DNA of 64,000 nucleotides, from the NCBI GenBank assembly GCA_963728545.1, contig CAVSKO010000002.1:4653817-4717816 (forward strand), given 5' to 3'. Both the position numbers and the translations under genes were made by a program. Source of the stretch: Blastocatellia bacterium. Its GTDB lineage: Bacteria > Acidobacteriota > Blastocatellia > UBA7656. The first letter of the stretch is position 1, and every line of letters starts with the position of its first letter. Of the stretch, positions 1 to 64,000 are shown piece by piece. The notes under the pieces were generated by a model, which saw only the letters and a program-made list of their open reading frames with translations, had not been told where the DNA came from and made no database searches.

Positions 1-393
1 TACGGCTTCGGGAGCCAGGTCGGCTGAAAAAATCTCGTAGTACGCCGGGTCAAGCGCCGCGCGCAGTCGCTCGCGGGTTGCCGTGTCGTCAAGGCAAAGC
101 AGCACGTGTCGGCGCTGCCACTTGCTGACTTCGCTTGATTGCGGCTGCGTTTGCTTAAGACCCGACAGCAACAATTCCGCAAGCGCGCTGAGCGGGTCTT
201 TTTCCGTGCGCGCGCCCGTTGCAACCGCGTCGAGAACCCCGGCGGCGCCCGGCAATCGCGGCTCCTCTTTAGGCGGCGGCATGATAGTCACCGACTGGCG
301 GCAGCGCGGGCACAACACATTGAATGGCTCGGTAGGCAGCCTGTCATCATCAAAGCTGAGGCTCATCGCGCATTGTGGGCAACTGGCTATCAT
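1..393 (-). CDS. zinc-ribbon domain protein, 5' part only (continues past window start)
   Basis: ATG at 393-391 with GGGGAG upstream, 24 nt after the pilT stop. My translation MIASCPQCAMSLSFDDDRLPTEPFNVLCPRCRQSV has two CxxC pairs, then a VLLCLDD receiver-like stretch. Open to position 1. Absent from the ORF track because it has no stop in the window. Confidence 0.5.
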   Translation of the reverse strand, partial: MIASCPQCAMSLSFDDDRLPTEPFNVLCPRCRQSVTIMPPPKEEPRLPGAAGVLDAVATGARTEKDPLSALAELLLSGLKQTQPQSSEVSKWQRRHVLLCLDDTATRERLRAALDPAYYEIFSADLAPEAV

Positions 394-417
394 CTGTCTC
401 CCCTTCGGTTCCTAGGT

Positions 418-1611
418 TTATCTCTCAACAATGTCTGCGCGCGCGCGCGCCATCGAATCTGCTGCGCGCGGGATGAAGTTGCGCTCTTCGCGGCGACTCA
501 GCATGTCGTCGGAAGTCCCAAGCCCCGACAGCCGCAGCAGCAAATTCGACGGGTTGGTAGCAAAGGCCAGACCGTCTTCACGGGTGATCACCTTGCTGCG
601 AATCATCCGCTCTATCACCTGATCGAAGTGCTGCATACCTTCAAGCTCGCCGTCGTTCATCGCCTCAAGCAAGGTCTTGCCTTCGGTTTCACCCTGCTCT
701 ATGTACTCGCGAGTGCGCGGAGTCGCTTTGCATATCTCGACCGCCGCGATGCGGCCCGACCCGTCCGCGCGGGGGATCAGCCGCTGCGTGACGATGTAGC
801 GAAACGCCTGCGCCAGCCTCGTGCGTATGACGTGCTCTTCGGATTTCGGGTAGATGCCGATAATTCGATTAACGGTCTTTGACGCATCGGTCGTGTGCAA
901 AGTCGATAGAACCAGGTGGCCCGTTTCCGAGGCTTCGAGCGCGATCTCGGTCGTCTCCATATCGCGCATCTCGCCCACGAGTATTACCTTCGGGGCCTGG
1001 CGCAGCGCCGCACGCAGCCCGAGCGCAAAGGCGGGCGTGTCCGTACCCAGCTCCCGCTGATTGATCGTAGATTTCTTGTGCGAGTGCAGGAACTCTATCG
1101 GGTCTTCGATAGTGACTATGTGGTAGCTGTACTCGTTGTTGATCTTGTCTATGATGGCTGCGAGTGTAGATGATTTGCCCGACCCCGTCGGCCCCGTCAA
1201 CAGGACTATTCCGTTCTTGAGATGAGATATGTCTCCGAGATGCGTCGGCAATGACAAACTTTCAATCGTAGGCACGTTCGTAGGAATCACGCGCATGACT
1301 ACGGATATAGAGCCGCGCTGTTTGAAGATGTTTACGCGAAAGCGGACCCTGCTCGGTATTGCGTAGCTTATATCAGCCGCGCCGGTCTGTATGAAGCGGC
1401 GGGCCGCGTCGAGATTGCCTTCCATTAACGACATCGCGATTATTTCGGTCTGGTAAGGCGTCAGCGTTCTGAGTCCTTTTATATCGACGGGCGTGAGCTT
1501 GCCGTTTATTTCGACCTGGGGCGGTCGTCCCACTGAGAAGTTTAAGTCGGAGATATTATCGGCCACCGAAAGCATCTTTTCGAGGATCGGCGGGAGGTCG
1601 AAGAAACTCAT
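418..1611 (-). CDS. pilT: type IV pilus retraction ATPase, PilT/PilU family
   Basis: 397-aa ORF with Walker A GPTGSGKSST, Walker B ILVGEMRD and the LVLSTLHT His-box region typical of PilT-type hexameric ATPases. Confidence 0.9.
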   Translation of the reverse strand: MSFFDLPPILEKMLSVADNISDLNFSVGRPPQVEINGKLTPVDIKGLRTLTPYQTEIIAMSLMEGNLDAARRFIQTGAADISYAIPSRVRFRVNIFKQRGSISVVMRVIPTNVPTIESLSLPTHLGDISHLKNGIVLLTGPTGSGKSSTLAAIIDKINNEYSYHIVTIEDPIEFLHSHKKSTINQRELGTDTPAFALGLRAALRQAPKVILVGEMRDMETTEIALEASETGHLVLSTLHTTDASKTVNRIIGIYPKSEEHVIRTRLAQAFRYIVTQRLIPRADGSGRIAAVEICKATPRTREYIEQGETEGKTLLEAMNDGELEGMQHFDQVIERMIRSKVITREDGLAFATNPSNLLLRLSGLGTSDDMLSRREERNFIPRAADSMARARADIVER

Positions 1612-1745
1612 TCTTGTCTCCTGAATTTAAGCGTCTGAAGTTAAGCGTCCGCTTTTCGAGGGTCTGGTGATCGAGGTAGGGGCAACAGACGTTTCAGGTG
1701 TTGACAAGATACGATAAGAAGATAGAAAGGGCAATACTATTTTAA

Positions 1746-1792
1746 AGTAATGAGTGACGAGTCAAAGGGCTTTTAACTCATCACTCATCACT
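1746..1792 (-). terminator. imperfect hairpin after the 1798-2862 gene, with arms built from GTGATGA-type heptamers
   Basis: Arms agtaatgagtgacgagt (1746-1762) and aactcatcactcatcact (1775-1792) are near-complementary with 2 mismatches. The hairpin lies directly downstream of the minus-strand stop at 1798. Confidence 0.35.
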
Positions 1793-1797
1793 GCTAA

Positions 1798-2862
1798 TTA
1801 ACGCGAGCGGGGGCGCTCGGTACGAATTATCATCTCGGTTCCCGGCTCCAGCACCAGGTCTTTGTCGCCTTCCACATAAACGGTGCCGACGCCGCCAGCG
1901 CCGCCTATCACGGCCCCCAGCACAGCGCCTTTAGCTCCGCCGATGATCCCGCCTATGATGGCTCCGGCAGCAGCGCCGACGCCGCCGCGCACCTGCGAGT
2001 CTTTGCTGCGGCTGCCCGATTGAACGTTGCCTTCCTCATCCACTTTCTTTACCGTCTCAGACTCTATGATCTTTTCGAGGCTCGCAGTAATCTCAGCATC
2101 TCTTCCATCCTGAAGCCTGATACGGTCGAACGCCAGCGCCAGCTCGGTTCGCCCCGTCACGCGGCCCGAGCGATTGATGTTGGCGATGTGGCCTTCGATT
2201 ATCGCGTCACGGTACAGGTCGGGCGAGATGACGACCGCTTCAAACTTGTCCCCGGATCGATTGTTCTTTGTGTTGATAGGCGATGTCAGCCTGATCTCTA
2301 GCGCCGTGCCGCCAGGTATGTTCAGCGGCTCGGGGCCTTGAGGCCGATTGTCATCCCGCCTCGGCCTTGTTTGCTGCGGCGGCGGGTCTTGCTGCGGCGG
2401 CGGATCATCTCGTCGAAAATCGTTATCGCGCGATTGCTGATCCCTGGCCCTTTGCGCGTTGGCGAGCACGGCGGCCTTAGCAATCACAGCCCCGTTGGCC
2501 GGGACGGCTGTGCTGCGCGCGCGACCGTAGTAGCCGTCCGTGTGTCCTATCTCAAACCCGAGATCATACCCTTGTGTGTATTCTACATTCGCCGCGTGAC
2601 GGGCGTCATACATCTGGTCGCGGCGGCGAAAACCGTCCGACGATTGAAAATCACGAGGCACGCCCTGACGCCAGTCGGCCTGCCCCTGCGTGAATCCATC
2701 ACCATAACCTTTTTGATAGCCTTGATTGTAAATGCTGGGCGGCACTTTAGCCGCGGGCTTTGCGGGGGCTTTGCGCTGCGAGAAAGCCGAGCCTGCAAAC
2801 AACGCCGTTATCATAATGCTTGCCAGAAGGGCCGAGAGAGTCGTTCGCCCCACTTTCCTCAT
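1798..2862 (-). CDS. exported protein with C-terminal glycine-zipper
   Basis: The ORF track gives 1798..2910. AAGGAGG sits 9 nt before the ATG at 2862 (MRKVGRTTLSALLASIMITALFAGSAFS signal-like N-terminus). It has a DPPPQQ x2 linker and a C-terminal GGVGAAAGAIIGGIIGGAKGAVLGAVIGGAGG stretch. Confidence 0.6.
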   Translation of the reverse strand: MRKVGRTTLSALLASIMITALFAGSAFSQRKAPAKPAAKVPPSIYNQGYQKGYGDGFTQGQADWRQGVPRDFQSSDGFRRRDQMYDARHAANVEYTQGYDLGFEIGHTDGYYGRARSTAVPANGAVIAKAAVLANAQRARDQQSRDNDFRRDDPPPQQDPPPQQTRPRRDDNRPQGPEPLNIPGGTALEIRLTSPINTKNNRSGDKFEAVVISPDLYRDAIIEGHIANINRSGRVTGRTELALAFDRIRLQDGRDAEITASLEKIIESETVKKVDEEGNVQSGSRSKDSQVRGGVGAAAGAIIGGIIGGAKGAVLGAVIGGAGGVGTVYVEGDKDLVLEPGTEMIIRTERPRSR

Positions 2863-2931
2863 CTTACTCATCCTCCTTATTTGTCGATTGCGATTGATTG
2901 AATTTAGCAATCGGGTGATAGCAAATCAAAC

Positions 2932-5439
2932 TCATTGCGTTTTACGCGCCGACTCTTCGATGCTTTCAATTGCGCGGTGAGATGCCACGCGTATCTGGCC
3001 TACTGCTTCGGTGCGCTCGATCTCTCGCAAAATCTTGAGCACCGCAGGGTCGCCCGTGCGACCGAGCGCGCGCGTGGCGACAAGGCGCATGCGCGCCGAG
3101 CTCTCTTTGGTTATCGCTGTCAGGTGTTTGATGACGCGCTCGCGTTCGCTTTTATGCTCTTTCGCGAGCGTACCCAGCGCGTTCATCGCGCCGATGCGCG
3201 CGCTCCGCGGGCGGCCATAACGGGACCACTCGATGGCGAGGTCTATGCCCCGTTTCTCTTTCATAAAGGCGAGCGCGTCAAAAACGGCCGAGCGAATCAC
3301 GTCTTGATAAGACTCCCGCTCAAGCGCCCGCGTTAATACCTCGAACGCCCCCTGGTGCCCGCTGTGGCCGATTGCGCGAATGCTGGTTGTCGCCACAAAC
3401 AGGGACTCGTCACGCTCAAGCGCGCGCAACAGAGCCTCGTAAGCTCGCTCGTCTTTCTTGTAAGCGCCGATCCCCCACACCGCCCCGCGACGGACTCGCC
3501 CGTCCGCCGACCGGTTGTAAGCTCGTATCAGAACGTCTAAAGCGCCGCCGCTTCCCTCTTCGCCCAGCGCCGAGAGGGCAGCCACTTTTACGGCCCAGAA
3601 ACCGTCCTGCTTAACAGCTTCGCCAAGCGCGGCGATAACGTCACTGCCCCGGAAAGCCCCCAGCTCGCGCGCGGCGCGCAGTCGGGCCGTCACGTCATCG
3701 CTTCGCTTGAGCAGGTACATCAAGTCTTCTTTCGGTCGGTCGAAGGCGAGGCGTTTTAGCACGCGGTTGTGCCGGTCGAAGTTTATTGCCAGCGGGAGGC
3801 TTTCGACGTTGAAGTAAAAATCGTGCTCGGCGCGCTCTATCATCACGCGAAAGACGCGCGGGCCGCTTTTTGTAATCACTTCGATATCGACCGGCGTCTT
3901 AAATATTGGCGTGATCTCATCAACCTTTTGCGCCTGTCGCACCGTCACGCGCAGCATGCGCGCTTGCGCGTCGTAGCTTTGCGTGACTTCAAATTCAGGA
4001 TAGCCGCCCCGCATCAACCACTGATGGAAAAACCAGTCGAGGTTCTGACCCGTTACTTCTTCTATCGAGCGGCGCAAGTCATCCGTTTCGACGGTCTGCC
4101 ATTCAAATTTTTTCAAGTAATACCGAATCGACTTAAAGAACGCTTCATCGCCCAAAACGTATCTGAGCATGTCCAACACCAGCTCGCCTTTTTGATAAGT
4201 GTGGCGGTCGAACATCTCTGTCACATAGGTGTAGTGGTTAAAGATTATGGGGCGACGATACCTGCCGCGATCTTCCTGAATATAGTTTATGTATTCCTGA
4301 ATCAAGTAGAACCGCGCTTCGTCCCATCCCTGGTCCTGCTCTTTGTAAAGCGTCTCTGCGTAAGTGGCAAAGCCTTCGTTCAGCCACACGTGCGACCAGT
4401 CTTTGCAGGTCACTATGTTGCCCCACCATTGATGCGCGAGCTCGTGCGCTACGAGGTCTTCGTTCGATACGTCGCGCGCGGCCTGTTGGTCGAGCAGCGC
4501 GCGGTCGGCGATGGTCGTGGCCGTAGTGTTTTCCATCGCGCCGAAAAGAAAATCGCTCACGATCACCTGATCGTATTTCGGATAAGGATACTGGTAATCA
4601 AACAGCTTCGAGAAATGCTTCATCATATCCGGCGTTTTTCGAAAGAGTGCGGGCGCGTCGCCGACCCGGTTTTCGTAGACGTAGTAACGAACGGGCCTGC
4701 CTTTGTATGAATCTTTGATCTCGGCGTATTTGCCTATTGCTATCGAAACCAGATATGCCGGGTGCGGGTAATCATGCGAGTAGTGATAAGTTTTTGCGCC
4801 GTTCTTTTTATCCTGTTTTACCGAAACCAGGCGGCCATTCGAGATCGCGATTTGATCTTCGCGGACTGTCACTATCACTTCCGAGGTCATCTTATCGTTA
4901 GGGTGATCGAAGCAAGGGAACCAGTGATGATTATCCGTGTCTTCGCCCTGCGACCAGACCTGATGCGGGCGGTCGGGGTAAGCTTCGTCGGGCCTTATAA
5001 AGTAAAGCCCCGCGCGCGGGCGGCAACTGTAATCGAGTACGACTGTCAGGGGCTTGCCGGCAGGGTAGGCATCATCGAGCGCGATCCATAACTTATCTTC
5101 GTAGGTCTTAAAGCTCGGCGCATCTCGAAGCCTTCGACCGCGCTTTATCGCCACGCGCGCGAAGCTCATATCCGCCGCGTCAAACCAGATTTCGCTCAAC
5201 CCATCGGCGAACGGTTTGACGGTTATCGTGGCACGGCCACGGACTTCGCCCGCGTCCTGATCTATGTCAAGCTCAAGCCGCGTGTGCTCTACATCAAAAG
5301 TGCGGCTCGGCCCGTATCGAGGCTCGCCCTTGGGCTCCCCGCGCTCAAGCGGCGGCGTCAATTCATAGATGTCAAGGTCGGTCATCTGTCGCGGGTCCAT
5401 AAGCGAAGGGTGGACAAGTGAATCGACTTCACGACGCAT
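2932..5439 (-). CDS. pepN: M1-family zinc aminopeptidase (aminopeptidase N-like) with C-terminal HEAT-like repeats
   Basis: 835 aa with the GAMEN exopeptidase motif (FGAMENTT) and HEXXH-18-E (HELAHQWWGN ... WLNEGFA). The C-terminal 250 aa are Ala/Leu-rich helical repeats. Confidence 0.9.
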   Translation of the reverse strand: MRREVDSLVHPSLMDPRQMTDLDIYELTPPLERGEPKGEPRYGPSRTFDVEHTRLELDIDQDAGEVRGRATITVKPFADGLSEIWFDAADMSFARVAIKRGRRLRDAPSFKTYEDKLWIALDDAYPAGKPLTVVLDYSCRPRAGLYFIRPDEAYPDRPHQVWSQGEDTDNHHWFPCFDHPNDKMTSEVIVTVREDQIAISNGRLVSVKQDKKNGAKTYHYSHDYPHPAYLVSIAIGKYAEIKDSYKGRPVRYYVYENRVGDAPALFRKTPDMMKHFSKLFDYQYPYPKYDQVIVSDFLFGAMENTTATTIADRALLDQQAARDVSNEDLVAHELAHQWWGNIVTCKDWSHVWLNEGFATYAETLYKEQDQGWDEARFYLIQEYINYIQEDRGRYRRPIIFNHYTYVTEMFDRHTYQKGELVLDMLRYVLGDEAFFKSIRYYLKKFEWQTVETDDLRRSIEEVTGQNLDWFFHQWLMRGGYPEFEVTQSYDAQARMLRVTVRQAQKVDEITPIFKTPVDIEVITKSGPRVFRVMIERAEHDFYFNVESLPLAINFDRHNRVLKRLAFDRPKEDLMYLLKRSDDVTARLRAARELGAFRGSDVIAALGEAVKQDGFWAVKVAALSALGEEGSGGALDVLIRAYNRSADGRVRRGAVWGIGAYKKDERAYEALLRALERDESLFVATTSIRAIGHSGHQGAFEVLTRALERESYQDVIRSAVFDALAFMKEKRGIDLAIEWSRYGRPRSARIGAMNALGTLAKEHKSERERVIKHLTAITKESSARMRLVATRALGRTGDPAVLKILREIERTEAVGQIRVASHRAIESIEESARKTQ

Positions 5440-5696
5440 TTTTATTATCTCCGGCTGTTCGTTTATTCGGCCACCGCGAGGGCGGGCAGCAGTTGAGGAG
5501 CGCCCTGCGCGCTACAAGGGACGATTGATGAATTCCATGGAATCTAAATACAGGCGTCGGGATCAGCGTGCGATTAACGGCCCGGCGCTTTTGAAACGCG
5601 GGTCACAGTTTACCAAAGCGAGTCAGGTTTGTCTTGAATAGCGCGTTGATTTTTCCGAGCGCGACTGTAATATTTCTCGGTCTCGGCGAAATCAGT

Positions 5697-6473
5697 ATGA
5701 GCATACATTCCACCTCAATCATAAGCGAAGCGGCGCGGTTGGGCGCAGGCGTCACGGTCGGCCCGTTTGCAGTGATCGAGCCGGACACAGAGATAGGCGA
5801 AGGCACAGAGATACGCGCTCACGCCACGGTCAAGCGGTATACCGCGATGGGGCCTTCAAACGTCGTTTATGAGGGCGCGGTCCTGGGCGGCGAGCCGCAA
5901 GACATAAGCTTCAACGAGTGCGAAAGCCGCCTGATAATCGGGGCGCGTAACCGCATACGAGAAGGCGTGACCATGCATCGCGGGACTCAACCGGGGAGCG
6001 AAACGCGCGTCGGCTCGGACTGTTTTTTTATGGCCTGCTCGCACGTGGCGCATAACTGTCTGATCGGAGACCGCGTAATCCTGGCAAACAACGTCGCGCT
6101 CGCGGGCCACATCGAGATCGAAGACGGGGCATTCATATCGGGCGGCGTTGTCGTTCATCAATTCTGCCGCATAGGTCGGCTGGCGATGGTCGGCGGGAAT
6201 TCAAAGATAGTGCAAGATTGTTTGCCGTTTGTGATAACGGATGGCAACCCCGGCCGCGCGCGCGGCCTGAATCTGGTCGGGCTTCGCCGGGCGGGGTTCA
6301 AATCGAGCGAGATTAAAAATCTAAAGCTTGCTTATCAGTTATTGCTGCGGTCGGGCCTCGCGCTCGAAGAAGCGCTCTCGCGGTTAAGCGATATAAACGA
6401 CCCTTTGGTTGATCATCTTATAAATTTCGCCCGCACGTCCAAGCGCGGCTTCTGTCATGTACGTACTGATTGA
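5697..6473 (+). CDS. lpxA: acyl-ACP:UDP-GlcNAc O-acyltransferase
   Basis: Left-handed beta-helix hexapeptide repeats followed by the LpxA C-terminal helical domain (GLNLVGLRRAGF, LKLAYQLL). The ATG at 5697 is in frame within track ORF 5634..6473. Confidence 0.9.
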   Translation: MSIHSTSIISEAARLGAGVTVGPFAVIEPDTEIGEGTEIRAHATVKRYTAMGPSNVVYEGAVLGGEPQDISFNECESRLIIGARNRIREGVTMHRGTQPGSETRVGSDCFFMACSHVAHNCLIGDRVILANNVALAGHIEIEDGAFISGGVVVHQFCRIGRLAMVGGNSKIVQDCLPFVITDGNPGRARGLNLVGLRRAGFKSSEIKNLKLAYQLLLRSGLALEEALSRLSDINDPLVDHLINFARTSKRGFCHVRTD

Positions 6474-6573
6474 CATCGATTTACATATTTGATATACCCC
6501 CTCTGTAACGACAGTCACTTTCTCGTCTTTAGTTTTGTTCTTTGTTCCATCCTTAAATGAAGGGAGACTGCAT

Positions 6574-7179
6574 ATGATTACTCATAACAAAGGAATTCAC
6601 TTACTTGCGCTTGTTGCTTTTGGGCTACTCGTTGCGGCAGGCGGTAAAACAGCATCTTTGAGCAGCCCTGCTATTACTCAAGCTCCCGTTGAAGGAGAAA
6701 GAAAGGCCGAAATTAATATAGCACGCGGGCTACCTGTTTCCGTTATCTCCGTAAAGAATCTCCAAAATGAAGAGTGGCTTAAGGATCTAGAAATCGAAGT
6801 AGAGAACATATCAAACAGGCTCATCTATTCAATGGAGGTCGATTTAAATTTTCCTGATATACCGAAAACCACAGAGGTCGATGGCATACCACGCGGATAC
6901 GGATTTACGCTAAGATACGGCAGACTTGACTTAATACAAAGTCGTAGCTTCGCGACTTCTGAAGATATTCCAATTCGACCCCGCGAAAAATACATATTTA
7001 AGATTCCCGAACCGTATTGGAAAGGGATTAAGTCTCACTTAGTTAAGCGAGACCTCCCGGAATTAATTATAAAAAGAATCAGAATAAAGATTTCCACGCT
7101 CAGTTTTGGAGATGGCACAGGATTCATTGATGGAGCAGTTTTGCCGGTTAAACAAGTTTCAAGGACACACTCTGTTTGA
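6574..7179 (+). CDS. hypothetical membrane-anchored/exported protein, paralogue A
   Basis: GAAGGGAG RBS before the ATG at 6574. Hydrophobic N-terminus LLALVAFGLLVAAGG. About 190 aa align colinearly with the N-terminus of the next ORF ([29 protein letters not shown] vs [29 protein letters not shown]). AT-rich codon usage. Confidence 0.7.
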   Translation: MITHNKGIHLLALVAFGLLVAAGGKTASLSSPAITQAPVEGERKAEINIARGLPVSVISVKNLQNEEWLKDLEIEVENISNRLIYSMEVDLNFPDIPKTTEVDGIPRGYGFTLRYGRLDLIQSRSFATSEDIPIRPREKYIFKIPEPYWKGIKSHLVKRDLPELIIKRIRIKISTLSFGDGTGFIDGAVLPVKQVSRTHSV

Positions 7180-7195
7180 CTAAAGGAGGCTGTTT

Positions 7196-8842
7196 ATGAT
7201 TACTAACAAAAAATGGGTTCACTTACTCGTGCTTGTTGTTTTTGGGTTACTCATTGCGGCAAGTGGTAAAATAGTAAGTTCGAGCAATCCTGCTATTACT
7301 CAAACTCCTGTTGGAGAAGAAAGAAAGTCTAACGTTGAGATAGCACGAGGTCTGCCTGTAACTGTTACCTCCGTAAAGAACTTGCAAAATGAGAATTGGC
7401 TTAAAGATTTGGAAATCGAAGTGCAGAATAACTCAACCAAGCCTATTTATTGCTTAACTGTGTACCTGAGATTTCCAGATATACCAGAAACCACAGAGGT
7501 AGACGGCATACCGCGTGGTTACGTATTTCTACTGCTATACGGCAGACCAGAACTGTACAAGGGTGTCGAAACCGCAACTTCTGAAGATGTGCCAATAAAA
7601 CCGGGCGAGAGATACGTCTTTAGGATTCCCGAGTCTCAATGGAAAGGACTTAAATCCGAGCTAGCCAGAAGAAATATACCGGAATCTATAATTAAAAGAA
7701 TTCGGATACAGGTTCCTACACTTATATTTGGAGATGGTTCAGGATTCCGGGACAGAACACAGGTCCCGGCCAAACAAACCTCAAGTACCTATCAATTCCC
7801 AGACCTCAGAAGCAGCACACCTGTTAACAATGTAGTAGCGTTGGTGAATAAACAATTTACGAGAAACTTCAGCATTCCTCTTAAAGTTAAAGCAACCAAC
7901 TCAAAATCAAGCGCGACGAAGCCACGCGACTCATGCGGACCTCCGCTTTCTGGCTGCCGCAGGTATAACTTAGTCGTCAACCAATGCCCCTCAGGTGGTC
8001 GCTGCTTTAAGCAATTTTACACAGAAAGTTCAGGTGGCATATGTTATGGCCAGATAGATCACACTACTTTACCTTGCGAGGATGGAGGAATTACTTATAC
8101 CTGCATATTAGATACTGGATATACCTGTGAAGAAACTGTTGAGTGCGGAACCCATTGTTCTACAAAAGAGTGTTACGATTGCGAAAATTATGAGGGTGGG
8201 ATATGGAATAGTAGTAATTGCTTTTGTGATAATAGCGGAGGAGGAGGAGGATGTGAAATATTATTTTGTGCAGGGCCTATCGACCCAATCGCCTGTGTCT
8301 GCATCGGCAGCCCTATAGTGATAGATATTCAAGGCAATGGCTTTGATCTTACAAATGCTGTCGGCGGCGTCCGATTCGACCTCAGCCCTGGCGGCGCACC
8401 TGAACAGGTTTCCTGGACTTCCACCAACTCCGACGACGCATGGCTGGCGCTTGACCGCAACGGCAACGGCTTAATAGATAACGGCGCAGAGCTTTTCGGC
8501 AATTTCACACCGCAAACGGCCTCATCTGAACCGAATGGCTTTATAGCGCTCGCCGAATTCGACAAGCTCGCGAGAGGCGGCAACCGTGACGGCAAGATAA
8601 ATAGCAATGATGCAATATTCTCATCCTTGCGATTGTGGCAGGACAGCAATCATAACGCCATATCAGAATCAAACGAGCTACGCTCGCTGCCTGCGCTTGG
8701 GCTGGCAGCTATTGACCTTGATTACAGAGAGTCGAGGCGGCGCGACCAGCATGGAAACCAGTTCCGGTATCGGGCAAAAGTGCGCGACACGCGAGGGGCG
8801 CAACTTGGCCGGTGGGCGTGGGATGTATACTTGATCTACTAG
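7196..8842 (+). CDS. hypothetical exported protein, paralogue B: shared N-module + 18-Cys module + RTX-like Ca-binding C-terminal domain
   Basis: 548 aa with AAGGAGG before the ATG. The N-terminal 200 aa are paralogous to 6574..7179. Residues 247-369 hold 18 Cys. The C-terminus ([13 protein letters not shown] ... [18 protein letters not shown] ... [13 protein letters not shown] ... [10 protein letters not shown]) resembles the DxNxDGxID repeats of RTX/hemolysin-type adhesins. Confidence 0.75.
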
Positions 8843-8882
8843 CCTATAAGCTGATTCGGCATTACTTCGACATTGAATCACA

Positions 8883-8926
8883 AAGCCGCCAGCAAATCAG
8901 GCTGATTTGCTGGCGGCTTCGTTTTA
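8883..8926. terminator. strong rho-independent (possibly bidirectional) terminator
   Basis: aagccgccagcaaatcag / ctgatttgctggcggctt form perfect 18-nt arms, followed by cgttttata. It sits between convergent genes ending at 8842 (+) and 8945 (-). Confidence 0.8.
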
Positions 8927-8944
8927 TACATTTCTCGCAACGGC

Positions 8945-11455
8945 TCAGTTCGGCCTCGACGCGTCGGCGACCGAAGGCATATAAATGACGTTTCTGCCGT
9001 CCGTTCCGGTCTTGCGGAGCTTGCGGTCGTGTTTGTCTGAATACATCGCGCGGTCGGCAGCCATCAATAATGTGTCTAAAGTCGTGCCGTCCTGCCCGTA
9101 CTTTGACGCTCCCACGCTCACGCCCACCTGCACGTATTTCATGGGGCGCACACAGAATGCGAACTGCTCGACGGCTTTTTGCAACAGCTCCACCATCTTC
9201 TCGCACTGCTGCTCATCTATCTGGCTGATGAGGGCTACGAACTCGTCTCCGGCGTAACGCGCAAAGAAGTCATACTTGCTGAACTGCGAGCCGAGCATGT
9301 GCGAGATCGCTTTGAGGAAGTCGTCCCCGATCTGGTGCCCGTGCGTGTCGTTGATAGGTTTAAAGTTGTCCAGGTCCATCATCAATACGTGAAACGGAGT
9401 TCCGCTCCGCTCTGCGCGCGCCGCTTCTTGCTCGAAACGCAGTTGCAGGGCTCGCGAGTTCGGCAGCCCCGTTAAAACGTCCGTCATCGCGTCGGATTTA
9501 GTTTCAGCATACCGGACCGCGTTATCGAGCGCGTCGGACGCGATGCGGGCTACGGTCTCAAGTAATCTCAGATCATCGTTCGTGTAATCTACAATCGTCA
9601 TCGAATAGAGCGCGAGCGCGCCCAGCAGACAGTCGTCTTTTTGAAGCGGGAAGACGGCGACCGCCTTGTAGATCACGCCTTCGGGCAAGTGTACGTCGGC
9701 AAAATCGAGCATCGGGTCGGTGTGCGCCACAGGAGTGCGATTCGCCAGCACGTAACCTGTTATCCCGTCGCCCGGAACCACAGTGCGGCCCCGCAGAAAG
9801 TCTGCGTACGCGCCTGAGACATGCTCTGCTACGGCCATCCCGCTAAGTTCATGAAATCGGTAGATGGCGCAGGTGTCGAATTTGACGACGTAGCCGAGCT
9901 TGTTTGCGATGATCGCCATCGCGTCTTCTATGTTGAGGCTGCTGCCGAACGTGCGGGCAATCTCGTAAAGCGCGTAGACTTCCTGATGCGCCCGGCTGAT
10001 CTGCTCGCGGTAATCGGGCGCCGAAGCAGGCGGCTCGCTATGGTCTTGAGACAACCCTGCGGCGGGCGTCGCGCCGGAAGCCGTCTTGGGTAGCAAGGGG
10101 GCTGTTCGCTCTACCTCTTCGATGGCCTGCTCGGCTATCTGAGCCTCGAACTTCGGCAGGTTATCGATGAAGTAACCGACCACCAGCGGGTCGAACTGGG
10201 AGCCTGCGGCGCGGCGGAGAAAGTCTATCGCCTGCTCGCGCGTGAGCGCGCGGCGGTACTGGCGGTCTTCGTGCAAGGCGTCAAAGCAATCGACTACCGA
10301 GAGTATCCTTGCAGTGATGGGGATGTCTTCGCCCTTGAGCGCGTCCGGGTAGCCTCGGCCATCCCAGCGCTCGTGGTGGTGACGGACTATCGGCACGACC
10401 GGATAAGGGAAGCCGACACGCTCTACAATCTGAGCGCCGACTATGGTGTGAATCTTCATCTTGTCGAATTCTGCGGCGGTCAGCTTGCCGGGCTTGTTCA
10501 ATATGTGATCTGGGACCGCGAGCTTGCCCACGTCGTGTAAGAGCGCGCCTGCTTTGAGCGCCTCGATCTCGGAGCCCGACAGGTTATAAAGATGCGCCAG
10601 CCCTTCGGCGTAAATCTGCACGCGGCGCACGTGGCCGTGCGTCGTCTGGTCTTTCGCGTCAATGGCCGAGGCCAGCGCTTCGACGGTCGCAAGGTGCAGC
10701 CGGCTCACCTCTTCTATGTGCCGCGTCTTTTCGTTCATATGCTCGAAATAGACTTTGTAGGTGAGATAAGAGGCCACGATGATCGGCACTGCTGCGGCAA
10801 CGTAAATAAAGCCGTATCGCTCGATTGCAAAAAAGACGACGCCCGCAGTGATTGCGGCGGCAAAGAAGGTCCACGAAGTCCACAGGTAGCCGCTGCGCCA
10901 GAAGTGATAAACCGATTTGCGCGCCCTGCGCGCATAAAACCAGGCTATCAACCATCCATTAGTCAGATATTGAACAAAGGCCAGCGCGACCAGTGCGGGA
11001 AACAGAGCGGTGAAAGGAATGTGAGCGCCGCCTATGGGCCATTGCGGCGACTGGCCCAGCGCAAGCGTCAGCACCCACTGAAAGACTGCCGAAGAGCAGG
11101 CTACTGTTACCGCCATCAGGTTCGGAGCCAGTATCCAGCTCGTAGGGCGGCGGGCTATGCTGCGAGCGGCGATGAAGTTGTCTACAAAGCCCAGCAGCAC
11201 AGCCGAGGGTGTGCCAAGAAAGAAGAGGCCCAGAAAGATGAAAACGTCCGATACGCTTATACTCGCTTCGGCGTTAGGTATATGCAGCGGGTGGCGGCTC
11301 GCAAGCGTTACCAGGGCGACCAGGAGCGCGAGCTTGAGCCAATCTTCCCCGGTAAAGGCCGAAGGCAGCAAGGCGAGCGACGTGAGCGTGATCGCGCTCC
11401 CGACAACAACCATTATCCACCAGTACAGCTTGGATTCCAGGTTGAAGTCTGACAT
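8945..11455 (-). CDS. multi-pass membrane c-di-GMP protein: 7TM-like N-terminus, HD-GYP, GAF, GGDEF (AGDEF variant)
   Basis: HDVGKL ... HHERWDGRGYP (HD-GYP); a GAF-like middle; DLDNFKPINDTHGH ... RYAGDEFVAL (diguanylate cyclase with AGDEF instead of GGDEF, and no RxxD I-site 5 aa upstream). I chose the ATG at 11455 (MSDFNLESK) within track ORF 8945..11539. Confidence 0.85.
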   Translation of the reverse strand: MSDFNLESKLYWWIMVVVGSAITLTSLALLPSAFTGEDWLKLALLVALVTLASRHPLHIPNAEASISVSDVFIFLGLFFLGTPSAVLLGFVDNFIAARSIARRPTSWILAPNLMAVTVACSSAVFQWVLTLALGQSPQWPIGGAHIPFTALFPALVALAFVQYLTNGWLIAWFYARRARKSVYHFWRSGYLWTSWTFFAAAITAGVVFFAIERYGFIYVAAAVPIIVASYLTYKVYFEHMNEKTRHIEEVSRLHLATVEALASAIDAKDQTTHGHVRRVQIYAEGLAHLYNLSGSEIEALKAGALLHDVGKLAVPDHILNKPGKLTAAEFDKMKIHTIVGAQIVERVGFPYPVVPIVRHHHERWDGRGYPDALKGEDIPITARILSVVDCFDALHEDRQYRRALTREQAIDFLRRAAGSQFDPLVVGYFIDNLPKFEAQIAEQAIEEVERTAPLLPKTASGATPAAGLSQDHSEPPASAPDYREQISRAHQEVYALYEIARTFGSSLNIEDAMAIIANKLGYVVKFDTCAIYRFHELSGMAVAEHVSGAYADFLRGRTVVPGDGITGYVLANRTPVAHTDPMLDFADVHLPEGVIYKAVAVFPLQKDDCLLGALALYSMTIVDYTNDDLRLLETVARIASDALDNAVRYAETKSDAMTDVLTGLPNSRALQLRFEQEAARAERSGTPFHVLMMDLDNFKPINDTHGHQIGDDFLKAISHMLGSQFSKYDFFARYAGDEFVALISQIDEQQCEKMVELLQKAVEQFAFCVRPMKYVQVGVSVGASKYGQDGTTLDTLLMAADRAMYSDKHDRKLRKTGTDGRNVIYMPSVADASRPN

Positions 11456-11556
11456 ATCCAGTAGCCGCAATTTTGTCTTTCTGAGCCTCACCACTATAGC
11501 TACCCCATCGCCTTTCATCTGTGGCAACCCGCGCATCACAGCCTTGCTTCGTTTGG

Positions 11557-13695
11557 CTACTCTCCGCGTATCACCGACGTGTTGCTCGATGCAGTTGTCG
11601 AGCCTTCGGAGACAGTTGTTCCTTCCGACAGAGCTATTCCCTCGGCCAGCGCGATGCCTTCCGACAGGGTTATTCCCTCGGACAGAGTTATTCCTTCCGC
11701 CAGCGCGATGCCTTCGGCCAGCGCGATGCCTGAAACGACGGTTACGCCCGCCGACAGAGTAAGTCCGCCTGCAAGGACGTTCGGGCCGAGCCGCCCGGCG
11801 TTGTATACGAGAGCCTGCGTGACGTTCTTGACGCCCCCTGTCAGCACCGTCCCGACAAGGACAGGGGTGCCGTTAATTTTAATCGTCGAGCCGTGCCAGA
11901 GCGCGCCCGGCTTGTAGATCATCTGGTAGCGCAAAAACAACTCGCCGCCCGCCCAGGCATTGTACGAATTCGAAAAGATTACGCCGCTCGTCGTGCACGA
12001 CTGGCCGCTTATCGTCGTGTTAAGCGACGGGAGCGTGCTGTTGAGCGAAAGCTGGTCGCCGGGCTGTAAGCTCGATGCGTTGGTCTTCAGCGCCTTTGCC
12101 AGCTTCACGGCCGCGTCGAGGTTGAGAAGGCCCGCGCCCTGCTGGCAGATATTGGCGTTGTTGATCGGCTGGGCCGTGTACTGAAGGATAGCTTTCACAA
12201 GCCCCGGAGTGAGACTTGGGTTAGCTTGCAACAGCACCGCCGCCGCGCCCGCGACGACGCCCGAGGCTATCGAGGTGCCGCTGATCTTCATATATTCAGC
12301 CGAAGTCGTGTAGGCGAGATCAGGATAATCAATGCTCAGTTTGCCGCTCGCCGCTTTCGCGGTAACGATCTTATTGCCCGGCGCGACCAGGTCAGGCTTT
12401 AGCACTAAATCGTACTGCTTCCGGCCCAGAGCATTTACGCGGTAGCTGAGCGTGGGGCCGCGCCCGCTGAAATTGTTTACAGTGTCATCGCTTCTGTAGG
12501 CCGTCCCGCGCGTGTTCGCGCTTCCGACGGTGATTGCGAGCGGATCGTTGCCGGGCGAAGTGATCGAGCCGTAGACCTCATAGCCTCCCGAGTTTTTACC
12601 GGTGTTGCCGGCAGCCGTGACGATGACGATCCCGGCCCCGACGGCTCTTTCCACAGCCTGGCACAGCGGGTCGTTAAGAAAAGAGCCTACGGATGAAGCG
12701 CCGAGGCTCAAATTCACTACGCGGATATTGTTCGCGGCTTTGTTCGACACGCACCAATCAAGGCCACGTATAGCATCGCTCACCAGCCCCTGGCCGTTCT
12801 GGTTAAGAACGCGAACGCTGATTACATCGGCGTCGGTCGCAATCCCCGATATCTCCTGGTTCTTGCGCCCGGCTGCGGCGCCCGCGACCGAAGTGCCGTG
12901 CCCGTGTTTGTCGTTGGTCGTCGTTTCGCCCGTGACCAGGTTGACCAATTTCTTGACGCGAGAAGTGGTGGTGCTGCCCTTCTTAAGCGCGGTGTTTGCT
13001 GAATCGACACCGGAATCGAGAAACGCTATGCCGATGCCAGTACCCATCAGAGACGAGTTGGCGTTGCGCACGTTGGTGGCTCCCGTCTCGTCGTCCAGGT
13101 TGTTGTCTTCGCCGCTTTCCATTGCCGAAGTCTGACGGTCGGGGGATATATGAATAACATCATTGCGGGCGGCGAGGTAACATATCTCTGAGGGCGTCAT
13201 CTGGGCTGCAAACCCGTTTATAGAATCGAATCGATAAGCCGTTTGAATGGTCTTGCCGACCGTGCGCTGTCCCGCCAGCGCACGGCGCATAGAGCGCGCC
13301 GAAACAGCAAAAAGTAGATTGTCATCAGGACGATCCGCGGTCTGGACTATCACTCTTACCGGGCTTTCAGCGACCGAAATCTCGCTCTCCATATCATCAA
13401 AGAAAGCCAGCGACTGTTCTTGAGTTGCTTCAAAAGTCTGTCCCTGGTCTACAAGGACGGAAGCGAGATCGGGAGCAATCTTTTCGCGCAAGCCCAAAGA
13501 AAGCTGCATTATCGCTCCGTCAAAAGGGCCGGGTTCGTCTGAACTATATGTCGGCTGCACACCCATAAACACTTCTCTTGAAGCACTCTCCTGGGTGTTT
13601 GCCAGGGCTTGTGAGACGGGTAAGAGTAGTGAGGTAACTAGCAGAATTGCTACTAGCAGATTTGTTTTTCTTATTGATCTTTCGCCTCGCGTCAT
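11557..13695 (-). CDS. exported subtilisin-like serine protease (S8) with a C-terminal hexapeptide-repeat tail
   Basis: Catalytic triad contexts AFLDSGVD, HGHGTSVAGAAAG and SGTSIASGVVAGAAA. Signal-like N-terminus LLVAILLVTSLLLPVSQALA. The tail is GIALAE/GITLSE repeats. Confidence 0.9.
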   Translation of the reverse strand: MTRGERSIRKTNLLVAILLVTSLLLPVSQALANTQESASREVFMGVQPTYSSDEPGPFDGAIMQLSLGLREKIAPDLASVLVDQGQTFEATQEQSLAFFDDMESEISVAESPVRVIVQTADRPDDNLLFAVSARSMRRALAGQRTVGKTIQTAYRFDSINGFAAQMTPSEICYLAARNDVIHISPDRQTSAMESGEDNNLDDETGATNVRNANSSLMGTGIGIAFLDSGVDSANTALKKGSTTTSRVKKLVNLVTGETTTNDKHGHGTSVAGAAAGRKNQEISGIATDADVISVRVLNQNGQGLVSDAIRGLDWCVSNKAANNIRVVNLSLGASSVGSFLNDPLCQAVERAVGAGIVIVTAAGNTGKNSGGYEVYGSITSPGNDPLAITVGSANTRGTAYRSDDTVNNFSGRGPTLSYRVNALGRKQYDLVLKPDLVAPGNKIVTAKAASGKLSIDYPDLAYTTSAEYMKISGTSIASGVVAGAAAVLLQANPSLTPGLVKAILQYTAQPINNANICQQGAGLLNLDAAVKLAKALKTNASSLQPGDQLSLNSTLPSLNTTISGQSCTTSGVIFSNSYNAWAGGELFLRYQMIYKPGALWHGSTIKINGTPVLVGTVLTGGVKNVTQALVYNAGRLGPNVLAGGLTLSAGVTVVSGIALAEGIALAEGITLSEGITLSEGIALAEGIALSEGTTVSEGSTTASSNTSVIRGE
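11605..11766 (-). repeat. in-frame 18-bp tandem repeat (7 clear + 2 degenerate units) encoding G-I-[AT]-L-[AS]-E
   Basis: The protein reads GLTLSA GVTVVS GIALAE GIALAE GITLSE GITLSE GIALAE GIALSE GTTVSE. The DNA units ttccgacag.g.tat.cc are visible at 11605-11730. Confidence 0.85.
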
Positions 13696-13921
13696 TATTC
13701 TGAGGGACTCCTTGCTAACTTAGTACAATGCGTTCGACAATAGGGCAATTCGGATTCCTCGCCGCGACTTAAGAGCTAAAGAGTCCAAAAATAAGGGCTT
13801 TAATCGGACTATCGCAATTTCGGCGCAGAGCTATTCGGTCAAATTGAAATAAGGCGGATAACCGATGTCGGTAAAAATGGTTAAAAGATTGGCGGGCTTA
13901 TAAGCAAGTATTGACCGTTTA

Positions 13922-14650
13922 TCAACGCCCGGCAATCGCTTCTGCTTCCAGGCGCAGGCGGTCTAAGGTGGCTTGCAGCGCTTCTTGTTTTAGCGCGGCT
14001 TCTTCCGAGCGGGCTACGTATATGGGTTCGGCAATCATCAACACCGCGCGCGTGAAAGGCAGCGGTATCTGCAATCGGTCCCAGCTCGGCAGCTTGACCG
14101 AGCGCCGCGCGGCTATGTGAAACGGCAGTATCGCCTGACCCGTGTGACGCGCTAGCGTCACCGCGCCCGGTTTAGCGACGTAAGCGGGGCCGCGCGGGCC
14201 ATCGATTGTGAACCCGACGTCCATGTCGTTTGAGAGGCATTCGGCCATCTCGGCAAGCGCGCGGCCTCCCCCGCGAGTGGCTGAGCCGCGAGCAGTGCCG
14301 TATCCGAATCGCTTTATGAATCGGCCCACGTACTCCGCGTCCCGGCTCCGGCTCGACATCACCACGATGCCCCGCTTGCGCCAGAACCAGGTCGCGGTGA
14401 AGATGCTACTGTGCCAGAAGGTAAATATCGCCCGGTGGCCGCTCGCCAGTATGGTATCAATATGCTGGCCGCCTCGTATCTCCCACCGCAATGTCGAGCA
14501 GATCAGAAGGATCAATACATAAAAGAATATGTCTGCCAGGTGGATCATGACACGGTCGCTCGTTTTGTAACCGGATAAGTCTGACGGATCGTAGACGCGA
14601 CGCCTCAATTCGTCCGCATCTATCCGGCGTCTTTCTCTCTTTGTAGTCAT
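13922..14650 (-). CDS. DUF374 / lysophospholipid acyltransferase-like protein
   Basis: 242 aa with one TM helix (IFFYVLILLICS). Conserved FWHSSIF ... VMSSRSRDAEY ... FTIDGPRGP ... GAVTLARHTG pattern of the DUF374 LPLAT-like family. Confidence 0.7.
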   Translation of the reverse strand: MTTKRERRRIDADELRRRVYDPSDLSGYKTSDRVMIHLADIFFYVLILLICSTLRWEIRGGQHIDTILASGHRAIFTFWHSSIFTATWFWRKRGIVVMSSRSRDAEYVGRFIKRFGYGTARGSATRGGGRALAEMAECLSNDMDVGFTIDGPRGPAYVAKPGAVTLARHTGQAILPFHIAARRSVKLPSWDRLQIPLPFTRAVLMIAEPIYVARSEEAALKQEALQATLDRLRLEAEAIAGR

Positions 14651-14842
14651 AGTCGTGAATGCTGCGACCCGCTTGCGCGCGTGCCCCGGAGTTATTTGAT
14701 TTTACTCAGGACTCAGCACTATTCAATAATCGCGTGAGGGTGTCAACTAAAGCGGCCTGAAATGTTGACAAAGCCGTGCGGTAAAAGTAACCTTTTTTAT
14801 GAATCTTTTATCTGGAAAACTGCGTTTTATTTATTCGACATT

Positions 14843-15463
14843 ATGAATCAACAATCCAAAGTTAAAGACTTCCCCGGGCTTGTTCTCGAAGACGATCCCG
14901 ACATAGAGATTACATACCCGGAAGAGACGGGCGACTCGACCGGCCTGTGGGCTGAAATCAAATCGATCTCGCGCGATATAATATTCGCAGCCGTGATGGC
15001 TGTGCTTATAGTCGTGTTCGTCGTTCAGCCGGTCAAGGTCGAAGGCACTTCGATGCTCCCACGCCTGGAAGACAGCGAGCGCATATTCGTCAACAAGTTC
15101 TTATACAACTTCAAAGATATCGATCGCGGCGACATAGTTGTCTTCTGGTATCCGGAAGACCCAACGAAATCATTTATCAAACGCGTTATCGGGTTGCCGG
15201 GCGAGACAATCAGGATGGACCAGCGCGGCCAGCTCTTTATCAACGGGCGCGCTATGGAAGAGCCTTTTCTCGCGCCCGAAAAGAACATGAACCCCCGCGT
15301 GATAACTGATACATACGTCAAGCCGCACTATTATTTTGTGATGGGCGACAACCGCGACGCCTCGAACGACAGCCGTTCGTGGGGGCTTGTGCCTGAAAAA
15401 TACATTTACGGCAAAGCGATGTTCCGCTACTGGCCGCTGCAACGGATCGGCACGCTCGAATAG
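14843..15463 (+). CDS. lepB: signal peptidase I
   Basis: Catalytic Ser in EGTSMLPRL and Lys in IKRVIGLPGETI, plus GDNRDASNDSRSWG box E. ATG at 14843 within track ORF 14762..15463. Confidence 0.9.
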   Translation: MNQQSKVKDFPGLVLEDDPDIEITYPEETGDSTGLWAEIKSISRDIIFAAVMAVLIVVFVVQPVKVEGTSMLPRLEDSERIFVNKFLYNFKDIDRGDIVVFWYPEDPTKSFIKRVIGLPGETIRMDQRGQLFINGRAMEEPFLAPEKNMNPRVITDTYVKPHYYFVMGDNRDASNDSRSWGLVPEKYIYGKAMFRYWPLQRIGTLE

Positions 15464-15576
15464 AAAGGATGAAGGATGAGGGATGAAAAAGATGTCAGGC
15501 ATCACATCCGATCATTGGATTTGAGATTTGCGATTTCAAATTCTTTTCATCCCTCATCCCTCATCCTTCATCCTTT
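15464..15576. repeat. heptamer-built palindromic intergenic element, copy A
   Basis: Left arm aaaggatgaaggatgagggatgaaaaaga (15464-15492) starts 1 nt after the lepB stop. Right arm tcttttcatccctcatccctcatccttcatccttt (15542-15576). The centre contains gatttgagatttgcgatttcaaat. Confidence 0.85.
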
Positions 15577-15581
15577 TTAGA

Positions 15582-16802
15582 ATGTGGCTGCTCATCAAGC
15601 TTTTTTATAACCCGCTACAGGCACTGGCCGAACTTTCAGACCGCGCGCCCTATTTTGTCGGGGCCGCCCTTGCCTTCATCACAGGTTTTCTCTACTACAA
15701 CCTGCCGAGCGGCGAGCTTGCGCAGCTTCTATCGGGATTAAAGAATAACGGGCGCGGTCCCGCCTCGGCGATAGTTCTGGTTTATCTGTTTCGTTTAGTG
15801 ATGGCGAGCCTCGCGCCCGTGCTTTTTCTGGGAGCTATTTTCGTCCCGGCTGCGCTCTTTTCTGCGAGCCTCATCAACCGCCGCTCGGGCTTTCGCGCGT
15901 TGCTCAGCCAGGAATACGCGCCGCTCTTGAGCGCGATCTTTTATAGCTGGGCCGCCGCGCATCTGCTGATGTTCGTTCCCGCGTGGCTCCTATTTCAACC
16001 CGTAGGATCGCCGCTTGATCAACTCGGTATGAGGCTCGTGCCGCTTCCGTTCTTCATCTTCCTTGTCATACTCGCCGTCAGAGTCGTGTTGCGCATGAGC
16101 TACGGGCGGGCAGCAGGTGTAGTGGCGCTTGCCGCGCTTTCGCTTCTTGCGCTCCCGCTCTTACCGAATCTGCTTTTCCTTCTAACCTCGCCTTTCCTGC
16201 TTATTCTGCTCATCATCCTGCTCAGAAATCTCTTCGGCGATCTGCTAAAGGCGCAGATGTCGCGCGAGAACTTCAAGCGCAATCTCGAAATCTCGACCCT
16301 GAATCCCGCAGACGCTTCGGCCCACTACAACCTGGGATTGATTTACCAGCAGCGCCGCCAGTTCGAAGAAGCGCGAGCGTGCTTTGCGCGCGCTATAGAG
16401 ATCGACCCGGAAGAGGTTGACGCGCATTACCAGCTTGGCCGCATAGCCCGCGAGCAAGGAAGGCTCACGGACGGGATTCGCCACTTCGATAGCGTCGTAA
16501 GCCGAGACCCTCAGCACAGCCAGAACGAAGTCTGGCGCGAGATAGGTCACGCATACTTTCAAGCCGCGCAGTATGAAGACGCGCGCGCTGCGTTCGAGCG
16601 GTTCTTAGCCACACGCCCGTCGGACGCCGAAGGCCGCTACCGCTACGGGCTGACGCTTTACAACCTGGGTCGCGCGGACGAGGCGGCGACCGAGATGCGA
16701 GCAGTCATAGAAGCGGTTCGGACCTCACCCGCCTTCAAATATCGCGCCGAGAAACGCTGGATGAACGAAGCACAATCTTTTTTGCGCTCGCAATCGGCCT
16801 AA
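15582..16802 (+). CDS. polytopic membrane protein with C-terminal TPR repeats
   Basis: About 5-6 hydrophobic helices, then TPR-like AHYNLGLIYQQRRQFEEARACFARAIEIDP and AHYQLGRIAREQGR. The track ORF starts at 15528 inside the repeat element; the ATG at 15582 is more plausible. Confidence 0.7.
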   Translation: MWLLIKLFYNPLQALAELSDRAPYFVGAALAFITGFLYYNLPSGELAQLLSGLKNNGRGPASAIVLVYLFRLVMASLAPVLFLGAIFVPAALFSASLINRRSGFRALLSQEYAPLLSAIFYSWAAAHLLMFVPAWLLFQPVGSPLDQLGMRLVPLPFFIFLVILAVRVVLRMSYGRAAGVVALAALSLLALPLLPNLLFLLTSPFLLILLIILLRNLFGDLLKAQMSRENFKRNLEISTLNPADASAHYNLGLIYQQRRQFEEARACFARAIEIDPEEVDAHYQLGRIAREQGRLTDGIRHFDSVVSRDPQHSQNEVWREIGHAYFQAAQYEDARAAFERFLATRPSDAEGRYRYGLTLYNLGRADEAATEMRAVIEAVRTSPAFKYRAEKRWMNEAQSFLRSQSA

Positions 16803-16863
16803 AAAACAACTCGTCGCGCCACGCCACGCGACAGCCCGTCATGCGCTATGATACTTTTTAACT

Positions 16864-18045
16864 ATGGAAGCAATTCTCGCCCTCGAAGATGGAAGAGTCT
16901 GGCGCGGTCGCGGGTTCGGCGCGCCTAAAGAAGTAGTCGGCGAGGTCGTCTTTAACACCTCTATGACAGGTTATCAAGAGATACTGACCGACCCTTCCTA
17001 CTGCGGCCAGATAGTGACGATGACCTATCCGCTGATAGGCAACTACGGCGTCAACTCGGAAGACGCGGAATCGCGTCGCGTCTTTGCCGAAGGGCTGGTA
17101 GTCCGCGAGCTGTCGCGAACGGTCTCTAACTGGCGCGCCGATCTTTCGCTCGATGATTATTTAAAGGACGCGGGTATTCCGGGCATCTCCGACATAGATA
17201 CGCGCTCGCTCGTTCGCCACATAAGAGAGCGAGGCTCGATGCGCGGCTGTTTGTCTACGGAGCGGACGGATGAAAAAGCGATTATAGAGAGCGCGCGAAA
17301 AGCGCCCGAGATGGTGGGGCTGGACCTGGCGTCGGTCGTCACCTGCCGGGAGCCTTATGTCTGGACGGATGACCAGTCTTACGCTTACGGGTCGCCGCGA
17401 CTGCTTCACCCGAACGTCTCGCCCGTCGCCGCACAAACGGTAGAACAGGGCGCGGCGATCTTCGAGCCGCGCTTTCACGTGGTAGCTTACGATTTCGGTT
17501 TGAAGCATAACAGCCTTCGCAACATGGCTGCTCTGGGGTGTCGCGTGACGGTAGTCCCCGCGCACACTTCTGCGGAAGAAGTGATCCGGCTCGCGCCCGA
17601 CGGGATATGGCTTTCAAACGGGCCGGGCGATCCTGAGCCGCTCACGGGCGTAGTAGCAAACTTGAGAAAGTTGATCGGCCGCTATCCGATATTTGGAATA
17701 TGCCTGGGCCATCAACTGATGGGGCTGGCCTTCGGCGGGCGCACTTATAAACTTCCGTTCGGCCATCACGGCGGGAACCAGCCCGTAAAAGATTTATTAA
17801 CGGGCCGCATCGAAATCACCGCGCAAAATCATGGCTTCGCCGTCAACGCGGATTCGCTGCCGCAGGATTGCGAAGTGACGCACATCAACTTGAATGACAA
17901 CACGGTTGAAGGACTGCGCCACCGTTCTCTTCCGGTCTACTCGGTTCAGTACCACCCCGAAGCAGGACCCGGCCCGCACGACGCAGCTCCGCTGTTCGAC
18001 AAGTTCGTTGAGATGATGGAGCGAAATCGCCGGGGCGACTTTTGA
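16864..18045 (+). CDS. carA: carbamoyl-phosphate synthase small (glutaminase) subunit
   Basis: N-terminal [17 protein letters not shown] and the class I amidotransferase triad context GICLGHQL ... QYHPE. Confidence 0.95.
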
Positions 18046-18046
18046 A

Positions 18047-19150
18047 TCAATCCGTCTGCTGCACGCGAATCCCGCGCTCGACCACGCGATCAATGTCCGG
18101 CTCCTCTTTCCCGATTCTTATGCACGCGGCGAAATGATCGGGCGCGATCTCGCGCAGTCGCGGCTTAATCTCGGAGCACTCTTTTATCGCGTAAGGACAG
18201 CGCGTGTGAAAACGGCACCCGGCGGGCGGGTTGATCGGAGAAGGCACATCGCCCGTCAGCACTATGCGGCTGCGCTTGCTTTCGACTTCGGGGTCAGGGA
18301 CCGGGACGGCGGATATCAGCGCGCGCGTGTAAGGCATCAAAGGGCGATCATAGATTTCACGCGACCGGCCAAGCTCGACTATCTCGCCCAGGTACATCAC
18401 CGCTATTCGATCGGCGATGTGGCGGACGGCGCGCAGGTCGTGAGAGATAAAAAGAAAAGTTAGATCGAACTGCTTTTGCAGTCGCTCCATCAAGTTGATG
18501 ATCTGGGCTTGAATGGAAACGTCGAGCGCAGAGATCGGCTCGTCACAGACGATAAAATCGGGCTCGGCTGCCAGCGCGCGCGCAATGCCTATGCGCTGCC
18601 GCTGGCCGCCCGAAAATTCGTGCGGATAGCGTTTGATGAAGCGCGGGTTCAACCCGACAGTCTTCATCAACTCCTGCACGCGCGCATCAATAGCCGCGCC
18701 GCGCCGGAGCCCGAATGTTTTTATCGGCTCGGCTATGATCAAGCCTACGGTCATTCGCGGGTTGAGCGAAGCATAAGGGTCTTGAAAGATCATCTGAAGG
18801 TGACGGCGGAACGGGCGCATCTCGCCGACAGAAAGCCGCGCCAGATCAACAAAGCCGTTCTTGCGCGCACGCTTCGGCGCTTCCTCTTTTTCGCGGTTGT
18901 CGCCGTGATAAAGCAATTCCCCGCCCGTCGGCTCGACCAGTTTAAGAATCGCGCGCCCGGTCGTAGTCTTCCCGCATCCCGATTCGCCCACGAGGCCGAG
19001 CGTTTCGCCCTTGAATATATCAAAGGAAATACCATCCACCGCATGGACGACGCGACCCTTCTCGCGCCCGAGCGCGCGAGCCACCAGCCCGCGCGTCGAA
19101 AGATCGAAGTGAACCTTCATATTGCGAATTGAGATCATTGCTTCGTTCAT
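18047..19150 (-). CDS. peptide ABC transporter ATP-binding protein (OppF/DppF-type)
   Basis: Walker [10 protein letters not shown], signature [15 protein letters not shown], Walker B FIVCDEP, and the Cys-rich oligopeptide C-terminal domain ([15 protein letters not shown]). Confidence 0.9.
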
Positions 19151-19159
19151 AGCTGACTT

Positions 19160-20152
19160 TCACCTGACCCAGCAAAGCGTCCAATGGTCTTCCGCGACCT
19201 GATGATAAGGCGGAAACGCCTCGCGGCATTTGTCTATGGCCTCCGGGCAGCGGTCTGCAAACGGGCAGCGGTCTTTTGACAAACGCGCGAGGTCCGGCGG
19301 GAGGCCGGGTATTTGAAACAACTCTCCCTGCTCTCCGGTCGGGTCGGGCACCGACCGGAGCAGCGCCCGCGTGTAAGGGTTCTGCGGGTTGCTGAATAAC
19401 TCTCCGGTCGCCGCCGATTCAAATATGTGACCGGCGTACATCACGACGACGTGGTCGGTCATCCCGGCGACCAGCCCCAGATCGTGCGTGATCAGTATGA
19501 CTGACGTGCCGGTTTCCGCTTTGAGCTGTTTTATCAACTCAAGTATCTGGGCCTGTATCGTCACGTCGAGCGCGGTCGTAGGCTCGTCGGCTATCAAAAG
19601 CTTCGGCTTGCACGACAAAGCCATGGCGATCATCACGCGCTGGCGCATCCCGCCTGAAAACTGGTGAGGATATCCGTTGACCCTTGAGCGCGCATCGGGT
19701 ATGCCGACAAGCTCAAGCATCTTTACTGCGTGCTCGTAAGCCTGCTCTTTCGTGTAGCCGAGATGCAGCCGCGTCACTTCCATCAGCTGCGTAGAGATTT
19801 TCATAAAAGGGTTGAGCGAAGTCATCGGGTCTTGAAAGATCATGGCGATCTGGCCGCCTCGTATCGCGCGCAAATCGGATTCCGGCAGCTTCAACAAATC
19901 TCTGTTTTCAAAGATGACCTCGCCGCCCGCTATCTCGCCCGGCGGGCGCGGGACGAGTCGCACGATAGAGAGGTTCGTCACGCTCTTGCCCGAACCGCTC
20001 TCGCCGACTATCCCGAGCGTTTCGCCCCGTCTCAGATCAAAGCTCACGCCGTCGACCGCTTTCACCAGACCCTCTTCGGTTCGGAAGTAAGTCTTCAAGT
20101 CGCGAACCGACAGCAGCGTCTTATTCCCATTTCCGTTTCCGTTCGTTGACAT
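19160..20152 (-). CDS. peptide ABC transporter ATP-binding protein (OppD/DppD-type)
   Basis: [35 protein letters not shown], and C-terminal [14 protein letters not shown]. The ATG at 20152 ([11 protein letters not shown]) is preferred to the TTG at 20179. Confidence 0.9.
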
Positions 20153-20188
20153 AGCTTTATAAAAGACGAGTGTTGGCAAGGGAGCATC

Positions 20189-20224
20189 TCTTTTTCATCC
20201 CTCATCCCTCATCCTTCATCCTTT
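20189..20224. repeat. solo arm of the heptamer element, copy B, inside the peptide ABC operon
   Basis: tctttttcatccctcatccctcatccttcatccttt. On the minus strand it begins 3 nt after the oppC-type stop (20228-20230). No complementary arm follows. Confidence 0.8.
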
Positions 20225-20227
20225 CTT

Positions 20228-21265
20228 TCACACCTTTCTCGTCTGCGGGTCGAGCGCGTCGCGCAATCCGTCGCCCAGAAAATTGAGGCTGAAAAGCGTC
20301 AGCGCCATCATCGCGCCGGGCGCAATCAACAGCAGCGGGTGGACTGCTATGGCCTGCGCGCCCTCGCTTGCGAGCACGCCCCACGAAGGCGTCGGCGGCT
20401 GCACGCCTAATCCCAAAAAGCTCAGGAAAGCTTCCTGCAAGATCACCGACGGGACGGTGAGCGTGGCGTAGACGATCACCGGGCCGAGCGTGTTCGGCAC
20501 AATGTGGCGAAAAATAATCTTGAGATTAGAGACGCCTATCGAGCGGGCCGCTTCGATGAACTGCTCGTTCTTGAGGCTCAGCACCTGGCCGCGAACTATG
20601 CGCGCCATCGTCAGCCACGAGACTGCGCCGAGCGCCGCGAAAAGCAGAAACAGGCTGCGCTCGAAAAGCGCAAGCAGTATCACGACCAGTATGATGTAAG
20701 GCAGCGAGTAGATGACATCCACTATCCTCATCATCACGTCGTCTGTGCGCCCGCCGAAATAACCCGCGACCGCGCCGTAAGTCACGCCTATGACGAGCGA
20801 CACCATAGTCGCTATGAGTCCCACGAGCAGGCTTACGCGGCTGCCGTAAAGCAGGCGCGCAAGCAGATCGCGCCCTAAAATATCTGTGCCTAACGGGTGC
20901 AGCCACGAAGGGTCGGCGAGCCTTATCAACAGGTCTTGCGTCTGGTAGGTGAAGCCGTTGTACTGGTAGACAAGCCACGGGCCTGCGAGCGCGAGCACTA
21001 AGACTAGAATTACTATGACGCCGCCCGCGACGGCGAGCCTGTTTCGCCGCAGCCGCCTCCACGCGTCTTGCCAAAGGCTCACGCCCTCGACCAACTCGGC
21101 CTGTTCAATGCGAACTGCGGGGAAGGCCGCGCCGAGGTCGCCGCCGACTATGCCTTCGGGGACCGCCACCACGTCCGCCGGCAAAGGCTCTCGGATTAAA
21201 TCTTTTGGTCTTCTCATACTGCTCCGCAAAAACTCTATTCGTACTTGATCCTCGGATCGATCCAC
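20228..21265 (-). CDS. peptide ABC transporter permease (OppC/DppC-type)
   Basis: 345 aa, six hydrophobic helices, BPD_transp_1 EAA-like region (EAARSIGVSNLKIIFRHIVPN). Confidence 0.9.
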   Translation of the reverse strand: MDRSEDQVRIEFLRSSMRRPKDLIREPLPADVVAVPEGIVGGDLGAAFPAVRIEQAELVEGVSLWQDAWRRLRRNRLAVAGGVIVILVLVLALAGPWLVYQYNGFTYQTQDLLIRLADPSWLHPLGTDILGRDLLARLLYGSRVSLLVGLIATMVSLVIGVTYGAVAGYFGGRTDDVMMRIVDVIYSLPYIILVVILLALFERSLFLLFAALGAVSWLTMARIVRGQVLSLKNEQFIEAARSIGVSNLKIIFRHIVPNTLGPVIVYATLTVPSVILQEAFLSFLGLGVQPPTPSWGVLASEGAQAIAVHPLLLIAPGAMMALTLFSLNFLGDGLRDALDPQTRKV

Positions 21266-22230
21266 GCGTAGGCGATGTTAACCAGAAGGTTAAAGATCAT
21301 CAGCGAAACGGCTACGAATGCCGTTATGCCCAGCAAAAGAAAGTGATCGCGGTTGTTCGCCGCGTCGATGAAGTAACGGCCCAGTCCCGGCACTGAAAAT
21401 ATCGTCTCTACTACAATCGTTCCGCTTATCAAAAAGGCGAGCGCGGGGCCGGTGAAACTGATTACGGGCAACAACCCGCCGCGCAAGGCATGGCCGAGCA
21501 CGACTCGCCGTTCCGACAGCCCCTTTGCCCGCGCCGTTCTTATGTAATCTTGACGCAGCGTTTCAAGCATGCCGCTTCTGGTCATTCGAGCGATGTAGGC
21601 TACGTAAAGCGCCGCGAGCGTCAACGCCGGAAGCATCAATGTCTTGAGCGTGGGGATGCGCAGGTAGCCCCACTCTACGACCCACTCCATACGCGCGGGC
21701 GGGAACCAGTACATAGTCAGGCTGAATATGATTACAAGCAGCGGCCCGAGCACAAAGTTAGGGATCGACACGCCCATCATCGCGCTGGACATCGTCGTGT
21801 AGTCGAGCAACGAGTTTGGCTTGAGCGATGAAAGCACGCCGGTAGTCAAACCGAGCGCGAGCGCGATCAAATAGGCCGTCAGCCCCAGGACTATCAATAC
21901 GGGCAGCGCTTCTATAATGATGTCGTTGACGCGGCGGTCGCGGTACTTTGTCGAGTCCCCGAAATCGGGATAAGGGTGCCACGAGTAGCTCGCCGACTGG
22001 GCGTCGTAAGTGAAGCCGAGCGTGCGCCCCATGAAGCGCGTGTACTGGGTCCAGCGCGACTGGTCGAAGCCATATTTCGCGTTGAGGTTCGCTTCTATTT
22101 CGGGCGGCAGCTTGCGCTCTTTGCTGAACGGCGAGCCGGGCGCGAGGCTCACCATGAAAAATGTTATCGTGAGCACGAGCATCACCAGCGGCACCATGAT
22201 CAATAATCTTCTGAGAGCAAATCTAAGCAT
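21235..22230 (-). CDS. peptide ABC transporter permease (OppB/DppB-type)
   Basis: 331 aa with typical MLRFALRRLLIMVP start and YIRTARAKGLSERRVVLGHALR EAA loop. The 3' end overlaps the next gene. Confidence 0.9.
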   Translation of the reverse strand: MLRFALRRLLIMVPLVMLVLTITFFMVSLAPGSPFSKERKLPPEIEANLNAKYGFDQSRWTQYTRFMGRTLGFTYDAQSASYSWHPYPDFGDSTKYRDRRVNDIIIEALPVLIVLGLTAYLIALALGLTTGVLSSLKPNSLLDYTTMSSAMMGVSIPNFVLGPLLVIIFSLTMYWFPPARMEWVVEWGYLRIPTLKTLMLPALTLAALYVAYIARMTRSGMLETLRQDYIRTARAKGLSERRVVLGHALRGGLLPVISFTGPALAFLISGTIVVETIFSVPGLGRYFIDAANNRDHFLLLGITAFVAVSLMIFNLLVNIAYAWIDPRIKYE

Positions 22231-22234
22231 CCGG

Positions 22235-24190
22235 TTACCTCGCTGCTATCGGCTCTGACCCCGGCGTCCAGTTCGTGTCGATCCAGATGTATTTGAACGG
22301 GTGCTGGTCGAGTATGTTGGGCACAGTCCCGCGCACGTAAGGCTTTTTCAGGCTGAACCAGGTGTATATGTAAAGCGGCACAAAGGGCATGCTTTCGAGC
22401 AAATAGGTTTCGCACTCGGCGAGCCTCTTCATGCGAAGCGCGGGATCTGTAGTGGAGTTCGCGGCCTTGAGCATCGCGTCGTATTTCGTATCGGTCCACC
22501 CGCTGCCGTTGTTGACAGAGCCCGTGACGAACATATCCAGAAACGTGTTCGCGTCTACGTAGTCGCCGTTCCAGGCGCGGCGCGCGACCCCGTTGTAGTG
22601 CAGGTTGTCGAGCGTTTCGAGATAGACTTTCCACTCCTGGTTCACAAGGCTGACGTTGACGTTCAGCTCGCGCCGCCACTGCTGCTGTACTACTTCGGCG
22701 ATCAGCTTGTGCGCTTCGAGGGTGTTGAAGAGTATCTCTACCTCTAAGCGGCGGCCATCGCGCCCCACCCCGTTCGGCCAGCCTGCTCGCGCCAGCAGCT
22801 CGCGCGCCGCTTCGGGGTTGTAAGAGAGCACGTCATAGTTTTTGCCGCCTATCTCCACGTTCAGGCTTTTCGGCGTGTCGTAGCCTTCCATCGGCGGCAC
22901 GAGGTTGAGCGCGGGCAGCTGGCCCGCTCCCATAAAGTCGGTAATCGCTCTCTTATCCGTCGCCATGTTGAGTGCGTAGCGGAGTATCACGTTGTCGAAA
23001 GGCGGCTTCTTCGTGTTTATCAGATAGAAGTAGCTCGTGAACGCGGGCGTGATATGAAAATCGGCTTTTTCGCGCAACACCTGTATGAACGGCTGCGGAA
23101 CGGCATTGGCCGACATCGCGTCTGCCGCGCCTGCTTTGTAGATATTTGCGCTCGTCGTGTTGTCGTTGATCGGCAGAATCGTCAACTCTTCGAGCGCCAC
23201 CAGATCGGCTTCGTAGTAGTAAGGATTCTTCTCAAGCACGATCTTGTCGTAAGGCCGCCACTCGCTCATTGTGAACGCGCCGCTCGTGACTATGTGGCCG
23301 GGCTGTGTCCAGTCTGATTCGAGTCCCCGGTCGCGCGCCGCTTCGATTGCTTGTCGCGGGACGGGGTAAAAGATGTGATGCGATTGCATCTTTACAAAAA
23401 ACGCGGTCGGCGCGCGCATGTCGATCTGGAACGTGAAATCGTCAACCGCGCGCACGGCCAGGTCTTCGGGCCTGAATTTGATCACATCGGACGCGGCGGC
23501 AAGCCGGGCGAATTTCTGATCCTCTTTAATCTCCTTTTCGGTCGCGGCGATCTCTTCGCCGGTCGCAGGGTCAGTGCGGAAGCGGGCGGTAGCCGGGTCG
23601 CGAAAGCGGACCTTGCCGGAGTTGATCTCTTCGGCGTTCTTGACGTAGTAGAGCAGGCTCGCGTAATCGGCTATCGTCTGAGGATCGACTACTCGACGCC
23701 AGGAGTAGACAAAGTCGTTCGCCGTGATAACAGTCCCGTCGCTCCACCTGGCGGGGAGATGATCGGGCGGGGCGGAGTGTCCGCGCGAAAAATCCTCTTC
23801 CAGGTGTCCGGCTTCGTATTCCTGCCTCAGCGTATCCGTGTTTGGCAATTTTATTCCGCGCGGCGAAGGGTGGCCTCGCAGGTAAAAAGTGAATTGAGTG
23901 TTATTCGCATTCGTCTCGTAGTGCGTGGCAAGCGCCGCCACTGGGTCGAGCGTCTTCGGGTGATATTTAGTCAGCCCCTCAAAAAGCGCATCCTGAATAT
24001 GGCTTTCGGGAACGCCCGTCGATTTCGCCGGGTCGATCGTTTCCGGCTCGGCTGCGTTTTGATATACAAGCCGCTCGCGGTCGGGCGGCGATGTCTTGCC
24101 GAAATACTGGCCCCCGCCCATAGAACAGGCCGTTAAAAAGATTGCGCCCGCCAATAAAAGCGCGAGCGCGGCCCTTTGTCTAAGTCTCAT
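22235..24190 (-). CDS. family-5 peptide/nickel ABC substrate-binding lipoprotein
   Basis: 651 aa with lipobox LLAGAIFLTAC and family-5 SBP length and pattern. It is the first gene of the five-gene operon. Confidence 0.85.
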   Translation of the reverse strand: MRLRQRAALALLLAGAIFLTACSMGGGQYFGKTSPPDRERLVYQNAAEPETIDPAKSTGVPESHIQDALFEGLTKYHPKTLDPVAALATHYETNANNTQFTFYLRGHPSPRGIKLPNTDTLRQEYEAGHLEEDFSRGHSAPPDHLPARWSDGTVITANDFVYSWRRVVDPQTIADYASLLYYVKNAEEINSGKVRFRDPATARFRTDPATGEEIAATEKEIKEDQKFARLAAASDVIKFRPEDLAVRAVDDFTFQIDMRAPTAFFVKMQSHHIFYPVPRQAIEAARDRGLESDWTQPGHIVTSGAFTMSEWRPYDKIVLEKNPYYYEADLVALEELTILPINDNTTSANIYKAGAADAMSANAVPQPFIQVLREKADFHITPAFTSYFYLINTKKPPFDNVILRYALNMATDKRAITDFMGAGQLPALNLVPPMEGYDTPKSLNVEIGGKNYDVLSYNPEAARELLARAGWPNGVGRDGRRLEVEILFNTLEAHKLIAEVVQQQWRRELNVNVSLVNQEWKVYLETLDNLHYNGVARRAWNGDYVDANTFLDMFVTGSVNNGSGWTDTKYDAMLKAANSTTDPALRMKRLAECETYLLESMPFVPLYIYTWFSLKKPYVRGTVPNILDQHPFKYIWIDTNWTPGSEPIAAR

Positions 24191-24632
24191 TCAACGCTCC
24201 ATAGTGTAAATTACTTCACACAAGAAAACTGCTCGCTTCGAGCGTTCGTCGGCTAAATGTATTTGAGAGTACTGCGAATTCTGGTAGATGAATAATTAAG
24301 GCAATCCGCAAGCCGTTATCGGCTCCCGAATAATATTGATGAAATCGGTCTGCGATATGTTGGCCGCCGGAGGGCAGGCCTTTGTCAGCCGATTCAAATT
24401 GCGACCCGAAATCAGCCCGCCCGTGCGCCCCCGTCACACAGCTAAGTCCTTTACCTTCTTGATTTTGACGTGCAAGAAAATTACAACACACAAAGCCGGC
24501 CCGCTGTGTTAAGATAGAATCAGTTTGGCAGGGGAAAAATAAAAATAAGATTGCACGTACAACTTCCTCATCTTTTGCCAAATCATAGTGCCGGACGTTT
24601 TTGATAGATCCAGGGAAAGAAAGATTTTAAGG

Positions 24633-25250
24633 ATGAAAGGTATGGCTCGCCAAAACATGAAAAGAATTCCTTCCTCTCTGCTAGCGTTAACGTTCATTCT
24701 CGCAATCGCCGCTGCGGCAAGCGCACAAACCGCGCAATCGGACAAGCTTTCAACTATAAAGATAAAAAACTTCGGCCAGATGGACGAGCGATTTTATCGC
24801 GGCGCGCAGCCGAAGCAAGAAGATTACAAAGCCCTCGCGGCGGTCGGCGTTCAAACAATTATCGATCTTCGCAACGACCCGCAGGATTATGCCAAAGAGG
24901 CAGCCGAAGCTGCCGGGCTGAAATACATCAACATCCCTATGAGCGACAAGAAGCGCCCGCAGGATGACCAGATTGAAAAATTCTTGAGCATCATCAACGA
25001 TCCTTCGACGGGTGTCTTTTATGCTCATTGCGCAGGCGGGCGTCACCGGACAGGCGTGATGGGAGCCGTTTACCGATATAATCTCTATCAGTGGAATTAT
25101 GATCAGGTCTATAAAGAGATGAAGCAGTTTGATTATTACTCTCGCTGGGGACATGGCGCGCTGAAAGATTATGTGCAAGAGTACTACGACCGGTTACAGA
25201 CCAAGAGCATCGAAGCGACTTCGGGCGAATCATCCTCCTCCAACAAATAG
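24633..25250 (+). CDS. exported Cys-based (CX5R) protein phosphatase, atypical DSP / Siw14-like family
   Basis: Signal peptide SSLLALTFILAIAAAASAQ. P-loop HCAGGRHRTG. FYRGAQP ... IIDLR region typical of PFA-DSP-like phosphatases. Confidence 0.75.
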   Translation: MKGMARQNMKRIPSSLLALTFILAIAAAASAQTAQSDKLSTIKIKNFGQMDERFYRGAQPKQEDYKALAAVGVQTIIDLRNDPQDYAKEAAEAAGLKYINIPMSDKKRPQDDQIEKFLSIINDPSTGVFYAHCAGGRHRTGVMGAVYRYNLYQWNYDQVYKEMKQFDYYSRWGHGALKDYVQEYYDRLQTKSIEATSGESSSSNK

Positions 25251-25270
25251 CATAGCTCTCCTTTCAGCGA

Positions 25271-25310
25271 ATAAAGGCTGACTCCTTCGGGGTCAGCCTT
25301 TATTGTTTTC
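25271..25310. terminator. rho-independent terminator (usable from both strands)
   Basis: ataaaggctgac tccttcgg gtcagcctttat, followed by tgtttt. It lies between convergent ORFs ending at 25250 (+) and 25336 (-). Confidence 0.8.
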
Positions 25311-25335
25311 AGGGCTAAATCAGATTTGTAAGAAA

Positions 25336-25584
25336 TTACACCAGGCGAGTAGGCTCGTTTGGCTTGGGGTCGCCTATAGGCGGCGGATCAGGCTGATCGT
25401 CGGTCTTCCCTGGTTGATCTGGCGGTTCTTCTATAGGTGGTTCGGGCGGCTGATCCGGCGGCACGGGTTGAGGATCATCAGGGCTAGAGCCTGGCAGTAT
25501 ATCGACATCAGGGTTTTCGACGTCAGTGTTTCGCCCGCCTCCAGCATCAGGGTCTTCAATGCTCGGGTTGTTTCTGCTCATCAA
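25336..25584 (-). CDS. small acidic proline-rich protein (possible)
   Basis: 82 aa, PDDPQPVPPDQPPEPPIEEPPDQPGKTDDQPDPPPIGDPKPNEP. Low complexity with no recognisable domain. It ends just before the bidirectional terminator. The antisense 119-aa ORF looks less protein-like. Confidence 0.35.
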   Translation of the reverse strand: MMSRNNPSIEDPDAGGGRNTDVENPDVDILPGSSPDDPQPVPPDQPPEPPIEEPPDQPGKTDDQPDPPPIGDPKPNEPTRLV

Positions 25585-25708
25585 TTTCTTCGTCTCTTTT
25601 TTTCGGTCTGCATTTGTCTAGGGGCGAGCCCGAGGCCCGCCCCTAAACCGGGTTGTGAGTAATTGCGGCTCGACGTAAAGCCCGCTCCAATTTACTTGGC
25701 TTGCTCTC

Positions 25709-26197
25709 TTACTTGACTCGCTCTGCGCCGGCCGCGTCAAGAATCTTGCGCGCCTGATCGGCGCGGTCGTCGTGAGTGTATACGCCTACGAGTATCCCGC
25801 CCTTTTCAATCTCTTCGTTGTAAAACTTCGCTTCGTGCTCGGGGATTCCAAGGCCGATCAGAGCGCCTGTCAGCCCTCCTGCTGCCGCGCCTGCGCCCAG
25901 TCCCGCGAGCGCCGCCACTATCGGGCCTGCCGCAACGAGTCCCAGCCCCGGCACTGCGATAATTCCCAGCGCGACCAGCCCTGCCGCTACTGCTCCAATC
26001 ACGCCTCCGATAGTTGCTCCCGTAGCCGCGCCCTCCGGCGCTTTGGTAGCCATCGCAAGCCCGAACTCGCGCCCGCGAGTCGCATCAGACATAAGCAAGC
26101 TTATGTCATCGCGCGCCCATCCATAATGAACCAGGTCTTCGACTCCGCGCTCAGCATCCGCGCGGTTGCTGAATAAACCCGATACCAACGTTGCCAT
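25709..26197 (-). CDS. general-stress-protein-like (YflT/GSP17M-type N-domain) with Gly/Ala-rich membrane segment
   Basis: MATLVSGLFSNRADAERGVEDLVHYGW ... GILVGVYTHDDRADQARKILDAAGA. Central GAVAAGLVALGIIAVPGLGLVAAGPIVAALAGLGAGAAAGG. ATG at 26197 within the track ORF. Confidence 0.6.
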   Translation of the reverse strand: MATLVSGLFSNRADAERGVEDLVHYGWARDDISLLMSDATRGREFGLAMATKAPEGAATGATIGGVIGAVAAGLVALGIIAVPGLGLVAAGPIVAALAGLGAGAAAGGLTGALIGLGIPEHEAKFYNEEIEKGGILVGVYTHDDRADQARKILDAAGAERVK

Positions 26198-26362
26198 ATA
26201 CTCTTCCTCCTTGACGAAACTATTATGCTTCCGCTCCATGTCGTTAGAGCAACGGTGATGCCAGATAAGAGTTTAAGACCTGACAATAAATAGAAAGCGA
26301 TGAGACAGACCTCGCCCGTCTTTTTTCAATACAACGCGGCCGGCTTTTGTATCGAATCCTTC

Positions 26363-27304
26363 CTAGGGCTGAGAAAGAGTTACTAGCTCATTTATTCGCT
26401 CCTGGAAAGCTTCTGAAAGCATCTGAACATCTTCCGGGCTATAGTTGGCCGCGCGGAATGCGTCTTTGATCTGCCCGGCGCTCAACCGTGAAAGCCAGCT
26501 TCCCATCCAGCGGGCTTCATTGATGGTGATGTTGCGAAAGACGCTTTTGCGTTTGCCGCTGTAGTGGAAATCGACATACTTGCCTTTAAGCTCGTCGATG
26601 AACTCGGCCTCAACATAATCTTCCGGCTTGTTGCGACTGCGGGTCAGGAAACTCCCGGTCTTGCCGAACGTCGCGCCGAGGTCGCTGATGATGTAACGCA
26701 ACTCGTTTTTGCCGGTGCGCGGGTCGCGCGCAAACAGCACTCTGTTATTCGAATCCTTGATGTCCCAGTTGTTGATTAAGACCATCATCACTTTCAACCC
26801 TTGAAACGGGCGCGTGCCGACAAAAGGGTTGGCATCCCATTCCCATTCGCCGACGCGCTTGACGCCCGAAGGCCGGGCCTCGAACCGGACATTTTCAAAC
26901 GTGCCTTTACCTTGAATGTGGACGCGCGGGACCAGGTATGAAATCTCCGTGTGATAGCCGACTGCCCACAACAGGCGATTGGCTGAGGTGTCGGTTTGAG
27001 CCTCTTTGCCAAGCTTGGCCACCCACACGCGGCCCCGGCCATCGCGCACACGATACTTGGTCGAATAACCGCCCTTCTCTTCCTCGATGAAAGTAACGCG
27101 CCTCAAATCGGGCATCATCCCTTTGCCGCCGGGACCGTAGTAAAGGTTCCGCGTCGCAATGTCTGCGGGCTCCACCCACATCTCCGGCGTGCCTTTGTAA
27201 GACTGTTTTTTCTTGTCGGAATCTTTGGCCGAAATTTGACCGGCCGCGAGAAAAAGTATGATCGAGACGCTGACGAGGCTGCGGACTTTATTTCCCAGAG
27301 GCAT
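26363..27304 (-). CDS. exported protein-kinase-like-fold protein, paralogue 1
   Basis: Signal peptide. Motif order GGYSTKYRV (Gly-rich loop-like), WVAKLGKE (VAxK), NNWDIKDSNN (DxKxxN catalytic-loop-like), ISDLG (DFG-like). About two-thirds identical to the neighbouring ORF. Confidence 0.6.
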   Translation of the reverse strand: MPLGNKVRSLVSVSIILFLAAGQISAKDSDKKKQSYKGTPEMWVEPADIATRNLYYGPGGKGMMPDLRRVTFIEEEKGGYSTKYRVRDGRGRVWVAKLGKEAQTDTSANRLLWAVGYHTEISYLVPRVHIQGKGTFENVRFEARPSGVKRVGEWEWDANPFVGTRPFQGLKVMMVLINNWDIKDSNNRVLFARDPRTGKNELRYIISDLGATFGKTGSFLTRSRNKPEDYVEAEFIDELKGKYVDFHYSGKRKSVFRNITINEARWMGSWLSRLSAGQIKDAFRAANYSPEDVQMLSEAFQERINELVTLSQP

Positions 27305-27375
27305 AGCTTCTCTCCCCCAATTGATCTTTACGCCACTAGCGCCACACTGTGCTGCAAATAATCTAACTTTCCTTA

Positions 27376-28329
27376 TTATTTAAGAGCTGCCAGCGCGTTT
27401 ATTCGCGCCCTCACCGCGATTGTGTACGCCTGTATCTCTTCAGGCGTGTAATTAGCGGCGCGAAACGCATCCGAGATCTGTTGATCGGTCAATCGCGAAA
27501 GTCGTTCTCCGACCCAGCGGGCTTGTTCGACGGTTATGCCTTTGAACAGATCGCCACGTTTGCCGCCGTAATTAAAATTTATGACGCCGTTTTTGACTTC
27601 CTTGATAAACTCGGACTTCGCGAAGTCTTCGGGCTTGTTGCGGCTGCGCGATATGAAACTGCCCGTCTTGCCGAGCGAGCCGCCGAGGTCGCTGATGATG
27701 TAACGCGACTCTTCTTTGCCCGTCTGGCCGTCGCGCACATAGAGAATCTCGTTGTTCACGTCCTTGATGTCCCAGTTGTTTATAAAAACCATCATGACTT
27801 TCAGCCCGTGAAATTCGGGTGAGTTTTTGAAAGGGTTTTCATCCCAGCTCCAATCGCCTGTCCGCTCAACATCGTCGGGCCGGGCCTCAAACCTGACGTT
27901 CGAGAGTGTCCCTTTGCCCGGAATCGTAGCGCTGGGGACGAGGTAAGCAACCTCCGTGTGATAGCCGATAGCCCAGAGCAAACGGTTGGCAGCCGTATCC
28001 GATTGCGCCTCTTTGCCGATCTTGGCGACCCAGGTGCGGCCCTGCCCGTCGCGCACGCGATACTTGGTTGAATACCCTTCCGTCTGGTCTCTGATAAATG
28101 TGATGTTGTTCAGGTCGGGCTTCATCGCTTCGCCGCCCGGCCCCAGGTACAGATCGCGCGTTGCTATATTCTCTGGCTCTACCCACATAACGGGCGTGCC
28201 TGTGGGCTGCTTTTTCTTGTCTTTCTTTTCGTCAGTGAGAGCAAATGTCAAAAAAGAGAATGTTGAAAGCGCCAGAACAAAAATGAGCGAAATATTTAAC
28301 GCGGCGCAGACTCTTTTTTTCGATGGCAT
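27376..28329 (-). CDS. exported protein-kinase-like-fold protein, paralogue 2
   Basis: Same motif series as paralogue 1: EGYSTKYRV, WVAKIGKE, NNWDIKDVNN, ISDLG. N-terminal hydrophobic signal/anchor. Confidence 0.6.
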   Translation of the reverse strand: MPSKKRVCAALNISLIFVLALSTFSFLTFALTDEKKDKKKQPTGTPVMWVEPENIATRDLYLGPGGEAMKPDLNNITFIRDQTEGYSTKYRVRDGQGRTWVAKIGKEAQSDTAANRLLWAIGYHTEVAYLVPSATIPGKGTLSNVRFEARPDDVERTGDWSWDENPFKNSPEFHGLKVMMVFINNWDIKDVNNEILYVRDGQTGKEESRYIISDLGGSLGKTGSFISRSRNKPEDFAKSEFIKEVKNGVINFNYGGKRGDLFKGITVEQARWVGERLSRLTDQQISDAFRAANYTPEEIQAYTIAVRARINALAALK

Positions 28330-28525
28330 GATTTGAATCCTCCAGAAAGTTGATTCGGTTCGTCCGGTACGCGCCTACATTTGACGAGACGCTGTTAGGC
28401 ACAACAAATCCCGTTCCAGATCGGATTCAGATTAAAAGGAGTATATACAACGATTAGCTATCAAGCCGAGGCAAAACGGCTGTCTGGCTAGCGTACATTT
28501 GTCTCAATCTTCAATTTACTTTGTT

Positions 28526-29893
28526 CTATTTGACGAGGTGATATTCGGTCTGACGTTTCAGCACCCACGAGATGCGGCCCTGCTCATCCAAAACGGCGTC
28601 TTCTTCCTGGCCCACCCATAGCTCCGCCCCGCCCCACTCGGCCACAGGCGTCGTAGCCTGCAACTCGATAGAAAACCATGTGCCGGGCAACAACATCACG
28701 TCCCCGCGTCCCGGCACACCTTGCTGGCGGTCCCACAAGCCTATCAACGGCCCCGCGCCGTGGCCGTGATCCCCAACGGGGTGAGTGTAGATAGTCCCTT
28801 TGATACCTTCTGCCTTCATAGCGGCTAAAGCATCCATCAGCACTTCATTGCCGGTGCGTCCGGGCCGCATTCGCTCGATGAGAATATCCTGAAGCCGATT
28901 GGTGACGGCAAGCGCCCGCTTTATTCCCGAGGGCACATCGCGCTCGCCTTCTCTGAGCACATAGCCCATGTGCTGCGTATCGGTGTTAAGCCTCATGGCC
29001 GTGATGCCGAAGTCTACGTGCAGCACGTCGCCACGATCTATCACCGTGGGTGCGTTTTCCGCCAACAAAGCGACCCCGGCTTTGCCGGGTTTTTGCACGC
29101 GCACGGAAGGTTGAAACCAGGTGCCGAGCCCCAGGTCGTTTACCTGTTGTCTGAGCCACCAGACAACATCCTGATCCGTAGTCTTGCCCGGCGTGATGAC
29201 TTCGTTTGAGAAGGCGCGGGCAATAAGCCTGTGAACCGTCTCCATCATCTGCTTATAGATCGGCATCATCTCCGGCAAGCGTATAGAGACATACTCAAGC
29301 GCGAGGTTTTCGGCTCGCACGAATTTTTTCACCCACTGAGGGCCGAGCGCGTCTTCGAGCTTCTCGCGCTCGCCCGCCGACAAGCCGTCGGCAAAAGCAT
29401 GTGTGTGAGAGATATTGACCGCGATTGTTGCGGGCTTGCACTCTTCGATGAGCTTTCTGAGCAGCACCCATTGGCCTTCGCCGTATATCTCGCGATTTTC
29501 GACTTCCGGGTCGCGGTAGACCGTATAAAGCCCGCCGTTCGAGCCGCCGCCGAGAGCGAGTCGTTCGACGCCCCGTTCTTCGCCGCGATCAAAAAAGACG
29601 TACATAGTACGGCGTCGGGCGGCAAATACTGTCGGAGAGACTAGGGAATAAAATACAGGGTCTTCGTTGTACTCGCGGCAGATTACGAGCCACATTTGGA
29701 CGCCGTGCTTGCGCATCAGCTTTGGCAGGACGCGCTCAAGCCTGAGCTTCAGCCATTGCTGTTGAATTTCCGCCTGCTCGCGAAGCCGAGGGATTCGCTC
29801 GATAGTTTGCGCGGGGGCAGGTGCGGCCAAAAGCGCGAGCATACAAATAACCTTTGCAAGTCGCCGCCGTAAGAGAGTATTCATTCTCGTCAT
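28526..29893 (-). CDS. exported M24-family metallopeptidase (Xaa-Pro aminopeptidase/creatinase fold)
   Basis: 455 aa with signal peptide LALLAAPAPAQ. Pita-bread metal-ligand contexts VLHVDFGI, THPVGDHGHG, FSIELQ. Confidence 0.75.
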   Translation of the reverse strand: MTRMNTLLRRRLAKVICMLALLAAPAPAQTIERIPRLREQAEIQQQWLKLRLERVLPKLMRKHGVQMWLVICREYNEDPVFYSLVSPTVFAARRRTMYVFFDRGEERGVERLALGGGSNGGLYTVYRDPEVENREIYGEGQWVLLRKLIEECKPATIAVNISHTHAFADGLSAGEREKLEDALGPQWVKKFVRAENLALEYVSIRLPEMMPIYKQMMETVHRLIARAFSNEVITPGKTTDQDVVWWLRQQVNDLGLGTWFQPSVRVQKPGKAGVALLAENAPTVIDRGDVLHVDFGITAMRLNTDTQHMGYVLREGERDVPSGIKRALAVTNRLQDILIERMRPGRTGNEVLMDALAAMKAEGIKGTIYTHPVGDHGHGAGPLIGLWDRQQGVPGRGDVMLLPGTWFSIELQATTPVAEWGGAELWVGQEEDAVLDEQGRISWVLKRQTEYHLVK

Positions 29894-30011
29894 CTCCTAA
29901 AGATTTTTGCGCAGCTATAATAGACGATTGCATACAGGTTTTAGCAAGCGGTGTTGATGTTGTTTGTATTGTTAATCGGGACTGAATGATTCTTAGAAAG
30001 TACCTATGCAG

Positions 30012-30095
30012 CCCCAAAGGGGCGAAATTCAATAGCCCGGCGCATCGCGCCGGGTAAATGATGTGCGTGATGATAAGCCCTGTAAGGGCGAAATA
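30012..30095. repeat. left REP arm (contains the GC hairpin cccggcgc-atc-gcgccggg)
   Basis: 8-bp GC stem with a 3-nt loop at 30036-30054, inside the 45-bp arm. Confidence 0.85.
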
Positions 30096-30099
30096 ACAT

Positions 30100-30552
30100 T
30101 TAATCCCATACATATTTTTCATCATATTCCACGTTGTACTTCTTCAGGAAAATGCGGAACTCATCTTGAAATGTTTTGCGGCGATGATGTTCTTTTTGAG
30201 CAGCTATGTATCTCTTCAAATTTGGAACATTCGATTGCCCTATTGAGAATGCTCCATAGCCTGATTGCCAATGAAAATTGCGAAACTCATTTCCTTTTGT
30301 CTTAATCCACTTAGAGCTTCTCTTCTTTATCTCTTCTGCAATATCGGCCAGTGATGAGGTTCGTGAAAGCGAGAAAAGCGCATGTATATGATCCTCAGTT
30401 CCTCCAATTAAAATCGACGGAGAATTACACTCGCGAAAGATTACAGAAAGGTAAGCATGAAGCTCAGGCTCAATCTCAGATGAAACAAGAGGCTCGCGTA
30501 GCTTCGTGCTAAAAACAAGATGGATGAGTATCGAAGATAAAGATTGGGGCAT
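30100..30552 (-). CDS. REP-associated tyrosine transposase (IS200/IS605 TnpA-like Y1 HUH enzyme)
   Basis: 150 aa with HUH motif HIHALF and catalytic-Tyr helix KRYIAAQKEHH. AT-rich relative to its flanks. Confidence 0.85.
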   Translation of the reverse strand: MPQSLSSILIHLVFSTKLREPLVSSEIEPELHAYLSVIFRECNSPSILIGGTEDHIHALFSLSRTSSLADIAEEIKKRSSKWIKTKGNEFRNFHWQSGYGAFSIGQSNVPNLKRYIAAQKEHHRRKTFQDEFRIFLKKYNVEYDEKYVWD

Positions 30553-30565
30553 AGTCTGTTCGCTT

Positions 30566-30650
30566 TATTTCGCCCTTTTAGGGCTTGTCATTTTCGATCA
30601 CCCGCTACCCGGCGCGATGCGCCGGGCTATTGAATTTCGCCCCTTTGGGG
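30566..30650. repeat. right REP arm
   Basis: Reverse complement of the left arm, as described for the element. Confidence 0.85.
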
Positions 30651-30681
30651 CTTTCAAACTGCATCAGTCGAATGATCTTTC

Positions 30682-30732
30682 TATTCGACCACTTTCACTA
30701 TTTGACCACTTTCACTATTCGACCACTTTCAC
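30682..30732. repeat. 17-bp tandem repeat x3 spanning the stop codon of the LTD/IPT gene
   Basis: tattcgaccactttcac / tatttgaccactttcac / tattcgaccactttcac. The third unit encodes the last residues VKVVE and part of the TAG stop. Confidence 0.85.
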
Positions 30733-33700
30733 CGTCGCCTTGTTGGAGCGACCGCCGTCGGGGTTGCGGGCCTGTAGCGCGATGTGACCCGGCGCGGCCG
30801 TAAGCTCTGCCGGTATGCGCGCTCGAAGCTCTGTCTCACTCACAAATCTTGTTTCAATCGCCACGTCATCAGCGAATATCTTTGCGCCCGGCTTGAATGA
30901 GACGCCACCTACGGAAATCTCCAAAGCCCCATTCCCGGCGCGCACTTTTGAACGCGACAGCCGCGTGACGAGCGGCCCGTTTTCGACCTCAAGCGTTAAA
31001 GCATTTGAGCGATTGCCGTCTGCGTTGAGCGCCCGAATTTCAAGCCGAGCCGGTCGCGTAAAAAAACGGGCGGGCGGGCGGGCGCGCAGCAAGCTCGCGT
31101 CGATAAATATCGTCTCGACCGCTTCGTCAGCAATCAACACGATTGCGCCCGGCTGAAACGCTCCGCCCGTGAGGGCAATCTCAACCGCCTCAGCACCTGT
31201 ACCGATCTCCTGCGGCGTTATCTCGGTCAGGCGCGGCGGGTCATCGAAGACTACAAATTTTGCGGCTGAGGAAATCTCTCCTTTTGGATTGCGCACGCGC
31301 ACATCGATTGCGCCGCCGTTCGTAATTAACTCTGCGCCGACTCGCGCTCCAAGCTCGGTCTCTGAAGCAAAAACTGTTTCAAGCTGCGCCGGGCCGAATA
31401 AGACAAGCGCGCCGGGCTGAAAGCTTTCGCCCGTTATCTTGAGCGTAAAGCTTGCGGAAGCCCGGCGAATGCTTGCGGGCGCAAGCGCATGGATACGAGG
31501 CTTGATTGTGAAAGCCTGTCCCACGGCGCGGGTTCCGGGAGAAAACAAAATACCTGAGCCTGAGACTACGGTGTGAAGCGAAAAAGACGCGCCATCGACA
31601 TCGGGGTCGCGGTTGAGAGCTTGATTCGCCCCGCCCTCAAGCGCGCCGAATTTGATCTCTTGCAAAAGTCGCCCTGCCGCATCTTCCAATTTTATTGTGT
31701 CGCCTCCGTTGTTCAAAGAGAGCCCGCCCGTTGACGCCCTGAAGACCAGACTATTTTCAGCAGCGTTGCCGAATCGGCCCCTTGCCGTGCCGCCGCCAAA
31801 AACGATTGCGGCTTCGAAAGGCGGCAACACGGTCCCGGCTGCAAAGACGTGCCTGACCGCGTCGGCGTCAGACAATTTGTAACCTGAAAGGTCTATCGCG
31901 TCCGAAGTGCGATTTACTATCTCGATAAACTCGTCTTGTGAAGTGCTGCGCGTGCCGTCGCCGTTAGCGTCTCCTGCCGCGCCTTCGGGCGGGTCGGCAA
32001 GAAACTCATTTATGATGAGCGGATTCTTTATCGAGATGTTGAGCGCCGCGTTATTTGAAATACCGAAATCGGGATTCTCAACCCTGATCAATAATTTCCC
32101 CGCGACTCGTACCATCTCGGCCTTGACCGCAACTTCGAGCCGATTGTTGCCCGCAAAAACAGTATCGAGTTTTTGTCGCGGCCCTGACGGCTCGACTATT
32201 CGCGCGGCAGCGCCGGGCTGAAACCTTTCGCCGATTATCATAACGGTTTGATCCGGGCTGCCTTCGATTATCGCGGGCGGATCGATGGAATGAATAATCG
32301 GAGCAAGCGGCGCGACCCGAAATATAACTTCGTTCGAGATCGTGCCGTCAGCGTTTTGCACTTTTACGACCCTGAGTCCCGGCGTTGCGATGAGCGGCTC
32401 GGCAATTTCTGATTGAATCACGGTCGCCGAAACGACTCGCGTAGGCAGAGGCGTCTGATCGAATACTGCGACCGCGCCCTCTCTGAAGTTTGCCCCCGTG
32501 ACGGTGAGCGTGAATTGAGGCCCGCCCGCTACTGCCTGTGAAGGCGTGATTGCGATAACCTGCCCGCTCGGAAACACAACTTCGAATGCCTGGTCGCGGG
32601 ACTCCTGCCCGTCGCTGTTACGAACGCGAACGCGGCGCGTTCCTGTAGCCGAAGCAAACGAAGCCGGCACGGTCGCCCTTAATTCGCCGCCGTTCGCAAG
32701 CGTAGTCGCAAGCGGTGTCTCTTCGACCAGGACGACCGACGCGGCATTGAAGTTTTCGCCTATCGCGAACAGCGTGAAATTTCCTGTTCCTACATTCACA
32801 AGTTTCGGCAACACGGAAAGCAATACGGGCGGCGGAGGCGTGACGGTGAGCGTCACAACATTAGAGCGATTGCCGCCTTGATTGCGGACTTCAACGCGGT
32901 GAGGCCCGACCATGTCAATCACGCGCTCAGGCACGGTTGCGATAAGCTCGCCCGCGCTAATAAACCTTGTGTCGGCGGGCGCGGAGTCTATGAGGACATT
33001 CGATCCGACTTCGAACCCGCTGCCCTCGACCGACAGATCGAACGGAGGGCTGTCGAATGGAACTCGATCGGGAGCGATCCGAGCGATGCGCGGCCCCGCA
33101 GTGAATTCGGAACCGTTCACCATCGCGCCCGGTGAAAAGAGTCGCCCGCCGCTCGCGCCGATCGTAGAGTGCGCGGAGAAGCTTGTTCCTATGATCTCAG
33201 GGTTGCGCGTGATCGACTGGTTGGCGCTGCCTTCACCGGCGCCGTACGTGACCCGCTCGACCGCATTGCCGAGACTGTCTTTCAGCGTGATCGTATCGCC
33301 CGAGTTATCGAGCGAAAGCGCGGAAGTAAATACGAGGCCGTTTGCGCGGGCATTGCCGAACTCGCCCTGCGGGCTGCCGCCGCCAAAGATGACGGCGGCT
33401 TCACCTGCCGGGATGACCGCGTTTGACGGAAACGTAAATCGCGTTTGATCCGCATCGCTGACGGTAAACCCGCCGACGCCCAGCGCGGCACTTGTTCGAT
33501 TCACGATCTCTATGAATTCATCTTGCGTGGCGCTGCGCGTGCCATCGCCGTTAGCATCTCCCGCCGTTCCATCGGGCGGGTCTGCGAGGAATTCATTTAT
33601 TCCAATCGCGTCAAAGACCGTGAATGCAACCGCGTTCGAGACTGTCGAATCGGGATTGCGCACCGTAAGCTCGTACCTGGCGGGCGTGCTGGTCACGGGC

Positions 33701-34500
33701 GGCGCGATGTTAGCGGTGAGCGCGGTATCGCTTATGAAAGTGGTGCTGATTGTCGCCCCGTCTATTCGAGCTTCGGAGCCGCTTTGAAAATTACTCCCCG
33801 CGATGTTGACGATCACCGGGTCTGTCGTAGCGATGATCGCTTCGGGCGTGACGGAAGTTATAGCCGGATCGTCAGACACAAACGGGCGACCATTAACGCG
33901 AGCGCCGGGCGAAAAGAGTCTCCCTTCGCTCCCCGCCGCAGAAGCATGAGCCGTAAAGCCGCCGGTGATGTCAGGGCTGCGCGTGAGCGACTGATCGATA
34001 TCGCTAGCAGGCGGCGGATAATCGTGTCTGGCTATTTCCACGCCGGAGTTGTTTTTGATGATTATCGAATCGCCCGCGTTATTCAGGGACAATCCCGCGC
34101 CTCCGATTGCGAAGACAAGTCCGTTGGCCCCGGCGTTTCCAAATGCGCCCGCAGGCACTCCGCCTCCAAAGACGACGGCGGCTTCGCCCGGAGGTATTAT
34201 TTTGTTTGCCGGAATGGTAAACCTCACCTGTAATGCGTCGCTTACGGTGAAGCCGCCGACGTCGAGCGGCGCGGAGCCTGTGTTGACCAGTTCTACGAAC
34301 TCATCCTGAGTAGTGTTGAAGACGCCATCGCCGTTCGCGTCGCCCGCAGCGCCGGAGGCCGGGTCGGCGAGGTATTCGTTAATGATAAGAGGCGCGGTTT
34401 GAAATGGCGTTGCTCGGTTTCGGATTTCAGCGGCGGGGTTCTTCAGACCGCCGACAAAAAACAACATGAACAGCCAGCAGGCAAATCTCTTTTTATACAT
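30715..34500 (-). CDS. giant exported surface protein with three lamin-tail (LTD) domains interleaved with IPT/TIG-like Ig domains
   Basis: 1261 aa with a signal peptide. INEYLADPASGAAGDANGDG...DEFVELVN, INEFLADPPDGTAGDANGDG...DEFIEIVN and INEFLADPPEGAAGDANGDG...DEFIEIVN are three LTD cores. Repeated ~90-aa beta-rich modules (RVEVRNQGGNRSN, RVRVRNSDGQES, VVKVQNADGTISN, DVRVRNPKGEIS) lie between them. Confidence 0.85.
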   Translation of the reverse strand: MYKKRFACWLFMLFFVGGLKNPAAEIRNRATPFQTAPLIINEYLADPASGAAGDANGDGVFNTTQDEFVELVNTGSAPLDVGGFTVSDALQVRFTIPANKIIPPGEAAVVFGGGVPAGAFGNAGANGLVFAIGGAGLSLNNAGDSIIIKNNSGVEIARHDYPPPASDIDQSLTRSPDITGGFTAHASAAGSEGRLFSPGARVNGRPFVSDDPAITSVTPEAIIATTDPVIVNIAGSNFQSGSEARIDGATISTTFISDTALTANIAPPVTSTPARYELTVRNPDSTVSNAVAFTVFDAIGINEFLADPPDGTAGDANGDGTRSATQDEFIEIVNRTSAALGVGGFTVSDADQTRFTFPSNAVIPAGEAAVIFGGGSPQGEFGNARANGLVFTSALSLDNSGDTITLKDSLGNAVERVTYGAGEGSANQSITRNPEIIGTSFSAHSTIGASGGRLFSPGAMVNGSEFTAGPRIARIAPDRVPFDSPPFDLSVEGSGFEVGSNVLIDSAPADTRFISAGELIATVPERVIDMVGPHRVEVRNQGGNRSNVVTLTVTPPPPVLLSVLPKLVNVGTGNFTLFAIGENFNAASVVLVEETPLATTLANGGELRATVPASFASATGTRRVRVRNSDGQESRDQAFEVVFPSGQVIAITPSQAVAGGPQFTLTVTGANFREGAVAVFDQTPLPTRVVSATVIQSEIAEPLIATPGLRVVKVQNADGTISNEVIFRVAPLAPIIHSIDPPAIIEGSPDQTVMIIGERFQPGAAARIVEPSGPRQKLDTVFAGNNRLEVAVKAEMVRVAGKLLIRVENPDFGISNNAALNISIKNPLIINEFLADPPEGAAGDANGDGTRSTSQDEFIEIVNRTSDAIDLSGYKLSDADAVRHVFAAGTVLPPFEAAIVFGGGTARGRFGNAAENSLVFRASTGGLSLNNGGDTIKLEDAAGRLLQEIKFGALEGGANQALNRDPDVDGASFSLHTVVSGSGILFSPGTRAVGQAFTIKPRIHALAPASIRRASASFTLKITGESFQPGALVLFGPAQLETVFASETELGARVGAELITNGGAIDVRVRNPKGEISSAAKFVVFDDPPRLTEITPQEIGTGAEAVEIALTGGAFQPGAIVLIADEAVETIFIDASLLRARPPARFFTRPARLEIRALNADGNRSNALTLEVENGPLVTRLSRSKVRAGNGALEISVGGVSFKPGAKIFADDVAIETRFVSETELRARIPAELTAAPGHIALQARNPDGGRSNKATVKVVE

Positions 34501-34747
34501 AATCGAACTCCGGCAAGCCGCGCGTCGGCTTGCGCTTGATTTAGATAATTGGGAGTTGATGCGGAAATCTGGCTGAGGGTAATCAGGTCTATAAAAGCCT
34601 GTCTGGGGATTTAAGCGGTCAGTCGTTCCCCGCTTTTACATTATGACGCGAAGCGCGCGGGTTTCAATGCAAAAAAGTCTATTAACCCGCGAGTGGCAGC
34701 AATCCAATACCCGCTGGCGGAGCAGATCAAGCATATGATTCAATCAT

Positions 34748-35005
34748 GTGCAGATGAGTCTATGGGTCATTGCCATTCTAGTTTTTCTTCTAAATATCCC
34801 TTTCGGTTTTTGGCGGGCCAGAGTCAGGAAGTTCTCGTGGCAATGGATTCTTGCCATTCATTTGCCGGTTCCCCTAGTGATTGCGCTACGAATCTTTAGC
34901 GGGTTGGGCTGGCAGTTGATCTCCTTCCCCGTGCTGATAGGGGCTTTCTTTCTAGGTCAATTTTGTGGAGGGAAACTGGCTTATATGTTCAAGGGCCGCC
35001 GATAA
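34748..35005 (+). CDS. small hydrophobic membrane protein (possible)
   Basis: 85 aa with three hydrophobic stretches and a positively charged loop (RARVRKFSW). No recognisable family. Confidence 0.4.
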   Translation: MQMSLWVIAILVFLLNIPFGFWRARVRKFSWQWILAIHLPVPLVIALRIFSGLGWQLISFPVLIGAFFLGQFCGGKLAYMFKGRR

Positions 35006-35158
35006 GCGATTCTCCAGATCGTGACGCATGATGGCGGGGCCGAAGAATTGCCATTTTGTTTTATCAGGATTTTGGGAGGCTGACAGCGACTATCACACAA
35101 GTACCGGCGCTGACTGAAAAACTGCTCAAGCGCTTCGATCTCAACCCGTAGGCCGGAA

Positions 35159-35188
35159 ATCCGGGGAGGAAATTCAGCCTCCCCGGAT
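35159..35188. terminator. GC-rich hairpin, possible terminator of the small membrane ORF
   Basis: atccggggagg-aaattcag-cctccccggat, an 11-bp perfect stem. The trailing T tract (ttgatttg) is weak. Confidence 0.35.
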
Positions 35189-35420
35189 TGATTTGCTGCA
35201 ATCCTGGCGCATCGCGTAGCCGTCGATTTTTGCCTTGCGAACCCTGCGCCCTCGCACACCTCCTTTGCATTGTATAGATCGTTAAAGGTTGATATAAAAG
35301 AGAGCGCCTTCGCCGTGCTATTAAGGCGAGAGCCTTCATGATTTTGGTCGCATTGTATTCATTCGAACAAATTATTTTCGCAAGCGGTTTCATTCACGTT
35401 AATAAATCTGGAGGACCGAT

Positions 35421-36467
35421 ATGATAGAACGGAAGATGGAGCACGAATTGGGGATGGACTTCTTGCGCGTGGTCGAAGCTGCGGCCATCGCTTCGGCGCA
35501 GACTATGGGGCAGGGTGAACGCAAGTACTCCGATCACGTTGCCGTCGAATCCATGCGCCAGACCATGGACAGCGTGCCGATGCGAGGCGAGGTGGTCATC
35601 GGGGAAGGCGAGCGCGACCAAGCCCCTATGCTCTATATAGGCGAGAAGGTGGGCATGGGGTACAAAGAGACGGCGGAAGACGGCGCGCAGTTTCCCGAAG
35701 TAGACATAGCCGTCGATCCGCTCGAAGGAACTAACCTCTGCGCCACAGGCTCCGCCAACGCCATCTCGGTTATGGCTTGCTCGGAGAAGGGCGGGCTGTT
35801 GCGCGCGCCTGATATGTACATGCAGAAGCTCATCGTAGGCCCGTCGTCGAAAGGCGCCGTTGATCTGGACGCCCCCGTAAAAGATAATCTCCGAGCGATT
35901 GCGCGGCGATTGAATCGCGATGTCGAAGACCTGGTCGTTATAGTGCTTGATCGCCCGCGCCACAAAAAGCTGATCGCGGACATACGCGAAGCGGGCGCGC
36001 GCATACGGTTGATTTCGGATGGCGATTTATCTGCGGGCATCTCCGCCGCTGTAGCCGGGTCGGGCGTGCACGCGGTGATGGGCACGGGCGGAGCGCCGGA
36101 GGGCGTGCTCACGGCCGCCGCGATGAAATGCCTGAATGGACAGATACTCGCCCGCTTCGTGCTCAAAGAGCAGCTTGAAGACCTCGAAGACCGCAGCCGA
36201 ATTGCCGAGGACGCCGTCGAGCGCATGAAAGAGATGGGCATCCAAGACCCTGGCCGCATCTATGACACGGACGACCTCGCGCCGGGCAAAAAGATTATCT
36301 TCGCCGCGACCGGGGTGACAGACGGAACGATCCTTCGCGGCGTGCGATTCTTCGGGACAGGCATTCGCACGTCGTCAATCATAATGGCGACCGAGCGCAC
36401 AAAGCGCGTGCGCTTCGTCGACACGGTTCATGTCGAAGGCGGCCCCGATACGGTTGTCAGATTTTGA
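35421..36467 (+). CDS. glpX: class II fructose-1,6-bisphosphatase
   Basis: 348 aa with [25 protein letters not shown] and [12 protein letters not shown], typical of the GlpX family. Confidence 0.9.
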
Positions 36468-36477
36468 GCTTTGTCCG

Positions 36478-36546
36478 TTGTCCGTAGCCAGTTGTTAGCC
36501 GCTTTCAGGGATGAGTAAGCTGCTAATTGCAACTGGCTACGGACAA
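36478..36546. repeat. 17-bp perfect inverted repeat with a 35-nt loop between glpX and the DUF2085 gene
   Basis: ttgtccgtagccagttg (36478-36494) vs caactggctacggacaa (36530-36546), with an inner ttagc/gctaa extension. No T tract follows. Confidence 0.6.
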
Positions 36547-36560
36547 CTGAGCATCGCCAG

Positions 36561-37070
36561 ATGCAAGCAAGCAACGAAAGAATCGCGGCTATCACCTACG
36601 CGGCGGCGCTCGCGGTTGCGCTGCTGTTTGTGAGCGCGACCATTGCAGCGCCCTTGATCGAATCCGCCGGTGGAGAAAACACGGCAGCCTCGTTCATCTA
36701 TCTCGCGTATACAATAGTCTGCCATCAGATCGCTGACAGGTCGTTTCACATTGAAGGCTATCCGCTCGCGGTCTGCTCACGATGCTTTGGAATTTATGTC
36801 GGGTATGTGCTGGGGCTGGTCATCTATCCGTTCGTGCGGTCGCTTGCGCGAACCGAGACGCCGAGGCGTCTCTGGCTTTTACTTGCGCTCGCTCCTATCG
36901 CAATCGATTTTGCAGGCGATTACGCGGGCGTATTCGATAACACGCTGCTGACACGCGCGTTGACAGGGCTGGTGGCGGGCGCGGCAGGAGCCTTCTTCAC
37001 GTTGCCAGGCTTTGTGTCGCTCGCCTCAACGATTAGCAGGACGCCAAAGGAGGAATACAGTGGTCGATAA
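36561..37070 (+). CDS. DUF2085-family membrane protein
   Basis: CHQIADRSFH ... AVCSRCFGIYVGY motif, four hydrophobic helices. Confidence 0.7.
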   Translation: MQASNERIAAITYAAALAVALLFVSATIAAPLIESAGGENTAASFIYLAYTIVCHQIADRSFHIEGYPLAVCSRCFGIYVGYVLGLVIYPFVRSLARTETPRRLWLLLALAPIAIDFAGDYAGVFDNTLLTRALTGLVAGAAGAFFTLPGFVSLASTISRTPKEEYSGR

Positions 37071-37668
37071 ACCGAAGAAGTTTATTCCGGCGCTTATCGG
37101 CGGGGCCGTGCTGTGCGTGCTATCGCTGATTCCGTTCGTAAACTATGGTTGCTGTCTGTGGGTGATTGCAGGCGGCGCAATCGCTGCGTATATGCTCATA
37201 AAGCGCTCGCCCGTGTTGCCGGTAACTACCGGCGAAGGAGCGTCAGTAGGAGCGCTGGCCGGCCTGCTTGGCTCGGTACTGTACCTGGTCATATTCACCC
37301 CGATATTTTTCGCATTTGGCCGCGAGGCGGCAATCGCGCAAATGCAGCAGGCAGCCTATCAGCAGACGGACCCGAACGCTCGGAGAATGGTGATGCAATT
37401 TGCCGACGTGGTCCGAGATCAGCCGATGGTATTCATTTTGATTTGGTGTGCGGTGATAGGAATTTTCTTTATAGCCTTTGGCACTCTCGGAGGCATCATA
37501 GGCGTCGCGATGTTTGAAAAGCGCAAGGGCCAGCCTATGACTCCACCGCCACCGCCCGGAGCGCCGGATTATGGACCGGGCTTTGCGCCGCCGGGTCCGC
37601 CACCGGGCGGGCCTATGCCGCCGCCGGGCGAACCGCCCCACGGAGGCGACGACCGCCCGCCGTATTAA
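37060..37668 (+). CDS. membrane protein with a proline-rich C-terminal tail
   Basis: GTG at 37060 lies 8 nt after AAAGGAGG and overlaps the previous stop. Four hydrophobic helices. Tail PPPPPGAPDYGPGFAPPGPPPGGPMPPPGEPP. Confidence 0.6.
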   Translation: MVDKPKKFIPALIGGAVLCVLSLIPFVNYGCCLWVIAGGAIAAYMLIKRSPVLPVTTGEGASVGALAGLLGSVLYLVIFTPIFFAFGREAAIAQMQQAAYQQTDPNARRMVMQFADVVRDQPMVFILIWCAVIGIFFIAFGTLGGIIGVAMFEKRKGQPMTPPPPPGAPDYGPGFAPPGPPPGGPMPPPGEPPHGGDDRPPY

Positions 37669-37809
37669 AGGATGAGGGATGAGGGATGAGGGATGAAAAA
37701 GACCCTTTGGTTTTACAATATCTCGTGATTTGAGATTTGAGATTTCAAATTTCAAATCTTTTTCATCCCTCATCCCTCATCCTTCATCCCTCTGCCTTCA
37801 TCCCTCATC
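37667..37809. repeat. heptamer-built palindromic intergenic element, copy C (largest)
   Basis: Left arm aaaggatgagggatgagggatgagggatgaaaaaga (37667-37702) overlaps the upstream TAA stop. Centre gatttgagatttgagatttcaaatttcaaatc. Right arm tctttttcatccctcatccctcatccttcatccctctgccttcatccctcatc. Confidence 0.85.
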
Positions 37810-37833
37810 TGCGCGGTGTTAAAATTATTTCCT

Positions 37834-38973
37834 ATGCTAAAGACGAAGAACCTGTTCGCCCTCCTGGCGCTCGCCATTATTTTTGTTTCGGCTTGCTCAA
37901 AAACAGAAATGCCGGGCAGTTGGTCCATCATGGATACGGGGACCGGCGATGCTTTTTACAGCGTCAATTTCGTAGACGAAAATACGGGCTGGCTCAACGG
38001 GCACACCGACCGCAGCTACATCCCTTCCGCCGAAGAGCTTGCCAATGCCAACGCCAACGCTAACAAAAACGCAAAACCGAAGAACCCGAAAGACAAGATC
38101 GATGACCCTTTGAAAGCCAACCAGGGTTTTGAAGTCTTGCATTCTACCGACGGCGGACGGACGTGGAAGCAGATACCCGATCAGTTCAAACATAAGATTC
38201 GTTCGGTCTGGTTCGTAGACCCGCAGACCGGGTGGGCGCTGACGATTGATAGAGACATACTTCACACTAAGGACGGCGGCCTGAATTGGGCGCTTCAACG
38301 GAAAGCCGGCACAACGAAGCTGAAGCTGCGTGATTCGAGGGGCGAGCGCGTTATGGATGCCCCGGAACAGATCGATCAAATCTACTTCCTCGACACGGCC
38401 CGGGGCTGGGCCTGGGGAGGCGGGCGCAAGGACTCTTACTCCGAGCAGCCGGGCATACTGCTTTCGACCGTAGACGGCGGCGGGAACTGGAACGAAGTCC
38501 CTTATCCTTTCGATAGCGACATCTCGGCCATATTCTTCCTCAACGCCAATCGCGCCTGGGCGAGCACGAAATCCGGCTTCTTTGCGACGACTGACGGCGG
38601 GCTGAACTGGGGCAAGGTCCAGACACGACTGCCGGAAGAACTCTTTTATTCGATCTTTTTCCTTGATGAGAGCAACGGGTGGGTCGTGGGCCGCAGCGGG
38701 CGGATGGCAAAAACTGCGGACGGCGGAGCGACCTGGACCAGAATCACTCGCGATATGGTGCGAGTCGAATTCGTGATGCGCGACATACATTTTACGGATC
38801 GCGATCACGGATGGGCCGCCGGGGAAAAGGGCGCGATACTCTACACCGATGACGGCGGCGAAAACTGGGCAAGTATACCTTCGCCCTTTTCCGGAACAGT
38901 TTACCGAGGTGTTCTTCGTCAATCGGCGGGCGGGTTGGATTGTGGGCCTCAACGGCGCGGCTCTCCGGCTTGA
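37834..38973 (+). CDS. Ycf48/BNR-type beta-propeller lipoprotein; the last blade is out of frame
   Basis: Lipobox FVSAC. Six DGGxxW Asp-box repeats (STDGGRTW, TKDGGLNW, VDGGGNW, TTDGGLNW, TADGGATW, DDGGENW), each followed by F[FL]xDxxxGW. The sixth GW strand is found only in the +1 frame after 38890. Confidence 0.75.
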   Translation: MLKTKNLFALLALAIIFVSACSKTEMPGSWSIMDTGTGDAFYSVNFVDENTGWLNGHTDRSYIPSAEELANANANANKNAKPKNPKDKIDDPLKANQGFEVLHSTDGGRTWKQIPDQFKHKIRSVWFVDPQTGWALTIDRDILHTKDGGLNWALQRKAGTTKLKLRDSRGERVMDAPEQIDQIYFLDTARGWAWGGGRKDSYSEQPGILLSTVDGGGNWNEVPYPFDSDISAIFFLNANRAWASTKSGFFATTDGGLNWGKVQTRLPEELFYSIFFLDESNGWVVGRSGRMAKTADGGATWTRITRDMVRVEFVMRDIHFTDRDHGWAAGEKGAILYTDDGGENWASIPSPFSGTVYRGVLRQSAGGLDCGPQRRGSPA

Positions 38974-39383
38974 ACCTGCAAATTAAGCGTTTAGAATTGT
39001 GAAGTGAATGTGAAGATTGCTTTTCGCCTTGTTTGCGCGGGCATCTTTACCGCCCGCCGCGAGCACTAACGTATGGAGCAGATTTGAGGGGGAATTCCGT
39101 GCAAATCGGGATGCGTGAATCGTTCTAATGTTGGCAGGGGTTTACAAGGAAATCGGACGTCAGATTTTAGCAACGTAATTGCAATAAGCTTGAGGAGAAT
39201 AATCATTGACAGCAGCAAGAGCCTCAAGGGACAATATATTGAGCCGATCTTCGGGTTATCGCAGCCGAGATTGAGCAGGAACAGAAAAAGGGTAGAGGGC
39301 CGAAACCCTCTTGTAACCTCTTAAGCCCTGAGTGATGCCAGTAAGTGCCCGGCTGATGGGCTTTCGTAGGGAGGATATGCAAA

Positions 39384-40403
39384 ATGGCTTTATTCGCAGA
39401 CGCGTTCGTTGAAGATTCGACAATATTTGGCCGACTATTTGATGAAATCTCAGAGGCATACCGCGAGTTCAGAGAAGATCCCAAGGCTTATTTTGATAGC
39501 GCCCTCAAAGGCGATTCTCGCCATCGCCGAAGGATACTCTTGAGCCTCGGCCTCGTGCTGAGCGCGATTCCCGTAATCTTTGCGCTCGTCATTTTAGGAA
39601 AAATATTATTGGTGCTCGTGCTGTCGCTTTTCGGATTCCAGACGGCGCAGGCTCAGGGTGCTCCTGAGTATGAGATAGTCGAGCTGGCTAATCCTGTAAA
39701 CGACATGGAGCAGCAGATCGAGATGCCGAAGGCCGACAAAAAGGCCGGCGGCGGCGGCGGCGGCGGGCGTCAATCCAAAACGCCTCCTTCAAAAGGGCAA
39801 TTGCCGGAGTTTTCGCTCAAGCCTCCCCTCATCGCGCCGCGCCCTGAACCGAGACTTACGCCCCCTGTGCTTCCTGTCCCTGAGACGGTGCAGGTCGATC
39901 CGCGATTGCAGCCGAAACGTGATGACCTGATGCCCACGGGACTTCCGACCGGGATAGAAGGCCCGCCTTCGCCGGGTCCGGGTACTGGCGGCGGCATGGG
40001 ATCAGGCTCTGGCGGCGGCATGGGATCGGGCGACGGAACGGGCGTGGGCCCGGGTCGCGGATATAACATGGGCGGCGGCGACCCTTCGCTCGGCGGCGGC
40101 AATCTGAATCCCGACGGCTCGGCCAAAACGGTTGATGCCAAGCCTATATTATTGAACCGGCCTCAGCCTCTTTACACAGAGGAAGCGCGCAAGAATAAGA
40201 TTCAAGGCACGGTTCGCGTGCGCATACTGGTCGGCGCTGACGGCAGAGTCAAGCGAGCGTCTATCATTACGGGCTTGCCTGACGGGTTGAATGAAATGGC
40301 GCTGCAAGCCGCTCACAGGATGCAGTTCAAAGCGGCGATGAAGAGCGGTCAGCCGGTCGCCTACTGGCTTAACAATGTCTTGATCGAATTCAACATCAGG
40401 TAA
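39384..40403 (+). CDS. TonB-family energy transducer-like protein 1
   Basis: N-terminal helix, one TM helix, Pro/Gly-rich linker, and C-terminal TonB_C (YTEEARKNKIQGTVRVRILVGADGRV ... FKAAMKSGQPVAYW). Confidence 0.8.
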   Translation: MALFADAFVEDSTIFGRLFDEISEAYREFREDPKAYFDSALKGDSRHRRRILLSLGLVLSAIPVIFALVILGKILLVLVLSLFGFQTAQAQGAPEYEIVELANPVNDMEQQIEMPKADKKAGGGGGGGRQSKTPPSKGQLPEFSLKPPLIAPRPEPRLTPPVLPVPETVQVDPRLQPKRDDLMPTGLPTGIEGPPSPGPGTGGGMGSGSGGGMGSGDGTGVGPGRGYNMGGGDPSLGGGNLNPDGSAKTVDAKPILLNRPQPLYTEEARKNKIQGTVRVRILVGADGRVKRASIITGLPDGLNEMALQAAHRMQFKAAMKSGQPVAYWLNNVLIEFNIR

Positions 40404-40419
40404 GAAATCAAGTTTTCGG

Positions 40420-40458
40420 AAAGGCGCGATTGTCGGCTTGATAATCGCGCCTTTTTTG
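40420..40458 (+). terminator. rho-independent terminator between the two TonB-like genes
   Basis: aaaggcgcgatt-gtcggcttgat-aatcgcgccttt, followed by ttt. Confidence 0.75.
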
Positions 40459-40500
40459 GTAAATCGGCTACGCCTTCCGCTCGATTGGCTCACCTCTAAG

Positions 40501-41565
40501 ATGGTTTCTGCAATGACAAGCGATTTTGATGGCAGCAACGGCGCTTTGCCCTTTTCGATGATCGAGCAAAAAGGGCTTCTCGCGCGGCTGGCCGAAGAGC
40601 TTCTGCGCGCCTGGCGGGAAATGGCCCGCGACCCGCGCGGTTTCATACGAGACTTGCTTGTCGATGAGTCGAAAGACACAAAGCGGCGTCGCTTGATTCG
40701 CGTCGGCCTTCTTTGCGCGCTCGCCGGGCACCTCGCATTGATTGGAATAATCGTAGTCTTAGGCTGGAACCGCATGGCTGCCGCGTCCGACGAGGAACGA
40801 CCGGAATACGTAGTCACGATGGTTCCTCAGACGGCTCGTAACCCGCACGGGCAGTCCGGCGCTTCGAAAGGCGATGAGTCCAGCGGTAAGAATGACGGCG
40901 GCGGTGGCGGCGGCGACCGCAACCCGCTTCCGGCATCCGGCGGCGCTTTACCTCAAATGGCGCCCTCGCAGCAGATAGTCCATCCGCTTGCGCCAATTCC
41001 GCCAAAACCACTGCTTCCGGTTCCTGCAACAATCATCGGCCCGCAGAGCGCGGAGCCGCCGCCTAACGTGGCTCTCGGCGTTCCCACAGGCCAGATAGAT
41101 GCTCCGCCCTCGCCGGGTTCGGGCACTGGCGGCGGCATGGGCGACGGCAAAGGGACGGGAGTAGGCTCGGGCGACGGGCCGGGCGCGGGTCCTGGCAAAG
41201 GCGGCGGAAGCGGCGGCGGCGGCAGGTCATCCGGCGATCCGGATGGGACGGGTTCCGGGCCGGGCATAATCGCTTTTAACAATCCGCAAAAACCTTCAGG
41301 CTTTTCTCCCTTCACCTGGACTTATCGCCCGACGCCTATCGTGACGCCGGAGGCGCAGGCTAATAAAGTGTCCGGGACCGTGCTTTTGAGAGCGACTTTT
41401 AATTCTAACGGGGTGATAACGGATATTGAGATAGTCAACCCTGTGCCCTTTATGACCGACTCAGCCGTAGAAGCGCTCAGGCGGTCCAGGTTTCGTCCGG
41501 CGACTGTAAACGGCAAGCCGGTAACGCTCGTTCGAGTGCCTGTCCGCATCAACGTCCATTACTAA
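40501..41565 (+). CDS. TonB-family energy transducer-like protein 2
   Basis: Same architecture as protein 1. TonB_C is TPEAQANKVSGTVLLRATFNSNGVI ... FRPATVNGKPV. The track start 40438 lies inside the terminator hairpin, so I chose the ATG at 40501. Confidence 0.75.
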   Translation: MVSAMTSDFDGSNGALPFSMIEQKGLLARLAEELLRAWREMARDPRGFIRDLLVDESKDTKRRRLIRVGLLCALAGHLALIGIIVVLGWNRMAAASDEERPEYVVTMVPQTARNPHGQSGASKGDESSGKNDGGGGGGDRNPLPASGGALPQMAPSQQIVHPLAPIPPKPLLPVPATIIGPQSAEPPPNVALGVPTGQIDAPPSPGSGTGGGMGDGKGTGVGSGDGPGAGPGKGGGSGGGGRSSGDPDGTGSGPGIIAFNNPQKPSGFSPFTWTYRPTPIVTPEAQANKVSGTVLLRATFNSNGVITDIEIVNPVPFMTDSAVEALRRSRFRPATVNGKPVTLVRVPVRINVHY

Positions 41566-42014
41566 TATTCATCCCTCGATACCGTCCGCGCTATTTTGGC
41601 CAGCACAGGCTTTATGTTTTCGAGTGCTTCTGAAATGTTCGCCGAGTAGTTCAATTCAAGCGCAATCAAATAATCCCCTTCGATCTCTTCAATGATAAAG
41701 CTCGCGCCGTCATACTCGATGACGAAGTGAGTTAGGCGGCCCAGCTCAAGGTTGCGGGCGGCAGTCTTGCAGTTTTGAAAGACGACGGCGACGTAGGCTG
41801 CTCTCAGTCGCAATTGTTCGCCGTCGCCCGAAGCGATCCACTGCACGGCTTCGCCGCTCGCGTCCATAATGATCGCAGATTCAGCGCCTTCGACGCTTGA
41901 GATAAGCTCTCCGAGCAGTGCTTTGAATGGCACTGGCGCACCTCGTTTCTCTTTATTGGGGCGGAAACTTGAAGGCTCGACCGCATTATAAAATAGACCG
42001 CCACGAGCTGCCAT
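41562..42014 (-). CDS. Roadblock/LC7 (MglB-like) domain protein (tentative)
   Basis: LLGELISSVEGAESAIIMDASGEAV ... FVIEYDGASFIIEEIEGDYLIALEL matches the Roadblock pattern by eye. The true start may be internal. Confidence 0.4.
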   Translation of the reverse strand: MAARGGLFYNAVEPSSFRPNKEKRGAPVPFKALLGELISSVEGAESAIIMDASGEAVQWIASGDGEQLRLRAAYVAVVFQNCKTAARNLELGRLTHFVIEYDGASFIIEEIEGDYLIALELNYSANISEALENIKPVLAKIARTVSRDEY

Positions 42015-42160
42015 AGCTGATCGAAAGCCGCCCGCCCCGTCGTTTAAACCGCTAAGTGTTATACTCTCAGCAGATTTTCCGACTTTTCCGGCCGCTCGCG
42101 AGTCTATATTAATGAAGCGGATGGAAGGTCTATCCTCGGATAGGTGGCGCGGGTAGAGAC

Positions 42161-42724
42161 TTGGACTTGAGCGACAGCCAAATCATCGAGCGCACATTGG
42201 GCGGCGAGCCTGAGGCATTCAACCTGCTCGTGCGCAGGTGGGAGCGACAAATTTACGGGCTCAGCCTGCGCATGCTGGGCCGCGACGAAGAGGCAAAGGA
42301 TGCGACACAGGAAACTTTCCTGTCGGCCTATCGCAACCTGTCGAAGTTCAGAGGCGAGTCCAAGTTTTCATCCTGGATTTATCGAATTGCCCTCAACATC
42401 TGCAACACGAAACTGAGGAGCAGGGCACGGGGCACGATTTCGCTCGAAGAGCAGTGGGAGACTACGGGGTTTGAGATAGCCGCAGAGACTGACGACCTGA
42501 GCGGCAATATTCAGCAACAGCAGATCACGCGCCACGTGCGCCGCGCCTTGCAGGGGCTTCCGGCAGAGATGCGGCAGGTAATAATTATGAAGGAGTATGA
42601 AGGACTGAAGTTCGCAGAGATAGCCGACATACTCGGCATACCTCTGTCGACCGTCAAGACACGCATGTACACGGGCTTGACCGAATTGAGAAAAAGGCTT
42701 GAGCACCTGCGGGCGGCTGTCTGA
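42161..42724 (+). CDS. ECF-type RNA polymerase sigma factor
   Basis: Region 2 [33 protein letters not shown] and region 4 [34 protein letters not shown] start. Confidence 0.9.
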
Positions 42725-42794
42725 ATCAAGCTTCGTATGATTCGAGCGGTGACCGATTGATAATCGAGAGCTTGAGGAAGTGGGTGGTGAGAAA

Positions 42795-43532
42795 ATGACC
42801 GACACAAACAGAACACCGAACTGCGATATGCGCGAAGCGATGGTCGCATACCTCTACAACGAGGCGACTGCCGACGAGAGCCGCGCGGTCGAAGCGCACC
42901 TTGCAGGCTGCCATGGTTGCCGGCAGGAATTCGCATCTTTCGAGCGCGTGCGCGGCATGCTACAGCAATGGCAGCTTGACGACCTGCCGGTCGTGCGCGT
43001 TGAGACGGCGAGCCGGAAGCACAGGTCCGCGCTTGAGGCTTTCAAGGAGCTGTTTGCAGTGGCTCCGCTGTGGGCCAAGCTTGCCGGGGCCGTGGCGATG
43101 GCGATGCTCGTGCTTGCGGTGATGGGAACGGAAGTGAGCGTAGGCAGCAACGGTTTCACTTTGCGGGCAGACCTGTTCGGCAGAGACAAGGGCGTGCAGA
43201 CCGCCGCCGCGACGGCTGATCCGGATATGAATGCAAGGCTCGAACAGATTCGCGCCGAAATCAAGACTGTAGTCAACCTGGAAATCGCGCGCAGCGAGCG
43301 CGAGCAGAGCGATGCGCTGAAAGCGCAACTCGTGAGTTTCGAGTCCCAGCTACAGAACCTGCACGCGGCAGATTTGGCGAAGCTTGCGGCGCGCATTCAA
43401 GAACATCAAGCAAAGATCAAGACGCTTGAGCGCGACATAGACCGCCGCGAAGGGCTTGACCTGACGGACATACTCTTTAGCGAGTTGACGAAAGAGCCTT
43501 CCGGCCAAATATCGCAAAGAGGCAGCGACTAA
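42795..43532 (+). CDS. anti-sigma factor (zf-HC2) with one TM helix and a coiled-coil C-terminus
   Basis: HLAGCHGCRQEF zinc-finger motif about 35 aa from the N-terminus. TM helix LAGAVAMAMLVLAVMG. Directly follows the ECF sigma gene. Confidence 0.8.
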   Translation: MTDTNRTPNCDMREAMVAYLYNEATADESRAVEAHLAGCHGCRQEFASFERVRGMLQQWQLDDLPVVRVETASRKHRSALEAFKELFAVAPLWAKLAGAVAMAMLVLAVMGTEVSVGSNGFTLRADLFGRDKGVQTAAATADPDMNARLEQIRAEIKTVVNLEIARSEREQSDALKAQLVSFESQLQNLHAADLAKLAARIQEHQAKIKTLERDIDRREGLDLTDILFSELTKEPSGQISQRGSD

Positions 43533-43557
43533 AGGCAATCAATAATTCTTGCGGGAT

Positions 43558-43680
43558 ACCGCAGCTCCGGTTGACGAATTGTTGGGCGAGGCGAGGCGCC
43601 AGGCCGCGCATGAATTGGGGAGAGTTCATGCCGAGCCCATGCTCAGTTTCCGACGACCGGCGCTGCGGTTCTGTTTTTTA
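43558..43680 (+). terminator. long-range hairpin plus T tract after the anti-sigma gene
   Basis: accgcagctccggt (43558-43571) pairs 13/14 with accggcgctgcggt (43656-43669), followed by tctgtttttta. The 84-nt loop contains a catgaa...ttcatg sub-hairpin. Confidence 0.4.
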
Positions 43681-43688
43681 TTCCTGAG

Positions 43689-44201
43689 CAGGGCTTTCTC
43701 ATAAAAAATTGAGTTTCTTTAATGCTATTATCAATTGGTCAAAGTCATCACTGAATTTTTCTAATAACGCTTTTTTATTCTGATCGCTTTGACGACTCAA
43801 AATTATTGTGGCCAGATTTCGGACTTCAGCCATCACTTGCGTAACCACTTTTTTTTGTCCGCTGTTGATCTTCCTTGAGTGTTACATCGCGCAACTGATT
43901 GTTCACTTCAACTTGCCAATGACCACGAATCGCTCTCACCAGCTCTTCATATTTTCCGACTTCGTTACTCAGATAATAGCTCACGGCGACACTTTTTTTC
44001 GCACTCTTTAATTGTTCGGTTTCGCGCCTGACTTTAATCTCCGTGCGAATTTGACAGGCTTTGAAGCGAGCGGCCGTTTCCATTTCCAGGACATCCGAGA
44101 TTTCGTAGTGGCGCTCTTCAATGTTGGTTACTTTTTTTGTTTAGTCACTATAAAAAATAACCATTTGCCTCCTTGTTTTCAATTTTTATGAGAGAGCCCT
44201 G
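43689..44201. mobile_element. internally deleted ISAs1-family element (MITE-like remnant)
   Basis: Terminal inverted repeats cagggctttctcataaaaaattga (43689-43712) and ttcaatttttatgagagagccctg (44178-44201). They enclose only a transposase C-terminal fragment. Confidence 0.7.
43826..44083 (-). pseudogene. ISAs1-family transposase, C-terminal fragment
   Basis: VSYYLSNEVGKYEELVRAIRGHWQVEVNNQLRDVTLKEDQQR matches the family C-terminal signature (YYISS ... IRxHWxIEN.LH..RDVTFxEDxSR). About 300 aa of the N-terminus are missing. Confidence 0.7.
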
Positions 44202-44273
44202 TAAAATTAAATTTAGATAGCAAAAGAAGAGGAAGAGTATTTGCAGATTCTTCGCGATATTTTGTATTGATAA

Positions 44274-47404
<3,131 letters not shown>

Positions 47405-47463
47405 TCAGGACTTCCTTCGGGTCTTCTTTTCTCAATACCGTAAAATCGGATACAATCCGTTGA

Positions 47464-48471
47464 ATGCAAGTGCTCGAACGTATCCGCGCCCGCGCCGCCG
47501 CCGATCTAAAACATATAGTGCTGCCGGAAGGCGAAGAAGAACGAACCATTCGCGCCGCCCAGCTCGCGACCGCCGAGCGAATCGCCCGCATTACTTTGAT
47601 AGGCCGAGGGGAAGTCATACGCGAACGCGCTCGGGGAGCGGGCCTCGACCTGACGGGGGTCGCTATAATCGATCACCTCAAAGCTTCGGAGCGTGAAGAG
47701 TACGCCGCCCGTTACTCGGAAGCGCGGCGGGCAAAAGGCGTAACCATAGACGAAGCGCGGCGGCAGATGGATGACCCGCTCTACTTCGGCAATATGATGG
47801 TACGCGAAGGACGGGCCGACGGGAGCGTATCGGGGGCCACTCACACGACAGGCCATACGGTAAGCGCCGCGCTCCGCTGCATTGGCCCGAGGGCGGGCCT
47901 CAAGGTTGTCTCAAGCTTTTTTGTTATGGCGCTGCCGCGAAGCGAGTTTGGAGCAAACGGCGCGCTGTTGTTTGCAGATTGCGGGGTAATCATAAACCCG
48001 TCGGCTTCCGAACTCGCCGAGATTGCGCTGGCTTCAGCCGATTCTGCGCGAGCATTGCTCGGAGTCGAGCCGCGCGTCGCGATGCTCTCTTTTTCGACAA
48101 AAGGCAGCGCAACCTCTCCCCTGGTAGACAAGGTCCGCGAGGCTACGCGCACGGCAAAAGCCCGCGCGCCGGAGTTAATCATAGACGGCGAGCTACAGGC
48201 CGATGCCGCGCTCGTCAGAGCTATAGCCGAAAGCAAAGCACCGGGCAGCGCGGTTGCAGGCCAGGCAAACACATTGATCTTTCCGAATCTGGAGGCGGGC
48301 AACATCGCATACAAGCTAGTCGAGCGATTAGGCGGCGCGACCGCCGTAGGCCCGATACTTCAAGGACTTGCCCGCCCGGCTAACGACCTTTCGCGCGGAT
48401 GCAAGGCCGAAGATATACGCGATGCCCTAGCCATCACAGCCGTCCAGGCCCAGGCTCTCGCCACTCGTTAA
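47464..48471 (+). CDS. pta: phosphate acetyltransferase
   Basis: 335 aa with [37 protein letters not shown] and [17 protein letters not shown], typical of the PTA_PTB family. Confidence 0.85.
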
Positions 48472-48492
48472 TCCACTAAATTTCGTAATCGG

Positions 48493-48567
48493 TCAGTTAC
48501 GTGGGGAAAGTTGAGATGCCCTCTTTGCAAACAAAGGATTTACGGTTTTTGCTCCCCACGTAACTGA
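48493..48567 (+). terminator. 15-bp perfect inverted repeat after pta (terminator or REP-like)
   Basis: tcagttacgtgggga (48493-48507) vs tccccacgtaactga (48553-48567). The loop holds a ctttg-caaa-caaag sub-hairpin. Confidence 0.4.
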
Positions 48568-48591
48568 GGCATTACTAAATTTCAGCCGAAG

Positions 48592-49875
48592 CTCACCGCC
48601 CCCCGTCATCCTGATTTGGCTCCGGCGGCCTGGGCGCGGCTTTTAACTGGCTTTTCTACCTCCACTAACTTTACATCACATAAACGTAACGCCAACTTCG
48701 GCAGTTGTTTTACTATCTCTTCTCCTTTTATCAGCCCGCTACTGATTGCATTTCTCCCTACTGACAGCAAACTCCGTCGCGGTCCTTTCTTCGTCCAGTT
48801 GAATTGCGCTTCGCGATCTTTCTTCAACACGCTCGCTCCTGCCCCCATCCTTAATGCATAGGCCACCATCGCCGCACACCACAATACGGTCAACTTCACA
48901 TCACTTCTTAACCCGATCTGCTTCAACCCCCATCCATACCTACTCCCCTTCGTGTCTCGGAACCCGCTCTCGATTCCCATCCTCCTCGCATATAGACTTG
49001 CCACCTCTCGCGCTGTCAGGTCCAACCGATCTGTTGCTATGAACCAGGGTGCCTTGTGCCCACGACCGCGATAAACTATCAGCCGCAACCGCGCTTGATT
49101 CTTCTTATCTTTACCCAACTCTCCTTCTCCCAGGTCGTCTAATCCTCCTTCTTTGATCTGATAATCACGCAGTAATCCTTGATACTTGGAGCTTGAAAAA
49201 TAGGTGTTGTGACAAACCCTGGTTATGAATCTCAGTCCGTGCTGGCGCAATTGTTTTACGAGGCTGATGCGAGCGAAACCACGGTCATTTATACAGGTTA
49301 TCTGTTGATTTGAGCGGCGCACCAGAGCCAGCAATAAGAAGAAAGCGTGCTCGGCCTGGTTTTGTGACCGAAGCAGCTTGCGTACCTGGTAAGCTACAGC
49401 CAGGAAGGGTAAGCATCGGCCCGAGTGCATAAGAGCGGCCATCAAGACTTGCCGCCCGTCACGCCACATCGTCCAATCAATGAGCACGAAGCAGTCCTTG
49501 AGTTGAGATGTGTAATGGTCCCAAAGCCATTGCCAGACCTCATCCAAGTTCTGTGTTTTGCGATGAAGGAATTTCTCAATCTTGCGGTAAGCTTTGCGAT
49601 ATTTGAAGCGGCGAGTGCGAGCCAAGTGATCAACGGCGTTTGAAGTGTGGAAACGTTCGTGATAAAGGAAGGCAGAGACGAGAGCGGCAAAACAGGTACG
49701 GCCACCGATTCTCCAAGAAGTTGTCATTTGGCGAACGAGGAAGTATAAATCAATCCAAGACATAAAAGTCGCTCCTGAGAGACTAGATTTAGACAGTCAA
49801 GCTCTCAGGAGTTTTTATTTGATCTGACTTTTCTTGGCAACCTCCTCTTGTATGCAATACACGGGGGGCGGTGAG
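48592..49875 (-). mobile_element. intact IS4-family insertion sequence (1284 bp) with a 9-bp target-site duplication
   Basis: Terminal inverted repeats ctcaccgccccccgt (48592-48606) and acggggggcggtgag (49861-49875). Direct repeat cagccgaag at 48583-48591 and 49876-49884. Confidence 0.9.
48606..49763 (-). CDS. IS4-family DDE transposase
   Basis: 385 aa with D (VLIDWT), D (CINDRGF) and the YARRMGIESGFRDTK block (Y-2-R-3-E-6-K signature). Confidence 0.85.
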   Translation of the reverse strand: MSWIDLYFLVRQMTTSWRIGGRTCFAALVSAFLYHERFHTSNAVDHLARTRRFKYRKAYRKIEKFLHRKTQNLDEVWQWLWDHYTSQLKDCFVLIDWTMWRDGRQVLMAALMHSGRCLPFLAVAYQVRKLLRSQNQAEHAFFLLLALVRRSNQQITCINDRGFARISLVKQLRQHGLRFITRVCHNTYFSSSKYQGLLRDYQIKEGGLDDLGEGELGKDKKNQARLRLIVYRGRGHKAPWFIATDRLDLTAREVASLYARRMGIESGFRDTKGSRYGWGLKQIGLRSDVKLTVLWCAAMVAYALRMGAGASVLKKDREAQFNWTKKGPRRSLLSVGRNAISSGLIKGEEIVKQLPKLALRLCDVKLVEVEKPVKSRAQAAGAKSG

Positions 49876-49887
49876 CAGCCGAAGACA

Positions 49888-49916
49888 TTGACAGAACAGC
49901 TCGCCGAAAATATAAT
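49888..49916 (+). promoter_or_regulatory. consensus sigma-70 promoter of groESL
   Basis: TTGACA (49888-49893), a 17-nt spacer, then TATAAT (49911-49916). Confidence 0.8.
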
Positions 49917-49942
49917 TAGCACTCTCGGCTAGAGAGTGCTAG
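49916..49942 (+). promoter_or_regulatory. CIRCE operator (HrcA binding site)
   Basis: TTAGCACTC-tcggctaga-GAGTGCTAG matches 17/18 of TTAGCACTC-N9-GAGTGCTAA. It overlaps the -10 box by 1 nt. Confidence 0.9.
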
Positions 49943-50017
49943 CGCACCTATATATGGTTGCATCTTACCGGCGCGCTGCCTTAATAGAAATCAAACGAAA
50001 GGAGTCTACAGACCATT

Positions 50018-50356
50018 ATGGCAAGCATACGGCCACTTCATGATCGAGTGATAATCAGGAGGATTGAGGAAGGAGAACAGATTCGGGGAGGGATCATCAT
50101 ACCCGACTCCGCTAAAGAGAAGCCGATGGAAGGCGAGGTCATCGCGGTCGGCAACGGCAAAAAGAAAGATAACGGCGAGTACGCCCCGCTTGATGTGAAA
50201 GAGGGCGACCGCGTGCTTTTCGGCAAATACGCGGGCACGGAAGTGAAGCTTGACGGCGAAGAGTACCTCATCATGCGCGAGGAGGACATATTGGGCGTGA
50301 TCGAGCGGGCCGCCGCCAACGAAGGCTCGAAAGCAAAGGGCAAGGCATCCAAGTAA
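50018..50356 (+). CDS. groES: co-chaperonin GroES (with a short Lys-rich C-terminal extension)
   Basis: [15 protein letters not shown] ... [13 protein letters not shown] ... [14 protein letters not shown]. Extra tail [15 protein letters not shown]. Confidence 0.95.
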
Positions 50357-50370
50357 TTTCTTAATATTAG

Positions 50371-52008
<1,638 letters not shown>

Positions 52009-52028
52009 TATCGCCCTGAGAAAAGATT

Positions 52029-52106
52029 AGCCGCCGCAGGCGCGGAAAGCATAGAGCTTTGCCAAACAATCTCTATACGCTTCGCGCCTGCGGCGGCTTA
52101 CTTTTT
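52029..52106 (+). terminator. groEL terminator (16-bp GC stem, long loop, T tract)
   Basis: agccgccgcaggcgcg (52029-52044) vs cgcgcctgcggcggct (52083-52098), followed by tactttttc. Confidence 0.7.
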
Positions 52107-52181
52107 CATCCCTGGTTTTGCGCGCTCACGCGGCCGTCAATTCAGCAGTCGAAGAGGCGAAGTCATTCTTTATCATTCGGG

Positions 52182-52961
52182 TTACGGCTGGGGCGGAAAG
52201 CCCAGTGTGTCTGTGATGCCGAGAAATGCCGCTTCACAAATACGAGGTGCTGTGCGAAACTCCGCGCGCGTAATTATATCGAAATCGTATCGCCGTTCGT
52301 CGCTAGGACTGATCACATCGTAATACAATCGAAAATCAGTCGTCTCATCGGGCAAATCGTCCGTTTCGCAATCGTTAAGGATCGTTATTGTGTAGGTCAT
52401 ATCGGGTAATCTGGGCAGCCACGTCCTTTCCTGCGTGACCGTATCGGTTATAGCAATCCCGCTCCCGGCTTCGTCTCGGCAGACGATGTTGAGACCCGGG
52501 TCGTCTGCTATTTTAGGAAACAGTCCCAATACCATGCCACGAGGATTAAGCTCGGTCCATTCAACCAGGTTATACCGTTCCTTATGCATGGTATGTGTAT
52601 AAAGTAGACCTGCGGTCACGGCCAGTTTTACCCGGAACCTGTCGTTGTGTACATCAACTTTGTCTGCGTGAAGGTCGGCGCCTTCCACATCGGGGACAAA
52701 ACAAAAATCCCTCAGGTCGCCTTCTCTGCGCCGGCTGACCCCTTCGGTCTGTGGGTTTACAACCTCAATGAACAGATTGTTGATTATATCAATCTCCGTA
52801 CTTCCACCAGTAGGGGGCTCGATTATCAATTTAGGCTGTTCGTGTTTCGGGCAATCAAGTATTCCCACTTCGCATTGATTTCTGCTGTTGATGCACATAA
52901 GCATCACGCCCTTAAAACGAATCCTCGCGGTCACGTTGGCACTGCTGGGATCTTCAAACAT
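52182..52961 (-). CDS. hypothetical 259-aa cytoplasmic protein co-transcribed with the TPR-CHAT protease
   Basis: Strong GGAAGGAG RBS 6 nt before the ATG, 55 nt downstream of the CHAT gene stop. No signal peptide, TM helix or motif I can assign. Appears beta-rich (ARIRFKGVMLMCIN, RFRVKLAVTAGLLYTHT, MTYTITILND). Confidence 0.7.
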   Translation of the reverse strand: MFEDPSSANVTARIRFKGVMLMCINSRNQCEVGILDCPKHEQPKLIIEPPTGGSTEIDIINNLFIEVVNPQTEGVSRRREGDLRDFCFVPDVEGADLHADKVDVHNDRFRVKLAVTAGLLYTHTMHKERYNLVEWTELNPRGMVLGLFPKIADDPGLNIVCRDEAGSGIAITDTVTQERTWLPRLPDMTYTITILNDCETDDLPDETTDFRLYYDVISPSDERRYDFDIITRAEFRTAPRICEAAFLGITDTLGFPPQP

Positions 52962-53016
52962 AGCTTTTCTCCTTCCAATAGATTATCGGGTGATAACATC
53001 TGAAAACTCGATTCGG

Positions 53017-56000
53017 TCAAAAGTTGGCGTACCCGCCTACGGTGATAAACGGCGCCCAGTAATACGGCGAGTTATACCGGCGCTGCGGGTCATCTATCAT
53101 ATCGAGCTGCGCTTGCCTGAGAGCCGCAGCCGACGACCATCCGCCCTGCTTTCTATATTTGTGAAAGCTTATCATCAAATCGGCGGTCGGGTCTGAAGCC
53201 ACCGGCCACAGGCTTGCAACAACAAGTGGAACGCCTGCGGCGAGGAACGTGCGCGACATTCCTATCATCCCTTCCCCGTTGTAATAATGCTCGACGCCGG
53301 TTTGGCAGGCGGACAGCGTCACGAGGCGCGTCACCGGCAGCCTGGTCCGGTAGATGTCGAGGGCTTGCAAAACTCCGTCTGATGATTGGCCCTTCGAGCC
53401 TCCTTTAAGCTCGTCCGTCAGCAGCAGCTTTGAGAACATAGGGTTGCGCTCGTCTATAACATAGTGCGATGCCAGGTGTATTACATCGGCCTTCGCCATC
53501 TCATTTCTGACTCTTGTTTTTGTTGCGTTTTCGCCGACGAGACAACCCCTCGACTTGTAGCAGCGCGAAACCGCTTCTGCCTCTTTGCCGGATGAAGGCA
53601 GATCGGGAAGGCCGGGAAAAGCGTCTCGGTCGAAGCGAGGATCGCCAACGCTCAACACTCTTTCTTCGGTCGCGCCTGATCTCTTGACTGCCCCATCCGT
53701 GCTAAGCAAAAACGTGTTTGCACTCGGAGCAAACGACACCAGGTAATCGCTTATCAGATACCTGTCCGTGTCAGGGGAGATAAGAGCGTTGAAGGGCAAG
53801 TAATTTAACGCCTTATCCGGGACGATACAAATCTGCTTCTCTTTTTCCAGAAACGATTCGACGGGCTTAATCAGCAATTCATAAAGCTCGGTCCCGCTCA
53901 CATGCGACTTTTTCGCGGCCTCCTCAGAACGGCTCGAAAGTGATCGCCAGTAATTGAGAACCTTATCGGTCAAGCTGCCCTGAGTTATTTTCTGCTCCTT
54001 CACCTCAAACTTCGTGCGCGAGATGAGCCATACAAGCAGCTTATCTTCGAGGACAGAGTATTGCAGTATCTGGGCTTGTTCGGGCAATCGTGCTCTTATG
54101 CCGCTGAGCATCAAAGGCTGTGGAACCGATGCGATTACGGGATCGTGGCTATTGTCGTTCAAGACTTCCGCGCCCGCGGTCATCAGGTCATACAGCGATC
54201 TTGCGCGTGACACTTCAGAAAAGTCGAACGCCTTTTCGAAATCGCGTTTTCTTGAGTACTCGAAATCAATCGCTATGTCATAGACATACTGCTCTAAATC
54301 AAAAAAGCTGTTCCTATTCTTTTCCTCTTTAATCTTTGAGCGGTGCTCTTCGAAAAAGGCCAGCACGGTTTGTAGCTCTTCTTCAGCCGATGCGTCATTG
54401 CCCTGAGCTATATAGCAGAGAAGCCTCCCTTTGTGCGCTTCATAGAGATAGGCAAAAAGGTCTATGTCCTTGCAAATCCCGATGGCATTATCGTAGTACG
54501 CGGTGGCCCTGTCGTATTCTTCGGTCTGCCTGTAGATATGAGCAAGCTGCAAGGACGAAAAAGCTAAAGGCCGCAGGCTCGTGCCCGCGCTCGATATGGC
54601 CTTCGCCATCTCGTAACTTTGCTCTGCGCATCTCAGGGCTTCCGAATAATCTTGCAGCTTTGCGTGTATTGCCCCAAGTTGCACATAAGCGAGTTGCTCG
54701 AATCCCGGGTCTTTAGCCTCGGAAGCGAATCCTAGAGCGGCTTTTTCATACTCGGCAGCGGCTGCATAGTAACCGAATGTATTGAGAATCCCTGCCGCCG
54801 TGTCATAATTTCGGTACATCTGCCTTGCGCCTGACCAGAAATCACCGGACCGCTCCAGACAGTCTTGCATGTACATGAGCGACTCTTTACGGTCGCCAAT
54901 ATTCTTCAGAGCGTAAGCCAGCGCAGTGAGATTTTTCTGAGTGTTGTAATGGTCGTTTATATTTATTGAGATCTCCAGCGACTCTTTATAATGGGCTAGC
55001 GATGTTGAAAATTGGTTGAACTCCTCGTGTATATTGGCAATCATCGTCAAAGCGCGTTCGACGAGCGAGAAGTAACTCCTGAGCTTGGCATGCTCCGTTA
55101 CTCTGGAAAGCTCCGATAAGCTTTTCTCGAACTCCGACTTTCGATAGAACGAGTATCCTATCCAATAGCGGGCGTACCAGCTTTCCACCTTGTCGCCCGT
55201 CTTATCGAAGATAGCTCTGGCTTGCTCGTAAAGCTCAATAGCCCGGTCGGTTTCAGACCTGGCTAAAAGCGCGTGAGCCTGGTCGATGAGCGTATGTGCC
55301 TGAACAAGCGATGTCCGGTGTTTGAAGCCCGATGATTCGTAGAACCCGGACAGTTCCGAGACGAACCGGTCGCCCGACTTTTGTCTTTGTAACTCGCCCG
55401 CATAAGAAAGGGCCTTCAGAAACTCACCCGCCTTATCCCGCTCGCCTTTTAATGAAGTATCTAGATAAGCACCGAGCAATTGCCACCACACGAGGTGCCC
55501 TGTTATGGCTTCTGTATTCTTGCTCAACAGGTCGTAAGCTTTTTCATCATCTCCGGACTGGTAGGCCGCGACGAATTCTGCTAATAGCTCGCCCCCGTCC
55601 TGCGATCTGGCTCTCTTCCTTTCTTCAAGTTCGTTAAGATGTCGCCGTGATTCATCTGTCCAAGGAGAATCGGCATCTCTTTCGAGATACCTTTTCCAAT
55701 CCTCTTCCGATTGTTGTAACAGCCTCATGTCTTCGTACAAAAGCGCCCGGTTAAAAAGGGCTTCCGACAGCGAGCCGTCCAACTGAAGCGCTTTGTTCAG
55801 GTGCTCAAGGCTCCTCGCAAACTGATCCAGGCTCTTGCCCGTCTCGTTCCCCATACGGTTGACCTTCCCCATCTCGTATAACGCGGCCCCATAGTCGCTA
55901 TAGAGCTGCGCGTTATTCGAGTCCGTTTTCATCGCTTCTTCAAATCGGATAATCGCCTGGTCAAACTTCCGCTCGGTCATATAGAACTTACCGAGCGCGT

Positions 56001-56376
56001 GCTGAGATTCGGGGCCGGGGTCCGTAAACATGGCGTCGAGCAATATCCTTTCTGCCCGATTACGAAAGACTTGATCCCCGCTATTCTGGTTGCCGCGAGT
56101 CTCAACCAGGGGAGCGTAGCTCAGTCCTGAGATGCGCGCCTCAAGGGGCCGCTGCCCGCTATAGGCTTCTCGGAGAGCAGACATCCCTTTGTGGACATCG
56201 GATTGATAAAAGAACGCGCGATAGATTACCAGCCCAAGCCCGACCAGGAGAATCGCGGCAACAGCCAATCTCAAAGGTGAACCGAAAGCCGAGACTATCC
56301 ACGGTAGGTGACGACCCTGTCTTGTCGTCTCTGATCTTTCTTCCCTATGCTCCACGGCTAATTCCTTACTGCTCAA
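53017..56376 (-). CDS. membrane-anchored TPR-repeat CHAT-domain (caspase-like) protease
   Basis: 1119 aa with N-terminal TM helix LRLAVAAILLVGLGLVIY, about 700 aa of TPR-like helical repeats, and a C-terminal CHAT domain with His (VIHLASHY) and Cys (LVTLSACQTG) dyad contexts. The start is TTG at 56376, or GTG at 56355 after AAGGAA. Confidence 0.85.
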   Translation of the reverse strand: MSSKELAVEHREERSETTRQGRHLPWIVSAFGSPLRLAVAAILLVGLGLVIYRAFFYQSDVHKGMSALREAYSGQRPLEARISGLSYAPLVETRGNQNSGDQVFRNRAERILLDAMFTDPGPESQHALGKFYMTERKFDQAIIRFEEAMKTDSNNAQLYSDYGAALYEMGKVNRMGNETGKSLDQFARSLEHLNKALQLDGSLSEALFNRALLYEDMRLLQQSEEDWKRYLERDADSPWTDESRRHLNELEERKRARSQDGGELLAEFVAAYQSGDDEKAYDLLSKNTEAITGHLVWWQLLGAYLDTSLKGERDKAGEFLKALSYAGELQRQKSGDRFVSELSGFYESSGFKHRTSLVQAHTLIDQAHALLARSETDRAIELYEQARAIFDKTGDKVESWYARYWIGYSFYRKSEFEKSLSELSRVTEHAKLRSYFSLVERALTMIANIHEEFNQFSTSLAHYKESLEISININDHYNTQKNLTALAYALKNIGDRKESLMYMQDCLERSGDFWSGARQMYRNYDTAAGILNTFGYYAAAAEYEKAALGFASEAKDPGFEQLAYVQLGAIHAKLQDYSEALRCAEQSYEMAKAISSAGTSLRPLAFSSLQLAHIYRQTEEYDRATAYYDNAIGICKDIDLFAYLYEAHKGRLLCYIAQGNDASAEEELQTVLAFFEEHRSKIKEEKNRNSFFDLEQYVYDIAIDFEYSRKRDFEKAFDFSEVSRARSLYDLMTAGAEVLNDNSHDPVIASVPQPLMLSGIRARLPEQAQILQYSVLEDKLLVWLISRTKFEVKEQKITQGSLTDKVLNYWRSLSSRSEEAAKKSHVSGTELYELLIKPVESFLEKEKQICIVPDKALNYLPFNALISPDTDRYLISDYLVSFAPSANTFLLSTDGAVKRSGATEERVLSVGDPRFDRDAFPGLPDLPSSGKEAEAVSRCYKSRGCLVGENATKTRVRNEMAKADVIHLASHYVIDERNPMFSKLLLTDELKGGSKGQSSDGVLQALDIYRTRLPVTRLVTLSACQTGVEHYYNGEGMIGMSRTFLAAGVPLVVASLWPVASDPTADLMISFHKYRKQGGWSSAAALRQAQLDMIDDPQRRYNSPYYWAPFITVGGYANF

Positions 56377-56601
56377 CCCTTATTATTTTATGGAGAAATG
56401 AGGCAAAACATTACAAGGTTTATCCCGCGCCGCCTATCACAGGTTTGCCTTAATCCGATGGAGGTGCATTATGCGAATGTTGATCGCGACCCGGGAGGTT
56501 GGCCAATTCCCGCAGTCTATCCCCACCCTTTCGCTCGCTGAGGGTATTACAAAATAGTGTACGGATCAAGGTGGCGGATAAATTTCGGCGGGTGAAATCT
56601 T

Positions 56602-59124
56602 TTATTGCGCGCGCAGGATCGCCAGCGGTTTTCGCGAAAGCACGTCGAGCGTGGAGAGCGCGCCTACCACAACCACCAATAAGACCGTGGCCGCGATGGC
56701 CGTAAAGTTGATCTCCGGCGTGAAGTTCCAGGGAATGTCGAATAAGAACCGCATCGTCACGTAAGAAAGCGCCACCGCCGCCATAGACCCGATCAACCCT
56801 GCCACCAGCCCTATCAATCCATACTCGGCCAGAAGAATGACGAGCAGCGTTTTTCGCTTCGCCCCCAGCGTCTTTAAGACAGCCGCTTCATACACGCGTT
56901 GAAACTTTGTCATCGCAATCGAGCCGGTCAGTATCAGAGCGCCGCTTACGAAAACGAACCCTCCTATAAAAGAGATCACAAGAGAGATGGTGTTTAAGAC
57001 GCGCTTGACGCTGCGCACGATATCGCTGACATCAATGATTGAGATGTTAGGGTACTGGTCGGTCATGGCGCGTTGAAAGCGCGCGCGGTCCGCCTCGTCG
57101 GCGGGCCCGTTGATCGGCGCGATCAGCGTTTGCGGCGCGTTCTCTAGCACGCCCGGCCTGAACAGCACCATAAAACCGGTGCGAGAATTCCGCCAATCTA
57201 CGCGACGCAAGCTTGTCACGCGAGCCGTGATCTTTCGCCCCGCGATATCGAACGTCATATTGCCGCCGACATCAAGCCCGGCCAATCCCTTCATGCTCTC
57301 TTCGACCGATATTTCCGGTTCAGCCGATGCGGTGGAGTCCCAGAACTCGCCTGCTATTATCTGCTCGTTCGCTTCGATATTAGGTCAATACGTGATCACG
57401 TATTCGCGCCCCAGCCGGCCCCGGTCCCGTCTCATCTCGGTTTGATCCAGGTCAACTTCAGTGCCGTTGATCGCAACTATGCGGGCGCGCAACGTCGGCA
57501 CAAGCACGGGGGTCTCGCCCGACTGCTGCTCGACAATTTTTTTAACGCCCTCTTCCTGAGCTTTTTGAACGCCGAGCAAAAACATGCTTGGCAGCCTGCC
57601 GCGCAGGCTTATATCAAATTCACGCGTGAGGTTGGATTGGATCAATTGAATGGCGACTACGAGAAATACTCCGAGTCCTACGGCCATGATAATGACTCGC
57701 GTCTGATTGCCCGGCCGGTAGAGACTGTTGATGGCCTGTTTGAGCGCGAACGACGAGACGGGTTTCGCGCGGCGCACCAGGGCGATCAACAGGGTCGCCG
57801 ACAGGTGAAGCGCCCCGGTTGTAATCGCGAGCCCTGCCAGGAAAAACAGCCCCACGCGAATCGAGCCTGCCTGCCAGGATACTAAAAAGATCAGCCCGAA
57901 AACGACTACCACAGCCACGGCCCAGCGGAAAACGTCTACCCGGCGTCGCTCTATGCCTGCGACTTCGCGCAAAAGCATGTTGGGCTTTATCTGGCGTATT
58001 CGCAGCAGCGGGAGCGCGGAAAAAAGTATCGAGATGATGATTCCGACGCCCAGCCCCTGGATGATTGCTCTTGCACTCAACTGATAGCTCATGTAAGACG
58101 GGAGGCTGTCGGCCAGGTAGACGGAGATAAAATAGAGCGCGGTTTTTCCGAGCGCTATTCCCAGTAGACTGCCTGCCACGCCGAGCGCGACTATCTGAGC
58201 GAGGTAGACGAGCGTTATCTTGCCCCCGGTCCCGCCGACACACTTGAGCACAGCTATAGTCTTTTTCTTTTGATCTATAAAAACGCGCGTGACGCTCGAT
58301 ATGCCGATCCCGCCCAGCACCAGTATCACAAGCCCCGTAAGCGAGGAATAATTTTCGGCGTTCGCCAGCTGCTCGTTCAGATTCTCTTGAGACTCTCTAT
58401 ACGAGCGGACGTTGACGAGGCTGTTTTTAAGCTCCGCTTTCAATTGCTTGACGAGCGTTTCGGTCTGCCCCTGGCGCACGCGAAAAAGTATCTTTCGCCG
58501 CGAGAGGCTGCCGAAGCCTACAAGCCCGGCTCGCTCAACCGCCGCGCGCTCGACGAAGACTCGCGGGCCGAGGCGAAATCCGCCTCCGATGCCCGGCTCT
58601 TGATTTATCACCGCGCGTATCTGAAAAGTCGAGTTGCCTATCTTTACTTCATCGCCGACCTGAAGCCCAAGGCGGTCCAACAGCGCAGGCTGGACGACAG
58701 CGCCCTGGTTTGCAATCAAGGCGTAATCGAACGGCGAGCCGTTCGACAGCTTGAAATCGCCGTAAAAAGGATAAGGCGGCTCAATGCCTTTAAGATCGAT
58801 CATCATCGCGCCTTCGCGCGCCGGGTCAGCGGGCCGCAGCATCGTGGGAGATTCGATCGTCTCAACCTGCTCCTCAACCATAGGGGCGGCGATGCGGTTG
58901 ATGGTCGCGAGCGCCTCCTGGTTCCACACCCGCTCCGTGTCAACCTGCACGTCAGCCGTGAGCAGCGACCGGGCTTCGACGTTTATGGCCTCGGCGGCGT
59001 TGCCTATCATCGAATGGAGCGCGACGATTGCGCCGACGCCGATTGCTATGCAGATAAAGAAAAACAGCAGCCTTCCCCAGGATGCTCTCAGCTCGCGCCG
59101 CGCCATTTGAAAGATGAATCTCAC
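56602..59124 (-). pseudogene. YbbP-like FtsX-family ABC permease (two FtsX domains) interrupted by one in-frame TGA
   Basis: Track ORFs 57385..59124 (579 aa) and 56602..57294 (230 aa) are in the same frame. The 30 codons between them are open (PNIEANEQIIAGEFWDSTASAEPEISVEES). The only break is the TGA at 57385-57387. The combined length would be about 840 aa. Confidence 0.75.
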
Positions 59125-59858
59125 AGCCCCTTAACCTCCACAGCCGCGTCTTCTGTTTCCCGGTCCAGAGTTTCCGACTCACTAGTTTCCGACTCACTGT
59201 CAGATACGACGCGACCGTCTCTCAAAGAGATTCTTCGGTCGGCCATAGCCGCAAGGTCGTGATCGTGCGTGACTAAAACGAGCGTAGCTTTTCGCTTACG
59301 ATTCATCGTGATCATAAGGTCGAGGACGTGCCGCCCGTTTCTCGAATCGAGATTGCCCGTGGGCTCATCCGCAAGCAGGATCGATGGGTCGTTTGCAAAA
59401 GCGCGTGCGATGGCTACGCGCTGGCGCTCGCCGCCCGATAGCTGCGAAGGGTAGTGATGCGCGCGCGCCGTGAGGTCTACGTCTTCAAGCAGACCGCGAG
59501 CGCGCTGCGGGGCATCCCGCGCTCCGGCTATCTCCATCGGTATGAGAATATTTTCGAGCGCGGTGAGTGAAGGGATCAGATGAAATGATTGAAAGACGAA
59601 ACCTACCTTCTCTCCTCGAAGCTCGGCCAGCTGGTCTTCGCTCATTCTTGTGATCGCCTGCCCGTCAATGCGAATCTCGCCTGCCGTCGGCGCGTCGAGT
59701 CCCGCTATAAGTCCGAGCAGAGTAGATTTCCCGCTGCCGGAGGGCCCGACTATTGCGACGAACTGGGCGTCGGGGATAGTCAGGTCGAGCGAGTGAAGAA
59801 TGGTCAACATTTCAGCGCCTGAAGGAACTTCTTTCGAAACACGGTATAATTCAATCAT
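59121..59858 (-). CDS. ABC transporter ATP-binding protein (YbbA/LolD-like) with an acidic Ser/Glu tail
   Basis: Walker A GPSGSGKST, signature LSGGERQRVAIARA, Walker B LLADEPTGNLD. ATG at 59858 (MIELYRVSKE). The stop overlaps the permease start (ATGA). Confidence 0.9.
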   Translation of the reverse strand: MIELYRVSKEVPSGAEMLTILHSLDLTIPDAQFVAIVGPSGSGKSTLLGLIAGLDAPTAGEIRIDGQAITRMSEDQLAELRGEKVGFVFQSFHLIPSLTALENILIPMEIAGARDAPQRARGLLEDVDLTARAHHYPSQLSGGERQRVAIARAFANDPSILLADEPTGNLDSRNGRHVLDLMITMNRKRKATLVLVTHDHDLAAMADRRISLRDGRVVSDSESETSESETLDRETEDAAVEVKGL

Positions 59859-59956
59859 AATTGTATCTATTGCAAACAAGGGAAAGCAAAAGCAGCTTAA
59901 TGCAAATATAATTGAACTTTGATAGCTTGCACTCTCTTTTTGCCTGCCCTTCTTTT

Positions 59957-59996
59957 TTGTTACTCGCTATGTTTTTGTTACCCGTTTGTTACCCGC
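59957..59996 (+). repeat. three direct TTGTTAC(C/T)CG repeats upstream of the integrase gene
   Basis: ttgttactcgc (59957), ttgttacccgt (59975), ttgttacccgc (59986). Candidate integrase arm sites or operator sites. Confidence 0.6.
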
Positions 59997-60056
59997 TTCT
60001 GTATAATAGCAAACAAGTGAAAGCTTAGATAGCAAAGTGCAAATGGAGTAACAAAG

Positions 60057-61109
60057 ATGAGCGTGAAACTTAGAAAAAAGAAGCTTGCCGATGGTCGGAT
60101 TTCACTCTACCTGGACTATTACTCGAACGGTCAGAGGCAATATGAATTTCTCAAACTGTATTTGGTTAAGAACAAAGTTGAGAATAAAGAAGTTCTAAGG
60201 CTAGCTGATAACATCCGAGCGAAACGAGAGCTTGAGGTACAACATTCTGAGCATGGTTTCATACCAGCTTTCAAAAAGAGACTGAATTTTGTTGATTATT
60301 TTGAGAAGCAAGCTAAAGGCAAATCAGTAGGTGAAAAGGCGTGGTTTTGTTCCTTGAAGCATCTAAAGGATTATACGCATGGTCACATTCAGTTCTCAGC
60401 CGTCAATGAAGAATGGCTTGAAGGATACAAAAGCTATCTCCTGACAAAAGTTTCAACCAATACAGCGCACATGTACTTTAGCAAAATCAAATGTGCTTTG
60501 AGGCAAGCTGTTAAAGATAAAATCATAGTAAAGAATCCAACTGAGTTTATTGACAGTATCAAGACAACAGAATCGGAGCGTTGTTATCTCACTCAAGATG
60601 AGCTTCAAGAATTAGCAGATACACCATGCAAAAACTCTGAGGTCAAGAGGGCGTTTCTCTTTGCATGCTATACAGGTTTGAGACTCGGAGACGTTGAAAA
60701 TCTTTCCTGGCAAAACATTCAAAATAACTCAGTCCAATTTAGACAGAAGAAAACTAAAGTGCTTTTGGCTGTACCGCTCACAGATACAGCAAGAGAATTG
60801 CTCTATAGTTTTCTTAATAATGTTTCGCCTTTGCCGACTAACAAAGTCTTCAATCTGCCAAGTAGAATACAAATCGTGTATGTCTTGAGAGATTGGATTG
60901 AAAAGACCAGCATCAATAAGCCTGTAACCTTCCACACGGCCAGACATACATTTGCAACGTTCGGCCTAACAAATGGAATTGATTTATACACGATGAGCAA
61001 ATTGCTTGGGCATAAGACCATTTCGGCAACTCAAATCTATGCCAAGATTGTTGATGAAAAACTGAGGAAAGCTGTCTCTATGTTGCCAAGCATTAAGGTG
61101 AGCCGATGA
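60057..61109 (+). CDS. tyrosine site-specific recombinase/integrase (Bacteroidota-type, with N-terminal arm-binding domain)
   Basis: 350 aa with N-terminus KLADGRISLYLDYY, catalytic contexts TGLRLGD, HTARHTFAT and LLGHKTISATQIYAKI (R..HxxR..Y). Confidence 0.9.
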   Translation: MSVKLRKKKLADGRISLYLDYYSNGQRQYEFLKLYLVKNKVENKEVLRLADNIRAKRELEVQHSEHGFIPAFKKRLNFVDYFEKQAKGKSVGEKAWFCSLKHLKDYTHGHIQFSAVNEEWLEGYKSYLLTKVSTNTAHMYFSKIKCALRQAVKDKIIVKNPTEFIDSIKTTESERCYLTQDELQELADTPCKNSEVKRAFLFACYTGLRLGDVENLSWQNIQNNSVQFRQKKTKVLLAVPLTDTARELLYSFLNNVSPLPTNKVFNLPSRIQIVYVLRDWIEKTSINKPVTFHTARHTFATFGLTNGIDLYTMSKLLGHKTISATQIYAKIVDEKLRKAVSMLPSIKVSR

Positions 61110-61699
61110 AAGGTTATTTATTCAGTGAGTATCCATTTTATCCATGTGCGGACAAAGATAAAATACTTAAGTATTGCCAATCTTTGCCAAGTGTAGAAGC
61201 AAGGATAGATTATTTGGAATTTGTTCTCAAAGAGCGAAAGAATGATTTGGAGGACAAAACCGACCCTAATAATGAAATGATAAATACCCTTGAAGATTTC
61301 TTTCAGCATAGTGAATGGTTGAAACGAGAAATTAGATATTGGAAAGGTATTCTCAATCGAAGAAATCGTAAACTTAAAGAGCAGCAAAGCAGGCAAGAGT
61401 CTCAAGAACAGCGAGCTAATCAAAAACCAGTCGAGAAAATTCAATGGCAGGGTACAGAGGCTCAGCTTGTTTATTTATTTGAAAAACTTTATGAGAAAAG
61501 GCTTTTACCAAAAGCTGTTAATGACAAGCAATTCGCTTTCATAGAAAAGCATTTTATAAATAACAAAGGACAAGCGTTCAAACGAAAGCAGCTAGCACAA
61601 GCTTCTCAGAATTATCAAAACAACAAAGAAGGCAAGCCCAAAGGTGCAAAGCTGATAGACAAACTTACTGAAGAAATAGAGCCTCACACAAGAGTATAG
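61106..61699 (+). CDS. island-borne hypothetical protein, possible RteC-like winged-helix C-terminus
   Basis: The start overlaps the integrase stop (ATGA). 197 aa with a coiled, Lys/Gln-rich middle. KIQWQGTEAQLVYLFEKLYEKRLL resembles the xWxGsxxxLvyLf helix seen in Bacteroidota CTn regulators (from memory only). Confidence 0.5.
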   Translation: MKGYLFSEYPFYPCADKDKILKYCQSLPSVEARIDYLEFVLKERKNDLEDKTDPNNEMINTLEDFFQHSEWLKREIRYWKGILNRRNRKLKEQQSRQESQEQRANQKPVEKIQWQGTEAQLVYLFEKLYEKRLLPKAVNDKQFAFIEKHFINNKGQAFKRKQLAQASQNYQNNKEGKPKGAKLIDKLTEEIEPHTRV

Positions 61700-61933
61700 C
61701 ATGTTGATGTTCCCCGTGCAGATTGTGGGTTAGAATTACCCCAACGGCTTTTCCGGGTACAACTATGGCCGATTGGTGAATACCCGCAATTTGACCTTAC
61801 GATGTAAAATGATACTCAAGAACTATGGGAAGTAATAAGGAATTCCGCTTTTTTAGCTTCTGCATTTAGACACTTTGGTTATTTTGTCTAATTCAGAAAT
61901 CTTCAACAAATCTTAATTTTTGTTTTAATAAAG

Positions 61934-62416
61934 CTAACACCCGGCTTGCTTCGCCGCTGCTTCTATCCAAGCCCCAAGATTGTCGCGACCATTGTCATTT
62001 ACCCAATCATAGGTTTTATAGATTGAGGAAAGAAGCTTTCCGTTTATTGATAACTTATCAAACGGATTGGTTCCTTTAAGGTCCGTGCTCCCATCAAACA
62101 AACGACAATTATGGATATAAATTGCAAGCAAGCCATTCCCACATTTCAAGCTTTCATCTATCTCATATTTCACCCACTTTCTTTCTGATGTTTTCGCACC
62201 AACTAAAACCACAGTTACAGATGTGCCTTTTAACTGTTGGGCGATCCAGTTTTTAATTGCCTGGTCTCCGCCTCTTTTTACTTCCTCCCATTTTGCACCG
62301 TCAATAAAGTCAGAAGTTTGAATAGAATTATTCTTTACGACGTTGCTGTTTCTAACTTGCCCTGCTCTGACCGCATCTCTTTGATAGTGAAAACTGAAAA
62401 ACACTTTCCTTGCCAT
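61934..62416 (-). CDS. thsB: Thoeris ThsB, TIR-like (DUF1863-type) protein
   Basis: 160 aa with KVFFSFHYQRD start and TSVTVVLVGAKTSERKWVKYEIDESL, typical of the MTH538/DUF1863 TIR-like family. It starts 1 nt after the thsA stop. Confidence 0.8.
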   Translation of the reverse strand: MARKVFFSFHYQRDAVRAGQVRNSNVVKNNSIQTSDFIDGAKWEEVKRGGDQAIKNWIAQQLKGTSVTVVLVGAKTSERKWVKYEIDESLKCGNGLLAIYIHNCRLFDGSTDLKGTNPFDKLSINGKLLSSIYKTYDWVNDNGRDNLGAWIEAAAKQAGC

Positions 62417-62417
62417 C

Positions 62418-63857
62418 TTATTTGTTCACTCCTTTGATGATTTGGATAATCTTGCTGATTATCTCATCGGTCGCTTGTGCCTTACTGTTGGAAATATCTT
62501 CCAACAGCGGAATTATCTTTGCGTTGTTAGGGTAGCAAGATTTGAGGTCTTTTGACATCTCATCAAAAATCTCTTTTGCCATATAACCTGTCACTGGGAT
62601 AGGCAATGGAATAAGGCCATTTTCCATTGCAATTTCAAATTCTCTTTTGATTCCATTAGCTAAAATTACATTATTATCTTTATCTAATTTGTTGCCAAAG
62701 ATGAATATTGCAATTCCTGCGAGCTTGATCATTCGCTGCCGATATTCTTCCCAAAGCTCTGAGAGTTCTTTTTCTCCTGTCCTATATTGAGGGAATGGTT
62801 TCATTACCAATTGGTCTTCACTAAATTTATTTGGTCGCTCATAAATAGCTTCTAACGCGCCATTTATTACAGCACTACCTACGCCCCAACCAAAGCCGTT
62901 GACTATGCGGAAACCTGAAGCAATTATGCTCTTACTCAGTTTATGGATGAACTCTTGTGCTTCAAGACGACCCCACTCGCCATACTCTTCCGCACTGCCA
63001 GAGATAAAGATAGTTCTTTTTCTAAATCGGGTTTCTATCTCTCTCAAAATTTCAGTAATTTGAGAATAATCGTCAACCAGAAGAGCTTGAATTCCATATC
63101 GCTTCAACTCCCCAATCATTAAATTCTGTTTTCTGGTGTTATAGTCGAGGTCTGCTTGCTCTTCATTTCCCTTCTCTCCCAATTTGGGTTTTTTTATGAA
63201 GCAGTAATGCTGCCGTTTGTGCTCTCGGTATTTTAGATTAATTCTACTCAATACATAATCTAGGTTTGGATCGGTAAAACTGAACCCGATAAAGAGGAAA
63301 GTTTTGGTTGTTAAATCGCCTGTTAGAGCCGAAAGAAAGGCTTCGTGTGACGAGTGGTAACCCTCGAAATCTTCCTTTGTCAAAATAGCTTTAGTCGGTA
63401 GCGAAACATCGCCGTGCATTTTATAAATTACAACGTCTCTTTTAGGCCGAGTGTTGAATATTTGTTCCACTTGGTGCTTAACATCAACCACTTTACGAGC
63501 CTCTTTCAGCGCGTTTTCTATTAAAGTGTCATAGTTTGTCGTCCAGTAGGTTGAGATAGGTAATCTAGCTAAAATGCGGTGATTTTCAGTTAATTCATTT
63601 TCTTCGACAAATTCTTCAATAATCTTCTTACTCAACTTAGCGCGGCTTTTCTCGTTTACGTGAAATTGTGCTAGAGAGATCAAATCAGACTCTTTATCAA
63701 TTGCCAATCCTAGCTCCTCAGCAATGTCAGCAAGCAATTCTTTCCAATCAATATAGCCAGAGGCCTTTGACATCCCTGCACCAGCAAAGATAGCCACATT
63801 GTTTTCAGCCAAATCTTTGACGAAATCTTTTATGAATGCTTCTATCTCTTTATTCAT
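62418..63857 (-). CDS. thsA: Thoeris ThsA, SIR2 (NADase) + SLOG sensor domain
   Basis: 479 aa from the ATG at 63857. SIR2_2 motifs AIFAGAGMS, TTNYD, KMHGD. C-terminal SLOG region RTIFISGSAEEYGEW ... GFGWGVGSAVINGALE. Length and order match type I ThsA. Confidence 0.85.
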   Translation of the reverse strand: MNKEIEAFIKDFVKDLAENNVAIFAGAGMSKASGYIDWKELLADIAEELGLAIDKESDLISLAQFHVNEKSRAKLSKKIIEEFVEENELTENHRILARLPISTYWTTNYDTLIENALKEARKVVDVKHQVEQIFNTRPKRDVVIYKMHGDVSLPTKAILTKEDFEGYHSSHEAFLSALTGDLTTKTFLFIGFSFTDPNLDYVLSRINLKYREHKRQHYCFIKKPKLGEKGNEEQADLDYNTRKQNLMIGELKRYGIQALLVDDYSQITEILREIETRFRKRTIFISGSAEEYGEWGRLEAQEFIHKLSKSIIASGFRIVNGFGWGVGSAVINGALEAIYERPNKFSEDQLVMKPFPQYRTGEKELSELWEEYRQRMIKLAGIAIFIFGNKLDKDNNVILANGIKREFEIAMENGLIPLPIPVTGYMAKEIFDEMSKDLKSCYPNNAKIIPLLEDISNSKAQATDEIISKIIQIIKGVNK

Positions 63858-64000
63858 ACTACTAAAACCAGGAATTATGCCGGGATGATAATAGCAGAAA
63901 ATCACGTATCTGCTAAGAGAACCGACCAATGACAGCGTAGCGAGGCATTTAATAATTTCAAGAATAGTTATTAGACAAAAGAATTGAAGTGTCTAATTCG

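Follow-up and report, generated by a model that had tools for sequence, protein, structure and literature searches.

Two adjacent genes lie between groEL and an ABC exporter in a 64,000-nucleotide stretch of DNA from a Blastocatellia bacterium (hereafter the window), one encoding a membrane-anchored TPR-CHAT protein and the other a protein of 259 amino acids, and the question they raise is what the second protein is to the first. In bacterial gasdermin systems and in the type III-E Craspase-Csx30 system, a repeat-fused caspase-like or CHAT protease is encoded beside a small substrate gene, and the initial annotation had read the pair in this light, as a protease with its substrate or effector. 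The pair and its immediate surroundings are as follows:

53017..56376, minus strand: TM-TPR-CHAT gene, 1119 aa when read from TTG 56376 (ORF, translation, Pfam)
52182..52961, minus strand: partner gene, 259 aa, ATG start (ORF, translation)
52969..52976, minus strand: partner Shine-Dalgarno sequence GGAAGGAG, 7 nt ahead of the ATG (sequence)
52020..52107, no strand: inverted repeat, two 40-nt arms (80% complementary) around an 8-nt loop (repeat search)
56377..56601, minus strand: 225-nt spacer separating the TPR-CHAT gene from the permease gene upstream

Both open reading frames, the 55-nt gap from the TPR-CHAT gene to the partner gene and the GGAAGGAG ribosome-binding site were re-derived from the window sequence at the positions first given. 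For the TPR-CHAT gene, an in-frame GTG at 56355, giving 1112 aa, is more likely the actual start because AAGGA (56363-56367) lies 7 nt 5’ of it. A consensus scan recognised no promoter in the 56377..56601 spacer. The neighbours are those originally described: groES/groEL, convergent, downstream, and an ABC ATPase and a MacB/FtsX permease upstream on the same strand. The permease gene adjoining TPR-CHAT contains an in-frame stop. A/T runs flank the inverted repeat, and it is likely a bidirectional terminator common to the convergent groEL and partner genes. The patchy, AT-shifted composition that had also been remarked upon is marginal: the pair has 50-52% GC, the whole window 53.6% and the flanking genes 56-58%, and other window genes are at 39-43%. 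No repeats, tRNA or integrase were found at the boundaries of the pair.

Within the 1119-aa protein, Pfam, hydropathy and motifs agree on one TM helix, a TPR array and a C-terminal CHAT domain:

56281..56376, minus strand: N-terminal tail of ~32 aa, predicted cytoplasmic (family alignment)
56212..56280, minus strand: single TM helix or signal anchor SPLRLAVAAILLVGLGLVIYRAF, aa ~33-55 (hydropathy)
54307..56211, minus strand: predicted periplasmic part, made up of a juxtamembrane segment (FFYQSDVHKG...RISGLSYAP) and, after it, the TPR/scaffold region (Pfam TPR, DdvA profile match)
53035..53898, minus strand: CHAT caspase-like protease domain (Pfam PF12770)
53464-53466, minus strand: catalytic His971, in the HLASHY motif of the CHAT domain
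53305-53307, minus strand: catalytic Cys1024, in the LSACQTG motif of the CHAT domain

In Pfam, CHAT is matched at aa 827-1114 (E=1e-68) and numerous TPR families from aa ~107 to ~680. The HLASHY and LSACQTG motifs lie at aa 967-972 and 1021-1027, and their His971 and Cys1024 are invariant in all relatives compared (72/72 close, 14/14 distant). The Kyte-Doolittle maximum of 2.3 falls at aa 37-55; a second hydrophobic window, at aa ~1043, is marginal and lies within the CHAT domain. Hydropathy, homology to the Myxococcus anti-sigma factor DdvA and the requirement for a cytoplasmic anti-sigma domain together predict that the TPR scaffold and the CHAT domain face the periplasm.

Where does this protease come from? 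The best 80 relatives among species-representative genomes belong to MAGs of the Pyrinomonadaceae (Acidobacteriota, Blastocatellia), except four with another or no lineage label, and the family is thus found almost only in Blastocatellia, a class of Acidobacteria from soil. Full-length identity of the window protein is 64% to the relative at locus L001, 60% to L002, 54% to L014 and 39-41% to L003, L006 and L007. In 52 of 67 close loci, the protein begins with an additional anti-sigma domain, and directly upstream of its gene lies an ECF sigma gene in divergent orientation. The usual anti-sigma domain is without the HxxxCxxC zinc motif, the N-terminus of the L002 protein matches zf-HC2 weakly (E=5e-4), and the sigma factors of the cassette match NF041236, the model of the III-E sigma, weakly (E about 1e-4). 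The family profile matches DdvA (chain B of PDB 8ROT, the DdvA-DdvS structure; PMC11506125) at residues 108-283 (E=5e-11), a homology that, at the sequence level, reaches past generic TPRs into the juxtamembrane scaffold, where the FFYQSDVHKG...RISGLSYAP segment is conserved. The proposal of envelope signalling made in the initial annotation was therefore close to the mark, the family being related to DdvA and most relatives having an ECF sigma gene.

The window copy departs from this arrangement. In the alignment its ~32-aa tail occupies the place of the usual ~90-aa anti-sigma domain, the anti-sigma-domain HMM did not match the window, and relaxed HMM searches of the 56377..56601 spacer turned up no trace of either a sigma gene or an anti-sigma domain. 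Four close loci are sigma-less, the window, L001, L072 and L073, and all four keep the partner; a TM-TPR-CHAT branch of ~28% identity has neither sigma gene nor anti-sigma domain. That no sigma gene stands next to the pair, as first noted, thus holds for the window but not as a rule for the family. Nested as it is in the sigma-linked clade, the window copy has very probably lost both elements secondarily and so cannot signal via a sigma factor of its own. A deletion of the sigma gene and of the 5’ end of the anti-sigma gene might have left the pair non-functional, and this nesting (60% identity to L002, 54% to L014) and the in-frame stop in the adjoining permease gene would fit such decay. We consider it very improbable, however: both ORFs are intact, with dyad, TM helix and RBS preserved, distant-branch loci as a rule show this architecture too, and L001 shares it although its protease is only 64% and its partner 48% identical to those of the window, so that the truncated form has been maintained over long divergence.

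Linkage of the partner to the protease is strict. A partner gene lies on the same strand within 2.5 kb downstream of TPR-CHAT in all 63 evaluable close loci, with short gaps between the two genes and two partner paralogues in 5 of the 63. Conversely, among 13 evaluable contexts centred on the partner, TPR-CHAT stands immediately upstream in 11, and this check of homologue linkage bears out the two genes as a genuine and highly conserved pair. In 11 of 13 loci of the distant sigma-less branch, TPR-CHAT is also followed by a gene of ~230 aa, whose product hhalign identifies as remotely homologous to the partner (97% probability, E=2e-11 and 4.5e-10, ~200 columns). Linkage is therefore independent of sigma, and the counts in close and distant loci together indicate that the conserved core is the protease with its companion. 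The window pair is, very probably, a sigma-less member of a near-Blastocatellia-only cassette with a membrane TPR-CHAT protease and an all-beta companion at its core. In about 13 loci, that of the closest relative, L001, among them, the partner is followed by a leaderless subtilase gene (Peptidase_S8).

Could the partner instead be a cytoplasmic output of the sigma regulon, tied to TPR-CHAT by co-transcription only, and the window pair what was left after sigma loss? In the sigma/anti-sigma operon the partner always occupies the distal position; it is, like the subtilase that follows it, leaderless, and DdvS also drives neighbouring genes (PMC6061681). This reading would leave unexplained why linkage is kept without sigma and anti-sigma in the four close loci, the window included, and in 11 distant-branch loci; some partners are moreover exported, and the regions ahead of the sigma genes yielded no common promoter motif. 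We thus judge it quite improbable.

The partner itself matches nothing in Pfam, NCBIfam, PADLOC, PHROG or, by sequence, the PDB, and with 108 cluster representatives it founds an undescribed family. AlphaFold modelling yields a confident all-beta protein (AF2, pLDDT 94, pTM 0.91) of 17 strands and a single helix, for which Foldseek returned no fold match among PDB and viral structures; the protein is as unplaceable as originally described, and it does not resemble a housekeeping enzyme. Two variable loops of lower model confidence span aa 199-208 and 231-240, the latter preceding a conserved C-terminal segment with the near-invariant Cys242. H40, D91, N196 and D209 are likewise near-invariant in the close family, where this set could form an active or metal-binding site; distant-branch partners do not retain it, which argues against a shared catalytic site. 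The window partner has no signal peptide and no hydrophobic segment (hydropathy maximum 1.0), and an upstream extension in frame is blocked by a stop codon 8 codons ahead of the ATG. Roughly seven in eight relatives similarly have no export signal, while about one in eight carries a Tat or Sec signal peptide; such an exported protein is the sole partner in loci such as L006, L007, L039, L044, L072 and L091.

These properties bear first on the substrate reading, in which the CHAT domain would cleave the 259-aa protein into an active, possibly toxic fragment, as in gasdermin or Craspase-Csx30 systems. Strict, sigma-independent linkage is what it would predict, the invariant dyad implies a protease in need of a substrate, the 231-240 loop ahead of the Cys242 segment offers a plausible cleavage geometry, and the exported minority of partners shares a compartment with the protease. 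But the window partner and most others are leaderless whereas the protease is predicted to be periplasmic, so direct cleavage of this kind is topologically awkward. Furthermore, the partner fold is unlike gasdermins or any PDB entry, PADLOC matched neither gene, related loci are flanked by housekeeping genes and not by defence islands, and no relative was found on viral contigs; nor were CBASS or CRISPR genes noticed beside the cassette in the loci examined. The earlier view of a gasdermin- or Csx30-like partner in a defence context is accordingly weakened, and we now hold cleavage of the partner to be unlikely.

The exported partners raise another possibility, that of a periplasmic co-sensor or modulator that binds the TPR ectodomain and conveys or gates a signal, for which RseB acting on RseA and CnrX on CnrY are models. 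The loci with an exported sole partner fit this idea, among them L072, where a sigma-less TM-TPR-CHAT is paired with a Sec-exported partner, and the authors of the DdvA study expect a periplasmic protein ligand (PMC11506125). With an export signal on only about one partner in eight, and a window partner that has none and cannot be extended to include one, a co-sensor seems distinctly unlikely.

We tentatively favour a companion that is a dedicated TPR-CHAT-binding client, namely a guard, inhibitor or pseudo-substrate, and we place the explanation as a whole, cassette identity together with the companion as client of the protease, a little short of an even chance. The companion would be made stoichiometrically with the protease from one transcript; leaderless companions, the window’s included, would keep the protease inactive before or during export, and Tat- or Sec-exported ones would do so in the periplasm. 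A signal would then lift this control and the CHAT site would cut, its target in canonical relatives being the anti-sigma factor itself, with release of sigma. Securin with separase, and staphostatin or Spi with secreted cysteine proteases, would be precedents for such a role. A leaderless partner beside a signal-anchored protease in roughly seven of eight cases, the short gaps between the two genes and the absence of H40/D91/N196/D209/C242 from the distant branch are supporting, as is, by analogy, the established pattern in which secreted cysteine proteases have beta-rich inhibitors that lack a leader and are co-transcribed with them (PMC3462683). Against a guard, the modelled partner matches no known inhibitor fold and 259 aa is large for an inhibitor, the polar set of the close family could be an active or metal-binding site, and the subtilase in about 13 loci is left unexplained. 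The need for a cytoplasmic guard is also not obvious, because a co-translationally inserted membrane protein should rarely fold in the cytoplasm.

How does the pair compare with known systems? Type III-E Craspase (gRAMP/Cas7-11, Csx29, Csx30 and an RpoE-like sigma) combines TPR-CHAT with an ECF-type sigma, as the cassette does, and shares its logic of protease plus small partner. The window pair differs in having no CRISPR array or gRAMP, and its partner is all-beta, leaderless and without a PDB fold match, a fold from which that of Csx30 differs. Searched with NF041237, the Csx29 model, at a threshold as loose as E=1, the window TPR-CHAT gave no match, and Csx29 is cytoplasmic (PMC11506125) whereas the window protein is anchored in the membrane and its protease predicted to be periplasmic. 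Gasdermin operons likewise place a caspase-like protease gene next to one for a protein of ~250 aa, but the partner model, with its 17 strands and single helix, is unlike gasdermin structures in the PDB, PADLOC gave no match, and the window protease is predicted to lie across the membrane from its partner.

In staphopain-staphostatin, SpeB-Spi and Bacteroides C10-Bfi/Bti, a secreted cysteine protease is co-transcribed with a small, beta-rich protein without a leader, which binds it and acts as its guard in the cytoplasm (PMC3462683). The likeness is functional only: those proteases are papain-like and the window protease caspase-like, and those inhibitors are beta-barrels of 105-140 aa, whereas the partner has 259 aa and no structural match to them.

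DdvA has the same order as the window protein, with one TM helix, a scaffold/TPR region and, at the C-terminus, CHAT and its His-Cys dyad, and most window relatives resemble DdvA-DdvS further in their N-terminal anti-sigma domain and adjacent ECF sigma gene. The window copy is without both, the usual anti-sigma domain of its family differs in having no HxxxCxxC zinc motif, and its host lineage is Acidobacteriota, whereas DdvA-like proteins were found by the DdvA authors only in Myxococcota and one Comamonas (PMC11506125). Downstream of ddvS-ddvA, the genes were read as CBASS and CRISPR genes (PMC11506125, PMC6061681); a conserved third gene, present in the window family as the partner, was not reported there. 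The DdvA structure was described as resembling separase (PMC11506125). Separase is soluble and the window protease membrane-anchored, but both fuse a TPR-like scaffold to a caspase-like domain. Securin, for the most part disordered, has no sequence relationship to the partner; what the two pairs may have in common is the mechanism proposed here, in which a dedicated protein fills the active site.

The two minus-strand genes that the initial annotation described as an operon, a membrane-anchored TPR-CHAT protease followed by a 259-aa partner, were both recovered with the arrangement it reported, including the short gap between them and GGAAGGAG, which sits 7 nt before the partner ATG. The features of the locus are:

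53017-56376, minus strand: TPR-CHAT ORF, 1119 aa, where the initial annotation placed it
52182-52961, minus strand: partner ORF, 259 aa, 55 nt after the protease gene
52020-52107: inverted repeat (arms of 40 nt) in the space separating groEL from the partner gene, which converge

A stop codon lies 8 codons upstream of the partner ATG and a longer partner N-terminus is therefore ruled out. For the protease, the listed TTG is probably not the real start, and an in-frame GTG at 56355, with AAGGA 7 nt upstream, is favoured. The inverted repeat looks like a terminator common to the groEL and partner genes; a promoter/terminator consensus scan of the locus returned nothing informative. The membrane-anchored architecture was also recovered: ~32 aa precede a single hydrophobic segment (aa ~33-55), many TPR families match from aa ~107 to ~680 and a CHAT domain spans aa 827-1114 (Pfam, E=1e-68), with the HLASHY and LSACQTG motifs at aa 967-972 and 1021-1027, respectively. 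All 72 close and all 14 distant proteins retain His971 and Cys1024, and protease activity thus appears to be under selection. The AT-shift claimed for the pair holds in direction, at 50-52% GC against 53.6% for the window and 56-58% for the flanks, but it is weak, other window genes being at 39-43%. The window is compositionally mosaic (36-62% GC across 600-nt windows), and a PEP synthase/pyruvate phosphate dikinase-like gene at 44289-46904 (plus strand) has 43% GC, far below its neighbours. An IS transposase (DDE_Tnp_1, 385 aa) is encoded at 48606-49763 (minus strand), between the phosphotransacetylase gene and groES. A further gene, at 30715-34500 (minus strand), encodes 1261 aa in which three lamin-tail domains (LTD) and IPT/TIG domains are recognised; this large product is probably secreted or located at the surface.

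The partner had been set down as belonging to no recognised family, and this stands: the window protein has no match in Pfam, NCBIfam, PADLOC, PHROGs or the PDB. When 1.84 billion cluster representatives were scanned exhaustively by HMMER, the window protein as query returned 108 homologues (E<=1e-3), 45 of which reach E<=1e-10, and with few exceptions they have 230-345 aa; a eukaryotic Ig-repeat protein among the matches (P0087) was treated as spurious. The window partner is homologous to this family over its full length and has all ten residues that are near-invariant across 102 representatives (G18, H40, D91, Y121, Y190, I192, N196, D209, F210 and C242). Searching the 102 members against Pfam gave no domain, save one Tat signal and one chance DUF match, and the family profile gave only chance-level protocadherin matches against PDB sequences (E=1.2). 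An AlphaFold2 model built from the 102-sequence alignment is a single all-beta domain of 17 strands and one helix (pLDDT 94, pTM 0.91); Foldseek searches of the PDB (best E=0.03, TM ~0.1) and of BFVD returned no counterpart for it. Alignment of its two halves by hhalign gave no sign of internal duplication (probability 0.2%). The partner represents a real, undescribed and sizeable family, the fold of which is modelled with confidence and is without a PDB counterpart.

Linkage between partner and protease was examined from both sides. Firstly, a TPR-CHAT gene lies upstream of the partner in 11 of 13 evaluable partner-centred contexts, two further homologues (P0093 and P0108) having been left out as their contigs are too short. 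The CHAT-linked contexts are those of the window, of the partner homologues P0002, P0003, P0004, P0057, P0100, P0112, P0044 and P0082, and of the metagenome loci L099 and L100; the TPR-CHAT gene is directly upstream in all except P0044, where it lies 2.2 kb upstream, beyond another partner paralogue and a glycosyltransferase gene. The two contexts that have no CHAT gene are P0101, on a 38%-GC contig, and P0113, which has a divergently oriented sigma-like neighbour and a duplicated permease downstream. Secondly, one genome per species was scanned for the protease, yielding 144 relatives, the best 80 of which come nearly all from Acidobacteriota/Blastocatellia/Pyrinomonadaceae MAGs (the exceptions are three labelled Clostridia or Heliomicrobium and one labelled just 'uncultured bacterium'). 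ORFs were called mechanically in the related loci and searched with our own HMMs. Sixty-seven of the loci were classed as close (~35-54% identical to the window protein). Four of them are cut off by a contig edge and were not counted; in 63/63 evaluable loci a partner gene was found within 2.5 kb downstream on the same strand, with two partners in five. The synteny with CHAT genes that the initial annotation had proposed to look for was found in both surveys.

Several loci (L014, L042, L055, L056, L084, L095 and L003) have two tandem partner paralogues downstream of the TPR-CHAT gene; in two of them, L003 and L055, an export signal is present on one copy only. [quoted passage not shown] This arrangement raised a functional link to the ABC exporter adjacent to the pair, which we treated as coincidental because such permeases occur in only a handful of related loci. 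A leaderless subtilase (Peptidase_S8, ~330-545 aa), absent from the window, is encoded directly after the partner gene in ~13 related loci, including the closest relative, L001:

L001, 4726-6144: subtilase after partner
L096, 1210-2604: subtilase after partner
L017, L021, L028, L037, L038, L040, L046, L057, L058, L062 and L064: subtilase after partner

A further 13 loci are distant (~28% identity) and have no sigma gene; their TM-TPR-CHATs start with a short tail or a signal-peptide-like N-terminus, ahead of the conserved juxtamembrane motif that the close proteins also have. Directly downstream of the TPR-CHAT gene in 11/13 of these loci is a conserved gene of ~230 aa, the product of which has no Pfam match and is a remote partner homologue by hhalign over ~200 columns (probability 97.3%, E=2e-11 and 96.7%, E=4.5e-10 in two runs). 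Linkage is present in both the close and distant branches and is therefore superfamily-wide and sigma-independent, which argues against the partner being a mere product of a sigma regulon; that reading is contradicted by the sigma-less loci, which keep the partner. Judged from gene order, the conserved core is the protease and the partner, not the sigma factor. The near-invariant polar residues of the close partner family are absent from the distant branch, which argues against a catalytic site common to the whole superfamily.

The initial annotation had also remarked that no sigma gene lies next to the pair. This is true of the window, but 52/67 close relatives have an ECF sigma gene, together with an N-terminal extension of the protease. 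The TPR-CHAT gene of L002, L003 and L007 is immediately preceded by one for a divergent ECF sigma factor of 185-197 aa, matching TIGR02989 (~1e-11), TIGR02937 and, weakly, the type III-E sigma model, and the TPR-CHATs of these loci have ~90 extra aa ahead of the TM helix. An anti-sigma domain is present in the TPR-CHATs of L002, L003, L006 and L007, the extension of L002 giving a sub-threshold zf-HC2 (anti-sigma) match (E=5e-4). The N-termini of L051, L054 and L071 have a classical HxxxCxxC, with another divergent sigma-like gene upstream in two of the three, while in L017 the ORF is split and includes a zf-HC2 fragment. In the window, in L072 and L073 and in the metagenome locus L001, just a short tail precedes the TM helix and a sigma gene is absent. 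HMMs built from the relatives found neither an anti-sigma domain nor a cassette sigma gene (best E=0.6) anywhere in the window, and the gene directly upstream of the window TPR-CHAT encodes a MacB/FtsX permease, not an ECF sigma factor. Upstream of 64 sigma genes, a search for a shared ECF promoter by enriched 6-mers and bipartite 5+4-mers gave nothing above a shuffle-plausible level.

The window protein is 64% identical to sigma-less L001 and 60% identical to sigma-bearing L002; loss of the sigma gene from the window copy is therefore secondary. Wider decay is argued against: both ORFs are intact, and since L001 and the window share the same architecture at 64% (protease) and 48% (partner) identity, the sigma-less form has been maintained. 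A decaying remnant is thus contradicted, the architecture being common to L001 and the distant branch. Elsewhere in the window, an ECF sigma factor of canonical type (Sigma70_r2/r4_2; 42161-42724, plus strand) is encoded together with its zf-HC2 anti-sigma factor (42780-43532, plus strand), at a distance of ~10 kb from the pair; this sigma factor is not of the TPR-CHAT cassette type (cassette sigma HMM, E=1.6). The upstream permease (56602-59124, minus strand; MacB_PCD/FtsX) is of the duplicated acidobacterial ADOP-like type and its 840-codon frame has a single in-frame stop, at codon 580 (...VITY*PNIE...), which could be a pseudogene mutation, a sequencing error or a read-through site.

Where would the two proteins act? 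An anti-sigma domain must be cytoplasmic and the TM helix is single; the TPR-CHAT is thus expected outside the cytoplasm, and we infer a periplasmic location for that of the window, in agreement with the DdvA structure and with the signal-peptide-like N-termini of the distant L083 and L090. The window partner has no hydrophobic segment. By heuristic signal-peptide calls, Tat or Sec signals are present in about a dozen of the 102 partner representatives and in ~8/71 partners in genomes, and an exported partner can be the sole one of its locus, as in the sigma-less L072 (Sec-type). Cysteine covariation, taken as a sign of an oxidising compartment, gave only moderate co-occurrence (best phi 0.57, C37 with C161), and a disulfide reading was dropped as the expected both-or-neither pattern was not seen. 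Subgroups of leaderless partners have a sharply conserved motif at the initiator Met, either MPF...LP... or M-x-LDHSKA (for example L022, L023, L034, L041, L048 and L059; L015-L017, L029 and L074), the second of which is also found after the signal peptide in exported members. A functional role for the extreme N-terminus of the partner seems likely. A reading of the partner as a periplasmic co-sensor fits only the exported minority.

A location in defence islands, which the initial annotation had considered, was not borne out. Recurrent neighbours of the related loci are housekeeping genes (e.g. thymidine kinase and an NTPase), PADLOC-DB v2 matches the protease only with a generic TPR model and does not match the window partner or three of its relatives, and relatives of either protein were not found on viral contigs. 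A Thoeris system lies 5.6 kb from the pair, beyond the ABC transporter, in a distinct island of 39% GC that brings an integrase of its own, and is regarded as unrelated to the pair. This island (59900-64000), which begins right after the ABC transporter and extends to the window edge, carries a type I system (ThsA and ThsB):

60057-61109, plus strand: tyrosine integrase
61106-61699, plus strand: ORF
61934-62416, minus strand: ThsB, TIR protein (PADLOC ThsB1, E=5e-64)
62418-63929, minus strand: ThsA, SIR2 and STALD (PADLOC ThsA1, E=5.7e-206)

We infer function throughout, for protease and partner alike. The reading that fits most observations, which we hold tentatively and at somewhat less than even odds, makes the partner a dedicated client that binds the protease as a guard, inhibitor or pseudo-substrate. 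It would be made in stoichiometric amounts with the protease, and would act on the cytoplasmic side where leaderless and in the periplasm where exported. Features that lend such guard logic indirect support are the strict sigma-independent linkage, the leaderless, beta-rich partner and the short intergenic gaps. Precedents for dedicated protease control include the staphostatins, Spi and the Bacteroides Bfi/Bti proteins, which are co-transcribed, leaderless, beta-rich inhibitors of secreted cysteine proteases (PMC3462683), and securin, which controls separase (PMC11506125). The initial annotation's own idea, a partner that is cleaved to become an effector, is handicapped by the predicted topology and by the absence of a defence signature in our tests. 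Rather improbable, in our estimate, is that the partner is a new-fold true proteolytic client of an exported caspase-like protease though made leaderless, either reaching the periplasm by an unrecognised route or meeting the protease only when the inner membrane is breached. In the latter case the pair would be a self-baited alarm for membrane integrity or infection, as would the whole cassette in sigma-linked relatives.

Comparison with known systems speaks against both models that the initial annotation had invoked; its observation is confirmed and its interpretation supported in part. The Csx29 model of type III-E Craspase (NF041237) is not matched by the window TPR-CHAT at E up to 1, and the neighbours of the pair are groESL and an ABC transporter, as against gRAMP/Cas7-11 and a CRISPR array in that system; nor does the partner model, all-beta with one helix, have a gasdermin fold (pLDDT 94; Foldseek against the PDB, TM ~0.1). 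The closest counterpart is DdvA of Myxococcus xanthus, in which one TM helix joins a zinc anti-sigma domain in the cytoplasm to a TPR-CHAT of ~900 residues in the periplasm. DdvA is dimeric, and self-cleavage in trans has been proposed to precede the RseP-mediated intramembrane proteolysis that frees DdvS (PMC11506125; PMC6061681). According to its authors, DdvA is the sole characterised TPR-CHAT anti-sigma factor, DdvA-like proteins were found only in Myxococcota and one Comamonas, and neither the activating signal nor any periplasmic protein partner was identified (PMC11506125). Our literature search found no paper linking CHAT domains to Acidobacteria. The window protein resembles DdvA in layout, a lone TM helix with a large TPR-CHAT ectodomain behind it that contains the His-Cys dyad, and in sequence: positions 159-345 of the profile of A5, the alignment of the window TPR-CHAT with its relatives, match DdvA residues 108-283 (8ROT chain B, E=5e-11), and the window sequence by itself gives E=3.4e-5. 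The homology is over the juxtamembrane scaffold and goes beyond a generic TPR match, and the window family is thus a DdvA-like branch belonging to a different phylum. Its copy in the window differs in lacking the two defining anti-sigma features, the anti-sigma domain and the sigma gene, and the pair is very probably a sigma-less member of a DdvA-like cassette almost confined to Blastocatellia. The locus thereby points to a far larger DdvA-like family in Acidobacteria, among 144 relatives in species-representative genomes, for a TPR-CHAT anti-sigma type that was thought limited to Myxococcota. No companion gene is reported for the Myxococcus system, whereas the Acidobacteria family always has one, and this companion is a specific candidate for the component still missing from the DdvA-type mechanism, be it inhibitor, ligand or substrate. 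Two-gene versions such as that of the window would be its natural minimal forms, in which the relation of protease and companion can be separated from the sigma layer.
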